Notes: generated by a model not told the origin, from the letters alone. A stretch of 64,000 nt of DNA from an uncultured Phycisphaerales bacterium (GCA_963755915.1 CAVWLP010000002.1:3424001-3488000); one strand, 5' to 3'. Counted from the stretch's first letter, positions 1-64,000 are shown. Program-made: numbers and translations.

Positions 1-395
1 CTTGTCATTTTTCGGCCCTTGGCAGCGCCTGCTTCTATGAGGGTCCAAGGGCCGTGACAGATGGCCGCGATGGGTTTGCCGGCGTCGACGAAGGCCTTTA
101 CGAAGCGGACGGCCTGAGGAAGCATGCGCAGGCGATCGGGATTGGCGACGCCGCCGGGGAGGAGCAGGGCGTCATAGACCTCCACATTGACTTCTGCGAG
201 GGGGACATCGACGTCGAATTTGTCGCCGGGCTCATCGTGGTTGAACCCCTGAACCTGCTCGTTTTCGGGGGAGATCAGGTCGGTTTCGGCTCCAGCCTGC
301 TGCAGGGCCTCGCGGGGTTTGGTCAATTCCACTTCTTCGAAACCGTTGGCCACGAGAATTGCGATGGTTTTCCCTTTGAGCTGATTTGACGCCAT
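1..395 (-). CDS. PfpI/DJ-1 (YhbO-like) type 1 glutamine amidotransferase-domain protein, 3' end runs off the window
   Basis: Not in the ORF track. Manual translation: MASNQLKGKTIAILVANGFEEVEL...YDALLLPGGVANPDRLR...KPIAAICHGPWTL. GGAGG RBS at 401-405 on the minus strand. Confidence 0.9.
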   Translation of the reverse strand, partial: MASNQLKGKTIAILVANGFEEVELTKPREALQQAGAETDLISPENEQVQGFNHDEPGDKFDVDVPLAEVNVEVYDALLLPGGVANPDRLRMLPQAVRFVKAFVDAGKPIAAICHGPWTLIEAGAAKGRKMT

Positions 396-697
396 ATCGG
401 CCTCCAAGGTTAAGAACTGTTGGCGCGACGGGGCAGATTGGGTGCCAAGCGAGATAGTTCCCCAGAATTCCCCAAATTTCCCCACTTTTTGCGGAGAGGG
501 GATTTGAAGTTTGAGATTTCAGATCACTGGACCTACCCATTTTCCGTTGGCGCCGGATCTTGGGACACTTGTGTGACGGCGTAATACGAGCAGTAGTGGG
601 TTTCGGAACTGGGAAGGGGAATGGGTGTCCTCGAATGTCCCGTTTTTTCCCGATTTGAGGGATTTGTTTTCCTGGGGGGGTCTGCGTGCCGAGTACA

Positions 698-719
698 CCT
701 GCCGACTGAAGTCGGCAGG
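698..719. repeat. REP-like palindrome CCTGCCGACT-GA-AGTCGGCAGG
   Basis: Perfect 10-bp inverted repeat in intergenic DNA. Confidence 0.6.
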
Positions 720-1013
720 CCGGGTGAGAGGCGTTGTGGAAAAAGTGTGTGCATCTACATATAGGTCCAAAGGGTGTACGTTTTGTACCTATTTTTGAAA
801 AATCGGGGAATTTTTTTCATGAGATTGGTGGGAATGCAAAGAATCTGAAAAGGGTCAGAGGGAGTTTGGGGAAGGGGAGTATTTTCGGTTGAGGCTTGGG
901 TGACGAGGGGGAGGCGGTTACTCGAATGTAAGAGGCGGTTCCGCCGCGGGAGCACATGGCCGGCCTGGTGACGTTCGGTGCAGCCTTGGGGTGTTGGGCT
1001 TATGATGGAGGGG

Positions 1014-1928
1014 ATGGCGCAATCGCCTGTGCTGTATCTCGGCCTGGACATTGGCGGGACGAAATCAGCTGCGCTGGTGGGGGACTCTGCCGGAAACACT
1101 GTGGCGCGATCGGGTTTTGCGTCGCGGGCCGATCGTGGGCCTGGGGAGATGATTGAAGAGATCGTGGCTCATTCGCAAACGCTTTTGAGGGGGCACCCTG
1201 GGGTAAGGGGAATCGGCGTATCGATTGGGGGGCCACTGAACTCTGAAACGGGGGTGATTCTTTCGCCGCCTAACTTGCCTGGGTGGGACAATATTCCTCT
1301 TAAGCAGATTCTTGAAGAGCGGCTGAAACTGCCGGCGCGGGTGGAGCATGATGCGGCGGCTTGCTGCCTGGCGGAATATTTTTGGGGGGCGGGGCGCGGT
1401 TGCTCGCGGTTGCTGTACCTTACCTGTGGGACGGGGTTTGGAGTGGGGATAGTGTTTGATGGCAAAATCTATCACGGGGTAAACGGGCTGTCGCCGGAGA
1501 TTGGGCATACTCGGTTGCGCGATGATGGGCCGGAGGCGTTTGGAAAGATTGGGAGCGTGGAGGCGTTTTGTGCGGGGGCTTCGCTGGGGAAACTGGCGCG
1601 CTGGAAGTTTCCGGGGAGGTGGGCGGAGCCGCCGGGTGGGGAGAAGCTTGCGGAGCTTTGGCGCGCGGGGGATTCTGAGGCGAGGGAAATTATTGAACTG
1701 AATGGGAGATCCGTGGGGCAGGTGTGTGCGAACCTTGCAGATCTGGTGCGGCCTGAGGCAATTCTCCTGGGGTCTCTGGCGATTCATCTGGGGGATCGGT
1801 GGGTTGAAATTGTTCGACGGAGATTTCGGGAAGAGGCGCTCGATGCGGGGAGTTGCCGTGTCGAACCGGCGGGATTGGGGGCACGACTTCAGGACTGTTC
1901 GGCGCTGGCGGTGGGGGTTTCTGGGTAG
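1014..1928 (+). CDS. ROK family sugar kinase
   Basis: Motifs LGLDIGGTK, GIGVSIGGP, EHDAAACCLAE, GTGFGVGIV, EIGH. The start is uncertain between 978, 1002 and 1014. Confidence 0.9.
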   Translation: MAQSPVLYLGLDIGGTKSAALVGDSAGNTVARSGFASRADRGPGEMIEEIVAHSQTLLRGHPGVRGIGVSIGGPLNSETGVILSPPNLPGWDNIPLKQILEERLKLPARVEHDAAACCLAEYFWGAGRGCSRLLYLTCGTGFGVGIVFDGKIYHGVNGLSPEIGHTRLRDDGPEAFGKIGSVEAFCAGASLGKLARWKFPGRWAEPPGGEKLAELWRAGDSEAREIIELNGRSVGQVCANLADLVRPEAILLGSLAIHLGDRWVEIVRRRFREEALDAGSCRVEPAGLGARLQDCSALAVGVSG

Positions 1929-1956
1929 CGGAATACTATTTTTCGACGAGGGAAAA

Positions 1957-1985
1957 GCGCACCCCTGCGGGGCTGCGGCTAAACG
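1957..1985. repeat. Dispersed intergenic repeat GCGCnCCCCTGCGGG..GCGGCTAAACG, copy 1
   Basis: Near-identical copy at 63436-63463. This copy lies between convergent genes. Confidence 0.7.
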
Positions 1986-1994
1986 GGAGGGGAT

Positions 1995-3877
1995 CTATCC
2001 CTTCAGAACTTGTCCCTGGACCAGGTCCTTGAACATTCCGGGCTGGGCTACGAGCTGGTCGTAGATTCCGTCCTGGATGATGCGGCCGCCATCGATGACC
2101 AGGATGCGATCGCAATTTTTTACGGTCGCGAGGCGGTGGGCGATGATCAGGGAGGTCTTGCCGGAGACGGCATTTTCCATGGCTTGCTGGACGAGGCCTT
2201 CGCTCATGGTGTCGAGGGCGCTGGTGGCTTCGTCGAAGATGAAGAAGTCGGGCTCGGCGAGGAGGGCGCGGGCGATGGCGAGGCGTTGGCGTTGGCCGCC
2301 AGAGAGGGTGGAGCCGCCTTCGCCTACGGGTGTGTCCAGGCCCTCGGGGAGGGCGGAAATATATTCCCAGATGTTGGCCAGCTGGCAGGGCGCTGAAGCT
2401 GGGCGTCGGTGGCGTTGGGGTTGGAGACGCAGAGGTTGTTGCGGATGCTGGTGCGGAAGATGAAGGGGTCCTGGGGGACAACGCCGAAGTGATGGCGCAG
2501 GTCGTGGCCCTGGCAGTGGCGGATGTTCAGGCCGCCGATGAGGATGGCGCCTTGCTCGGAATCGTAGAGGCGAAGGAGGAGCTGGGTGATGGTGCTCTTG
2601 CCGGCGCCGGAGGGGCCGACGAGGGCGACGCGCTGGCCGTAGGGAATGGTGAGGTTGACGTCTTTGAGGACGGGACGGTCGGGTTCGTAGCCGAAGGTTA
2701 CGTTATAGAAGATGATCGGGCCTTTGGCGGGGGCGGAGGCTTCGTAGCCTATGGGTTCGGGGGTGGTGCTGGCGGTTTTGAGGACGGCGGCGATGCGTTC
2801 GACGCCGGCCTGGGCGGCGGCTTTGAAGGTGGCCATCTGGAACAGGACGGTCAGCGATGCCTGGAGGGATGCGAAGGCGGCGAGATAGGCCTGGATCTGG
2901 CCGATGGTGACCTGCTGGGCGGGGGGCTTGTGCTGGCGGTCGTAGAAATATCTCCAGGCCAGGACGGCGCAGAGGAGGGCGAAGCAGAAATAGCCGAGGG
3001 TTTCCTGCTTCATCCATTCGACGTGGGATTTGACGTCGCGGCGGTAGCTCATCCTGCCGATTTCCCAGACGCGGTTGTCGAAATCGGCGGCGACCTGGTC
3101 TTCCATGGCGTAGAGCTTCACGTCGCGCGAACCGCGCAGAACATCGGCGACGTATCCGGTGACGGTGGTTTCTGTCTTCTGATAGTCGCTGTGATATTTC
3201 TGGATTTTCAGGCGGGTGCGGTGCATGAGCCAGGCGGTGCTCACCACTGTTATCATCAAAACGGCCGTGAGCATGCGGTCCCAGATGCCGACCCAGATGA
3301 CCGTGCTCAGGACGATAAAGAGGGCGCCGGGCGCGCCGAAAGTGAACTGCTGAAAATAATTTTGAATCTGGAGGAGAGGGCTGCCAAACATGTAGCTGAA
3401 AAGCTCGCCGCTGTGGTGCTGGCGATGAAAGCGGAGGCAGAGGTGATTGACGTGGCGAAAGAATTGGGCGCGGAGATCAAAGAGCACGCGCTCGCGGACG
3501 TAGGTGAAAACGCGATAGCCGATGTGCCAGACGAGCATTCGGCCGATGATCGAGACGAGGAGCCAGATGATGACCAGGATTCCCAGGCGCTTCCAGCGCT
3601 GCTGCATGGTGAGGCCGGTGGCGAGGATGACCTGGTCGATGAGATATTTGGGGGCGAAGGTTTGGGCGGCGAAGGAGATGCCGTGGAGGGCATTGAGGGC
3701 TAACGCGATGAAGACTAGCGAGCGATATTTTCCGATGGAGGGCCAGAGGAATCGCCAGAAGGAGACCTTTTCCGGGGCACCGCCGGGGAGTATGTTTTCC
3801 GTCGGCGGAGCCTGCTCGCCCTTGGCGCCGCGGCGCGAATCTTTTTCAGCGACATCCGTGTCTGTTAACCCACGCAT
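1995..3877 (-). CDS. ABC exporter, fused permease and ATP-binding domains (frameshifted near 2330-2400)
   Basis: TM domain, Walker A GPSGAGKST, VVPQDPFIF, and C-terminal SLIIAHRLATVKNCDRILVID in a second frame. Confidence 0.9.
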
Positions 3878-3961
3878 CGATATTTATTATCGGATAATCG
3901 AATGTCTAACGCTATCCATTGGCGATTGACTCCCCGGCGGGGCCTTGGCAACATCTCAGCA

Positions 3962-5110
3962 ATGGAATTTGAATCAAAAAGGGGATATTTGCATTGCGCC
4001 ATCATCCTGGGATTCGTGGCAGCGGTGGCGATTTGCTGGGCCGGACCCTGCCACGGGGCTGATGTGCCGAGCACGCGGCCTGGCGGGGCGGCGCGGACCG
4101 GGGATTTTGATTTGACGTTTGCGCAGCGCAGCCCGCTGAGCTCGCGCGAGGAGCTTTCCAAACGCTTCAATTTCCAGCTTGCCGACATGGGGGACGATTA
4201 CGATCTGTCGAAATGCGTGTTCAAGACGTACGTTCCGACGAACTATGATTCATCCGTCCCCGTGGGTATCTTCGTTTATCTCGGATACAAGGGATCGGTT
4301 GCTACGCCGCCTTTGTGGCATGCGGTGCTGGATAAATATCATCTGATCTTTATTTCGCCGGCCTGGCACAGCGGAACGATGTATCCGCCGTCGGTTCCGC
4401 TTTGGGAGTCCGCGGGCCTGGCGCTCGATGCAGTTGATAACCTTAAGAAGCAATATTCCATTGACGGGAAACGTGTGTACCTGATGGCCTGGAACGAGGG
4501 GGCCACGAAGCAGGCGTTCGCCACCTCGGATGTTTTTACGGGATACGTGCTGGTCTTCGATCAACAGTGGTGGCAGCGAATCTGGATATCGAATGTGCAA
4601 TACTATAATCCCAGCTTTTCGCTGGGTTCAGCCCATCTCTACGAGGTTGCCAAGTCTCATCCGTTTGTCTTCCTCGACGACAAGTCCGACGAAAGCAAAA
4701 AGGAGCTGGGATACAAGCGAACGGCGATGGCTCGCGAGGATTTCGATTATGTGACCGAAATCGGGTGTTCGTTGTTGGGTGATTTGCACTATCCGATGCT
4801 GAGCACGGATTGGTTTGAGCAGGCGCTTGGGTATCTGGACAAAAATTCCAGCTCGACTGGCGCTGCGATGGCGTCGTCGGTTGCAGCGGCGGCCACATCT
4901 GATTCTGCGGCAACTGGGCCGTCTGCGGCGACGGTGCCTTCGGCGGGGCCTAGCCGGGCGGAGTCGCTGTTGTCGGTGGCCAAGCTTTTGATCGCCAACG
5001 GGCAGACGGATTTGGCGCGGGCCAAGCTGCAGGAAATCATCCGGGGATATCCGACGGATCCTGCGGCTGGGGAGGCGAAGAAACTACTGGATCAGATGGG
5101 GGCTCAGTAG
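3962..5110 (+). CDS. Secreted protein, alpha/beta-hydrolase-like core plus Ala/Ser linker and C-terminal TPR-like helix pair
   Basis: Signal peptide, YVPTNYD..P.GIFVY, IDGKRVYL, and ARAKLQEIIRGYPTDPAAGEA. Confidence 0.6.
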   Translation: MEFESKRGYLHCAIILGFVAAVAICWAGPCHGADVPSTRPGGAARTGDFDLTFAQRSPLSSREELSKRFNFQLADMGDDYDLSKCVFKTYVPTNYDSSVPVGIFVYLGYKGSVATPPLWHAVLDKYHLIFISPAWHSGTMYPPSVPLWESAGLALDAVDNLKKQYSIDGKRVYLMAWNEGATKQAFATSDVFTGYVLVFDQQWWQRIWISNVQYYNPSFSLGSAHLYEVAKSHPFVFLDDKSDESKKELGYKRTAMAREDFDYVTEIGCSLLGDLHYPMLSTDWFEQALGYLDKNSSSTGAAMASSVAAAATSDSAATGPSAATVPSAGPSRAESLLSVAKLLIANGQTDLARAKLQEIIRGYPTDPAAGEAKKLLDQMGAQ

Positions 5111-5116
5111 CGCGGG

Positions 5117-5803
5117 TTATTGATCGTTGTGGACGACCATGGCGGTGGGCTTGATGAAGATGAGGCCCATGCCAAGGAAGTGTTCGTCTTTGCTGAGGCG
5201 GCCGCGGATTCCGATGATGGGGGTTCCGTCGCCGTCGAGTTGGGAGAGGTTGTTTGCGTCCATGCCGATGGTGGGGGTGACGCAGCGGTCGGTGGGATCG
5301 AGGCGAGTTCCGTTGAAGCGCATGAAGGTGATTTTGATGGAGTCCAGGCCACCGCCTCCGCCGATGCTGACGGCGCCGACGGCGTAGCCGGGAGGGGCCA
5401 AGGCGGTGACGGTGTGATAGACCTGGTCTTCGTCGCCGAAGCCGCGGCCCAATTTTGCACCGCGCGGGGTGAGGTAGATGGGGTCGACGCGTTTGATGAC
5501 GTCGTTGTTGAAGAAGGTGTCGATGCCGAGGCGCAAGCCTATGAGGACACCGTTGGGGCAGTACGAATCGGCGCCTTCGACGGTGAACGCGCCGCCCTTG
5601 ATCTCGCTATCCTGGAAGAGCTGGTGTGCGACTGAATTTCTGACGTCGGCGGCGATTTTGGGGTCGAGGGTTGGGCCAGAGGTTTGGGTATTCGCGGAGA
5701 CGGACGGTTGAGTTGCGGGGGGTGTTCCATCGGCCACTGCGCGGGGCAGGGCTGCGGCGAAACAGAGTGAGAGCGCTCCCAGGGCCAATTTATACGTATT
5801 CAT
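5117..5803 (-). CDS. Secreted hypothetical protein (beta-rich, possibly jacalin-like fold)
   Basis: Signal peptide, ATQP linker, and repeated G.LIG/GYAVGAV/PIIGIRG beta motifs. Confidence 0.55.
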   Translation of the reverse strand: MNTYKLALGALSLCFAAALPRAVADGTPPATQPSVSANTQTSGPTLDPKIAADVRNSVAHQLFQDSEIKGGAFTVEGADSYCPNGVLIGLRLGIDTFFNNDVIKRVDPIYLTPRGAKLGRGFGDEDQVYHTVTALAPPGYAVGAVSIGGGGGLDSIKITFMRFNGTRLDPTDRCVTPTIGMDANNLSQLDGDGTPIIGIRGRLSKDEHFLGMGLIFIKPTAMVVHNDQ

Positions 5804-5889
5804 ATGGGGAGATTATCGGCCGGAATTGAGGCGTGGTTTATTGCTAGCGGAGGTCCGCCGGTGGGGACACCGGCGGCACTTGGGGATGT

Positions 5890-6060
5890 TTATCTGGCGG
5901 GGTGGCGGAGGGGGTAGACGGTCCAGAAATACATGAGCAGGAGGAGGGCGATCCAGATTGCAAAAATGATGCACAGTATTCGAAAGAGGAGGGGGTGGGG
6001 TTTCAACTGCCTTGCGGGGGGCGGGTTTGTCGCTTGCTCTTCTTTGGACCGGCTGCTCAG
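5890..6060 (-). CDS. Small single-TM membrane protein (start uncertain)
   Basis: C-terminal part of ORF 5890..6285: LKPHPLLFRILCIIFAIWIALLLLMYFWTVYP. Confidence 0.5.
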   Translation of the reverse strand: MSSRSKEEQATNPPPARQLKPHPLLFRILCIIFAIWIALLLLMYFWTVYPLRHPAR

Positions 6061-6464
6061 GATTTCACCGGAATGTGGTACCCGGACTCGAAGGCTTTTG
6101 CGAAATCGTAGACGTTGCGGAAATCTTCGATGGTGTCCTGGGGCGTGGTGGCCATGGCTTTGTGGCGGGCGAGGCTGAATACGATTCTGCCGAAATCGAG
6201 GGTGGAGGTGATGTTCCAGCGTTGCAGGACGAGTTGGGCGAGAAAGCCCCATTGGCGGGTGGCGAGCTCGCGGAGGCCCTGGCAAAGCTGCTGGCCGGTG
6301 ACGTGCTTTTGGACTCCGGGTTTTGTACCGGATCCGTAGACGCGGCTGACGGTGTAGGCCAACCCCTGTTGAACGAATTCGTAAGCAGGGACGGGATAGA
6401 CCCCCAAATCCTCGGCCACAACTTCCAGCATTGCCGGAGGCTCGATCTTCCCTGTGGGCGGCAT
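6057..6464 (-). CDS. Verrucomicrobia/Planctomycetes-restricted protein (Minf_1886/TIGR04138-like)
   Basis: YPVPAYEFVQQGL, HVTGQQLCQGLRELA..QWG.LA..VL.RWNITSTLDFGRIVF, DTIEDFRNVYDF. Confidence 0.8.
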   Translation of the reverse strand: MPPTGKIEPPAMLEVVAEDLGVYPVPAYEFVQQGLAYTVSRVYGSGTKPGVQKHVTGQQLCQGLRELATRQWGFLAQLVLQRWNITSTLDFGRIVFSLARHKAMATTPQDTIEDFRNVYDFAKAFESGYHIPVKS

Positions 6465-6637
6465 AGAGGCTGAATTTAACATGAAGTATTCAAATCGCAA
6501 ATGCCCATCATCGGGTTACACATTTTTATTTGCTAGCGGAGGTTCCCCCGATAACCGCGCATGGTTGTTGCGTTAATGCTAAAAAAAACGCGGCACCGTA
6601 TTGCAGAAATTAATATGTGTTCTGTTATTATGGACCT

Positions 6638-8395
6638 ATGCTCCATCGACATCTTTTGTGTGCTGGTGTTTCGCTGTTGTCGCTGATTTGGGCAATTGCG
6701 GGGTGTGACACGCCGCCGGCGCCTGTGTTTGATCCCCGGATGATCCAGCAAACCGAACGCGACAGCGCTACGGATATTCCCATGGAGATTCTGCGGCCGC
6801 TGCCGACGACTCGGCAGGGGGCTTATACCGATATTGGTCCTGATGGCCAGACGCGGGAGGACGGCCGTCCGTATCGTCCGGACACGGGGCCTTCGCTTTC
6901 GGGCGAATTGTCGGTGCGCATGTCATTGCAGGAAATTATTCACCGCGCGGTGATGAACAACCACGACGTGAAGGTGGCGGCGTATCAGCCGGCGATTGAA
7001 GGGGCACGGGTGATTGAAGCGGCGGCGAATTTCGATCCGGTGTTTTTTGCCAACGGGCAATATCAGCAGAAGCACGAGATCAATGGGGGTGAATTCATCA
7101 ACAGCTTCAACGGCGGGGAGCCGGTGATCACCAACTTGTCCGATGCCGAACTGGGGCAGGTGCAGATGGGGGTGCAGCAGAACCTGGCCAGCGGCGGGCA
7201 GATTCAGTTGCAATATCAGACAACCTATAACTGGTTCAATCCGCAGCAGACGGAGTCGAATCCGTATTGGCAGAACAATCTGTCGCTGTCGTTGACCCAG
7301 CCGCTGCTGCGGAATTTTGGGTACGACGTGAATCAGGCGCAGATCGTGATCAATCAGCTCAACCAGAAGGTGAGCCGGCTGGAATTCCGCAAGGCAGTAG
7401 AGACGAACGTGGCCAATATCGAAAAGGCCTACTGGCAGTTGGTGCAGGCGTATCGGGACATCGCGATCCAGGAGCAGCTCATCGACCAAACCGAGAAGAC
7501 GTACAACGTGCTTTACAACCGGATGCTCAACCTGGACGTGAGCCCGCTGCAAACTTCGCAGGCGCAGACGCAGCTTGAGTTGAGGCGGTCGCAGCTCATT
7601 CAATTTAAGTCGCAGGCGCGGGATTTGTCGTATCAGCTCAAGGGGCTGATGAGCGATCCGGAGTTTCCGGTGACCAGTTCGGTGCAGATCGTACCGGCGG
7701 ATGCGCCGGTGGATGAGCAGATTCAGTTCGACTTGCAGGACCAGGTCAATACGGCGATGGAAAATCGTTTCGAGCTGGGCGAGCAGCAGCTCAAGATTGA
7801 CGAGGCGGCGGTTACACTGGTGGTCGCCAAGAACAATCTTCTGCCGGAGCTGGATTTCATTGCGTCGGGAGGTCCGGAAGGGGCGGACAGCGATGTGGGC
7901 GTGGCGACGGTGGACAGCCTGAACTTCAACCACACGGATTTCAGCGTTGGATTCAAATTCCAGCTTCCGATCGGTAATCGGGCCGCCCGGGCGATCTATC
8001 AGCGCTCCCTATACCAGCACATGCAGGCGATCGAGCAATATAGCTCGTTCATCGAAACCATTTCCGTGGACGTGACGACGGGGCTCAACGCGGTGAACAC
8101 GGATTGGGACGTGGTGCGGTCGAGCCGGCGGGCGCGGTTTGCGGCGGAGGATGCGCTGGACCGGATTAACAAGCGGGAGGCGAATGGCGAGCCGCTTACG
8201 CCGGAGTTCGTGCAGTTGAAGTTGCAGATTCAGGATTCACTGGCGGAAGCGTATCAAAACGAGGCGGAGGCGATCGCGAATTACAATATTGCGCTTTCGC
8301 AATTGGAGTTCGTGAAGGGGACGATCCTGCGGTATGACAATGTTGTGCTGCAGGAGGATCCGCTGGAGACGCAGCGGAGGAATATTTTTCACTGA
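6638..8395 (+). CDS. TolC family outer-membrane efflux lipoprotein
   Basis: Lipobox AIAGC, two OEP repeats (LSLTQPLLRNFG, NVEKAYWQL-like, NNLLPELD, FQLPIGNRAARA). Confidence 0.88.
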   Translation: MLHRHLLCAGVSLLSLIWAIAGCDTPPAPVFDPRMIQQTERDSATDIPMEILRPLPTTRQGAYTDIGPDGQTREDGRPYRPDTGPSLSGELSVRMSLQEIIHRAVMNNHDVKVAAYQPAIEGARVIEAAANFDPVFFANGQYQQKHEINGGEFINSFNGGEPVITNLSDAELGQVQMGVQQNLASGGQIQLQYQTTYNWFNPQQTESNPYWQNNLSLSLTQPLLRNFGYDVNQAQIVINQLNQKVSRLEFRKAVETNVANIEKAYWQLVQAYRDIAIQEQLIDQTEKTYNVLYNRMLNLDVSPLQTSQAQTQLELRRSQLIQFKSQARDLSYQLKGLMSDPEFPVTSSVQIVPADAPVDEQIQFDLQDQVNTAMENRFELGEQQLKIDEAAVTLVVAKNNLLPELDFIASGGPEGADSDVGVATVDSLNFNHTDFSVGFKFQLPIGNRAARAIYQRSLYQHMQAIEQYSSFIETISVDVTTGLNAVNTDWDVVRSSRRARFAAEDALDRINKREANGEPLTPEFVQLKLQIQDSLAEAYQNEAEAIANYNIALSQLEFVKGTILRYDNVVLQEDPLETQRRNIFH

Positions 8396-8527
8396 TTGAG
8401 ACGGGCGTCGGGCAGATTTTGCCATCTTTCCCATTGTGAAAACAGCGGACGGATCGCGCGCTCTGTTCATTCCTTAACCCAGATTCGCACAAAGAGCGGT
8501 GGCGACTTATACTGGCTCTGGCTACGG

Positions 8528-8914
8528 ATGGAAGCGTCCGTATGTACATCCGGCGCTTTTGGGAAACATGGGCAATTCTTCAAAATATGTCGTTTATACC
8601 GGGTTCCCAACACGCAAACTCGTCCACACCGGCCAAATACGGTCCATATTTATAGAAGCGATACCCCCCAGGTAGTGCAGCAAATAGTACAATCTCGAAA
8701 AATCCTCGGAACGGTGCCACGGAACATTTTCAATAGCCATATTCCAAAGGTGAAAGCCAGAGACGGTAAGTTGCCGACAATAACGAATGGGGTGGAATTC
8801 TGGACCGACGTTCAGCCGGACTCTGGCGGCCGACCGGGTTTCCCTACCTGGTCGGGATTGCCTTACACGAACTGGCATGCGATAGACGTTGTTATCACCC
8901 AGACGCGGCCATAG
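8528..8914 (+). CDS. Small protein resembling an orphan polymorphic-toxin C-terminal domain (start uncertain)
   Basis: G..PRNIF.S.IPKVKA.DG.LP....GVEF.TDV.PD.G..PG.PTWSG resembles RHS-type C-terminal tips (recognised from memory, not searched). Lower GC than the flanks. Confidence 0.45.
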   Translation: MEASVCTSGAFGKHGQFFKICRLYRVPNTQTRPHRPNTVHIYRSDTPQVVQQIVQSRKILGTVPRNIFNSHIPKVKARDGKLPTITNGVEFWTDVQPDSGGRPGFPTWSGLPYTNWHAIDVVITQTRP

Positions 8915-8935
8915 AATAAAGAGGCGTAGGATAGC

Positions 8936-9661
8936 ATGAAGTGGCTGAATCCCAGTGAAGCAGAAAGAGCCATTCGTACCCACGAAGGTGAACCGCAGAC
9001 TTTCGTCTTTTACTGTGATCGCGGCGATCTAAAGCGAAAACTGGAAGTGGAACCGCGCATTGTATCGACGGATGAAGAAGTTGCATCTGCAGTGTATGAA
9101 TGGACTGGATTCATAGGCGATCGCCCTGTAGTCGTGCAGCAAGAGCTGGATCAAAATTACGGTCTGAAACATTCGGTGACGGTGCTAACCCCATTCGTCG
9201 ATGCCGAGCGTCGATTGGAAGAATGGACGGCTATTGTAGAACTACAGGAACTACCCCTGCCTATTCGCCCTTCGCGACCGCTTTACATTCAAAGCCACGC
9301 GGATTCAAGCGATCACATCGTTTACCGGCCTGACGACAAGGGCTGGAGTGACATGATCTACAGAGCCGCGTCTGAACCCGAGGCGCGTCGTCTGCTGGAG
9401 TATTTGCTTGACAGCGATCCGTGGAACAAAAACTGTTTTGTCTCGAATAGTGAATTGCCGGGCGAATGGACAATCGTGCATAACGGGGAAAAAAATGGTC
9501 GAATTGTCGGGGTGTATCCAGATGCCGATTCGGCGGTGCGCGTTGCGCTACGGCTCTCCGAGCAGTCATTGGATGACGTATTGATTGTCAAGAACCGGCT
9601 CGCAGAGATAAAATCTGCGAAGTATCGAATTGCCTGCGGCCGGGTTGAAAGAGCCTCCTGA
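8936..9661 (+). CDS. Hypothetical protein, candidate immunity or partner protein
   Basis: 241-aa acidic ORF 21 bp downstream of the previous ORF, same lower-GC islet, AGGA RBS. Confidence 0.6.
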   Translation: MKWLNPSEAERAIRTHEGEPQTFVFYCDRGDLKRKLEVEPRIVSTDEEVASAVYEWTGFIGDRPVVVQQELDQNYGLKHSVTVLTPFVDAERRLEEWTAIVELQELPLPIRPSRPLYIQSHADSSDHIVYRPDDKGWSDMIYRAASEPEARRLLEYLLDSDPWNKNCFVSNSELPGEWTIVHNGEKNGRIVGVYPDADSAVRVALRLSEQSLDDVLIVKNRLAEIKSAKYRIACGRVERAS

Positions 9662-9697
9662 AAGAAGTATTGCGGGGAAAACTGAAAGTGTGGGGGC

Positions 9698-11337
9698 TCA
9701 TCCTACCATCGCCTCCGCGATCTCGGATTTCTTGAAGGTATCCGGCCGCACTTCGTGAACGGGCATCCAGCGCGAAACGACCAGTTGCAATATCGCCACG
9801 CAGAGCATTCCGATGAAGACCCAGTGTAGGCCGGCGTCGATCATCCAGCCGGCGGAGTGGAGAACTTTCAGGGATAGCTGGGAGCGTAGATGGGGGTCGA
9901 GCAGCTTGGCGGGGGTTACGCCGGCGGATTCGAGGGCGGCGAGTTTTGGGAGGGTGACGATGTTGAAGATTGCGCCAGGATGCCGATTCCCATGGAGCCG
10001 CCGGCGGTTCGGAAGAACTGGATGCTGCTGGTGACGATTCCGCGGCGCTGCCAGCTTACGGCGTTTTGAGCGGAGAGGAGAAAGCTCATGGTGCAGGGGC
10101 CGAATCCGAAGCCGGTTAAGGCGAGAACGCCGGCGAGGACGTGCTTGGAGGCGCCGTAGGCGGTGCAGACGAGCAAGCCGCTGAAGCCAATGGTGACGAG
10201 GACTGAGCCAAGCATTGCTACGTTGCGGAAGCCCCAGCGGACGACGAGGGGGGCGGCGATGATTCCGGAGAGGGCCCAGGTGAGCATGACCGGAGTGACG
10301 ACCCAGGCGGCGGCGCCGGCGCCGCCGAGGCGGACGCCCTGAACGTAGAGCGGGACGAAGGTGTCGAGGCTTAGAAAACCGATTCCCATCAGACAGCTTC
10401 CGAGGAGGGACGGGCCGATGGATCGGTTCATGAGCAAATCGACGGGCATGATGGGATTGGTCGATTGGCGCTCGTTGGCGACGAAAAAGCAACCAGCCAC
10501 GATGGCCACGGCAAGAAGCGCGAGGGAGATTCCCAGCGACCATCCGCCGGGGCCCAGGCGGGAGACCAGGGCCAAGAGGGCCATACATCCGACGGCTAAT
10601 GAGACGATGCCGGGCAAGTCCAGGTCTACGTTTCGCGATTTTTCCGTGTCGTGATAGAAGCGCATGAGGACCAGCATCCCCAACAGGCCGAAGGGGAGAT
10701 TCACGAAGAAGATCGCCCGCCAGCCGAGGGTTGCGATCAGAAACCAACCGAGGATTGGGCCGGCCAGGGAAGACGTTCCCCAGACGCCGCTGAAAAGACC
10801 CTGGATGCGGGCGCGTTCTTCGAGGGTGAAAATGTCACCAAGGATGGTCAGGACGACCGGCATGATCCCGCCGGCGCCGAGTCCCTGCATTCCGCGGAAG
10901 GCGATCAATTGCGGCATCGTCCGCGCGGTTGATGCCAGCAGCGAGCTGATGGAGAAGAGGAGGATGGAAAAGAGGATGACGCGCTTGCGGCCGAGTGTGT
11001 CGGCAAGGCGGCCATAGAGCGGCATGCTCACGGTGCAGGCGAGCAGATAGATTGAGGCGACCCAGGAATAATGTTCGAGCCCGTGGAGCGATCCGATGAT
11101 GGTCGGCATGGCGGTGCTGGTGACGGTTTGCTCCATCGACGCGAGCACCATCACCAGCATGAGCGCGGCGGTGACCCATCTGCGGTCCATGCGTGGGCCG
11201 GTTTTCCGCGCCTGGACGATTTGAACGGGGGACGGGGGGACCATGTCGACGGACATGGCGCCGTTTCCTGAAGAATTTGTGTGTCTTGCCCCCATTACCG
11301 GCTCCGCCGGTTTCAAGCCCTCCATTGGACTGTCCAT
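9698..11337 (-). CDS. MFS drug:H+ antiporter, DHA2 (EmrB/QacA) family (frameshift near 9975)
   Basis: LASMEQTVTSTAMPTI, YGRLADTLGRK, FRGMQGLGAGG, WRAIFFVNLP. Confidence 0.9.
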
Positions 11338-11576
11338 GTATTTCCAACATCCTTCCGGAAAAACGCTGCGTCACTAATACATCGGAAAGTATATGCCGGT
11401 TTCGTGCGTCAAGGCGACGTACCCCAATTTTGGGGCATTGGCGACCGAGCGTCGCGGAAGATAAAACTTCGCAAAATTCAGCGGAATTTCTTGCATTCCC
11501 GACCCGATTCGATAGGATTTTGCGGTCGGGTTTCTCCCATCATTTCACCCAGGTTGTTTACAAAGGGAAGGGAAAA

Positions 11577-14500
11577 ATGAGCGCTCCGCAAACCGGTTCC
11601 TCGGCTGTCCGATCCTCTACGTTTTTGAAAAATTCAGCAGCTTCACACAAACGACGGCGAGTTGCGGCGACGGCGATCGTCTCGGCGATCGCCCTGGTCG
11701 ACTGCACTTCCCGCGTGATGGGGGCGACGCAGACCTCTACATGGGTCGGTGCTTCCAGCTCCAGTTGGAGCAGCGCGACGAACTGGAACCCGAGCAACAC
11801 GGATCCCAACAACGGCAGCGACTCGATCAGCGACTTCAACGTCATCATCAACTCAGTCACGTCGCCGGATGTCTCGCCCACGCTGAATGTTTCGGCAACG
11901 ATCGATTCGATGACGCTTGGCACGGGTGGGTCCCTGAACATCCAGGGCGGCAACAACCTGACGCTGAATGGCCCCACGCTTTCCAACAATGGCGTTATCG
12001 TCGTCAATAACAATCAAAGTTCCTTCTCCACTCTTACATTGACCGGCACACTTTCGGGAAATGGCACGGTTTCGCTCAACGAGGGGAGCACCCAGGCCGT
12101 CCTCGCGGGAACGATCACGCAATCTACCGGCCAAACGATCAGTGGCTTTGGGGAGATAACCGCCAGTCTGACCAACAATGGCACGGTTGACGCCAATACG
12201 TCAAGCCAGACCTTATCCCTGGTCACCAGCACAATGATCAATAGCGCGACAATGGAGGCCACCGGCGGTGGAACCCTTGCAATTAACGGGATTGATGTCG
12301 CTCAGACCGGTGGACAAATCGTCGCGTCCAACGGGGTTGTGGAACTGGTCGGCGGCGGACAGATTTCTGGCGGGACGGTCACCAGCACCCTGGGGGGTGT
12401 TGTCGAGGTCGCCAACTCCACCAGTGGACTGACCAATGTCACCAACTCCGGCACGATCAACATTGTGGGCGGCTCGAATCTCGACGTGAGCGGAACCTTA
12501 GCCAACAACGGCACGATCACCGTCAACAGCAACAACTCGTCTAGTTCGGAGATGAGCTTCAGTGGAGTAACCCTTTCGGGCACGGGCGCGATCGTGCTCA
12601 ATTCTTCGGGCACCGGCGCCAATATTGCCGGAACGCTTACACAGGACGCGGGTCACACCATCAGCGGATTTGGCGAGATCACCGCGAGCCTGACCAACGA
12701 CGGTGTGGTTAACGCCAACTCCTCCAGCCAGACGCTCTCTCTTACGTCCAACATGAACAACAACGCCACGATGGAGGCGACCGGGGGGGGATACTGGCCC
12801 TCGGCGGCACCAATGTTCATGTCACACAGAATGCGAGCGGCGACATTCTGGCATCGAATGGAGTGGTCGATCTCATTAACGGGGACGTCGTCGCCGGTGG
12901 GACACTGAACACGTCTTCGGGCGGCGTTATACAGGTGATCAATTCCAGTACCGCCGGGCTCAGCGGCGACCCGACGAACTCGGGCACGCTTAATATTGTG
13001 GGCGGTTCAAATCTGAACGTCAGCGGAAACCTGACCAATAACGGTACCATCACCGTTAACAGTAATAATTCGTCGAGCTCGACGATCAACTTCACCGGAA
13101 CGACGCTTTCCGGGAGCGGTGGGATTGTGCTTAACGCTCCAACCGCGCAGGCTGTCGTGGCTGGAATGGTGACCCAATCCAGCGGCAATAGCATCAGCGG
13201 CTTTGGAGAGATCACCGCATCGCTCACGAATAATGGCCTGGTCAATGCCAACATTGCTTCCGATACCCTCGTCGTCAGCAGTTCCACCTTGACTAATACT
13301 GCCACGATGGAAGCGACCAGCGGAACGCTGGAATTCACGAATGGGGTTGTGGTCACCAACACGGGCGGCAACATCAACGCGGTGGGGGAAAACATTGTTC
13401 TGGACAGCGTGTCAATTACCGGCGGAATTCTCAATTCGAGCAGTCCACAAGTGATTCTGGACAACGGCGGCGCAACATTTGGCGCATTGACGATTTCCGC
13501 CAATACAACGGTTGATGTCGCCGGGGGATCGGTCCTTACGCTCACCGGGACGTCCCTGACCAACGACGGGACGATCAATATAAATTACCTCAACGGGAGC
13601 TTTTCCACGCTTCAAGTGAATGCGAATACGCTGCTGACAGGAACTGGCAGCGTGACCCTGGATGCGCCCACCACCCAAGCGGTTATTGCCACGGGGACGA
13701 GCGACACGCTCACACAGGATGTGCAGCACACGATTTCCGGGTTCGGGGAGATTACGGCCGATTTTGTGAACAATGGAACGGTTGACGCGAACGTCGCCAG
13801 CCAGACGCTCGCGTTATTGACCAACAATATGACCAACAACGCCACGATGGAAGCAACCGCCAACGGTGTGCTGGAGATCGACGGGATCACGGTGACGCAG
13901 GGAACGAACGGCCATATCACCGCGTCGGGCGCGGCGAGCATTGTGAGCCTCGTTGGCGGCGCGACAATCTCGGGAGGAACACTCACCACCTCCGGTGGCG
14001 GCGTCATCCAGGCGACGACCTCCAGTACCGATGCACTCACGGGTGACCCGACCAATTCCGGTACGTTCAACATTGTGGGCGGCTCAAATCTCAGCGTCAG
14101 CGGAAACCTGATCAACAACGGCACCATCACCGTCAACAGCAATGATTCGTCGAGTTCAACCATTACCTTCACGGGAACGACGCTTTCCGGCACAGGCACG
14201 ATGGCGCTTAACGGCGCCACTGCTCAGGCTGTCATTGCCGGAACGCTCAGCCAATCCTCGACGAATACGATCATCGGGCTTGGAGAAATCACGGCCGCGC
14301 TTACCAACAACGGCACGGTGGACGCCGACTTCAGCAGCCAAAGCATCACGCTGCTCACCGGTAACATGACGAACAACGGAACAATGGAAGCCACCAGCGG
14401 CGCGACTCTGAACATAGATGGCATCACGCTCACCCAGGGGAGCGCCGGCCACGTGATTGCCAATAATTCCACCGTCGATCTCATCGCCGGGGCCACCATT

Positions 14501-15943
14501 TCGGGTGGAACCCTGACGACATTGTCCAGCGGCGTTATCCAGGCGACCAATTCCAGCACCGATACCCTCGAGGGTGACCCGACCAATTTGGGCACGTTTG
14601 ACATTGTGGGCGGTTCGAATCTGAACGTCAGCGGAAACCTGACCAACAACGGCACCATCGACGTCAACAGTGCTGATTCGTCGTTCTCAACGCTTACCTT
14701 CACGGGAACGACGCTCTCCGGCACGGGCGGGATCTTGCTCAACGGCGCCACTACCCAGGCCGTCATTGCGGGGACGCTCAGCCAATCTTCCACGAATACG
14801 ATCAGCGGGCTTGGAGAAATCACGGCCGCGCTCACCAACAACGGGACGGTGGACGCCAACTTCAGCAGCGCTACCCTCACGCTGCTGACCAGCAACATGA
14901 CGAACAACGCGACGATGGAGGCCACCAGCGGCGGGACTTTGAACATCGATGGCATCATGCTCACGCAGGGGAGCGGCGGTCAGGTCGTCGCCAATAATTC
15001 CACTGTCGACCTCCTCGGCAACGCGACCATTTCGGGCGGAACCCTGACCACGCCTTCCGGCGGCGTCATTCAGGCGATCAATTCCAGCACCGATTCCCTG
15101 ATTGGCGTAACCAATTCCGGCACATTCAATATTGTCGGCGGGTCGAACCTGACAGTTTCCGGCGGTCTGGTGAACAATGGAACCATCACAGTTAATTCCA
15201 ACACGTCTTCCTCTTCCACCCTCAGCGCAAACAGCGCGATCACAGGCACCGGCTCGCTGGTCATTAACGATGGCGGCGTTTTGCGCTTCGCGGTAAACAC
15301 CGGCGGCAGCAGCCAGGGTTCCGTGACAATTTCGGGCAACGGCCAGATGGACGTGAACAACAATCATTTCTTCATCAATTACGGTTCCGGTTCAGACCCG
15401 ATCGCGACGATCTATGGTTATCTGAAATCGGGCTACAACAGCGGCGGCTGGAATGGCCCGGGCATCATGTCCACAGCCGCGGCAACCGAGGACGCCACTG
15501 TTGGAGCCCTGAAGTACGGCATCGGCTGGGCGGACGGGAAGGACAAAATTGCTACTGGCATCAGCTCCGGAACGATCGAGCTGAAATATACGCTACTCGG
15601 CGATGCGAACCTGGATGGCACGGTCAACGGATCGGACTTCAGCCTCCTTGCGGCCAATTTCGGGCTGGGCGTCACCAACTGGGACCAGGGGAATTTCCTG
15701 TTCACCTCTTCGGTCAACGGGAGCGATTTCAGTGCTCTGGCCGCGAATTTCGGGCAGGGGGATAGCGGGGCGGATGCGTCGATTACCCCGGCCGATATTG
15801 CCGCGCTGGACGCATTTGCGGTGGCGAATGGCCTGCCTATTCCCGTCATTACTCCGGTGCCCGAACCGGCCTGCATGGCGGCGACAGTTATAGCAGCAGC
15901 CACGCTCGCGTCTCGCCGGCGGCGTCGGTCTTCCTTGAGCTGA
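11577..15943 (+). CDS. Large PEP-CTERM surface protein with beta-strand repeats and dockerin-like C-terminal module (frameshift at G8 run 12783-12790)
   Basis: Signal peptide, six ISG(F/L)GEITA.LTNNG.V.AN repeats, GDANLDGTVNGSDF, and terminal VPEPA-TM-RRRRR. Confidence 0.88.
12130..15230 (+). repeat. Six tandem intragenic repeats of about 530-540 bp (about 178 aa)
   Basis: The GEITA motif recurs at about 12150, 12670, 13205, 13745, 14285 and 14815. The last two units are near-identical in DNA. Confidence 0.8.
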
Positions 15944-15965
15944 GGGGTCGCGCGAGAAAGGGAAT

Positions 15966-16994
15966 TCAGCGCGGCGCGTTGTTGCCCACGGGCGCTCCGC
16001 TGGTGGATCCGCGCACAATCAGGTGCTCGGGGAGCCGAAATTCCCGCGGTGTCAGGGGCTTGGGGGAGACAAGGTCATTGAGAAGAATTTCGGCCGCCAG
16101 GCGTCCCATTTCCCGGCCGGGGACCGCCACGGTGGTGATCGCGGGGCAGATCGTCGACATTGGAAAAACGTCGTTGAAGCAGACGAGGCTCAGGTCCATC
16201 GGAATCCGCAGGCCCATCGCCTGGGCGGCGCCGAGAATCATGAAAGCGACGTGATGGTCGTAGGCGACGATTGCCGTGGCCCCGGCGCTCATGATGTCGC
16301 GCACGAATTGTCCGGGGGCGTGGGTTTGAAAGGGCTGATCGTGGCCCGGCGCCAGCCGCAGATGGACGGATGGGGCGAACTCCACCAGGGTCTTGTGCCG
16401 TTCCTGCATGCTGTAATGCGGGAAGTAATAGCTGGGGGCGTTTGCGTAGGCGATCAGCTCATGATGGCAGTCGGAGAGGTGGAGCAGGATGCTCTTCATT
16501 CCCGAGACGTCGTCCGCCATCACCCAGGCCGCGGGATTTCCGATGCGCTCGTTGACGCAGACGTAGGGGACGTGGCGGAGGTCGAGTTCGTCAACGATTT
16601 CCTGGCGGGGGGCCTGCATCAGGACGGCGCCGTCGAACCGCCAGAAGGGAACGGGATTTTTGGTTCGTCGCCGGCGGCTGAGGCCATAGAAAACGTCGTA
16701 CCCGGCGGTGTGGAGAATCTCGGTGATGCCTTCGACCAGCGATTCGTTGATTCCATCGGCCAGGTGCGTGTGGGGGGAGGCGAAGAGGCCGACCACGCGG
16801 GAATTTCGCATGCTCAGGTTCCGCGCACTGATGTCGGGGACGTAGCCGAGTTTCGCGGCGGTATCCTGAATTTTTTCGCGGACGGCAGGGGAGGTGGAGA
16901 AATTTGTATGATTGTTCAGGACGCGACTGACCGTGGCCGGAGTGACGCTGCAAAGACGCGCGATATCGGCGATCATTGGACGCTTTTGCACCAC
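15966..16994 (-). CDS. LacI family transcriptional regulator
   Basis: HTH IADIARLCSVTPATVSRVLN, LGYVPD..ARNL, and C-terminal DLSLVCFND...ITTV...LIVRGST. Confidence 0.92.
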   Translation of the reverse strand: MVQKRPMIADIARLCSVTPATVSRVLNNHTNFSTSPAVREKIQDTAAKLGYVPDISARNLSMRNSRVVGLFASPHTHLADGINESLVEGITEILHTAGYDVFYGLSRRRRTKNPVPFWRFDGAVLMQAPRQEIVDELDLRHVPYVCVNERIGNPAAWVMADDVSGMKSILLHLSDCHHELIAYANAPSYYFPHYSMQERHKTLVEFAPSVHLRLAPGHDQPFQTHAPGQFVRDIMSAGATAIVAYDHHVAFMILGAAQAMGLRIPMDLSLVCFNDVFPMSTICPAITTVAVPGREMGRLAAEILLNDLVSPKPLTPREFRLPEHLIVRGSTSGAPVGNNAPR

Positions 16995-17126
16995 CCCAAA
17001 AGTATACAACACCCCTTCTCAGGCGGGAAATTTTCCCGACATCGGCGCACACCCAAATGCCCGTCCTATCCGGACATATATTCCATCTTCACTTTTTCGC
17101 GATGGTAGCTTTCCCAAGCCTTCAGA

Positions 17127-18133
17127 TCATGGCTTCGGCGGGCCAGTGGACCCGCGGACGATCAGATCCTCGGCAACGCGCACCTCCTTCCCGATGTTTC
17201 TGCTGGGAGAAATGAATTGATTCAGCAGCAGGTCCGCAGCCATCCGGCCCATCTCCCGGCCAGGGACCGAGACGACTGACAAGGGGGGATAGAGCGTGGC
17301 CACGGGAAAGACGTCGTTGAAGCAGACGAGGCTGAAGTCGAAGGGAACGCGCAGGCCCATTTCCTGCGCGGCGCCAGGAGGGTGATCGCGCGCTTGTGAT
17401 CGTAGGCGATCACCGCGGTGGCCGATTGCTTCACGACGGTTTTCAGGAGGAATTCCGAGGCGCAGTGGCAGGGCGTTTCGTGCCCGCTGACCAGCTCGAG
17501 GCTGCCGCCGGCGGCGGCGAGCAGGGTGTTGTAGCGGTCCATGACGCTGTAGTGCCTGGGCTCGGCGATTCGCGCGTTGGCGTAGGCAAAACGCCGGTGG
17601 CCGAGCTGCACGAGGTGGTCGATGGCGCGGTTCATGCCCATCACGTCGTCGGCAAGGACGTAGGCGGTTGCCTGTCCGACCCGCTCGTTGACGCAGACGT
17701 AGGGAACGCCGCGGGTGTCGAGTTCGATGACGGTATCGGGCTTGGGGTCCTGCATGAGGACGGCGCCGTCGAATCGCCAGGGAGGCAGGCGCTCGCGGGT
17801 TTTGTGGATGGGGGTCATCTCGAAGAAGACTTCGTAGCCGCCGCTATGCAGCGTCTCGACGATTCCTTCGATCAGGGGCTCGTTGATCCCCTCGGCGACA
17901 TGGGTTCGCGGGGAGGCGAATAAGCCGACGACGTTGGTATTTCCGGTGCTCAGGGAGCGGGCGTTGGGGTCTGGGCGATAGCCGAGATCTTGTGTGGCGA
18001 TCAGGATTTTCTGGCGCACTTCCTCCGTGGTGGAGAAATTGTTGTCGCGTTTGTGGTTGAGGACGCGACTGACCGTGGCGGCGCTCACCCCGCAGCTTCT
18101 GGCGACATCTGACAACGTCGGACGCTTGTCCAC
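17127..18133 (-). CDS. LacI family transcriptional regulator, tandem paralog (frameshift near 17375)
   Basis: LSDVARSCGVSAATVSRVLN. Shares VVGLFASP.TH.A.GINE and WRFDGAVLMQ with the neighbour. C-terminus is in ORF 17127..17360. Confidence 0.9.
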
Positions 18134-18173
18134 CGGTACTACACTCCCCGCGGTAGAAAAAAGTGGTTGCAGA

Positions 18174-20213
18174 TCATGTGCGCCGTTTCCGCCGGGCGGA
18201 GAGCGCGGTTCCGCAAACCAGCAGCAGGCCGACCGATGCCGGCTCGGGAACGGCGCCGATGACCGGCGCCGGCAATCCGTTGGCCGCGGCAAACGCGTCC
18301 AGCGCGGCGACGTCGGCGGGGGTGACCAGGTCGTCGGCGCCGCTGTCGCCCTGTCCGAAATTCGCTGCCAACGCCGAGAAATCGCTGCCGTTTACCGACG
18401 AGGAGAAGAGGAAGTTTCCCTGGTCCCAGTTGGTGACGCCCAGGCCGAAATTGGCGGCGAGGATGCTGAAGTCGGAGCCGTTTACACTTCCGTCAAGGTT
18501 GGCATCGCCGACGAGCGTATATTTGAGCTCGATCTGCCCGCTGGAAAGGCCGGCGACGGCGTGGGTTCCGTCATCGCCGTCCGCGAAACCGACGCCGTAT
18601 TGGAGGCCGTTGGTGGGGACCTGTGCGGCCGAGGAAATGATTCCCGGCCCGTTCCATGCGCCGTTGTTGAAGCCCGATTTCAGATAGCCGTAAATCGATG
18701 ACAGCGGATCGCTGTTGCTGCCGTAATTGATGAAAATGTGGTTGTTGGCGATGTCCAGCGTGGCGTTGCCGCTGATCGTGAGGCTGGAAAGCGTTTCGCC
18801 CGTGGCGTTGGTCGCGAGCTGAAGCAGGCCGCCGGTGATGTTGACGTTGCTGTTGGCGGGGAGGGCGGAGGCTTTGCTGATGAGAAGCGTTCCACCGGTG
18901 ACGGTTGTCCCGCCGCCGTAAGTGTTGGAGCCGCTGAGGGCGACGGTTCCGGCACTGAGGGCCATGGTGGTGGAGACCAGGTCGATTCCGCCGTTGCCGC
19001 TGATGTTGCCGGAAATGGTGAAGGTGTTGGTGGCCTGGCCGACGGCGATGTCGACGCTTGTCGCGAGGCTTACCGGAGCGGAAATGGTGTGGTTGCCGAA
19101 CGCGTCGTTGATTTGGGCGACGGCATTGGTGGTGGTGAGCGTAGAGGCCGCGAAGTTCTGGCTGTAGGTGAGACTGGGCGTGTTGCCGTTGAGGGTAAGA
19201 GTTCCACCCGTGCCCTGGGCGATGGTGTAGGAGACTCCGCTGGTGAAGTTCATCGTTCCAACGCTGACCTGGAATTCCTCGTCGCCGTTGAGCGTGATGG
19301 TCGTGGGGACTCCGATCGAGTTGCCGAATGTGACGATATCGCCGGGATTGGAGGGGAGCGATGTTCCATTCCAGTTGGTGAGCGTGCCCCAGTGATAGGT
19401 GCCGTCGGCGTTCATCCCTGCCTGGTTGGTCCAGGTGGCGTTGACCTGATTGTTGTTGAGGCGGAAGTTGTCGAAATGAAAGGTGCCGACGACGTTGGAG
19501 CTGGTAACCAGAATGAATTCCACCCATTGTGGGTCGGGCCCGATGAGTTGGCTGAGCGTTTGGGTTGAGCCGGAGGGAACATAATCGCCGTAGTCCCAGA
19601 TGAGGGTGCGGGTTGTGGTGCCGGGATAGTCGGTCGGGTCCCAGCCGCCCGGGAAGTTCTGGTTTGAAGTGTCGTAGGCGGGAAAGCCCTGGTAACTCTG
19701 CTCGCCCTTAGGACTCAGGGTGAGAAAGCCGTTGTTCGTGCCGCCCGCGCTGGAATAGTTGATGACCAATCCGAGGTTTGCATAGTTGGCGCCGGACCAC
19801 TCGGCGGAGTTGTAGGTGACATCCATTTCATAGAATTTGTTGTCGACAACGTCTTGCAGGGCACTGTTGCCTTGGGCGTCGTTCTCCCACTCGCTTTTCC
19901 AGGAGAGGCCCTGGTAATAGCCGGAGGTATTGGCGGTGGGCCCGGTGAAGGCGAGGGCGGAGGAGCCAAGCGTCGCGCCTTCTGAGCTGTAGGTGTAAAA
20001 GGGGGACGGCAAATCGACGCTGGGGGTGGCGCCGGGGTTGTAATTGTTGTCGCTTCCGCCGTTGCTGATTGTCCAATCGAAGAATCCCTCGTTATTGCCG
20101 TTCTCAAAATCCCCGACGGTGATATAGGCGCGTGCCGCCGCGGACCAGAGCGCCGTCGCGGCCAGCGAGCCGGCGAGGCATATTGCCTTGGCGTTTTTCT
20201 TTCGGATCGACAT
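18174..20213 (-). CDS. PEP-CTERM protein: CBM-like N-domain, passenger-type beta repeat, dockerin-like module
   Basis: Signal peptide, GTVALSGSNTYGGGTTVTGGTL, GDANLDGSVNGSDF, VPEPASVGLLL..RRKRR. Confidence 0.88.
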   Translation of the reverse strand: MSIRKKNAKAICLAGSLAATALWSAAARAYITVGDFENGNNEGFFDWTISNGGSDNNYNPGATPSVDLPSPFYTYSSEGATLGSSALAFTGPTANTSGYYQGLSWKSEWENDAQGNSALQDVVDNKFYEMDVTYNSAEWSGANYANLGLVINYSSAGGTNNGFLTLSPKGEQSYQGFPAYDTSNQNFPGGWDPTDYPGTTTRTLIWDYGDYVPSGSTQTLSQLIGPDPQWVEFILVTSSNVVGTFHFDNFRLNNNQVNATWTNQAGMNADGTYHWGTLTNWNGTSLPSNPGDIVTFGNSIGVPTTITLNGDEEFQVSVGTMNFTSGVSYTIAQGTGGTLTLNGNTPSLTYSQNFAASTLTTTNAVAQINDAFGNHTISAPVSLATSVDIAVGQATNTFTISGNISGNGGIDLVSTTMALSAGTVALSGSNTYGGGTTVTGGTLLISKASALPANSNVNITGGLLQLATNATGETLSSLTISGNATLDIANNHIFINYGSNSDPLSSIYGYLKSGFNNGAWNGPGIISSAAQVPTNGLQYGVGFADGDDGTHAVAGLSSGQIELKYTLVGDANLDGSVNGSDFSILAANFGLGVTNWDQGNFLFSSSVNGSDFSALAANFGQGDSGADDLVTPADVAALDAFAAANGLPAPVIGAVPEPASVGLLLVCGTALSARRKRRT

Positions 20214-20289
20214 GGGCCCTCCAGTTTCGATTCCAGGTTTCCTCTTACCAACCTCCGCAATTCCTACGCCGGTTGCGGGCTTAATCGCC

Positions 20290-21354
20290 TTATTGATTCC
20301 TGTTGACTAAAAGATTCTTCAAAAGCAGTGATGAAGTGTTGTTGTGCGGATTGAACGCGTAGGTTTCGACGTGCCCATCAACCATCAAGGCATTGGCGGC
20401 AGTATTCCCCAGGTGCCGGAAGCGGATGTTGCGGGCGTTGCAGGGCAGCCCTTTGGGGTCGGTCCCGGCGGGATTGCCGTCGTCCTGGTTCACGTGGGCA
20501 AGTGAATCCGAGACCGCGGCGAAGACGTCGCCAAGCGGCACGGGCGTGGCCTGATTTACATTGCCCGGTATGAGGCTGTAATTGTTGTTGGTAAGCGCGC
20601 CGAAGTTCGAACTGAAATATATCCAGCCGTCGCAGAGGCCTTCGCCAACTGGAGTTCCCCCGTTTCCCGAGACGCGCCAGGAACCGCTGGTCATCTGCGC
20701 CAGCGACCCGTCCATGACCAGGGCGATCTGCGCAGACAGGTTGATTTTCGCTATTTTGTAGGGGACCAGAAACTTCGGATTGGTGATGATGTTGAAGAGC
20801 GCATCGTAGTCGCCAAGGGCGGGCATCAAACGGGGATGACAGATGTACTGGTAAGTCAGGTTGTTGGGGTCATATTGAGGGCCCGGCGGCGCGCTGGGGC
20901 ACATGAACACCTGGCGCACTCTGCTTTGAATCTGGTTCTGGCTTTGGGTTCCGCTGTTGTAGGTGCTGCTGACGGAGCCGTTGAGATCATTTTGAATTAA
21001 AGTCGTCCAGTCCGACCCGTTGACCCAACCGGCCGGCGGCGTGCTGGCCCAATTCGGGTTGGCGTTGGGATTTCCCGCTCCATATCCAGTCCAAATTCCG
21101 TAGGGAAGCGTCCCGCTGTTATCGATGAGGTAGATGTTGATCGCCTGTCCGATTTGCCGCAGATTCGACTGGCAGGCGACGAGGTTGGCCTGTTCGCGAG
21201 CCCGTTGCAATGCCGGCAGGAGGACTGCCACCAAGATCGCGATAATTCCAATAACAACCAGAAGCTCGACAAGGGTGAAGGCCCCGGTCCGTTTCCCCTC
21301 TCTCCTGCAACGCCCGATTTTTCCGCTGTGCGGTTGAATTGTGGTGTTTTTCAT
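20290..21354 (-). CDS. Prepilin-type N-terminal cleavage/methylation protein with H-X9-DG motif (DUF1559-like)
   Basis: [31 protein letters not shown]...CQSNLRQIG, and [20 protein letters not shown]. Confidence 0.92.
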
Positions 21355-21432
21355 GGATAGACCATCTCCGCCAGGGCCACAGTCTTTCCTGTCGCCGGGT
21401 TTGAATGCCGTGGGCACTCAAATCGACATGCT

Positions 21433-21450
21433 TAGGTAACCGTTTACCTA
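21433..21450. promoter_or_regulatory. LacI-type operator TAGGTAACCGTTTACCTA
   Basis: 16/18 palindrome with central CG. It abuts a minus-strand TTGACT-N16-TACTGT promoter-like sequence upstream of the prepilin gene. Confidence 0.75.
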
Positions 21451-21690
21451 CAGTATATTCCGGCAGATTTTAGTCAATAGAAAAAGCGCGGGAATTTTTG
21501 AAACCCGCGCACATTGCTGGTATTTCCGTACAGGAATTGACGTTGATTGCAGATGAATTACGATCGCGGCTTGGCCAGAAACCGTTTCATCCAGAAACGG
21601 TGTCATCCGGGGACCGGCGCTGCTGTCGCCCGATCCCCGGATGTTCCGTGTGCCCTATTGAACGCGATCTGGAGGGAGATCGCACCAAGC

Positions 21691-22443
21691 CTATCGGGCC
21701 GCGCGGCTTTGACGATGGCGGCGGAGGAGACCCAGCGCCGCAAAGCTGACGATGCCCAGGGAGGCGGGTTCCGGCACCTGGCTGAGGGTGAAGTTGTCGA
21801 AGAGGATGTCCGCGGGAGCGCCGCCGCCGTTGTTGGTCTGGAACTCGAGCTGGATATAGCCGGGGCTCGGGCTGAGAGCGGCTTTGAACCCGTCGTAGTT
21901 GATGCTCACCTGATTGATCTGGCCTGAAAAGCCCGGATTCTGGTTTACGGTTCCTGTGACCGTCGCGAGAGCGACGTCCGTGGCCCCGCTGGAGCCGCCG
22001 ACGGCGTGGTATCCCGCGCCGGCGCCGTTCAGGATGATGTTGTAGAGCTGAGAGTAACCAGTGTTCGAGCTGGAAACAGGGACGATCCAGTCGAAGGTGA
22101 GGACGTCGTTGGCCAGGAAGGCGGCTGAAGTTCCGCTCTGGACAAAGTCATAGCCAAGGTCCGCGCCGCTGCTGAGTCCTCCGTTGAATCCGCTGGCGGT
22201 GAGGTCGAGGACATTCGTGGGATCGGTTGCCGGGCCGGTGTCGATGACGGCGGAAGTGGGCGCCGAGAACACACCCGGCGTAACGCCGCTGTTGGTTCCG
22301 GTGCCAAACCCGTCAAAGGTGTTGTCCTCAAAATTGGCAAAGGTGGTTTGGGCGCCGGCGTTTGAGCACCAGCAAATCGAACCCAAAGCCACTGCACCAG
22401 CGAGCAGCGCTGCACAGCGCTTTGAACGTGAACCATTTTGCAT
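21691..22443 (-). CDS. Small PEP-CTERM protein (CBM-like beta-sandwich)
   Basis: Signal peptide, ANFED..FDGF, ILFDNFTLSQVPEPASLGIV..LLRR. GGAGG RBS. Confidence 0.88.
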   Translation of the reverse strand: MQNGSRSKRCAALLAGAVALGSICWCSNAGAQTTFANFEDNTFDGFGTGTNSGVTPGVFSAPTSAVIDTGPATDPTNVLDLTASGFNGGLSSGADLGYDFVQSGTSAAFLANDVLTFDWIVPVSSSNTGYSQLYNIILNGAGAGYHAVGGSSGATDVALATVTGTVNQNPGFSGQINQVSINYDGFKAALSPSPGYIQLEFQTNNGGGAPADILFDNFTLSQVPEPASLGIVSFAALGLLRRHRQSRAAR

Positions 22444-22514
22444 AAGGCCCTCCGAAGTGTATTGGATCTCCGCGTGACGCTTTTTAAGAGTCCGTTGTCG
22501 CAATCACCTGTATT

Positions 22515-22532
22515 AAGGTAATCGCTTACCTA
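22515..22532. promoter_or_regulatory. LacI-type operator AAGGTAATCGCTTACCTA
   Basis: Matches the 21433 motif. A few bp downstream of a minus-strand TTGCTT-N16-TATATT. Confidence 0.72.
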
Positions 22533-22605
22533 AGCCAATATATCGCAGTTCTCTCCGCAAGCAAGAGAAAAATCGATGGTTAAAATGACCTTATTTTTGG
22601 CGATT

Positions 22606-22623
22606 TAGTTAAACGATTACCTA
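22606..22623. promoter_or_regulatory. Auxiliary LacI-type operator TAGTTAAACGATTACCTA
   Basis: Third copy of the motif, 91 bp from the 22515 site. Confidence 0.65.
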
Positions 22624-22688
22624 GAGCGGGGTTGCGTGCTGGCGCGGATGGGGCGGCGGCGATATTTCCGGCAAATTTTGGCGACGAT

Positions 22689-23937
22689 TCAGCTGCCGGA
22701 CGGCGCGGTGGTCGACGAGCGTGGGCTGGGGGGAATGTTTACTTGCGAAACCGGATCGGGGTGCCCCGGATCAAACGGCTTCCAGTCGTCCACGACAAAT
22801 TTTGCCAGGTCTAGCTTGTCGTCCTCAATCCCCTGAACGATACACCTGGCAACCTCGTAACTTCCGTACACGTTGTGATGCGTCTGATCCACAAAGGCCA
22901 TTGCGAGCCCCTTGGCCCCGATGGCTTCATAAAGCGTTTTGCTCATGGCGTTCAGGTCGATCAGCGGCACGTTTTCCTCTTTCGCCAGCTTGCGGACGGC
23001 GTCGGGATAATCCTTCAGCGAATTGGTGACGTGCCCCGATGAGTCCATCATCCGCCGATTCACAGAAGTCACCAGCACGACAGTTGCCCCTTTTGCCCGT
23101 GCCCCATCCACGTATTGCTTCAGCGCCGCGGTGTACGAGGTATACGGCCCGATTCCGGCGCCTTTCTCCTTCATGTCGTTGTGCCCGAATTGGACGAAGA
23201 GATAGTCGCCCGGCTTCATAGTGCTGAGAACCTTGTCGAGCCGATGCGCGAATCGATCCATCTGCGGTTTCGCCAGATTCCGCCTGGTTGGAAACTGCCA
23301 CGCCCGACTTCAAAAACCGGGTCAGCATCTGCCCCCAACTGTTCCAGGGCTCTTCCGGCTGGTCGCAGACGGTCGAATCGCCCAGGAGATAAACCGTGGG
23401 AACATCAGCCGGTGAAATCTCCAGCGTATCGACGCAGGGCCGCGCACCGTTGAATTCCAGCGTCAGCCGGTCGTCCCACGCCCAGGCCTCGGTGGTTTTC
23501 TCGCGCGGCTTGAGGATCACGTGCTCGTTGTCGGAAATCTTCGGCGTGCGGATATTCACCGTAAAATTCCGCGAAACGATTTGGCCCGAATCCGTATGCA
23601 CGTTCTCGAGCATGAGCCGCCGCAGTTCCGCCTTTACCGTCGTGGTCGATTCGCCGGCGGGATCTCCAAGCTCCACCGTTACACTGTAATTCCCTTCGGG
23701 AAGCGCGATCGAAAAATAGAACGGATTAGCGCTGGTCACGAACCCATTTCCGCTCTGCAATTCCGCCCCAGTTTCCCAGCCAAATCCCTTGCTCGAATCG
23801 TAAGAATCAGCCGGAGCCACCGAGACGAATCCGCTGCGCGTGGCCCAACCGAAACTAAATTTAAGGTCGGTGTTTGCGTGCGCGATTCCCGCTAATGCGA
23901 GCAGGGCAGATGCCGCAATCACGCCGAGTTTCCGCAT
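22689..23937 (-). CDS. Rhamnogalacturonan acetylesterase, CE12 SGNH family (frameshift near 23260)
   Basis: GDSTVCDQ..EPWNSWGQML, NQAESGET, QFGHND, DQTHHN.YGSYE. Confidence 0.88.
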
Positions 23938-23946
23938 CAAGCACCC

Positions 23947-26654
23947 CTATTTCGGCGCATTAACCGGCGCCTGATCCGGCACCAGTTGCAGCAACTCGAT
24001 CGCATTCAAACACCACTGCGACGTGCCATTGGTTGAAACCATCCTGATCTCATCAATCGGCTCGGCCACGATTGCTCCGGAGACTTGATGAGAATCAAAC
24101 CGAATCGCCGTGCCCGGCGGGATGGTGCGGAAAAGTTCAGCCCAGGCGGCTTCTGCCAACTTCGGGTCCTTCTTCGCATAGGCCGCATAGGCGGTCAGGC
24201 GGGCGTGGTCCGATTCCTGGGCCCTGTCGCGGGCGCAGTAGGCCACCCAGGCCGACGTCCAATCCGGATCGTCGATGACGGGAATTATTTCCGTGTTCAG
24301 CTCCGGCCCGCCAAAGAGCGAGAGGAGGGACGGCGTCCTGCCGTCATGGGTCAACTGTTTTAATTTATGCGTCGCCGGGTCATATCCATAATTTTCCCCG
24401 GACATAATTTTGCCGGGCATTGCCGTGATGCTGGTCATGCCGGCCAGAATCCGCTGCCTATATTGATCGTCTCCGGTGCGTTCCCAGGCGGCGTACCAGT
24501 TGCTCACCATCGCCAGCCAATCCGGGCCGATGCGCAGATGCGTTGGATTCTTCTTATCCTCCGCTATGCCCGGCAACTCGCGAACCGGATCGACGACCAG
24601 CAGCGATTTGTCGGCGTCAATCTCGTCGGTCATCAAATCGCCGGTGCGCTCGTCCGTGCTCAGGTAATAGTAAAACCGCTTAAAGAGGGACTGGCTGATG
24701 CGCAGCTCTTTGGCGCCGTCGCCCCAGTGGCGCACGTTGTGACGCGAGCCAAGCCCTTTCCAGGGGCCGATGTGATAGACATCCGCTTCTTGGCTTTGGC
24801 GGGTGAGGGCTTCGGCCATGCGATAAATATCGGCCCGGCCAGTGCGCAGAAAGCTATACCAGAGCCAGACGTTCGGCGCAAGCTCGGTGTCGTCCCAGGC
24901 GAAACCGCCGACGTCGTATTTCCACTCGTGGCGCGGCGTGTCATAGGTGTGCATCACATCGCCGAAATCCCAGAAGCCATACCAGCGACGCTCCTCGATC
25001 TGGTTTTCGTAAAATGCGATTGCCTTGTCGAGCTGGTCTTCGAGCCAGCTCTTCATCGGCGTCGAACGATCGGGCAGGCTCCACAATCCAAATACGCTGA
25101 GCCAGTGATAATACTCCGGCGAGCAGACCAGGATCGGCGCCGCCTGATCCATTTGCGCCTGCCGGAGCAATTCGGGGTCGCGCGGGACGTTTGAATAGGG
25201 GCGGATCGTCAATTCGCTCGTGCGGGCCACGCCATAGGCGCTGCTGAATCCCGGCTGCACGTCTTCGTACGACGATTCGAGGCTATGGGCGATCACATCG
25301 TAATGGCGCATGTCCATCGCCTGGGCGTCGGGCGACCAGAGCCACATTGTCAGCTCGGCGGCGTCTTTGCTGGTGCCTTTGATTTCCATCTCTGTCGGAT
25401 AGAGCTTCCAGAAATTCTTGAGACTGATCGAGAGGCCGCCGGAAACGTCGCCGACGAAAATTTCACCCAGCGAGCGTTTTCCGCCCAAGACGTTGATCCA
25501 CGCGCTCTTGGGATTCGTGCGCTTCTGAATCTGAAATCCATCGGGCGAAAGCTGCGTAAGCTTGTAAGAATCCCAGACCGCCATCTCGCTGATGAGCGTC
25601 TTAAAATCCGCTGGCTTCGCCGGGGGCGCGCCGCCTGCGCCGACCGGCCCTTTGGGCATATCGGCCAGGTTCGGAATTCTCAGCCCCTCGATCTGCCGTT
25701 CATACATTTCAGGATGCGGGTTCCGCCGGCCGGAAATCAGATGGATGGGCTCGCTCAAGAATCCCTGGTCGCCGGCGATGCGCACGTGGCGGTTTTGCAA
25801 TTCCTCCCGCATCGACACGTCAAATCTGACCCCCAGCGCTCGAATGAAATCTTTTTCCTGGTCTCCGTCGAAAATGAACGTGTGCACCATCCGCACGCTG
25901 TCGACCCCGGCATAGAAATAGAACCGCACAACAAACGGCAGCCACTCGCGTCCGCCCGAATCGAACTGGTGCTTGCCTTGAATCTTCACAACGATTCGCA
26001 CGGGGCCGGATTGTTCGACATCTGCGGATGTGACCTCGCTGGCAAACTGCCTGACCCGCAGAATGTGATCCGTGTCCCAATCGGTTCGGTCTTCGATTTC
26101 GCCAACCAGTCTTCCGTTGCGGGCAACTTCCGTCCCGCCGATCGAAATCGATTGCACGAGCGCGGTTCCGGTTCGCCCGATCCTCCACATCGACTTGCCG
26201 TTACGAATCGCGATTGCGTCATCCGTTTCCGCGAGCGAGAGGGGGGTTTGGAATTGCGGGGCCAGGCCTGCGGGCATCAATTTCAAATCTGCTGCGGATT
26301 GCGAACCGATCACCGCGGCCACGCCGGTCCACTTGATCGACCCATCCGGCCAATATGCCAGCGGCCAGGTCTGGATTGGCACGTTGTTCCCATTCGAATC
26401 GGCCAGCGCAAACGTCGTTGTCCGCTGAATCGTTCCCTGCGGCCACGGCACTCCCCAGCTTACGCCGCGATCCATCGTCGGCGGCGCACCGTCCAGCCAA
26501 TGAAGATCAACCCCTTTCCAGACATCAAAACTCATCGGCGCGGGTGGTGGCGGTGGGGGGGCGAGCGGCGCGGCGCCGGGGCCGCATTCTTTGCCGCATG
26601 GCTCGCGCACCCGACGACGCAGAGCAGTAAACTCAACCCGATCCAACTTCGCAT
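23947..26654 (-). CDS. Exo-rhamnogalacturonan lyase, PL26 (YetA/PcRGLX-like), probable lipoprotein (frameshift near 26565)
   Basis: GVSWGVPWPQG, WPLAYWPDGSIKW, RWYGFWDFGDVMHTYD..RHEWKYDVGGFAWD, GLGSRHNVRHWG. N-terminus MRSWIGLSLLLCVVGC is in another frame. Confidence 0.85.
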
Positions 26655-26656
26655 GA

Positions 26657-28761
26657 CTAGGCTCCGATCTGCAAAATCCCCCAAAGCACGACCAGGATCG
26701 CCCCGACGATCAGCCAGCACCCGAAAAATCCCAGCACGTCCTGTTTTTTCCAGCGGGTAAACTGCCAGTTCGAGCGCGGGAAAATCTTCTTATAGTCAAA
26801 CCGATCCGGCTTGTGATAACTGAGTTCCACTTCCTCCTTATCATGCTGCGGCGTCGGGGCCACGGGCGTGCGCATCTTCGCGAAAAATCGGTCGGCCCGG
26901 GCCAGTTCGTCCGGCTTGGTCAGGAGGCTGAAAATGATCAGCGAAACAAATGGGAACAGACCGTCGTAACCCCATCTGACCGCGATCATCTGGCTGGGCG
27001 TAAATTTCTCGACCGGCACGCCAAGCAGCGATAGCGAATAATTTTCGACGCTGAACCGGCCTAATCCCTCCTGTGGCGAATTTGGATCCTCCGGGTTTTC
27101 CCGCGTTACTGTTTCGAAAAAGACAGCGGTGGGGGGGATGGTTGTCTGGCGCTTGATCGCCTGGCCGACGCGCTGGGCGCGGCCGGCGGCCACATCGTCG
27201 CTCGTGGCTCCGCCGGTCGTCTCCGCCAACTGCGGCGCGGTTTGCTTTAGGAGCACGGGAATCGTCCGAAAGCCAGGCATCAGCGGTAGCGCCCGCGGAA
27301 CGATTCCCATCGCGATAATCCAAAGCGCCACGCTGATGATGATCGACTTCGACGTAAGCCTGCGCCAAAACAGGATCAGGAAAACCGCCGCCCCGAAGAA
27401 CGTGTTGAACGTCACCAGATCGGTGTATGCCGACGCCACGTCCGACATGCATTCCGCAAACAGCACCGCGAATATCAGCACGCCTGCGATCGCGAACTGG
27501 CCGACTCGCAAATAATGTTTTTCCGTTTTTCCCTTGGCCAGCGGCTCATAAATGTTCCGCGTCGCCAGGCCTGCGACCGAGACCGAATAGACGCCCATCG
27601 ACGGCATATTCCCCAGCAGCATGCCGGACAACATAAGCCCCATCAGCCCCGGGCCCAGCAGTTGCGCGCAAGCGCGCCCCACGTATTGTCCGGATCTGAG
27701 AGCCTCAGGCTGCCGCTCAGGACGGCCAGGCCGATCATTCCGCAGAGCGTCCAGGCGATCAGCACGAGGCGCTTGGTGAATCCGCCGGAAATCATCCCGA
27801 ACCGTGCGGTATTTTCATCCTTCGCTGAACCCGCGGTTGACATGTTGTGCAGCAAGCCGACGATCTGCACGAGGCTCGCGAAGGTGATCGCCAGGATCGC
27901 GTACCACGGGGTCGATGCCGTGGCGCTGAACAGGTATTCGGGAACAATCCGGTGCATTCCGCTGAATCCGCCGATGCGGTTCAGGCCCACCGGGATCAGC
28001 AGGATCGACATGATCAGGATCAGCAGTCCCTGCACGGCGTCGGTAATCGCCGCCGCTTTCAGTCCGCCCAGGGCAATATAAACTCCCACGACTGAAGAGT
28101 AGCAAATGAAAAACGGCGTGGGTGAGATAAAGGAAATAAACGCGTTCAGCTTCCGCTGCTTGATCAGGCCGTCCAATTCCTTGAAGCGTTCGGTGTCGAG
28201 GATTTTGGTATTCCCGGCGTTGATCTCACTCTTAAAGCGCTGATACTCCTGGTAGCTCGCCATCTGCGCTCGGTCATCGGCCGTATAGGCCGACTCCGGC
28301 TTCACAATCATCGCGCTGGCCACCTTGAACGCGAAGAAATTCCCCATCCCCATCACAAAAAGCGCCATGAAAATATTAAACCCCGCATAAGCAACCGCCA
28401 GTCCCTTGCTGTCGAAGCGGTCGACAAACAGGTCCCCCATGGTGACGAGCCTTGCCCTTCGCCACCACGGCTGGGTGAACCAGAAGAACGGGGTGATGAA
28501 GAGCGTTTGAAAACCGGATGCCCAGATGCCCCCCGCCCCCATCCGGTAGACATTGGTGGAAATCGTCACCGCCCCCGTGGCGTCGGTGGAGTTGCCGAAA
28601 TTCAGGAAAAACTGAAGCAGCCTCCCCAGCTTGCGGCCGCCGAGATAAAAATCTGATTCCTTCTTAACGCTGCGGGAAACGAAGAACCCCACCGCCAGGA
28701 TCGACACCAGGAACGCCAGCAGGATCGCCAGGTCCCACACGTCCAGACCGAACACCATCAT
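26657..28761 (-). CDS. Sodium:solute symporter (SSS) family (frameshift near 27670-27685)
   Basis: DFYLGGRKLG, YIALGGLKAAAITDAVQG, and multiple TM segments. Confidence 0.88.
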
Positions 28762-28809
28762 GGCGATCACGCTTGATTCCCTCAATTTCCACACGATAAT
28801 CTGCCGCTA

Positions 28810-30732
28810 ATGGGAATTACCACAACACACCGTGCAATTCAAATCCGCCTTGTATTTTCTATAGCAATTCTCTTATTCGCCCCCGCGGTTCGCGCTGACA
28901 TACCGTTGCCAAACGACGGTAAATCCCACAAATTTTCGGCCGCAGACAAACAGTTCTCGATCGACGGCCAGCCGATCGAAATCATCGCCGGCGAGATGCA
29001 TCCCTCCCGGATCCCTTACCAGTTTTGGGAAGATCGGATTAAAAAGGCGCGGGCGATGGGCCTTAACACCGTCAGCGTCTACATCTTCTGGAATCAGCTC
29101 GAACCGGCCGAAGGCAAATTCGATTTCACCGGAAACAACGACATTCGACGATTCGTGAAACTTTGCCAGGAGAATGGCCTTTGGGTCGCTCTTCGCCCCG
29201 GTCCATACGTCTGCGCCGAGACCGAGTTCGGCGGATACCCCGCCTGGCTTCTCAAGCATCACGACATGAAGGTTCGCTCCGACGATCCCCAGTTCATGCA
29301 ATATTGCCGATCCTATATGCTTGCCCTGCACGACCAGGTCGGCGATCTGCTCGTCACGCATGGCGGCCCCATTCTCATGGTCCAGATCGAAAACGAATAC
29401 GGCGCGATCGATAAATATCTCGACGACCTGCGCAAAATGTTCATCGACGTCGGCTTCGATTGCCAGCTATACACCTGCGATCACAGCGGAACTGTCTGGA
29501 ACAAGCTCGACGGAATGCCGGGCGTCCTCCGCGCCACCAACGGACTTCCCAACGCCAACAAGCTCACGCTTGCCGAAGCCGTCTCGGGCAATTTCCCGGT
29601 CTACGGCTCAGAGGTCTACACCTCCTGGTACTCCGTCTGGGCCGACCGTGTCGGCGGGCCGCGGGCAAAGGTAAAATCTCCCGCCGCCCAGATCACTGAC
29701 ACCAAATGGCTCGTCGATCGCCATCTCTCCTTCTGCTACTACCTTTTCGACGGCGGCACCAACTTCGGATTTTCCAACGGCGCCAACGGCTGGCGACCCG
29801 TGCAAACCACCTACGACTACGATGCCCCCATCGACGAACTTGGCCGGGTTACGCCAAAGTATAAGGCGCTTCGCGACTACTTCTCGCAAGCGCTGAAGAT
29901 CGATCCGCCGCCCATTCCGCCAGATCCGAAGGTCATCGAAATCCCGCCGTTTCAGGTCGCCACGGCTTCGCCGCTGCTCACATCCATCATGACGACGCCC
30001 CTGACTGCTGCGGTTTCCCCCGATCCTCCGCCGATCCATTCCGACAACGTGATGACGATGGAAGACCTCGATCAACCCTACGGATTCGTGCTTTACCGCA
30101 AGGTCTTCCCCACCGGCATCAAGGGGACACTCGATCTCCGCAAGGCTCTCGACTATTCAATCGTCATGATCGACGGCAACGTCGTGGGCCAGACCTTCCA
30201 GGGCTACGGGCCGGATAGTTTCCAGATGAATCTCAATCACCCCGGCCTCTGCACGCTGGACATTCTCGTTTACAACCTCGGCCGCAACAGCGTCGGCATC
30301 AACCAGTCCATCAGCCGCAAGGGGCTCAACGAAAATCCGACGCTCGATGGCCAGGAACTGACCGGCTGGGAAATCCATTCGCTGCCGATGACTGATCCCC
30401 CAATCCCCGCCGCCCCAGAAACAAATCTCGCCCCGTTGGCTCCCGCCATCTTTACCGGCACGTTCAATCTCACGGAAACCGGCGAAACCTATCTCGACAT
30501 GCGCAATTGGAATTTCGGCGTTGTCTGGGTCAACGGCCACAACCTCGGGCGCTACTGGGACGTTGGCGCGGACCGTGGATTGTATTTGCCGAGCGTGTGG
30601 CAAAACGTGGGGGCCAATCAGATCACAATCCTCGAACTCGCCGGCCCTCCGAAGAGCACGGAAATCCAGGGCGTGACCAAGCTGGTGAACCTGCCTTACA
30701 AAACCTTTACACCCTACCCGCACAACAACTGA
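28810..30732 (+). CDS. GH35 beta-galactosidase
   Basis: GEMHPSRIP..FWEDRIKKARAMGLNTVSVYIFWN, RPGPYVCAE, MVQIENEYG, TYDYDAPIDE, VWVNGHNLGRYW. Confidence 0.93.
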   Translation: MGITTTHRAIQIRLVFSIAILLFAPAVRADIPLPNDGKSHKFSAADKQFSIDGQPIEIIAGEMHPSRIPYQFWEDRIKKARAMGLNTVSVYIFWNQLEPAEGKFDFTGNNDIRRFVKLCQENGLWVALRPGPYVCAETEFGGYPAWLLKHHDMKVRSDDPQFMQYCRSYMLALHDQVGDLLVTHGGPILMVQIENEYGAIDKYLDDLRKMFIDVGFDCQLYTCDHSGTVWNKLDGMPGVLRATNGLPNANKLTLAEAVSGNFPVYGSEVYTSWYSVWADRVGGPRAKVKSPAAQITDTKWLVDRHLSFCYYLFDGGTNFGFSNGANGWRPVQTTYDYDAPIDELGRVTPKYKALRDYFSQALKIDPPPIPPDPKVIEIPPFQVATASPLLTSIMTTPLTAAVSPDPPPIHSDNVMTMEDLDQPYGFVLYRKVFPTGIKGTLDLRKALDYSIVMIDGNVVGQTFQGYGPDSFQMNLNHPGLCTLDILVYNLGRNSVGINQSISRKGLNENPTLDGQELTGWEIHSLPMTDPPIPAAPETNLAPLAPAIFTGTFNLTETGETYLDMRNWNFGVVWVNGHNLGRYWDVGADRGLYLPSVWQNVGANQITILELAGPPKSTEIQGVTKLVNLPYKTFTPYPHNN

Positions 30733-30964
30733 GATTTTTCTTTAAGTTGCTTTTTTGTGATTGCGGTTACCTGCCGTCGGTTTATAATTTCCATTTCTGC
30801 CGGTCGAAAATAGTGGAAGCCGCGGGTTCGCGGATTTCGCAAAAACACAGGGGTGGAACCGTGTTTCTCACGACAACAGCGCATCACTCAATCGACCTCC
30901 GTTACGGCTGGTCGACGATCCCCCGTTTCGATTAGTTCCGCTTCATCCCGGAGGAAGACAAATC

Positions 30965-33900
30965 ATGCGTGCTCACGCTGGTTCGAGCGGTTTGCCAAAC
31001 CCTTCCCGTCGCCGCGCTTCCCTCGCTGCATTGGCCGCCTCTGCTGCCTGCGCCATTGGGCCCTCGCCGCGACCGACAGTTGGACCCTTGCCGGCTCGGG
31101 AAACTGGAACGCCGCCGGCAACTGGAGCGCCGGTGTTCCCGTCGCAAGCGACACCGTTGACATCACTGACGACGATGCCATCGCCCGCATCGTCACCTAC
31201 AACTACTCCGGCGCTGCCATCACGCTCGCCAGCCTCACCGTCGACAACGCCGGAGCTGCCACCAATACCCTCACCATGTCCGCCAACGACGTTTTAAATG
31301 CCGGCAACGAATACTTTGGTGATTCCGGAACCGACTCCCTGTTCGGCTTCGGCTACATGATCCAGTCCGATGGCACAAATTCGATCTCCCTCGGCGGGAG
31401 CCTTGTACTCGGCAACGGCACGAATGATCTTGGCGAATACATTCTTAGCGGTACCGGAATCCTGTCTACTGGAGCCAGTACCAACAGCGGGGGTGAAACC
31501 ATAGGCTACAACGGTTCCGGCACTTTCGTCCAAACTGGCGGCCAGAATAACGTCGTCACCACAAGCATCGACGCATCGGGTCTTATTGACGTCGGCGCCG
31601 GCAACAATGGCCTTTACACCCTCAGCGGCGGCACCGTCTCCTGCAATGGGGATCTCGTCGTGGGTTTTGCCGGCAGCGGCACCTTCGCCCAAAGCGGTGG
31701 CACTGTCAGCTTCTCCGGATCTGCCCCTGAATTGATTTTCGGCTTCGATACCGGGGGCAGCGGCTATTACTCGCTCAGCGCCGGTACCATTACCGGCTCG
31801 CAAACCGAAAATATCGGCTCGGCCGGCAACGGTACGTTCGTTCAAACCGGCGGCACGCACAGCGCAGGCGCGCTCAATTTAGGCGATAGCCAGGGTATTA
31901 CCGGCTATTACACCCTCAGCGCGGGTTCACTCAGCGCCGGTGGCGAAACAATCGGCCAAACTGGACCCGGCTCGTTTATCCAAACCGGCGGAACCAACAG
32001 CGTATCGGTTGACGGTTTTACACTGGGAGGCTTTTCCACCGGTGCCGGCTATTACTCGCTAGGCGCCGGAACCTTGACCTCTAGCAGTGAAGAAATCATC
32101 GGCAGCGCCGGCAGTGCCACTTTCCTCCAGACCGGTGGAACCAACACGGTCACGGGTCCCCTTGAAATTGGCTACGCGAGTTCCCTGAGCAGTACCTACG
32201 AACTTCAAGGCGGAACGCTGATCGCCAACTCCGCGACCGTTGCAAACTACTACTTCGCACAGGATACTTTGATTCAGTCGGGGGGCACTTGCCTCATCAA
32301 CGGAAATTTGACCCTCGGCAACGAAGACGATGCCGAGGGTTCCTACTCGCTTAACGCCGGCGCTGCCACCGTTGCCGGCAATTGCTACGTCGGTGCATCC
32401 AATACCTTTGTCCAGGGAACCCTGAGCGTCAGCGGTGCAGATCTCACCGTCGACGGAATCGTCAACGGGTACACCTTTCCCTATTCATCCATCTATCTCT
32501 CCTCCGGAACACTCTCCGTCGGCGGGTTGAATCTCAACGGCGATCCTTCCGTCCTCTCCTGGACCGGCGGCACCCTCAATTTCCTCAACGGCTTCACAGT
32601 CGATGCCAACTCTGCGCCTCGGTGAGTACGTTTCGCTTACTTCCGGCATGACTCTCTCTTCCAGCAGCACCCTCAACGACAACGGCCAAATCTCCGTCTC
32701 CCCCGGCGCGGGCATTTCCGCCAATTTCCTCACCATCGGTGGAATCCTCAACGCCAACGGCGGCTCGATAAACTATTCCGCCCTCACCGTCTCTTCCGGC
32801 GGTTCCTTTAACCTCAACTCGCCCCTTACCAATGCTGCACCACTTACCGTCGGTACCGGCGGTGGCGTCTTTCTCAACGGCGCAAACCTCACCAATAACG
32901 GCATCATTCAATCTCAGTCCGGCGGACTTATTTCCGGAAGTGGCACTCTCATCAACAATGCCGCCGGCATCATCAGCGGCGCGGGCGAGATCAGCGCCAC
33001 CATCACCAGCAGCGGCACCATCGAACCCCTCGACGGAATGCTGATCCTCTCCGGCTCACTCACCAACACCGGCACCATCTCCGTCCCCATCGGCGGCGAA
33101 GCCCTCGTCGAAGACATGCCCACCAACTCCGCAACCATCTCCCTCGACGGCGGAAACTTCAGCACCAACACCGCCACCCTCCACAACACCGGCCAGATCC
33201 TCGGCTACGGCATTCTCACCACCGGCGGACTCACCAACGACAGCACCCTCGCCCTGGCCGGTGATTCCTCCGTCTACGGCTCCGTCACCAACACCGTCAA
33301 CGGCCTGATCCATCTTTCCGGCGTGCTTCCCAACGTCTTCTACGGCCCCGTGACCAACCGCGGCCAATTGACGGTCGACGCCGGCGGCAACGGCACTCTC
33401 TACGGCGCTTACAACGGCGCAGGCCCCATCCTCGACAACGGCACTCTCTACGTCTACGCCGATTCCGTCGCCGGCCCCATCTCCGGCACGGGAGTAATCA
33501 CGATTGGTTCCACATCCTCCGGCCCCGCCGTCGTCATGCTCAACACCAACAGCGGCTTGAGCACGCAGGATGGCCTCAACCTCGTCGCCGGCTCCACGCT
33601 CGACATCGCCAACAACCATTTCATCCTCAATTATGGCAGCGGCTCCGACCCGATTGCCTCCATCGCCGCCTATATCAAGAGCGGATACAACGGCGGCTCC
33701 TGGAACGGCCCGGGCATCATCTCCTCGAGCGCGCAACTCCTCACTGACGGCCACGCCTATGGCGTGGGCTGGGCCGACGGCGCGGATGGCGTCGTAACCG
33801 GGCTCTCCTCCGGCCAGATCGAAATCAAATACACACTCCTCGGCGACGCCAATTTGGATGGCACCGTCAACGGAAGCGATTTCTCCATCCTCGCCTCCAA

Positions 33901-34183
33901 TTTCGGCAAAGGCTACACCAACTGGGATCAGGGAAACTTTCTTTACGGCAGCTCCGTCAACGGCTCCGATTTCGCCGCCCTCGCCGCCAACTTCGGCCAG
34001 GGCGACAACGGCGCCAATGCCGCGGTTTCCGCCGCCGACATCGCGGCCCTGGATTCGTTCGCCATCGCCAACGGTTTGCCTTTGCCCACGATCGGCGCGG
34101 TGCCCGAACCCGCAGCCGATTCACTTTTGCTCTTGTCCGTCGTGGGTACCCTGTACCGCCGGCGAAGGATCATTCAGGATTGA
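30965..34183 (+). CDS. Large PEP-CTERM protein with F.QTGGTN beta repeats and dockerin-like module (frameshifts near 31060 and 32620)
   Basis: GGAGG RBS and signal peptide at 30965, GDANLDGTVNGSDF, VPEPAADSLLLL..RRRR. Confidence 0.85.
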
Positions 34184-34220
34184 ACTCGTGGAGCCGGGGC
34201 GCCAGCCCGTCTTCCCTCCC

Positions 34221-35192
34221 CTAAAATTTTTCCCCCACCATCTCCTCGCTCTTCTTCCAAAGTTTCCGGGCCGTCTCCCGATCCAGCGCATAAGCTCGCA
34301 CTCCCTCGCTCACGCCGGTCATCTCATTCGGAAAAACTTCGCCTACATGGCAATTCTCGCAATACCGACCGCCGACTTCCTCGCCCGGTGCCACCACTGC
34401 CGCCCACACTGAAGTCGCCGCTCCCTGCGGAACCGTCTTCCATATAATCGGCGGCTTCCCCTGCGCCACCAGTTGCCGGCTCATCTCGTCGATTCTCGCC
34501 CGCAGTTGATCCAGATCCATGTGCCGCGCCAGCTCGGTCTGAATGACTCCCGGATGCACCGCCGTTGCCCGCACGCCGCGGCTGCGGTGCCGCTCGTCCA
34601 GCGCCACCGCAAACAGAATATTTGCCGTCTTCGACCGCCCATAGGCCACGAACGGCTCATATTTCGTCCGCTCGAAGTTCGGATCCTCCAGATCGACGTT
34701 GGAAAACCGATGCCCCGCCGAGGAAAGGTTCACGATCCTTCCGCCGCGGCGGATCAGCGGCGCCAGCCGGTTGATGAGCACAAAATGCCCGAGGTGGTTG
34801 GTCCCAAACTGCGTTTCGAATCCGTCCACGGTGTGCCCGAACGGCGTCGCCATCACCCCCGCATTGGCGATGATCCCATCCAGCGGTTCGCCCCTTTTCA
34901 CCAGCCCATCCGCGCATGCCCGCACGCTGCGAAGGTGCCCCAGGTCCAGCTCCACCAGCTCCAATCCCCCGCCCCCCGCGGTGGCATCCCTGCGCACCTG
35001 CTCCATTGCTTTCTGAGCCTTGTTCAAATCCCGCGCCGCCCCAATCACGCTTGCCCCATGTGCCGTCAGCGCCCGTGCCGTCTCCACTCCTATCCCCGCC
35101 GACACTCCCGTTACCAGGATCCGCTTCCCATCCAGCCGAACACCGGCCAGAACATCTTCCGTCGTTGAATTCGCTCCAAAATGATTTGCCAT
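34221..35192 (-). CDS. SDR family oxidoreductase (retinol dehydrogenase/WWOX-like)
   Basis: VTGVSAGIG, NAGVMATP, FGTNHLGHF, YGRSKTAN, VHPG. Confidence 0.92.
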   Translation of the reverse strand: MANHFGANSTTEDVLAGVRLDGKRILVTGVSAGIGVETARALTAHGASVIGAARDLNKAQKAMEQVRRDATAGGGGLELVELDLGHLRSVRACADGLVKRGEPLDGIIANAGVMATPFGHTVDGFETQFGTNHLGHFVLINRLAPLIRRGGRIVNLSSAGHRFSNVDLEDPNFERTKYEPFVAYGRSKTANILFAVALDERHRSRGVRATAVHPGVIQTELARHMDLDQLRARIDEMSRQLVAQGKPPIIWKTVPQGAATSVWAAVVAPGEEVGGRYCENCHVGEVFPNEMTGVSEGVRAYALDRETARKLWKKSEEMVGEKF

Positions 35193-35277
35193 GCAAAACG
35201 GTAGGAGCCAAATCGCGATTTGGCCACTCCCCATGATGCCCACGCACACCCCTGAAAGCCCAAATTCAAAAAAATAA

Positions 35278-35333
35278 TCTCATGCAGAGGCGCAAAGGGG
35301 AAAATCTCTGCGTCTCTGCGCCTCTGCGTGAGA
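35278..35333. repeat. Intergenic palindromic element TCTCAyGCAGAGGCGCA...CTCTGCGCCTCTGCGTGAGA
   Basis: 20-bp inverted arms. The same element lies inside the pilin leader at 61084-61146. Confidence 0.8.
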
Positions 35334-35340
35334 CTCGTCT

Positions 35341-37426
35341 TTAGGCCGGACTTTGCAACGCCTTCAGCAATGCTTGCAGATGGCCTTCATAATGCCGCCA
35401 TCGCCCCACCGACCGCGTATAGATCGGCTGGCGCACCTGCCAGGCGCTGGCCGTCAAAACCGTGTTGCGGCTCCGATGATATTCAAGGCACGCCGGGTCC
35501 CAGCTCACGCCCAGAAACTCAATCAACCGCCGGCTCTGCCCCTCCAGGTTGGCCACCACCGATTCGTATTCGATCTCGATCATGCGCAGCGGCAGCGCCC
35601 GGCGCCAATGCTCCGCCAGACGGTCGATTTCCCTCTGCCAGTGTCCGCAGTGGGCCAGGTCAAACGAAAATGTGTTGCCGGTCCGGAAGCGCCGGAAATA
35701 ACAGGACAGGCATGTGTCCCGCGGATCGCGCCGGCAGATCACCACCCGCGCCGGGGAACATCAACGCCACCATTCCCAGGTAAAGAATATTACTGGGCGT
35801 CTTGTCGATGATCCGCAGTGCGCTGCCGTCCAATTCGCGAAGGTGCCGCAGGTGTTGCGCGGCGGCGCCTTTAATCGCTTCGCGCGTCCAGGCGATCGGC
35901 GCCATGCGACCATCAGACGGGCTCCAGGATTCCGCGATCCGCCGGATGGCCCACATTTCCCCGGCGCCGTGAATCTGCGGATGCCCCGCTGCGATCTGCT
36001 GCACCAGTGTCGTCCCCGAGCGCGGCATCCCCACCACAAACACCGGAAGCTCCGTCTCATCCCCCCAATCTCGGCGCAGAGCAAAAAATGACGCAGAAAA
36101 TGTTTCGATCAGGTCACTGATCTGCTGATGCGATGCGGCCGGGTCGTACGTGTCTCCCGTCGCCTCTCGAAGCCGCTTTTCGCTTGCGTTCGCTTTTGCA
36201 AACAGCGCAAAAGCCTCTTCAAACCGTTGGGCATCATCCAGCACGCTCGCCAGCGCGAACTCCATCCCCACCCGCTGCTCGTCGGTGAGATTCGTCTGAT
36301 TCAGCGCCTCCGCCAACTGCTGGATCTCCTGCTCCGATTTTATCGCCCCGGTCCCCGCGAGGTTGTAATGGGCGGCGGGCGAATTGGGCTGCATCTCCAG
36401 GACCTTTCGGAAACAATTGGCCGCCTCATCGAACTCGCCCATCGACCGCAGGACTAATCCCAGATCATTCCACGCCGAAACCAGCGCCGGATTGACGGCC
36501 AGCGCCGCGCGGAAACATCTCACGGCTTCTCGCGCCGACGCCTCATCGCGCCGGTGCAGCAGAATCTCCGCCATCGCGTAATGCGTCAGCGCCGCGTCCG
36601 GATTCAGCGCCGCCGCCCTCGCCTGGCAGGCCAGCGCTTCCTCGAACCGCTGCAAGGCTGCCAGCATCACCGCCATTCGCGCGTGCGCCTCATAAAAATC
36701 CGGCTTGGCCGCCGCCGCCTTTGCATAACTCGCCAGCGCATCCTCAAATCGCCCCAGCCAGTCATAAACCCGCGCCAGGCCGCTCAGCGCCTCCACGGAA
36801 TCCGGCTTGAATTGCAGCGCACGGCGATAAGACGCAATCGATTCTTCCCCGCGCCCACTAACGCGATGCACCTCTGCCAGGCTGATATGCGCCGCCGCGA
36901 AATCCGACTTGAGGGCGATGGCCCGCAAAAGAGCCGACTGCGCTTCGTCAAAATGATTCTGCCTGACCTGCACATTCCCCAGCTCATAGAAAGCCCAAAA
37001 ATCGTTCGGATTGAGTTCAGTCGCGCGCCCAAGCTCAACAGCAGCCTCCTCCAGCCGCCCGCCCAGCGCCAGCATCGCCCCCAGGTTGCGGTGCGCCATG
37101 GCGTCGCCGGGCCGAAGCTTCAGCACCGCGCGGTAGCTCTCGCCGGCGCCATCGATGTCCCCCTTGCTCGCGCGCACCGCGGCCATGGTCTTATGTGCAT
37201 CCGGATCATCGGGATTGATTTCGATCGCCCGCCCGGCGAGTTCCGCCGCTTCCTCAAGCTTGCCCTGCTGCCCCAGCAACGTCGCCAGCCGATGCAGCGT
37301 CCGCGCATCCCCCGGCCGCCGCGCCAAAACTTCCCGGTAGATTTTCTCGGCTCCCGTTAAGTCTCCCGTGCGCTGATGCCGCCGAGCCGATTCGATTTGC
37401 CTGTCGATCTCAGGGTTCGATTCCAT
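35341..37426 (-). CDS. TPR-repeat protein with sulfotransferase domain (frameshift near 35750)
   Basis: Multiple TPRs, PVFVVGMPRSGTTL, IDKTP.N, RRDPRDTCLSCY, TASAWQVRQPIYTRSVGRW. Confidence 0.9.
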
Positions 37427-37539
37427 TCCAGAAATGGCTCATTAAAGCCGAAAATTGCTTGCCCATTCCACCCAATCCACCCAGTTTGTTGCGGGCTGTT
37501 ACCTTTTGTACCCAATGCCTCCCGCCCCCAAAAAAAATC

Positions 37540-40500
37540 TCACTCTGTAGAAAACTGATAATTCCCCGACTCAATTTCAAACACCGCATCGCTCCCTTCC
37601 ATCCTCAAAAATTTCCCATCCGTTAGATGCACCGACTTCTGCGACTTCGCTGGAATATAAACCGTTCCCGTCACCCCGGGCGGAATCGTCACCCCCAGCC
37701 GCACGCCGGTGGAATCCCGATGCCATTCCGTCGAGATCGGCCCGCGGATCGAGTCATACTGCGCCTTCACCCAGGTGATGTCTCCCGCCATCGCCGGCTT
37801 GATCACTACCCGATCCCACGCCACCGAATCGGCCGCCGGCTGAATCCCCGCCAGATCGCGGTAAAACCATTCAAAAATATGCCCCAGCATCAGATGATCC
37901 TGCGACGCGTTCGGATTCGCATCCCACGCCTCCGTCAGGCTCGTCGCCCCGGCGCCAGTTGCAGCCCATAACCAGGCCGGTCTGTCTGGTTGTTCACTTC
38001 AAAAATCTCATCCGACCTCCCATGCTCCGCCAGCGCCTGTAGGACGAATCGATATCCCACATCCCCCGCGGTGAGCCCATCCCCGCGCGATTTCATATCC
38101 GCAACGATGTGATCGACGATCGCCGGCACATCCGCCGCGGGGGCAAGCCCGAACACCACCGGAATCGCGTTAGCCGTCTGGCTCCCCGTCGCATAAAACT
38201 TCCGGTCGGCGTGATAAAACGCCTTGTTAAACGCCTCTTTCACGGTCGCCGCCCGCGCATCAAACTGCCGCGCATCGTCACCGTTGCCGAGCACTCGCGC
38301 CGCATCTGCGACCGTGCACAGATCGCGATAGTAGAACGCCGTCGCCGTCAGCGGGATCGGCGTGAGCTGCGAAACGCCGGGCGCATGCGGACCAAGGTCA
38401 TACCAGTCCCCCAGCCCATAACTCACCAGACCGTCTTTCGATCTGCTCGAAAGATACCCCACATAATTCTTCATCATCTCATACGAATCCCCGAGCACCT
38501 GCGTATCCCCGTACCACTGGTACATCATCCACGGAATCATCACCGAGGCGCTTCCCCACTCCGGCGAATCCCGAAAGGCATTTTTAAAATTCACATACTC
38601 CGGCGCAATATCCGGCACCAGCCCGTCCTTGTGCTGCGCATCCCGCATGTCTCCCGAAACCTTGGTGAGCAGCGCCGCCAGGTCATGATCGTAAAGCAGC
38701 GACGGCCCCATCAGATGGTCTTGCTCCAGCCAGCCGAGCCTTTCCCGGTGCGGGCAGTCGGTGATGATGCTCATCGTGTTGCTGCGAATCGCCCAGTCGA
38801 TCAACGTCGCGACGCGATTAAACAGATCGCTCGAGCATGAAAATTCCCCCGCCGGCGCCGACGAGCTGGTGATGAAATTGCCTTCGATCGAAATCAACGT
38901 CGGCCAATTCGGATTTCCCATCGCCCCCGGCGGCGACGCGCCGCGCACCTGAAAATAGCGGCACCCGTAATACGAAAATGAAGGCGTCCAATTGTCCCGC
39001 CCTTTTCCGGAAAGCGTAAACGTAAAATACATCGGACCCTTCCCCATCGACCGCTGCGCGACCATCCCATCCGCATTCAGCACCTCCCCCGGAAAAATTC
39101 GCACCTCGGTGCCCGCAGCGCCTTCCACCGCGATCGAAGGAATCATGGCGCAGTTCTGCCCCATGTCGTAAAGATAATCCCCATTTTTCAATGGAGTCAC
39201 CGAAACCGGATCGAGGACATACGCCACCCGAATCGGCGGCGCCGACTGGCTCGAGCAGCGCAACACACCGCCCGGCCCGTTCATCACCGTCGCGCTCGCC
39301 CAGTCCGAATCCGCGAAATCGGGCAGGTCCCACCCCGGCGGCCTCAAACTCGCGTCAAAATCCTCTCCGCCGTAAATGCTAGAAAAGGTGATCGGCCCCG
39401 CGGCCACTTTCCAGGTCTGGTCGGTTGCCACGTGCTGCACCGATCCATCCTGGTTCTCAATCGTCATCTGGGCGATCACCTGCGGCGAGCCCATCGAGCC
39501 GATGAATTTCACGTATCGCCCCGGCGTCGAGTTATACATCCCGTTGCCGAGCATCACGCCAATCGCATTCGCCCCCGGCTTGAGGAGCGACGTCACGTCA
39601 TATCCGACGTACAAACACGTTTTGCGATAATCGGTCCACCCCGGCTGAAGCAGATCGCTGCTCAGCACCTGCCCGTTGATGTGCAGCTCAAATTGCCCCA
39701 GCCCGCAGATATAAAGGACCGCGCGCTCGGCGCGGCAGGCAGGGTAAATTCCTTACGCAGAATCGGCAGTGCCGGCCCCTGGACCGGCGGCACGCGCCAC
39801 GGTTTGTCGCCGTAATGCGCCAGCGTTTGCGCCGGATGCCAATCGCCCCCTCCCGCGATTCCCGATTCAAGCATCGAATCCCAGGAGGCATTGGTGGCGA
39901 AAATGCGCGGCCCATCTGCCGAATCCTGAATGACGGCCCCCACGATGCCGTCCCGCTGGCCCGTCGAGGTCGCCATCACCGATAGATCGTGCTTGCCGGG
40001 TGCGAGCGGACCGAGATTGAAGGTGCGGGCGCGAAGCGGATCGTCGACGCTGCCGACGTCTTTGCCGTCGAGATAGATGGTGGCGGTATCCGAAGCCGCC
40101 AGGACCAGCCAGGTCTGCGCCGCTGGGTCCGTCGATTCCATTTCGAAGGACTTGCGAAAGACCGCCAGCGCCCCGGCGCGGACGTCGAATTGCCGCTCAG
40201 CGGCCAGATCCACTGGGCGGTTTGCAAGTCGACGGCGCGCGGTTCATCGCCGCGCCCGATCCATTGCGCCCGCCAGTCGCCCGGCGCGAGCAGGCCCATC
40301 GTCCACGTTGCCGGTTCCGTCCAGTCGGACGGGCTGTCGTTCTTGTCCCACACCCGCACTTTCCAGAAATATCGCTCGCCGGAAACGAGCGCCTTGCCGG
40401 CGTAGGGAATTTGAATGGCGTCCGGCGATTTAACCTTTCCCGTGTCCCACAGATCGCCGGTGTCCTTGCCGAGAAGATCGGCAGTGGTAGCGACGAGAAT

Positions 40501-40689
40501 CTGATAGGCCGTCTGAGATTCGGCCTGCTGATCCGAGTTCAACACCCAGCTAAAGCGGGGCGAAGTCGTATCGATGCCGATCGGGTTTTCGCGATACTCG
40601 CAGCGAAGGTCGCCGACGTTCAGGTCGGCGGTGCGCGATACCGGCGCAACCAGGAGCATCACAAAAATCGAAAGAATTATTGAGCGCAT
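37540..40689 (-). CDS. GH78 alpha-L-rhamnosidase (several frameshifts)
   Basis: LRCEYRENPIGIDT..PRFSW, PGWTDYRK, TDCPHRERLGWLE, GLGDWYD, HLMLGHIFEWFY. Confidence 0.9.
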
Positions 40690-43065
40690 TGCAACGTCAA
40701 ATCGTAAACAAAAACCGGCTCGACGCCGACCAGATCTGCCCGCTCGTCCGGACGGCGATCGGACTGGATAAAGATCGGCGCTTTCAGGGGCATCGGCAGA
40801 ATTTTAATCGTGATCCCGGCTTTAAAGATATCCGGTGCGAAACGCTTCAGCTCGATTTCCCATGGAGCGCCGTAATAGAAATCATCGTCGATAAGTCTAT
40901 CGCCAATATACGCCCGCGCGGCGTCGCCGACATAATCGATCCGAAGGAGCGCATTATCGACCCCATTCAGGGCGTCAGATGATGGCTTGATCTCCCACAC
41001 ACCCGCGGAGTCGAAATCCGCATCGCCGGGGGGAAGCGGCTTGTGCCGCGCGCCTATCTCCAGTGGCCGCGGAGACCCTGCCGATTGGAGCTGATGCACA
41101 TCAACCGACATCGTCTTTGCAGGCACCGAAGCGGAATAAATTCCCATGATCCCATCGTTCGATTGCGTAAGCTGCTGTCCCGCGGCGACCGGTGGTTTCG
41201 GCGGCGGGGGGAAGATGCCGATGGAAAGATCCTTAGGATTCTCTGAGGCGCAGGCTTAATGTTGATCCGTCCGCGATCACATCGGCGCGAGACAGCAGCA
41301 GCCGATCCTCTCCCCAAAGCGTCTCCTTGCAACAGTGCATCGCCTGATCGCGGGTCAGAAGCAAAACGCGAACGGAATTTCCGCTGGGAGATTTGAACGT
41401 GCCGGTTCCGTTGTGAACCAGCGCGGCAATCTGATCGGCCGTCGCCCCGGCGATGTCGAACTGCGGATCGGTTCCCGGAATCGAAAAGAAAACGTAGCAG
41501 GGGACCGGACCATCAAGCCGGCAAAGCAATTGCGCCGTGGACGAGCGCAGCGTGACACCGTCCATATCGAGATTAAACGGCCAGATCATGTACGACCCGC
41601 TGGCGATGCTCGCAGGCGCCGCAGGTACAACTTGATTGCCGCCAGCCAGCTCCAGCTCGAATTGAACGTCAGAATGGTCCGGCATATTTGTGCCGCGCTC
41701 ATAATTGTTGACGAAAACGAATCCTGAGTTTCCGTCCGATCGGACGGCCCAGCGTAAAGTCTGATTGTCCGCCAGAGAACTCGGCATGGTGGTTGGAAAA
41801 ACCGAACGCATTGGCGCCAGCTTGGAACCGAAATCGGCCAGAAACATATGTAACAGCCGCAGCGCACGATAGGAATCCCTGATTTGCCCGAATTGTCCGA
41901 TGGGTGCCTGAAAATCGTAGTCGATCACCGGCAGATCGTTGGGATACCCGGTCGCCTGCGATTCCTGAAGCGTGGAGAGCTTTCCAATCAGATCGCCGCC
42001 GCCGTGATACATGTAGTATCCCAGCCCGTTGGCGCCCGAGCCGATTTTGACGAGCGGAAGGGCGGCGATGTCGTCGGTGCTCATGGTGACGCGCCGGGCA
42101 TAGGAGATCGCCATGCCCCCGCCGATTTCGCAGGTCACGTAGGGGTAATGATCCGCCGGCCCCAACACCATCGCGCCGGGTCGGCCGGTCAGATGCTCGG
42201 TGATGTTGGCGTCATCGAGAACGTGCGTAAAGACGTACTGCCGCCGGCCGGTTCGCGAGACGCCGGAATCGGTCAGCCAGAATCCATCCGGATATCCGCC
42301 GTAGAACGGGATCATTTCGTTCTCCGGCCCGCGCGAGCGATTCCAGCCGGTATACGAATAAAGCGGCACATCAAAACCCGCGTTAACCGCCATCTGTTTC
42401 AGCGCCGCCAGATACGGAACCGCGTTTCCGGTTTCGTTGTCGAGTTGAATGCCGATGACCGGTCCGCCATCTTTATAAAGCAAGTCGTCGAGTTGCTTGA
42501 AGACCTGGTCGTACCACGTGCGCGTGTAGCCGAGGAAAACCGGATCGTTTTTTCGCACGCCCTGGTTTTTTTCAGCAGCCAGTCCGGAAAACCGCCGTTG
42601 CGGACTTCGCCGTGACACCAGGGCCCGATGTGCGCATACACATACATCCCATGCTTGGCGCAAAGCTGGACGAATCGCCGCAGATCGCGATTGCCCGTCC
42701 AGTCGAATTTTCCTTCCTGCTCTTCGTGGTAAATCCAGATGCAGTACATCGAGACGACGGTGATTCCGCCGGCCTTCATTTTGAGGATTTCGTCCTCCCA
42801 CTGACTTTCCGGCACCCGGACGTAATGAATTTCCCCCATGATCGGAGACCAGGGTTTGCCACCTAAGGTGAGGTACTGGCTGTTAGCGCTGATTTCGACG
42901 CCTGAAGGATTTTTACCGCCCATTTTCAGTTGGCCGGTGATCGGTGGAGAAATCGGATCAGTTAGATCGGCGGTGAGCGCGGGAGAATCGGCCCAGCCGT
43001 GCGGCGCACACGGCGAGCAGAAGAATGGCCCCTGCAAATATGCCAATCGACTTCATCGCTCGCAT
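40677..43065 (-). CDS. GH35 beta-galactosidase, second subfamily (several frameshifts)
   Basis: MGEIHYVRVP..QWEDEILKMKAGG, IGPWCHGEVRNGGFPDW, GIQLDNE, CEIGGGM, YDFQAPIGQFGQ. Confidence 0.88.
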
Positions 43066-43093
43066 CCACCGCGACCTGGCGGTCTTGAAAACT

Positions 43094-43531
43094 TCAGTTG
43101 CTTACGCCGCTCGGCTGGGTGGTCGAACCAACCATTCCCTGGGCCTGCTGCTTGAGCGCCTGCGCCTCGCGCTCCTCGGCATCGGCCCGGCGCTGCGCGG
43201 AATCCGCTTTCTTCTGAGCCTCGGTCTTTGCCTCGAGGTCTTGAAGCTCTTTCTTCTGATTGTCAGACAGGATCGCAAAAATCTCGTCGTGCTCTTTGTC
43301 GCGAAGCTCTTTCTCCTGGAGAAGGGTCTGGGCATGAATCGCGCGAATCTGGGCTTTCTGATCGTCGCTCAGATCCGGCAGCACATTGAACGGCGAAACG
43401 ATCCGGCTGTGCAGCCCCGAAACCTCCGGCTCGGCCGTTGGTTGAGTTGTCGCTTCATCGGCGAAAACGTAAATCCCCGCGCCCAGGAAACCGGCGCAGG
43501 TAAATGCGATCAGGCAGGGTCTGTTTTTCAT
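43094..43531 (-). CDS. Periplasmic helical protein, Spy/CpxP-like
   Basis: Signal peptide, LSDDQKAQIRAI and ILSDNQKKEL (LTxxQ-like motifs). Confidence 0.55.
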   Translation of the reverse strand: MKNRPCLIAFTCAGFLGAGIYVFADEATTQPTAEPEVSGLHSRIVSPFNVLPDLSDDQKAQIRAIHAQTLLQEKELRDKEHDEIFAILSDNQKKELQDLEAKTEAQKKADSAQRRADAEEREAQALKQQAQGMVGSTTQPSGVSN

Positions 43532-43684
43532 CTCGGCTCCCAAAGCCAAACGAGCTTGGTCTCACCCTCAGGACTGTAAATCCTTACTGCATCGCTAATA
43601 ATAAACTTTGGTCGCGATTGAACGCAAATGGAAGGACAATATGCGACAGCCAAGCGGCAAAGCGGCTTGTGGGAGGCGTTTATG

Positions 43685-44330
43685 TTAAACCGCCGTCCGC
43701 CCCTCGTATTGCCCATATTCCAACCAGTGCTGGAATCCGTCAGGGAATTCCCCATCCATGACGGCGGCTGCCACATCGGGATTGTCCGCAAGATAGGTCT
43801 GCTCGTTGTAGAGGTCCGAGGCAATTCGGCCCTCATACTGGCCGTACAGAATGTACTGCTCATACGCGGATGTGAACGGCTGCCCCGTTATGTAGGGAAC
43901 GATGTCCTGATTGTCCGCGATGTACAGCGAGTTGTCGTAGTACAGAATCGGGCTGCGGCCGTCATATTGCCCGAACAGCACGAAGTGTTCGAAGCCCGAG
44001 GTCACAGACCCTGCGCTGATCGCGGCCCCCACATCCGGGTTGTTGTCGAGGTAATAAGTATTGTCGTAATACAAAAGCCCGCCGCGCCCCTCGTACTGGC
44101 CGTATAAATAATATTGCATGAATCCCGAGCTGACTTTTCCGGCCCGCACCGCGGCCGCCACATCGGGGTTCTGCTTCAAATACCAGGATTCATCCCAATA
44201 CGGATTCGGGTTGTACCCTTCGTACTGGCCGTACTCGACATAATGATCGTACCCCGTTGCGAACTGCCCATCGGCCACCGCGGCGGCGACGTTTGGATAT
44301 TCCGTTAGATAATAATGCTCGTCGAAAAGC
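43685..44330 (-). repeat. Five about 43-aa repeats FDE.YYL..NPDVAAAV..G...SG..H...YGQYEGR
   Basis: Visible in the translation of ORF 43685..46066. Confidence 0.85.
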
Positions 44331-46170
44331 GGGTTCTGGCTCGTGACGGTCGTCGTTTCGATCAGCGTTTTTACGTTGCCTGGGGTAATGGAATAAATTG
44401 AGACGGAATGCGTGCCGAGGCTCAGTTCCGGCACCGCGTAGTCGAAGCCGTGATTTCCGATCGCTTCGCCGAGATCGGGAGTGGAGAGATTGGCGGTGAT
44501 CGTCTGCGGCGCTGGGCCACCGGCGATGACCACTTCAATCGTATTGTCTGAGCCGAGGGCGTTGCGATCGTATGAATAGCCCTTAACGTCCGCGTCACTG
44601 ACGGAAGTGACCACCGACGTTTTCAATTCGCCATAGACCGTGAGTTCGTCCTGCGTTCCCACGAAAACCTGGCCGTTAGCGACGGTGGGAACCGAGAATG
44701 GCACGGTGGAATCGAGCGCATCCACGCCTCCCGCTTCCTGGTCGCTGTTCCATAATTCATCGGCGAGATCTGTCGCGTCGAAAGCGCGAAGCGTATTGGT
44801 GTTGCGGTCGATGAGCCAAAGCACGGGGTCCTGGCCGTTGTTGGAGGTGACAAACGGCGACCCGGTTTCGCTGCCGAAGTTTGATTCGGGCGTGGTGGAG
44901 GAGGCGGTCATTGCCCCTTCAATGCTGATAGTGAATGCGTTGGCGGGTCCGCCGCTGCCCGTGATCCAAAGCAGCTTCCCGTCGTAATAAACCGGCGTGC
45001 TGGTCGATCCGCCCGAACCCAGGATATTGGGCGGCGTGTCATTCCCTTGGCCGTTGGCAACGGAATTGAGCACGTTGTCGTTGTTCGGATCGAACTTTCC
45101 GAGGCTGCCGGGATTTACCAGATAAACTTTGCCCCCGTCGCCGGCGACAGCGAGCGCCTCATCGGTTGGGTATGAGTCGATGAACGGAATGAGCGCCACT
45201 CCCCCGTCGCCGATACTGCTTTCGGATTGATCCAGCGCCGTCCGGTTGTACGGCGTGAAAAAGTTGTAGACGCTGAAGCCCCAGCCATTGAGTCCCTGGC
45301 TCTTGGCGCTGGTCGAGCCGTCGAGAACGAGTTCCACGACGGAGTTGTCATAATTTCCGTCGAGCGGGAAACCGGTGGGGCCATAGTCGCCGGTGGCGCC
45401 GGTGCCATAGTTGGTTGAGAGGAAGAATGTCGAGGCATTCAAAAACGCCGGCTGCCCTCCCCCAAGGGAGATGCCACCGCTGCCGCCGTTTGGCGTGACG
45501 TTGAAAACGCCCTGGAGCGCAAAGCCGCTGGTGCTGAGGCTGTAGGTATTCCACGCGACCAGCCAGCCGTGGTAGGGGGAGACGTTGGCGTTGGAAGTCC
45601 AGGTGGCATAGATGACGCCGTTCTGGAGCGTGAGGGCGCCCTGATTCAGCTCGCGCAGCGCGTTGAATTGCACGACCTGGCGTCCGGTGCCGTTGTACGG
45701 ATCGGTGACGCTGCCGTCGCCGGTGCCGTAGACGTAGATGTTGGTGTTGATCGCGCCGCTGGCCGGCGTGTCGGAGATGAGATAGGGCGTGGCGACATCC
45801 AGGCCGGTGCTGAGACTGATCGCGTGCAGTCGCTGCACCCAGTTGGCGATGCCATTGATCGTCTCCTTGGTTTCGACGATCACGTAGAGAGCGTTGTGGG
45901 TCGTGTCGATCACGGGCGTGCCGGTGATGCCGATCTCCGGCGAGATCAGCGTGCCGCCGGTGTCGGACGCGGGAACCGTGGTGATCGCAGTTGCGCCAAG
46001 CGTGTTGTTTACGTCGGTGCCCGACTTCGTGCCGGTCCCGAGGCCAGTTGTCACGGGGTGCGCCAAAACCAGCCAGGGCGGGGCGCTTCAAAACCGGCCA
46101 ATGTGCTGACGTATTCTATACCGCATCCGTTCTATCCGACGCAACTGTTCCTTGAGTTATTGGTCCCCGT

Positions 46171-47061
46171 TCACGCCGTCTGGCCGGCGGATACCCCCAC
46201 ATCAGAAGACAACGGCGGCTCTGTCACGGTGTCTTCCGGGGGGGAGCACCCTTCATCGCCGGCGGTACTCCGCCGTCCTTTTGGATTTGTCTTTTCCGGT
46301 GTCCCGGATTGGCCTGCCGTGAGCGAAGTCGAATGGCCCCCATGCCGAAGGCGGTAGCTCTTGCCGGTGATGTTGATGATCGTGGCGTGCTGCAGGAACC
46401 GATCCAGAATGGCCGTGGCCGCCGGCACGTCGCCGATCAGCTTGGCCCAGTCCTCCAGTGGACGGTTGCTGGTCATCATCGTCGAGCGGTTCTCGTGCCG
46501 GCGCATGACGATCTCCAGCAGGCATTCGCCGCTGCGCCGCGGAAGCTGCTTCATTCCCATGTCGTCGATGATAAGCAGATCAGGCTTGAGATACCGGGCC
46601 AGCGTCTTGTCCTGGGCTCCCAGATCCTCGTCGCCTAAAAAGTCGCGGGCCAGGTCGAAGATGGATCGGTACAGGACCACCAAGCCGCTCTTGATCGCCT
46701 GGTGTCCGATGGCCTGGGCCAAAAACGATTTGCCCACGCCGGGCGGACCCAGCAAGAGCACGTCACGTTTGTCACGAATGAACTGGCCGGCGGCCAGATC
46801 GTGAATCTGTTTGCGTTTGATGGAGGTGTTGAAGGAGAAGTCGAACTCGTCGAGGTTTTTGGTGTCGCGGAACATCGCCGCCTTGACGCGCCGGCCGATC
46901 TGCCGGCTGGATCGGACGTTCAGTTCATCCTGAAGGATCAGTTCCAAAAACTCACTGTGGTCGAGCCGATTGCCGGCCGCCTCGCTCAGGCGAACTTCAA
47001 GGCTGCTCGCCAGACCTGAAAGCCGAAGTTGCTTGAGCGTCTGCATCAACGAAGGTCTCAT
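46171..47061 (-). CDS. istB: IS21 helper ATPase IstB
   Basis: LDEFDFSFN, GPPGVGKS, LLIIDDMG, TSNRPLEDW, AILDRFL, GKSYRL. Confidence 0.95.
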   Translation of the reverse strand: MRPSLMQTLKQLRLSGLASSLEVRLSEAAGNRLDHSEFLELILQDELNVRSSRQIGRRVKAAMFRDTKNLDEFDFSFNTSIKRKQIHDLAAGQFIRDKRDVLLLGPPGVGKSFLAQAIGHQAIKSGLVVLYRSIFDLARDFLGDEDLGAQDKTLARYLKPDLLIIDDMGMKQLPRRSGECLLEIVMRRHENRSTMMTSNRPLEDWAKLIGDVPAATAILDRFLQHATIINITGKSYRLRHGGHSTSLTAGQSGTPEKTNPKGRRSTAGDEGCSPPEDTVTEPPLSSDVGVSAGQTA

Positions 47062-48786
47062 GGGGTGGACTCCCTTCGGCTCTGCTCAGGGCAGGCCTGT
47101 AAAGGTTGTGCGGCAGGCAAAGCCTCCGCTTGGGTGATTGCGTCGCGTACGAACTGTCCGTAATCGGCCAGTCCGCGGATGATTGGATGTTCCTGAACAA
47201 ACTCGAAGTGTTGTTGAACCGGCGCGCCGTTTTGGTGTTCGATGAGCTGCCGCAGGGAGCGCAGGTGATACGCGCCATGCCCCAGAGCAATCTCGCAGGC
47301 TCGTTCCACGGCCGGTCGCGGCTGCTGATTGGCCAGCGACAGCAGCCCCATCAACACGCGCACGCCTTCGATGCCGCGATGCTGAAGCATTGACTGCGCC
47401 CACTGCGTGGCGTGCGGCCCGATGCATTCGATCCGCTGGAGAAGCCAGGTCGTTCCACGCTCGATGCCGCTGATCTTCTCCGGCAGGATATGGGCGTCTT
47501 GCGTCGAGAACCTGCCCGGCGGACGCTGCGCGTGCAGAGCGATCGCACGCATCTTCTGATCGAACAGCCGGACCGTGCGCCGTTCCACCGCGCCCAGACC
47601 CGCTGGCCCAAAAACTCCGGCGGGACCGAATAGTACGCCCCCTTGATCTCCACGTGCCCGTCGCGGTGAACACTGCGCAACGCCTCGGTGAAAAGATCGA
47701 ATCGCACCGGCGGCAGAGCCAACAGTGCCGGCTTCTCTACCTGCTCGAAGACTTCCTTCACCTGCCGCCGCGTCGTGCCGTGGATGCGCGTGTCGGCCAC
47801 GCTCTTCTCCCACGTCAGCAGATGCGCGTTCTGATCCGAGAGCGAGGCGAATTGCCGGCCTTTGAGAGCATTGCTCTTCACATAGCCGATGCCCCGCTCG
47901 ATCTTCCCCTTGTGCCGCGGCGTGTACGGCTTGGTGGGCAGAATGGCGATTCCATAATGTTCGGCGAACGACCGGACCTTGGGACACAACTCCGCCTCGA
48001 ACCAGTCCGCCCGCGTCACCGCCGCGCGAAGATTGTCGATCACCAGCGCGACGGCATCCCGCCGAAGTGCGTAAAGGCATTTTCCAGACAACGCAGAAAA
48101 TCATCGGTCGTCTGCCGCTCCACCGCCTCGGCGTACCCCTTGCGGCTGTGGCTCAGCACAATGCGGAAGACCCAGGTTGCTTTGCGTTTGCCGTCAGGAC
48201 CGACCAGGGCGCACCCCGGCCGAAGTCCACCTGCGCCTCGGCTCCCGGCTCGCATTCCATCCGGCGAAAGGGCGCCGGCGCGGCAGCCGAGAGCTTCTTG
48301 ATGAACCGGCGCACGCTGTAATAGCTGCCGGCATAGCCGTGATCGCTGGAGATGTCTTGATAAATCCGCTGGGCCGTCAGCCCGGCTTCCAACTTCTGAA
48401 CAATGACCTCACGCCAGGGCGATGCCGTACTGACCGACCCGATGGGCGCGCCGGATAACCCGGTGGGCGCGCTCTCCGAGCCGCCTGCGGCGAGCACCGT
48501 CGAGCCGCCTGCGGCGAGCACCGTCGAGCCGCCTGCGGCGAGCACCGTCGAGCCGCCTGCGGCGAGCACCGTCGAGCCGCCTGCGGCGAGCACCGTCGAG
48601 CCGAGGGGCGCGCTGGCCGGTTTTGAATCCGATCCGGGCGCCGCAGGATCGCCGCCCGACAACCGGATGTGGCGTCCAACGGTCTCCCGGTGAACGCCGA
48701 GTTGGCGGGCGATGTTCCGATTGGACCAGCCGCTGCGCAAGTGCCAAAATTGCTTGTACTTCCGCCATCTTGAGTTGATTGGCCAT
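47058..48786 (-). CDS. istA: IS21 DDE transposase IstA (several frameshifts)
   Basis: HTH IARQLGVHRETV, PGAEAQVDFG, VIDNLRA, PRHKGKIER, YYSVPP. ATGA overlap with istB. Confidence 0.9.
48478..48597 (-). repeat. Perfect 24-bp tandem repeat x5 (STVLAAGG) inside istA
   Basis: GAGCCGCCTGCGGCGAGCACCGTC repeated five times. Confidence 0.95.
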
Positions 48787-49313
48787 CCCACCATTGGCTT
48801 GCGGCAACCGCCGAAAGCCAAGGTCGATAACCCAATCTCCTGTGCCTCAAAATGGCCGGTTTTGGCGCGCCCTCAATTGGCCGGTTTTGCGCGCCCCATG
48901 ACAGCCAGTGAATGATCGTTGCCACAGGATCGCGCCCGAAGTCGTGTCGATCGCATAGATCGAGTCGTTGGCCGTCGCCACGAAGACAACGTTGTGCGTG
49001 CCAGTCGATCCGGCCGTGGTGTTTGCGCCGGCGATGATGCTCACGCCGGGATCAGTGAGCGGCTCGGCATAGACCGGGCCGTCGATGGAAACCGTGTATT
49101 GTTTGCCGAAGGTGTCGGTGCTGAGCGTCGTCGACGTCAGGATCGACTCCTGCTGGTTCACGCCGGCGTCTACGTTATTGTTCTGGTACTGAGTAACGCT
49201 GACCGAGAGCAGAACCCTGCTCTCGAGCACTTCAATGAGAGACTTGGCTCGTTTCATTTTGACCCCCGCCAATATATTACGTCGGCATCCGAGGGGGTCA
49301 ATTACAAAGGGCT

Positions 49314-50434
49314 TTAGTGCTTTCGTGCGGTTACGTTTTCGAAGAGGGGATTATTGAGTTTGAGCGCGCCCGCAGGCTTTTCCGTCGCGACTTTTTCCGC
49401 CGCGGGCGGTGGGGCGGGGGACGCGGGTGGTTGTTCGGCGGCGCTGTCGGCGGCTGTTTCCGCGGGGGCGACGTCGGGGCGGTAGAGGCGGCCGTTGAAG
49501 GCTTTTTGCCAATCGGTCCAATTGGCTTCGGTGAGGGAGGCGTCGCCACGCGTGAGAGCCAGCGCCATCATCAGTTTGGCGTCGAGGTTCTCAATGGTGT
49601 GGACGGCGATGGCTTCGGGAGTCGAGGGGATGCGGGCGGCGCCGAATTCGGGTTCGCCGTGATGGCTCAGGATGATGTGCTGAATCACGTCGATGAGGGG
49701 GCGAGGGAGCTTTTCGCCGAGGATTTTTCGGCGGCTTCGGCTTTGCGTTCGACCCAGATGGCGCCCATGACGATGTGGCCGACGAGCTGGCCGCCGTCGG
49801 TGTAGGCGAAGGCGCTTTCGTAGGAAAGCTCGGCGGTTTTGGCGAGGTCGTGAAGGAAGATGCCGGCGACGACGAGATCGCGATTGAGGGCGGGATAGAA
49901 TTTGCAGACGGCGTCGGCGACTTCCATGGCGTTGAGGGTGTGCTCGAGCAGGCCGCCGATGAAGGCGTGGTGGAAGTTCATGGCGGCGGGGGCACGGCGG
50001 AATCTGGCCATCAGTTCGGCGTCGTCGAGATAGGTTTGGATGAGTGCGGCGAGGGGGCGGTTTTTGATGGTGCCGCAGACCTCCAGGACGCGGGCATACA
50101 TCTGATCGACATCCTTGTCGGTATGAGGCATGAGGTCGGCGACGTCGAAGGTGTCGGGCTTGGCGGCCCACATCTGCTCGACGATGAGCTGGAGATTGTT
50201 CTGGTAGTTTTCGACGCGGCCGCGGACGCGAAGGAAGCCGCCGTCGGGGATAGCGGAGAACATGTCGCGGGTGGCGTTCCAGATGCGGACGTTGATTTGT
50301 GCGGTACGGTCGGAACAGAAGGCTTTGATGTAGTGCTTGCCGTTGGAGGTGGCGGCGAGCTGCTTGTTGGTGATGATGAAAACGTCTTCAATGATGTCGC
50401 CGGGCTGTGAGTCGCGGAGGAAAAGGCGTCGCAT
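49314..50434 (-). CDS. yhaM: 3'-5' exoribonuclease YhaM family (OB-fold plus HD domain; frameshift near 49720)
   Basis: PAAMNFHHAFIGGLLEHT, GIFLHDLAK, GQLVGHI, IILSHHGEPEFGA, IENLDAK. Confidence 0.85.
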
Positions 50435-50446
50435 TCGTTGGTTATA

Positions 50447-50534
50447 GAATGCCGAATGCCGAATGCCAAATGACGAATGGTGTGAAAGGTGTGAAGGTGT
50501 GAAGGGGGAATTGCAAATTGCCGATTGTGGAATG
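50447..50534. repeat. Intergenic 7-mer (GAATGCC) and 8-mer (GGTGTGAA) tandem arrays
   Basis: gaatgccgaatgccgaatgccaaatgacgaatg followed by ggtgtgaa x3. Confidence 0.8.
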
Positions 50535-50736
50535 CGATAAGCTGAGCAGGGGTGAAGGTTTGATGGTGGGAAGTGAAGACGAGGTTTACATAATGTTACG
50601 TTTTTTTACATTTTTCGCGATTTTGTTAGTGAATGCTAAGCATAATTCCTATAAGTGATTGATTGATAAGTTGTTATGCGTTTATATTGGAGGCGTTAAT
50701 TTGGGTAATATGAAATTTTTGGGGCGGGGCGGGGGG

Positions 50737-53700
50737 TCAGTTGTTGGGGACGACGACGGTTTTTAGGTATCGGGTGGTGGGGTCGGCGTTGACGCCGGTG
50801 CGGTCGACGATGAAGGCGTAGCGACGGGTGATGACGGGGGAGGCATTGGCCGTGCCGACGTTCTGCCAGCCCTGGACTTCAATGTAGACGGTGAAGGTGT
50901 CGCTGCGCGTGGTGATGAGGTTGGAGATGCGATTAAGGACGGCGAAGTCGGTCTGGTAGTCTTCGCCGAGGCCGGTGGCCGTGACGTTGAAGGTTGGCGC
51001 GCCGGGCGGCGAGGCGGTGGCGGGCACATTGTTGGGCGATGAGGCTGTCGCGTTCGGAAATGCGGGATCGGGCGGGCAAAGCAGTCCGTCCAGGCTGGAG
51101 ACACCGCCGGTCCCGCCACCGGCGGTCAGGTTGATGTACCCTTCCGCGGTTTGGAATCCAGCGGGGCCGTGGGTGCCGGCGCTGGTCGTATGCAAATCAA
51201 CGACTTGGTTTAGACCAAAAATTGAGGTGAAAGGACCGTGGGCAATTCGCCACGCGACGATTGCTTTAGCGAGACTTTCGTTATCCTGGATATAGTTTGA
51301 GTCCTCAACTTTCGTCACCATGGGTAACATGTTTAGGACCTTCCAGGAAGCCGTGTTGATGTTGATCAGGCCCTGGGGACCGACAGTTCCTTGCGATGTT
51401 TCGTCGGTGGCGGTGGGATCAGCGCTGAAGGCGACCGTTGGTCCAGGGGTTGCGGCTACGGGCGGATTCGCCGTCGGGTTGCCCGTGGTCGCCGCTGGGT
51501 ATTTGTAGACATTCGGTGTCGTGCTGGGCGTTGGGCTGTAAGTTTGTATGACATCATTGGTGTTCGGATCGAAGTTTGGAAACACGGTGTCGCTGGAAGA
51601 TTGCACGGTAACGTAAGAAAAAAGGTTTTGTGCCCAAGCGTAGAAATCAGGGTTGCCGGAGGCGGATGGCGTCGCTCGGGCCAGCATCGGACAGAAACGG
51701 CCCACGTTTTCGAGGTTCTGATCTACCGCTGTGGTGGTGGAGTCTATCGTTGTGTAGCCACTCACCGTTGCATAGGCATCGGCGAAGGAAAGGTCCATCG
51801 GCAGGGAGTTCATCTCTACAAAGTTTACCGGCTCGAATGGAGCGGCGGTGTTTATCTGGGAGATCCGGTAAGCGCCGACGAAGGGGATATCGAGCATGTC
51901 GCCGTTGCGCGGGACGGTGCCGAAAGGCGCACTGTAAGGGGTGAGAGTCGAATTGGTGACAGCTACGGTCGGGTTGTCCTGTGCGCCAGTCGATTCCACG
52001 CCCACGGGGTAGATGGTCGGGTTGGGGAAGTGGCTCTGGATGTTTGTCGTAGCATTGATGCCCAGGTTATAAAACTGTGTCGGCGGGAAGTTATTTATGT
52101 ACGTCGAAAGTCCTGGCAGGGTGGGAGTTCCTGGCAGGACGTCCACGCCGAACTGAGGCGTGCCTTGGGGATTGGACCATAGGCCTCCTAGACCGCCGGA
52201 GGGTTCCGCTTCATGGAGCGTCCCTTCCTGCCGAGTGGGGGCTGGCGGAGTCAGAACCGTCGAGTAGCGGCCGGGGAAGAATTGACGGAACCAAGTCGCG
52301 GGCGCGGCGCCTTTTATCCGGATGTAACTATACGCGGTGTTCGAGTTTGGGCCGATGAGGTTCATTCCGGTGAAATCATACGAATCGACCGGAACGAGGT
52401 CATAAAGGTTAGGTTGGGTGGGGGTGCCCTCGTCGTAGACGTTTAGAGGTTCGTCAACTGCGGGGGTGGCGGGGTTGCCAGTGGACGAATAAACGCCGTC
52501 GATTCGGCGGGGACGAAGCAAAACCAGCTCTCCGCCGGTGGATGCGGAGGGTGAGGTTATACCCATTGCGTTCGCGAGGACCAATTGGAGTCCGGGGACG
52601 TAAACGTCGCAGGTGTTTGGCGGAGTCGCGGCTGATGGGGCGGTGACGGCTATCCCGTTATACATTCCGTAATAAATCCCTGAAGCGGGAAGTCCGGAGC
52701 TGGCCGGGCGGGAGGGAGCGTCACCGGCTTGTTGGGTGGCGGTCGGGCCTCCGTTGTAGTTTTCGAGAAGGGCGTATCCATGCGCCGGCACAATGATGGT
52801 CCCGGGGGCGACGCTGGTTGCGGTGCTGTAGTTGAAAGTTTCGGGGAACGTCGGGGGCTCGACGGGTATGGGACGAGGATCGTTAAGTGCCTGGAGTTCG
52901 GTATTCGCCGAGGTGCCTGGCGCGATGACCGATGACACGCCGGTGGTAGTAAAGACGAGGTTGGGATAAGTACCGCCCGAAGCGGCGCGGTTAACCAGCC
53001 CAAGCTGCCAGTTGCGCAGGATCATTGGAACCGAGTAGGTGTTGTAGAGTTCTACAGCCACGTATCCGTTGGTAGTTTCAGTGGTGTTCGTCTCTGCATA
53101 GACCTCGCTGATTACGGGCTCGGGGGCATTGCTGTAGACGGTGGCCATTACCGCAGTCGGTGCGGCTGCGCCGCCACCGTTGCTAATCAAGGCCGTGAGG
53201 TAGATGGTGCGGCTGACGATGTTCTGTGAGCTGTCGCGCAAGCCCATGGCGTTAACGGCGGCCAAAGCGGCGCACAGCAGCATCGTATTTTCGGGATCCA
53301 AGCGGGTGACGTTTGTGGTGTTGCCACTGACGTACGTTGGGTCGCGAAGCGGAGACCGGAACTGGTGCTGGAGCGGAAATTGGTTAGGGCCGCCGGTGGT
53401 GTCGGCACCATAGGGGTTGTAACTGAAGCTTGTTCCGAAGGGAGATTGATTGCTGGGGTTTCCGGCCATGACCGACCAGAAGGCGCGGTAGAGTTCCCTA
53501 AAGGTGGCGGTGTTGATGTTGGCCTTGGCGGGGGCTTTGGTCCAGGGCTGGAAGGCCCACTGTGTGTAATAGCTTCCCGGGCCGCCGCCGGCGTTCGGCG
53601 GAAGAAGCGACATTGATGGAGCATTCGCGGTGTTGCCAATGGTCTGTGAGACGTAGATGTAGGTGAAGCCATCGCTGCCAATGACGATGTCGTTGAATTG

Positions 53701-55638
53701 GTAGGTGGTAGGAGCCCCGCTCCAAGCTCCTTTGAAGTGAGTGTAATTGTTTGGTCCGGAGGCATATGGAAGCATGATCCCGGGGATGGCTCCGCTGGCC
53801 GGTGTGACGTATGGGTTGGGGAAAGCGGCGCCGAGGGGATCGAGTGGCTCGCCTGTGTTCGCCGTGGTGCTGTCGTAGACGGGGGTGATGAAGTTCGAGA
53901 CGCCGTTTCGCGTGGTCAGCAGGGGGCGGATGGGCTGGGCACCGGCGGTCGTGCTATATGAAGGCGGTACGTCGTAGTTAAAATTGTTGGTAAACCATGT
54001 GGCGACGTCAGTGGTGGGAATACTACCGTAGGGCGATGATTGATAATACTGCGCCGGGGTTGTGCCGACGGGGGCTGTGTAATAAAGGAGCGAAAACGGC
54101 AGATAGTTTTGGCTTTCGAGCAAGGACGAGGGGAACTGCGATACGGTTGTTTGCGGATTTACGAGGCAAAAACGGTACGCCAGCGCGGCGGCGTCGGAAT
54201 AGGGGGCGGCCTGGAAGCGAGCGGTGGGGCCGTTGAATCCGGGGTTGGCAATGCGGCGAGACATCTGGTTGTAGAGCGCATCGCCTAGGCTCAGGAACTG
54301 GAAATCGGTGCGGGGGACGGATGCGGTCAGGTTGGTCGTGCCCGTGCCCGGGGCCACGTCGCCGTAGGCTGCCACCCCAGGTGGGCTGGTGCCGCCGTTG
54401 GTGACACCGTAGAGATAACTATACAGGGTATTTGTGGTGTCGCTTGTATTCAGAAGTTCGGGTGCGCCGCTGGCACCAAGCAGTCCAACGCTGTCCTGGA
54501 AGAGGGAATAGTAATTTGGAATTGATCCGGTTGCGCCTCCTGAGAGCTGGTATTCGAAGTCGCGACTCCATGCGGTGTTGACGTTGATGGCGGAATTGTT
54601 GTCGATGATTCGAACACCGCCGTACCAAGTGAGGCCCTGGTAGTTTGCGCCGGGAATACGAAACAGGAAGCAGTCGGCGATGCCGTCGCCGTCTGCGTCG
54701 CCCGCAACATACTGCGCGCCGCCGTAATCGAGAGCGGGGACGTAGATTGGCGCTGTTGCTGGGCCGAGCTGCTTGAAATCGGGGACTAAGTTGGTTCCCA
54801 TTTCGCCCGATAGCGTGTGGCCGGCACTGAGCGCGACCGGAAGTGATGCAGCGGTGTCCGGTGTTTCGAACGGAAGGCCGAGGATGGATGTCGCGGTAGT
54901 TAACCCGTTGGGGACGAAAGATTGGGAGATATTCGGCCAGTATGCGGTAAGCTTGTTGAAAGTAGTGGTTCCCGAGACGTATCCGCCGTCGGGGGTTGGA
55001 ATTCTGTCGGCCAGCCAAGGCTGGGTGAGTCCGGACGTGGTCCCCGGAACATGGGTGGTCTGCATCCACGGACTGGACGAACCAAGAACCGGAGCGCTCG
55101 CAGGACTTGCCGTCACGGCGACGTAATAGTTGGGTGGCACAGGCGGGTTAGCCGCTGGGTTTCCTCCAAAGCTTACGACGTCGCCCAGGCCGTAGGTTTG
55201 GCTGGCGACGTATGTTCCGCGGTATTGGCCGTTGGCGGCTTGAGTGAGGGTGGTGTCCTTGACGGTGTTCCCAAACAAATCCCCGGAGTTGTTATTGAGG
55301 TCGTCGGTGATTACGCCCTCGCATGCTTTGGCGATGCCATTGAGCATCGAGTCTACGTCATTGCTGGCGACGTTCTGGGCGGAGGCGACGCGAGAGGAAC
55401 GGGTGGTCGAGATGTAGGCGGCGCCGAGGATTGCGAGGAGAAGTAACAGGACGATGACGATGATTAACACGGAGGCGCGGCGCCTGCTGCCGAAAATTCG
55501 AAACCCGAAATTCGAAGGCGCGGACGCCTTCGTGGCGTAGTCGCCGAGTACGGCCCGGAGCCGTCCAGGCTCCGGACGAATCAAACTCGAAGGTTTAAAT
55601 GATCGAAACAAACGCGCCTCACTTAAGCTTGAAAACAT
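50737..55638 (-). CDS. Giant GspK/PilX-like minor pseudopilin (start uncertain)
   Basis: RRRASVLIIVIVLLLLLAILG (no Glu5), DADGDGIAD, lamin-tail-like PVISEV..VELYN, HhH ININTAS...GPFTS, and C-terminal LITTRSDTFTVY. Confidence 0.75.
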   Translation of the reverse strand: MFSSLSEARLFRSFKPSSLIRPEPGRLRAVLGDYATKASAPSNFGFRIFGSRRRASVLIIVIVLLLLLAILGAAYISTTRSSRVASAQNVASNDVDSMLNGIAKACEGVITDDLNNNSGDLFGNTVKDTTLTQAANGQYRGTYVASQTYGLGDVVSFGGNPAANPPVPPNYYVAVTASPASAPVLGSSSPWMQTTHVPGTTSGLTQPWLADRIPTPDGGYVSGTTTFNKLTAYWPNISQSFVPNGLTTATSILGLPFETPDTAASLPVALSAGHTLSGEMGTNLVPDFKQLGPATAPIYVPALDYGGAQYVAGDADGDGIADCFLFRIPGANYQGLTWYGGVRIIDNNSAINVNTAWSRDFEYQLSGGATGSIPNYYSLFQDSVGLLGASGAPELLNTSDTTNTLYSYLYGVTNGGTSPPGVAAYGDVAPGTGTTNLTASVPRTDFQFLSLGDALYNQMSRRIANPGFNGPTARFQAAPYSDAAALAYRFCLVNPQTTVSQFPSSLLESQNYLPFSLLYYTAPVGTTPAQYYQSSPYGSIPTTDVATWFTNNFNYDVPPSYSTTAGAQPIRPLLTTRNGVSNFITPVYDSTTANTGEPLDPLGAAFPNPYVTPASGAIPGIMLPYASGPNNYTHFKGAWSGAPTTYQFNDIVIGSDGFTYIYVSQTIGNTANAPSMSLLPPNAGGGPGSYYTQWAFQPWTKAPAKANINTATFRELYRAFWSVMAGNPSNQSPFGTSFSYNPYGADTTGGPNQFPLQHQFRSPLRDPTYVSGNTTNVTRLDPENTMLLCAALAAVNAMGLRDSSQNIVSRTIYLTALISNGGGAAAPTAVMATVYSNAPEPVISEVYAETNTTETTNGYVAVELYNTYSVPMILRNWQLGLVNRAASGGTYPNLVFTTTGVSSVIAPGTSANTELQALNDPRPIPVEPPTFPETFNYSTATSVAPGTIIVPAHGYALLENYNGGPTATQQAGDAPSRPASSGLPASGIYYGMYNGIAVTAPSAATPPNTCDVYVPGLQLVLANAMGITSPSASTGGELVLLRPRRIDGVYSSTGNPATPAVDEPLNVYDEGTPTQPNLYDLVPVDSYDFTGMNLIGPNSNTAYSYIRIKGAAPATWFRQFFPGRYSTVLTPPAPTRQEGTLHEAEPSGGLGGLWSNPQGTPQFGVDVLPGTPTLPGLSTYINNFPPTQFYNLGINATTNIQSHFPNPTIYPVGVESTGAQDNPTVAVTNSTLTPYSAPFGTVPRNGDMLDIPFVGAYRISQINTAAPFEPVNFVEMNSLPMDLSFADAYATVSGYTTIDSTTTAVDQNLENVGRFCPMLARATPSASGNPDFYAWAQNLFSYVTVQSSSDTVFPNFDPNTNDVIQTYSPTPSTTPNVYKYPAATTGNPTANPPVAATPGPTVAFSADPTATDETSQGTVGPQGLININTASWKVLNMLPMVTKVEDSNYIQDNESLAKAIVAWRIAHGPFTSIFGLNQVVDLHTTSAGTHGPAGFQTAEGYINLTAGGGTGGVSSLDGLLCPPDPAFPNATASSPNNVPATASPPGAPTFNVTATGLGEDYQTDFAVLNRISNLITTRSDTFTVYIEVQGWQNVGTANASPVITRRYAFIVDRTGVNADPTTRYLKTVVVPNN

Positions 55639-57712
55639 ATTCGTACCAGGGTCCGTCCTTGACCTTATTATTCGGGTCGTCCACCTTGATAAGGATGCGG
55701 ATGAGTGCCGGCATATCGTCGTGCCAGGCGGCGACGTAATGGGGGGGAATGGCGGCGTTGCCGAAGGCGGGAAGGGTAACGGTGGTGGTGCTGGGCGGGG
55801 CGATGACGGTGTAAGCGTATGTGTAAGCGGCCGTGGTATTCGCCGCGAGAAATTCGCCGTAATCGCGGTTGGGGGCGAAGCTGACGTCAACCTCCCATGG
55901 CGGGGCTATGACCACCGGCTTGGGAGGGGGGCCGGGCTGGGCAAATTCAAACATGGTGTAATAGTCACGAAGAGGGATGACATCGGTGAAATAGTTCAGG
56001 GGTGTTTTGGCGGGGGTGCCTCCATCGACTGTTGGGTCATCATTTCCGCCCTTGATCGGGGCGTTCCGGTCGAATCCACGGATCAGGACCAGGCCACCGG
56101 TGGTGGGATCTCCCGGGTGTGGGACGCCCGTGGAGCTGCGGGGCATTCCGTACCAGCGGATGTGCTTGTTGCCGTTGGCGTCGAGGTAATAGTCGATCTG
56201 ACCATCGGGGCCAAGGCCGGTCATTTGGCCGTCCGCGCCCTGCTGCATGTAATCGCCGGCGTACTCGACGACGAACTGGCTACAGTGCTGGAGAAAGTAG
56301 GGCGCCATTTCAGCCAGAGAGGCGGCGGTGACGGGATTTTGGATCGTCGGGTTGCACTGGGTGCGGGCGTACCAGAGCCCAGGATCAATTGCAGTAGGAG
56401 CTAGTATTCCAGCGTAGGTGGGCGACAAAGGGATGTAATTGACTGTGTAGGGAGGCAACGTGGTTTGAGCAGTCTGGGGTATGGTGGCGTTCACCTGGGT
56501 CAACGGGAGGGTGTAAACCAGCGGATTCCACCATAGCGATGTGCCGGTATCACCGGCTGACTGCCAACCGAGGATCGCATTGTCGATGAGGCGGTCGAAA
56601 TTCTCGGGTGTAATGCCGGCCAGATCATAGCGGGAGGTTTGGAAGAGATTGCTGGGTTGCGAGCCGCTGGTCGGGTTGTCGTTCGGATTATTGTCTTCGG
56701 TTCCGTAGCTCAAGGGGAGCAGGTTGGGGACATAGTTGCCATTTGCGTTGTAGATGCCGTGCGGGTATCGCGCGTTATAGGCGTAGTAGTAATCGCCGAC
56801 GGTGGTGATCGTCGTCGGGTCTTTCATGAGGGTTAATCGCCGGGAGAGGACCCAATCGGAGGCAAAGGCCCCGATGCGGGGGACGCCGGGGGTGGGGGTG
56901 GCGGGGGTGAGCTGATCGACGTAGCTGTCGTAGCCGGAGTTTCCGGCGGGGAGCTCGCTGGGGCCGTAGTATGCGCTTTGGTCGAGGGTGGGGAGGGCGG
57001 CGTGGCCGATCTCGACGTAGGCGTCGTTGGAGGAGTCGGAGGCGAAGTAGGTGCCGTCCGGGCCGGAGCGGCGGGGGTAGAGATAGTGGGCGATGAATTT
57101 CAGCAGGTCGGCGCGATGATTGCGCGAGTTGAGCGTGGCGATGGAGACATATTGCTGGGGGTTATTGGTTTCGAGGGTTGGCTTGGTGCCGGGCTGGCCG
57201 ATGTAGGCGTAGTTGCCGGCGTTGTCGATGGGGATGACGTTGGGATCGGAGCTGGTCTTGGCGTCGTCGGCGTTGAGGAACTGAGTGACGAACTGGCTGG
57301 AGATGATGAAGAGAGGCGGGGGCTTGGCGACGTTGTTGAGGTCGTTGAAGAGGACGGGCTGGGTGGATTGGGCGTCGGAGTTGATCTGGTTGAGGGCCTG
57401 GCCGGCGCCGACGGCGTCGGTGGCGCTGCGGAAGACGAAGTTGATGCCGACGATGAGGATGAGGACGAGGGCGAGGGAGATCATGAGCTCGATCAGGGTG
57501 AACGCAGCCCGGATGGGTGCGGGCGGTAGTCCGCGAAACTCAGGACGGATCCGGCCCCGGACGGCTGCGGGGGGTACACCGCGAAGGTTAGGACGGAGGC
57601 CGCGTGTCTGGAAACCCGAATTCCGAAACCCGAATTCCGAATCAAATCCGAAACCCGAATGACCGAATGTTAGGCGGGCGCGGCGTGGCGCTTTTGGGTT
57701 TTGTCTTTTCAT
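55619..57712 (-). CDS. GspJ/PilW-like prepilin protein
   Basis: AAFTLIELMISLALVLILIVGI, and C-terminal PALIRILIKVDDP. Confidence 0.8.
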   Translation of the reverse strand: MKRQNPKAPRRARLTFGHSGFGFDSEFGFRNSGFQTRGLRPNLRGVPPAAVRGRIRPEFRGLPPAPIRAAFTLIELMISLALVLILIVGINFVFRSATDAVGAGQALNQINSDAQSTQPVLFNDLNNVAKPPPLFIISSQFVTQFLNADDAKTSSDPNVIPIDNAGNYAYIGQPGTKPTLETNNPQQYVSIATLNSRNHRADLLKFIAHYLYPRRSGPDGTYFASDSSNDAYVEIGHAALPTLDQSAYYGPSELPAGNSGYDSYVDQLTPATPTPGVPRIGAFASDWVLSRRLTLMKDPTTITTVGDYYYAYNARYPHGIYNANGNYVPNLLPLSYGTEDNNPNDNPTSGSQPSNLFQTSRYDLAGITPENFDRLIDNAILGWQSAGDTGTSLWWNPLVYTLPLTQVNATIPQTAQTTLPPYTVNYIPLSPTYAGILAPTAIDPGLWYARTQCNPTIQNPVTAASLAEMAPYFLQHCSQFVVEYAGDYMQQGADGQMTGLGPDGQIDYYLDANGNKHIRWYGMPRSSTGVPHPGDPTTGGLVLIRGFDRNAPIKGGNDDPTVDGGTPAKTPLNYFTDVIPLRDYYTMFEFAQPGPPPKPVVIAPPWEVDVSFAPNRDYGEFLAANTTAAYTYAYTVIAPPSTTTVTLPAFGNAAIPPHYVAAWHDDMPALIRILIKVDDPNNKVKDGPWYEYVFKLK

Positions 57713-57747
57713 TCGGCATTTGGCAATCGGCAATCGGCATTTGTTTC

Positions 57748-58968
57748 TCAGTTGTTCGCTGTATTGATGCGGATGAAAGCGGAGGCGACGCCGATGTCCT
57801 GGTTGGGGCCTGTGAAGGGGCCGTCGTAGTAGCCATTGGTGGAGTCAAATGCGGGGGCGGCGCCGATGCAGAAGACGTTGGCGGTGAAGGCGGGGGTGGT
57901 GGAGCTGGGGGTCCAAGTGTTGGCGGCGGCGTCGGCGGGGGTGATGTCCCAGCCGGACTGGGCGACGTACGCAACGTAGGTGATGGTACCTGCGCCGCCG
58001 GCGGGGGCGGCGAAAGTGGTGGCGTTTCCGAGGCGGAAGAATCGGCCGATCATGCTCGGAGGTGCGCCCGGGCCTGGGGCGGGTGCGCCGGTGGCGGTGC
58101 TGATCAGAACGTATGCTCCAGTGCTGAAATTAGGAGAGGGGGACTGGGGCAAGGTCGCACTGGTGTTGTAGCCCATGAGGATGGTCGTTGTGCCGTCGGC
58201 GTTGTAAAAAAACATCGCTGGAATCTGGCCGGTGGTTTGAGGGGGGTAGCCGTAGATATATGGAGGGACGGGCGGGGGGACGGAGGCGGAGATTGTTGTC
58301 TGTCCGGAGGTAGGGACGAGGTAGAGATAGTTGGCGAAGTTGGAGTTTTGCAGGGCGATGACGTAGATGTTGGCGTAGGGGCCGATGGGCTGCGGGGGAG
58401 CACTTCCGGGGACCTGATCGCGACGATAGAAGCCGACCCAGCCGAAGCGTTTGTCGGCGGAATAGAGGGAGTCGGCGCCGAGGGCGGGGAGGAGGCCGGT
58501 GGGGGGAGTGGCGGAGCCGAGGAGAGAGGTGTTGCTGCCGGGGGCGGGGGCAACGGTGGTGATCGCGTAGATGGCGGGGTTGGCGCTGGTGCCGGTGGTG
58601 GGGAAGAGCGTGTTTGCGCCGGGTTGATCGGCGACGTTTTGGATTTTTCTGATGGCGTCGCGGGTGATGAGGGAGCCTTGGGTTTCGCTCGTGACGACGG
58701 CGGTTTGCTGGATGGCGACGGGGAAGATGCCGGCGATCATGATGAAGCCGATGCCGAGGATGATGACGGCGAAGAGGACTTCGATGAAAGTAAAACCCGA
58801 ATTCCGAAACCAGAAATCAGAATCAAATCCGAAACCAGAAGGACGAATGGCCCGGCAAGCCCTTCGGATTTCGTCATTCGGGCTTGATTCGGTATTCCCA
58901 TCGACTCGCTCTGCTCGCTCAGGGCCTGAGCTTGTCGAAGGCTGGTTTCTGGTTTCTGGTTTTCTCAT
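57748..58968 (-). CDS. GspI/PilV-like prepilin protein
   Basis: SGFTFIEVLFAVIILGIGFIMIAGIFPVAI. Start overlaps the upstream stop (TAATG). Confidence 0.8.
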   Translation of the reverse strand: MRKPETRNQPSTSSGPERAERVDGNTESSPNDEIRRACRAIRPSGFGFDSDFWFRNSGFTFIEVLFAVIILGIGFIMIAGIFPVAIQQTAVVTSETQGSLITRDAIRKIQNVADQPGANTLFPTTGTSANPAIYAITTVAPAPGSNTSLLGSATPPTGLLPALGADSLYSADKRFGWVGFYRRDQVPGSAPPQPIGPYANIYVIALQNSNFANYLYLVPTSGQTTISASVPPPVPPYIYGYPPQTTGQIPAMFFYNADGTTTILMGYNTSATLPQSPSPNFSTGAYVLISTATGAPAPGPGAPPSMIGRFFRLGNATTFAAPAGGAGTITYVAYVAQSGWDITPADAAANTWTPSSTTPAFTANVFCIGAAPAFDSTNGYYDGPFTGPNQDIGVASAFIRINTANN

Positions 58969-60205
58969 TACTTTGCCTGAATCAAAGCTCCACTCGTGGG
59001 ATTGATGAGGAAGGCGGTGCCGTTTTTGTCGATCCAGGCTTCTTCGATGAATTTGTCGGCGGCCTGGCTGCCGTTCGGAATCATGCTGGGGGAAGCGGCC
59101 TGAGTTTCAAATTGGCTGTCGGCGCCGGTGAGGGGGGGCGCGGATAGGTCATGTCCATATCGCTGAAGGGGTCGCCGCTGCCGAGGGTGACTTGCGAGGC
59201 CGGACTGCTGCCGACGTTCATGACCTGCATTGAGCAGTGTTGGGTGGCGTAGACGTCGTGGTCAAAGACGACGAAGCCGACGGATGACATCAGGGGGATT
59301 GTGGTGACCGTGGATGGGGGTGCAGCATTGACGTTGCTGGCGATGTCGTAGGTGTAGGTGCCAGTCATGCCGACTTTTGTGCATAGGAGATTGTCGATCT
59401 GGGTTCCGCCATTGACGAAGGTCTCTTGATAGGGGATTCCGAAGGGAATGGAGGCGAGGGTTCCGTCGGGGTTGAACATGATCACGCCGAGGCGGACGTA
59501 ACGGTCCAACGGGGGGACGTTGCTATTTGGGGTCTGGGCGCTGGCCTGGTAATTCCACTGATTGTTGTAGTTGTAGGTGTAAGTGTTCGCGTTGAAAGCG
59601 ACGCCAACGCCTTTGGGAAGGAGGGTGACGTCGCGGTAGAAATTGAAGTTGCCAGGATTGTTGGGGTCGGGGTTGTTGACGAGTTCGATGGTGTTGATGG
59701 GGCCGTTTTGATAGGTGGCAGGATTCCAAGTTGGGTTGTAATAACCAGGGATGAAGAGAGACGTGTAGGTGGCTGTGGTGCCGCCGTAGGGGTGGGCTTG
59801 CCAAAGGGTTTGCACCTGAACCTCGGCTACAGCGGTTTGCGTGGTTTTGGGGTCGATATAGAAGCAGACGCCGATGGTTTGGCGGTTGAAGATGGCGTCG
59901 GCGCGGGCGTTGGATAGGAAGGCGGAGATTTGGTTTTGGGCGGAGGCGAGGTTGGTGCCGCCTAGCAGGGCGTTCCAGACGGGGATGGCGATGGCGAGGA
60001 CGATGATGATGATCGTGAGGACGGTGATCATCTCTATTAATGTGAATGCCGAATGGGAAGTCTGGCGGATTGCCAATTTCCTATTTCCCATTTCCAATTT
60101 AGAAATGCCGCTCGAATTTCCGCCATTCAATAGGCAATAGGCAATGGGCAATGGGCAATCGACTCCCATTGATTCGGCATTCTGATTTTTCGGTTGGAGC
60201 TTCAT
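58968..60205 (-). CDS. GspH/FimT-like prepilin protein (frameshift at G run about 59132-59138)
   Basis: SAFTLIEMITVLTIIIIVLAIAIP, AQNQISAFLSNARADAI, IMFNPDG. True end FLINPTSGALIQAK* is in another frame. Confidence 0.8.
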
Positions 60206-60236
60206 GGCTCGATCCTGGTTGAGACTGCGTGCCGAA

Positions 60237-61168
60237 TCATGGCTGGAAGGAATAGATGTTGTCGTCGGTCATGTCGGAGGTCGGGGTGCCGGACGTGTAG
60301 CCGTGGGCGTTGCTCATGTCTCCATCGGGGCCGGCGGAAACAAAAAAGGGTTTGTTGGGAAGTGGGACCGTGGAATTGCCGGGAGTGTAGGCACTGGGGC
60401 CGCTAGGGTTTTTGACGCCCTCGGTGGTGATGACTTCAGTTTGATTGAAGCTGGGATCGACCCAGACGACCGCCAGTCCTCCACCGGGGACGAAGAGGAT
60501 GGGGTTGCCATAGCCGTCGAGGAGGAGGGGTATGCCGTTGGCGGCGTCCTTAACGACCTTGCTGGAGGGGAGATTATTCACAATCGTCTGGTTTTCGGGC
60601 ACCGTCAGCATCGCCTGCATGATGGCTTCGGTGTTGGCGATTGTTTCATGCAGGGCGCCGTGGTTTGGATTTGACAGGCCGATGACATCGGGAGAGATAG
60701 GGCCCTGGGGCGCCGGCACTTCACCTTTAGACCATACGAGCGACGCGGCCTGCGCGTACGATTGAGTTGATTGGCCTATCAGGTTGTAGAGCTGCATTAG
60801 GTTTGCGGGATTCGCGCCCTTGATCGCAAGTGTGTGAATGGGGGGGCTGTTGCCGGTTTGGGCGAGATTATACGGCACGTTTGTATTCAAGCCGCCCGCC
60901 TGCTCGTAATTGGCAAACATCGTGGCGGCGATTTGGAGCATCGTTTTGGTATCGCGGGCCTTGGCCTGGGCGGTGACAATTTTGCGCCGGCGAAGAAGAG
61001 GCCCATCAGGATGAGGATGATGCCGATGACGACGAGGAGTTCGATCATGGTGAAAGCGTAGTTGCGAGAGGGGAAAAGACGGGTCTCACGCAGAGGCGCA
61101 GAGGCGCGGAGAGAAGAACTCTGCGGCTCTGCGCCTCTGCGTGAGATAATCGCTTTTTCAGTCGTCAT
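60237..61168 (-). CDS. Prepilin / GspG-like protein (frameshift near 60980)
   Basis: [39 protein letters not shown]...DDNIYS. Confidence 0.8.
61084..61146. repeat. Palindromic element within a prepilin leader-coding region
   Basis: Perfect 20-bp inverted arms TCTCACGCAGAGGCGCAGAG / CTCTGCGCCTCTGCGTGAGA. Confidence 0.9.
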
Positions 61169-61238
61169 TTGGACCACTTTCCGCCTGCTGAATCATTCAT
61201 GATGTCTTGTGCTTTCGGCAAGGGAAACGGGGGGAATT

Positions 61239-62570
61239 TCACTGGGAGACGTTGCCGAAACTCGTGATGTTGTCAGCAGTTCCGTAAATTCCGTCCGGTC
61301 CCGCGGAGATGAGGATGAATTGATCGACGGCGCGGGGGCGGCTGGAGTAGTTGATGTACTTTGCCGAGGTGTTGGTCGGGGTGATCGAGGAGTTGACAAA
61401 AAAGTCATACCCGTCGGAGGCATTAGTCACGCCAGCTTTTGCCACAGCGGGAGGCGGCCAGCTTGTGGGCGGATAGTTTTGCGCCGTTCCTACGGCGTTA
61501 AGGTTGTGAGAGTTGCCTGTCGGGAGGCCGATGGACGTCCCTGTGTAGGCGTAAATGTCTCCGAGGTCATATTGAAATTCGGCGTAGGGCAGATTCGTGG
61601 TGGGGTCGGATGGCGCGGTCTGGCCGTACGTGGAGCCATTGACGAAGGAAAGGGTGCCTTGGGCGCCGGTCCTTGCCCGCAAGTAGAGGATTGGCATAGG
61701 GCCGGGGGTGGGGAAGCGATCGACGAATTCGGGAATAGGACTATCTCCGGCCATGGTTCCGGCCTGATCGGCAAACTGGGACAGCGTTCCGGCGGGGTTG
61801 TATTGGGTGGTCTGGCCGACGGCGCCGTTCGCGTTTGTTTCGGTCCACATCAGGTAATTCGATCCGGATGGGAAGAAAGAGGGCGTCCGGGCGGGGCTGA
61901 GGGGATTGAGGCTCAGGGGGCCGAGTCCGACTTCGGTGGGGGCGAAGGCGGCTGTATATGTCAACGCCTGGCCGTTGATTGTCGACGGAGCGCCGGCCTC
62001 AAGTCTGAGACCACCCATGAGGCCGAGGACGAGGTTCTCGGAGCCGGTTATGTAGTATTTGCTGGGAAGATTCGAGAACGTCGGCGGGTTGGTCGTGGTG
62101 TTGTACCAGAAACGCAAATAAGGGGTAGGAGTTCCACCCGTATTGACGCAAGAACTCTCGATCTGATCGTTACTCAGCGGCCCCGGATAGGCATTGAAGG
62201 TCGAGTAATACTGATTGCAGGCATTGGCGAGCTGGCTGATTTCGTTTTGGGTATCGGCGACATAGGCGGCCCGGCGGACGCGGCCGATGATGGGGAAGAG
62301 GAGGCCGACGAGAATGGCGATGATGCCGATGACGACGAGAAGCTCGGTCAGGGTGAATGCAGACGCAGCCCGGACGGCTGCGGGCGGTACTCCGCGAAAC
62401 TTAGGCCGGAGGCCGCGTTGCGAGTTGCGAGGCCGTAGCCGTAGGGTGGGCGTATTCGCCCACCGTTTGGTCTGTTGCTCATCGGGGATGGTGGGCGAGT
62501 ACGCCCACCCTACATGCCGAATGCCGAATGCCGAATGAGTGGAGTTGCGGGTTGCGGGTTTGGGAGTCAT
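61239..62570 (-). CDS. Prepilin / GspG-like protein with 71-aa leader
   Basis: [42 protein letters not shown]. Confidence 0.85.
   Translation of the reverse strand: MTPKPATRNSTHSAFGIRHVGWAYSPTIPDEQQTKRWANTPTLRLRPRNSQRGLRPKFRGVPPAAVRAASAFTLTELLVVIGIIAILVGLLFPIIGRVRRAAYVADTQNEISQLANACNQYYSTFNAYPGPLSNDQIESSCVNTGGTPTPYLRFWYNTTTNPPTFSNLPSKYYITGSENLVLGLMGGLRLEAGAPSTINGQALTYTAAFAPTEVGLGPLSLNPLSPARTPSFFPSGSNYLMWTETNANGAVGQTTQYNPAGTLSQFADQAGTMAGDSPIPEFVDRFPTPGPMPILYLRARTGAQGTLSFVNGSTYGQTAPSDPTTNLPYAEFQYDLGDIYAYTGTSIGLPTGNSHNLNAVGTAQNYPPTSWPPPAVAKAGVTNASDGYDFFVNSSITPTNTSAKYINYSSRPRAVDQFILISAGPDGIYGTADNITSFGNVSQ
62441..62513. repeat. GTAG-type REP doublet (REPIN-like) within a prepilin leader-coding region
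   Basis: GTAGGGTGGGCGTATTCGCCCACC and an inverted copy match at 23/24. Each arm is itself palindromic. An intergenic copy lies at 63368-63391. Confidence 0.9.
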
Positions 62571-62731
62571 CGGTTGGGGTGAGGCCGCTGTTAATTCTGT
62601 CGGGCCGGGGACGGCCCGGCTCGATGGGGGATTCGTTACCGCCGCTCGTATTTTACGGTCTGTCCAGTGGGTTGGAAGTAGGTTGCCTTTCTTTTGATTT
62701 ACGGGGGGTTTCTGGTAGGTTTAGGCAATCC

Positions 62732-63343
62732 ATGCAATGCCCTTATTGCGATGCGCCGAAGGAGAGTCTGAAGGTCATCGATTCCCGGACCTGCGACTCC
62801 GGGAAGGCGATTCGGCGGCGGCGGCAGTGCCTGGCCTGCCAGAAGCGGTTTACGACCTATGAGAAGGTCGAGCAAAACATCCGGCTGAGCGTAATAAAGA
62901 AGGACGGCCGGCGTACGCCGTGGGATCAGAAGAAGATATACGTCGGTCTGGAGCGGGCGTGCTTCAAGAGGCCGGTTGGGCCGGATGACCTTCAGAAGAT
63001 CGTGGACGATGTGGAGGAGGAGATTTTCAAGACGTATGACCGCGAGGTGCCTACTACTGCAGTCGGACAATTAGTCACCGAGCGGCTGCGGCGGGTGGAT
63101 CAGGTGGCTTATGTAAGGTTTGCCAGCGTTTACAAGCAGTTTAAGACCCTGGAAGAGCTGGTGGATGAGGCCAAGGCGGTGATCGATGCGAGGCGATATG
63201 AGGATCCGGGCCAGGGGGTGTTCTGGGAGGCACGGAAGCCGGCGGTTTTGCATGAATCAGACGGGGCGAATGGAGATGAGAGGAAGGCGAGGCGCGGCCG
63301 GGCGGGGAAGACTGCGGAAGCGGCGGAGGCGCGGGCTAGTTAG
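62732..63343 (+). CDS. nrdR: Transcriptional repressor NrdR
   Basis: MQCPYC...KVIDSR...IRRRRQCLACQKRFTTYE, ATP-cone VIKKDG, DQVAYVRFASVY. Confidence 0.96.
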   Translation: MQCPYCDAPKESLKVIDSRTCDSGKAIRRRRQCLACQKRFTTYEKVEQNIRLSVIKKDGRRTPWDQKKIYVGLERACFKRPVGPDDLQKIVDDVEEEIFKTYDREVPTTAVGQLVTERLRRVDQVAYVRFASVYKQFKTLEELVDEAKAVIDARRYEDPGQGVFWEARKPAVLHESDGANGDERKARRGRAGKTAEAAEARAS

Positions 63344-63367
63344 TTTGGGGTGGCGAGCACCGGAATC

Positions 63368-63463
63368 GGTGGGCGAGTACACCCACCTTACGTGTTGCAT
63401 TCGAATATTGAGTTTCGAGTTTCCTTACGGCAAACGCGCTCCCCTGCGGGTCGCGGCTAAACG
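63368..63463. repeat. Intergenic repeat cluster: single GTAG-type REP, heptamer run, and GCGGCTAAACG element
   Basis: 63368-63391 matches 62490-62513, and 63436-63463 matches 1957-1985. Confidence 0.75.
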
Positions 63464-63510
63464 GTTAATGGGTCAGTACGTGGCGGTCCGATAATCCCCG
63501 GAGGCGCTTT

Positions 63511-64000
63511 ATGCGGCGATGGTGTCGTTTGTTGCTGATATTGGCGGTCGCGGGTTGTGCGTCGACGCAGAAGCCGCCGGCGCCGAAGGCGCCGTTGTAT
63601 CCTACGCTGCCGCTTCAGCAGGTTCCGGATTTCATGCGGGGGACGCTGTTTGAGCAGGTGCGGTTTACGGGGCTGGAGCCGCTGCCGGTGTATGGGTATA
63701 GCTTGGTCGTGAACCTGCATAATACGGGTGACACGCGGTCGCCGTCGTTTGTGCGGGATTACATCGTCAAGCAGATGCTTTTGCGGGGTTTCGACAGCTA
63801 TGTAATGGGGGCGTTCAAGAACCTCGCGCCGGACGAGGTGCTGCGCGACAAGCGGGTGGCGATCGTGCTGGTGGAGGGTCGGATTCCCGTCGGGGCGCGG
63901 GTGGGGCAGAGCTTTGACGTGATGGTGCGGGCGCTGGAGCACAACAATACGACGAGCCTGGCACATGGAGATTTGTATGAAGCGGACATGAGCACACTGG
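63511..64000 (+). CDS. FlgI (P-ring)-like lipoprotein, 3' end runs off the window
   Basis: Not in the ORF track. Manual translation: MRRWCRLLLILAVAGC...VYGYSLVVNLHNTGD...VAIVLVEGRIPVGARVGQSFDVMV...TSLAHGDL. GGAGG RBS at 63500-63504. Confidence 0.75.
   Translation, partial: MRRWCRLLLILAVAGCASTQKPPAPKAPLYPTLPLQQVPDFMRGTLFEQVRFTGLEPLPVYGYSLVVNLHNTGDTRSPSFVRDYIVKQMLLRGFDSYVMGAFKNLAPDEVLRDKRVAIVLVEGRIPVGARVGQSFDVMVRALEHNNTTSLAHGDLYEADMSTL

Follow-up and report, generated by a model that had tools for sequence, protein, structure and literature searches.

Rickettsia palindromic elements (RPEs) are in-frame insertions inside genes, and the opa genes of Neisseria, which encode surface proteins, carry phase-variable CTCTT tandem repeats in the region coding for the signal peptide; the unit is not divisible by three. 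Intragenic GTAG-tagged REPs have been reported as well, from several species that include a verrucomicrobium, and many sit at the N-terminus of an ORF; the accessible part of PMC3733652 voices the suspicion that many of these N-terminal copies reflect mis-called starts. Class III leaders are described as 6-26 aa long, or ~15-30 aa in type IVb, with Gly at the end (PMC4471445, accessible part).

The window, meaning the whole 64,000-nt stretch of DNA analysed, comes from an uncultured Phycisphaerales soil bacterium (GCA_963755915.1 CAVWLP010000002.1:3424001-3488000; focal genome labelled G000). The operon consists of six co-directional genes, five prepilin-type (g1-g5) and one GspK-like (g6), and is best explained as a pseudopilin or minor-pilin operon of the GspG/H/PilV/J/K type.

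61239-62570, minus strand: g1, GspG-like prepilin; ATG at 62570, Phe+1 codon 62355-62357, leader 71 aa
60237-61177, minus strand: g2, prepilin; ATG at 61168, leader 38 aa, frameshifted in the window
58968-60205 corrected (59081-60205 in the window), minus strand: g3, GspH-like prepilin; leader up to 53 aa
57748-58968, minus strand: g4, PilV-like prepilin; leader 58 aa, ATG overlapping the g3 stop (TAATG)
55619-57740 corrected (55619-57733 in the window, with ATG at 57712), minus strand: g5, prepilin; leader 80 aa (70 aa in the window)
50737-55638, minus strand: g6, giant GspK-like protein with HHH_3 domain; 56-aa N-terminal cytoplasmic tail

Prepilin signature and start codons

Profile searches matched g1-g5 to the prepilin N-terminal models PF07963 and TIGR02532. 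Scores exceeded the TIGR02532 cut-off of 16.3 in g1 (16.9), g2 (21.3), g4 (18.0) and g5 (19.9), and the PF07963 cut-off of 21.2 in g2 (26.9), g4 (24.9) and g5 (21.4). The g3 product fell below both cut-offs (PF07963 17.7), yet it carries the prepilin motif. In all five proteins FT(L/M/F)(T/I)E is followed by a hydrophobic run, giving Phe+1, Glu+5 and a hydrophobic stretch of ~20 residues, and g4 alone has Gly at -1, where g1, g2, g3 and g5 carry Ala. The equivalog models for GspG (32.7 against a cut-off of 88.85), GspH (25.2 against 80) and PilV (27.5 against 52.2) matched below cut-off and only over the N-terminal helix region, so these gene labels are merely descriptive. The genome encodes a PilD-like peptidase (A24_N_bact, 126.8 bits) and a TadV-like peptidase, and removal of the long leaders by an A24 prepilin peptidase is expected.

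Short-read contigs contradicted the window at three indels within 7.3 kb. A T inserted behind 60979 (contigs of X1 and X2; the window is one base short in the A run 60980-60983) removed the g2 frameshift, and a G inserted behind 59131 placed the end of g3 at TAA 58968-58970 of TAATG. A GC inserted behind 57677, inside the g5 leader, moved the g5 start to ATG 57740, 7 nt past the g4 stop, and lengthened the leader to 80 aa. The sequence-only reading had listed leaders of 71, 38, up to 53, 58 and 70 aa, of which the g5 value had to be replaced. The g1 leader was confirmed base for base by contig record 8 of X1 (62293-62700, 0 differences). Indel errors are present in the G000, G001, G006 and G007 assemblies.

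The shortest leaders obtainable from a canonical start were 71, 38, 10, 58 and 70 aa for g1-g5 (80 aa in corrected g5), and the operon does not show the short hydrophilic leader ending in Gly (6-26, up to ~30 aa). A frame scan found no in-frame ATG, GTG or TTG between the repeats described below and Phe+1 in g1, g4 or g5, as previously claimed; the coupling of the g4 start to the upstream stop was likewise confirmed. Near-cognate in-frame codons (ATC, ATT, ACG) occur 4-55 codons before Phe+1 in these three genes. Genome-wide, 66 prepilin-motif sites were found, and 63 were analysed after leaving out three with fewer than 80 codons downstream, frameshifted g2 among them. A canonical start lay at most 29 codons before Phe+1 in 58/63 and at 30 codons in one. 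The longest minimum leaders, 58, 70 and 71 codons, were those of g4, g5 and g1. One other prepilin gene had no canonical start, which indicates that non-canonical starts or assembly errors exist in this genome.

Repeat elements in the leaders

Repeat DNA had been claimed between the start codon and the cleavage site or membrane helix of each of the six genes, and repeat-finding confirmed it in all six.

62514-62537, minus strand: perfect heptamer array in the g1 leader, CATTCGG on the coding strand, 3.4 copies (tandem-repeat scan)
62441-62464 and 62490-62513: GTAG-tagged REP doublet in the g1 leader, two inverted copies, 96% complementary
62369-62418, minus strand: 48-50-nt unit of a direct-repeat family, abutting the g1 cleavage site
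61084-61111 and 61119-61146: palindrome in the g2 leader, 28-nt arms, 93% complementary
60128-60159 and 60069-60100: opposed heptamer arrays in the g3 leader, 4.6 copies each
58793-58962, minus strand: composite palindromic element filling the g4 leader (AGAAACC arm, nested insert, 'GFGF' arm)
58942-58962, minus strand: its AGAAACC arm, complementary to 58807-58840
58897-58943: its nested insert
58793-58844 (g4) and 57612-57663 (g5), minus strand: two copies of the 52-nt 'GFGF' element, 90% identity
57710-57741, minus strand: heptamer array in the g5 leader
57556-57605 and 57508-57557, minus strand: 48-50-nt units in the g5 leader, same family as the g1 copy, three copies in total
55508-55593: 86-nt hairpin element in the g6 N-terminal tail
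55494-55516: heptamers in the g6 N-terminal tail

The searches recovered the following of the elements previously named: the g1 heptamers, REP doublet and 48-bp unit, the opposed g3 arrays (tandem-repeat scan), the AGAAACC heptamers and GFGF element of g4, and the GFGF element and two 48-bp units of g5. The g2 palindrome was present as well, with arms of 28 nt in place of the 20 bp first given, and a terminator scan did not flag it as a terminator. Inverted arms pair across the leaders of g3 and g4, and the 'GFGF' arm of the g4 element ends at Gly-1.

The term GTAG-tagged REP denotes a palindrome of 20-40 bp that leaves a GTAG unpaired at one of its ends; such palindromes often come as inverted dimers. 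Each g1 copy agrees with this structure, having a GTAG tetranucleotide followed by an 8-bp stem and a 4-nt loop, and the inverted copies lie 25 nt apart. The GTAG REP matched three times in the window and never in 100 shuffles, and of 37 high-copy 16-mer intervals in the window 14 fall between 55498 and 62622, a span of 7 kb, although two of those 14 are a conserved word coding for the pilin helix and hold no repeats. The repeat pattern is more than chance. When leader segments were folded, four of seven were significantly more stable than shuffles: the g1 doublet segment (-72.7 kcal/mol, z -5.06), the g2 palindrome (-62.8 kcal/mol, z -10.2), the g3 arrays (z -3.65) and the g6 hairpin element (z -3.52). 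The g4 and g5 leader segments folded no better than shuffles (z -0.65, 0.37 and 0.40).

Copies elsewhere in the genome

The genome-wide search that had been proposed found the operon's elements dispersed in 12-77 copies each, in both orientations and nearly all outside gene cores (17/17, 37/39 and 66/77 copies for three element families). The g1 heptamer array has 39 copies, 37 of them outside gene cores. The two GTAG REP sequences have a modest 17 and 13 copies (at least 60% of length), all outside gene cores, and the 48-50-nt unit has 12, of which the nine beyond the operon all lie in non-coding contexts. An associated RAYT transposase gene with REPs on its flanks is a further criterion for this class; two Y1_Tnp matches were found in the genome (57.4 and 30.5 bits). 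The two GTAG REP copies in g1 lie in an open frame, unlike the extragenic norm for REPs. Within the window, intergenic copies were verified at 63368-63391 and 50447-50472, while for the one placed at 35278 a single arm was detected (35314-35333).

The proposal that repeats are enriched in prepilin leaders as a class failed: repeat words occurred within 150 nt of the cleavage site in 7/63 prepilin genes, compared with 9% of random windows, and among prepilin genes the enrichment is limited to this operon. Elements at the 5' ends of genes elsewhere in the genome showed no frame bias, the three frames being open in 63, 63 and 63 of 79 cases, and ~80% of element frames have no stop of their own. 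Repeats were held by 494 of 3014 unidirectional junctions genome-wide (16.4%).

Comparison with relatives

At the g3/g4 junction the g4 start overlaps the g3 stop in 10/11 same-genus genomes (ATGA in 7, TAATG in 3), and the overlapping ATG is in frame and stop-free to Phe+1 in those 10. The g3 stop and Phe are 101-413 nt apart, a distance that equals 2 modulo 3 in every case and corresponds to g4 leaders of 35-138 aa. The sole exception is G006, an error-prone assembly. In the g4/g5 gap (13 loci, 12 same-genus and G020) the pilin frame has no stops in 13/13, and frames +1 and +2 each have at least one stop in 13/13. The first open in-frame g5 ATG lies 2-18 nt past the stop in 11/13 loci, and G000 also fits once corrected, its offset being 10 nt. 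For g2 and g3 the pilin frame is stop-free in 7/12 and 8/12 loci. These orthologs are non-independent samples; the comparative frame evidence argues that the leaders are translated.

The longest leaders predicted in relatives were 82 aa in short-read-like assemblies, 93 aa in the 9-contig assembly of G011 and 138 aa in the error-prone G001. As had been anticipated, leader sequences vary between species with the frame kept at g3/g4 and g4/g5. Their repeat content varies too: the frame persists as insertions come and go. Leader DNA of G010 g5 and G004 g4 gave 119 and 145 BLAST matches in their own genomes, counts that include the query itself and both strands. Mean leader net charge was 5.3, 5.2 and 4.2 in the three frames, and peptide-level selection on the leaders is weak.

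Many orthologs have a TTG or GTG within the repeats, 6-20 codons before Phe+1, which could serve as a start. No canonical start follows the repeats in g4 and g5 of G001 and G005, g1 of G008 or g5 of G010. Clearly extragenic elements lie upstream of the native start in G011 g2 and, in most species, g6. In the outgroups G013 and G019 the leaders show no obvious repeats, and a canonical start is found 7-28 codons ahead of Phe+1.

Interpretation

Taken together, the sequence comparisons make it probable that the repeats are translated in frame within unusually long, basic, cytoplasmic leaders that are discarded, and that these leaders form a near-neutral safe harbour. Dispersed palindromic repeats (GTAG REPs, inverted heptamer arrays, the 48-nt unit) would insert between start codon and cleavage site and be translated as part of leaders of 38-80 aa in G000, which an A24 prepilin peptidase would then remove. 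A discarded leader would be constrained only to remain in frame, stop-free and non-hydrophobic, with Gly or Ala before Phe+1. Because the constraints are few and the cistrons are coupled by stop/start overlaps, the leader would be the one nearly neutral refuge in which elements can persist. A neutral, discarded leader predicts dispersed elements of extragenic type, open frames in relatives and turnover of content, and all three were observed. That the upstream ATG is the start used, that leaders so long are cleaved and that the inserts are neutral are inferences. The safe-harbour idea of the sequence-only reading is thus upheld by frame conservation, turnover and the dispersed elements, but not by class-wide enrichment or by frame bias elsewhere.

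If the repeats were instead ordinary intercistronic REPs in untranslated RNA, the pilins would start just before the cleavage site, using a TTG or GTG of the last repeat or else a near-cognate codon, and the long open frames would be a by-product of stop-free repeats. REPs typically lie between co-directional genes and many N-terminal ones may be extragenic (PMC3733652, accessible part), ~80% of element frames lack stops and elsewhere in the genome none of the three frames is favoured, TTG or GTG codons stand 6-20 codons before Phe+1 in many orthologs, and a leader of at most 29 aa is possible for 58/63 prepilin genes. This account leaves unexplained the constancy of 2 modulo 3 in 10/11 genomes over 101-413 nt, and a g5 gap with the pilin frame open and the other frames closed in 13/13. 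It also meets the lack of a canonical start after the repeats in G000 g1, g4 and g5 and several orthologs, and we consider it quite unlikely. That the long leaders are artefacts of error-prone assembly is largely excluded and hardly credible; three window indels are contradicted by short-read contigs, one inside the g5 leader, but the corrections restore or lengthen frames and break none, the g1 leader is verified, and the same pattern appears in relatives whose contig counts point to short-read assembly (G002, G004, G005, G008, G009, G010 and G012).

Selection for the repeats may also be at work, though we hold it doubtful: RNA hairpins, in which the start-proximal arm pairs with the cleavage-proximal arm, would block independent initiation and so impose translational coupling, or would set mRNA stability, and thereby fix pilin subunit ratios. 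It is compatible with translated leaders in a safe harbour, since the repeats would still be translated. The g5 leader looks repeat-derived in 12/12 same-genus orthologs (by eye; by BLAST only in G010 and G004) against a background of 16.4% of unidirectional junctions, occupancy persists while element type turns over, the folds of the g1, g2, g3 and g6 leaders are far more stable than those of shuffles, and paired arms bridge the leaders of g3 and g4. However, the g4 and g5 segments fold like shuffles, an insertion hot spot explains lasting occupancy equally well, and the outgroups and several g2 and g3 orthologs manage with repeat-free leaders of 13-27 aa. A wider version, unlikely as a whole, would have translated hairpins from interchangeable selfish elements kept genus-wide in every pilin leader, coupling cistrons and setting subunit ratios, with a peptidase routinely handling leaders of 60-140 residues. 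The class III leader would then be a dual-use segment, regulatory RNA and disposable peptide, and the known A24 peptidase substrate range would be extended several-fold. It is very unlikely that the heptamer arrays are contingency loci in which slippage by 1-2 units shifts the frame from ATG to cleavage site and switches single pilin genes. In favour of this, a 7-nt unit does not divide into whole codons and the arrays stand near the 5' end of the coding region in surface-filament genes, but they are short and mostly imperfect (2.1-4.6 copies, 75-100% match; one degenerate, 7.4 copies at 64%), and the same arrays are found dozens of times outside genes. No long perfect array with population length variation was seen; unit number was unchanged across contigs, which is weak evidence because contigs drop rare variants.

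Comparison with known systems

As with intragenic REPs and RPEs, small palindromic dispersed repeats in ORFs here would add residues without destroying the protein. The host segment differs in being a cleaved leader, so the mature protein would be unchanged, and the equivalent site in 5-6 neighbouring genes is taken up by several unrelated element types, throughout a whole genus. Like the opa units of Neisseria, the heptamers are tandem repeats of a unit not divisible by three in the leader-coding part of surface proteins, but the arrays here, short and imperfect, pair as palindromes and belong to dispersed elements, with no length variation among contigs. The enterobacterial RU-1/RU-2 elements fused to ORFs are a single in-silico case involving a class I signal peptide and, unlike the present locus, come without comparative frame-conservation evidence and are not operon-wide. 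For many of the N-terminal REPs in the accessible part of PMC3733652 mis-called starts are suspected, whereas here comparative frame evidence favours translation. Prepilin leaders as hosts of REPs, and leaders of this length, appear to be new, although the supplementary list of PMC3733652 may hold a pilin case.

With the class III signal peptides of type IV pilins and T2SS pseudopilins the operon shares Phe+1, Glu+5, the ~20-residue hydrophobic helix and an A24 peptidase gene. Against leaders that end in Gly and measure 6-26 aa, or ~15-30 aa in type IVb, in the accessible part of PMC4471445, the residue at -1 is Ala in 4/5 genes, and the predicted leaders of 38-80 aa, with up to 138 aa in a relative, appear to be 3-5 times longer than any described.

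Operon genes and base accuracy

The prepilin genes under study lie in one transcriptional direction:

50737-62570, minus strand: six-gene pilin-like operon, all genes co-directional (g1 to g6)

Genes g1 to g5 encode a prepilin N-terminus with Phe+1, Glu+5 and a hydrophobic helix, and match PF07963 and TIGR02532. The last gene, g6, encodes a giant protein whose N-terminal helix is GspK-like and which also contains an HHH_3 domain. Matches of the operon genes to GspG, GspH and PilV were weak, under the cut-offs and confined to the N-terminal region. An A24_N_bact match of 126.8 bits indicates that a PilD-like peptidase is encoded in the genome (C3:690882-692081), and a second A24 peptidase gene is short and TadV-like.

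Bases were checked against short-read contigs from the soil-metagenome runs of one study; these runs may contain the genome's own source sample and are not independent biology. Over 7.3 kb the contigs and the window disagreed at three indels, two in homopolymer runs. A G added behind 59131 in the contigs restored the C-terminus of g3, which then ended at the TAA of the TAATG junction, and a T added behind 60979 removed the g2 frameshift. The third addition, GC behind 57677, lies within the g5 leader (start codon to cleavage site); it puts the ATG at 57712 out of frame and the ATG at 57740, the first after the g4 stop, in frame. The long g5 leader proposed in the sequence-only reading stood; its start at 57712 and length of 70 aa were replaced by a start at 57740 and 80 residues (21, one junction codon and 58). 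The g1 leader was confirmed by one contig spanning 62293-62700 with zero differences.

Single contigs carried a 1-nt deletion at 62398/62399, which was ascribed to what is probably another copy of the local 48-nt repeat unit because another contig agrees with the window there. Where contigs join the leaders of different genes (e.g. 57645 to 58863), the most likely causes are mis-joining at repeats or the presence of other copies. In a contig from run X2, 6 bases stand in place of the 51 at 58893-58943, which shortens the stretch by 45 nt and keeps the g4 frame; this variant may be a strain form without the nested insert, or another repeat copy, and no conclusion here draws on it. The studied genome (G000) and its relatives G001, G006 and G007 have few contigs, low completeness and in-match stops, and so resemble long-read assemblies prone to error.

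Repeats and leader length

The leader repeats listed in the sequence-only reading were reproduced by repeat-finding tools, with corrected coordinates. They comprise a GTAG-tagged REP doublet, perfect heptamer arrays, opposed heptamer arrays, a 48-50-nt unit with three copies in operon leaders and a 52-nt element with two operon copies (90% identity); the operon palindrome has arms of 28 nt. The claim that no start codon lies between repeat and cleavage site also held, ATG, GTG and TTG being absent in frame before Phe+1 in g1, g4 and g5.

The 48-nt unit was seen directly 5' of the cleavage site in several pilin genes of the studied genome and its closest relative, G001. The units at 57508-57605 and 62369-62418 and in a G001 locus (L028) have one frame and orientation and are tandem in places, which suggests that the unit spread from leader to leader inside the operon via recombination or duplication, not by independent insertion.

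Genome-wide, 66 prepilin-motif sites were found. Requiring at least 80 downstream codons left 63 and removed 3, the frameshifted g2 among them. In 58 of the 63 genes a canonical start allows a leader of 29 aa or less; in one the minimum is 30 aa, and one gene has no canonical start. The three longest minimal leaders belonged to g4, g5 and g1 (58, 70 and 71 aa, respectively, in the uncorrected window).

Among prepilin genes outside the operon, those at C2:1687937 and C2:1333757 (C2, the contig carrying the window) carry a dispersed repeat downstream of a canonical start and upstream of the cleavage site, with shortest leaders of 30 and 17 aa. Another, at C2:4031438, has 24 open codons before Phe+1 without ATG, GTG or TTG, so that either its start is non-canonical or the assembly is wrong there.

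Reading frame in orthologous operons

Orthologous operons were taken from 11 same-genus genomes and 3 of other genera in the family; the unpublished G014 was left out of the comparison. In agreement with the view that these leaders are built from translated repeats, the leaders of every same-genus ortholog read like translated repeats, of differing types. Leader DNA of g5 in G010 and of g4 in G004 gave 119 and 145 BLAST matches against its own genome (including the query, both strands), confirming that both are dispersed repeats of the respective genomes. In the distant G013 and G019, a canonical start stood 7-28 codons before Phe+1 and the leaders were without obvious repeats.

At the g3/g4 junction, an ATG shares bases with the stop codon of g3 (ATGA in seven genomes, TAATG in three) and was in frame, with no stop up to Phe+1, in 10 of the 11 same-genus genomes. 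The distance from g3 stop to Phe ranged from 101 to 413 nt in those 10 and was always 2 modulo 3; the exception, G006, is an assembly with many broken frames. In the g4/g5 gap the pilin frame had zero stops at all 13 loci, while the +1 and +2 frames each contained stops at all 13. An open in-frame ATG stood 2-18 nt past the g4 stop at 11 of the 13 loci, and G000 joins them after correction. Both patterns hold in G002, G004, G005, G008, G009, G010 and G012, which are probably short-read assemblies to judge by their contig counts. Heptamer slippage or random insertion would scatter the phase; that it is conserved implies that translation would begin at the upstream ATG and continue across the repeats.

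The pilin frame was free of stops at 7 of 12 g2 loci and 8 of 12 g3 loci; loci with stops have a true non-coding gap followed by a native-looking leader of 16-23 aa. The hairpin element of g2 in G011 lies upstream of the sole possible starts. In most g6 orthologs the repeats lie upstream of an N-terminal tail of 22-27 aa that is conserved, and in G000, G001, G011 and G012 the g6 repeats are in frame, so the same elements occupy both non-coding gap and leader.

A peptide-property test gave weak trends only. None of 42 leaders contained a TM-like window when read in the pilin frame, versus 6 and 2 in the other frames, and 2 leaders had a net charge of zero or below, versus 6 and 8.

Dual or downstream initiation may occur inside the leaders, as TTG or GTG is found within repeats close to the cleavage site in many orthologs and near-cognate codons are in frame in G000 leaders. 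Selection or an insertion hot spot could each account for the persistence of repeats across the genus while element types change. It is unlikely that the heptamer arrays are phase-variation loci, since they are only 2.1-4.6 units long and their unit number was unchanged in the contigs. For this operon we consider it likely, on the conserved frames, that discarded prepilin leaders serve as a near-neutral, in-frame home for selfish repeats.

RNA structure

Leader segments of g1, g2, g3 and g6 folded far better than shuffled sequences (z = -5.06, -10.2, -3.65 and -3.52), and three g4/g5 segments folded no better than shuffles (z = -0.65, 0.37 and 0.40). A terminator scan returned nine terminator-like sites versus 6.8 expected, none of them on the coding strand at a leader hairpin, and no leader segment was flagged as an intrinsic terminator; a promoter scan returned no promoter-like site. 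On this mixed result, the suggestion that the hairpins may tune subunit stoichiometry was not supported.

Elements across the genome

Genome-wide copy numbers of the leader element types range from 12 to 77 (at least 60% of element length). The copies point either way, and nearly all lie outside gene cores (17/17 for the GTAG REP, 37/39 for one heptamer array and 66/77 for another). The 12 genome copies of the 48-nt unit divide into 3, all in the operon, that adjoin a cleavage site and 9 in non-coding contexts. Two Y1-transposase matches were found in the genome. An Rfam search returned only sub-threshold microRNA-like hairpin matches, and no known RNA family fits.

Repeats were mapped as 16-mers present six or more times, covering 4.7% of the genome; these replaced a 12-mer map that flagged 46%. 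Gene cores make up 62% of the genome and held 427 of 1643 short 16-mer intervals. Of the 37 high-copy intervals in the window, 14 fall within the operon's 7 kb. The anticipated genome-wide enrichment in prepilin leaders was not borne out, with 7 of 63 prepilin genes bearing repeats versus 9% of random windows. Unidirectional junctions held repeats in 16.4% of cases genome-wide; only such genome-wide rates were taken from the crude gene model, which miscalls the frameshifted operon genes, and for this reason the operon is missing as a run of repeat-bearing junctions. Where an element lay beside a 5' gene end outside the operon (79 cases), the three frames were open in 63, 63 and 63, with no bias, in a single-genome test without power, elements being open in about 80% of frames. 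There are 112 high-copy intervals of 1-5 kb in the genome, and a 2.9-kb repeat at 46049-48904 of the window is probably an insertion sequence.

Repeats also precede other signal helices. An esterase-like lipoprotein (C2:2477187-2478188; L038/L041) has an in-frame heptamer repeat that adjoins the N-terminal side of its lipoprotein signal helix, and the sole canonical start is upstream of that repeat. The G001 ortholog (L042) has an extra 23-codon in-frame insert, a reversed 48-nt unit, inside the heptamer repeat; in other species the signal peptides of the orthologs are native and repeat-free. In a secreted protein (C2:3960102-3960836; L039/L055) a hairpin element of the g2 type separates the first residues from the signal helix, whereas its orthologs have a plain signal peptide; a GTG past the element could be the real start. 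Two more lipoproteins, at C2:1118187 and C2:409309, have this layout as well. The genome may thus carry repeats more widely in signal-peptide n-regions, which are discarded.

Comparison with known systems

The predicted leaders lie far beyond the described 6-30 aa. They matter for tools that predict pilins on the assumption of a short leader, for the annotation of start codons in Planctomycetota-like genomes rich in repeats, and for the range of substrates acceptable to A24 peptidases. The leader variants form a natural series for effects of leader length and mRNA structure on pilin expression. The simple evolutionary rule offered here is that selfish DNA can be absorbed by segments destined for removal and disposal.

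The lengths given for class III leaders are 6-26 aa, up to about 30, with Gly at the end (PMC4471445). An in-silico case in which a repeat unit contributes to a predicted class I signal peptide has been described (PMC2759123). A literature search, which did not extend to supplementary tables, returned no report of repeats in prepilin leaders. What appears to be new is the discarded prepilin leader as host, a pattern that spans the operon and the genus, the support for translation from comparison of relatives, and leaders of the implied length. In-frame REPs and RPEs are known, and many sit at ORF N-termini, where PMC3733652 suspects mis-called starts. Such cases are usually dismissed on that ground; in this operon, the frames conserved between relatives argue for their translation.
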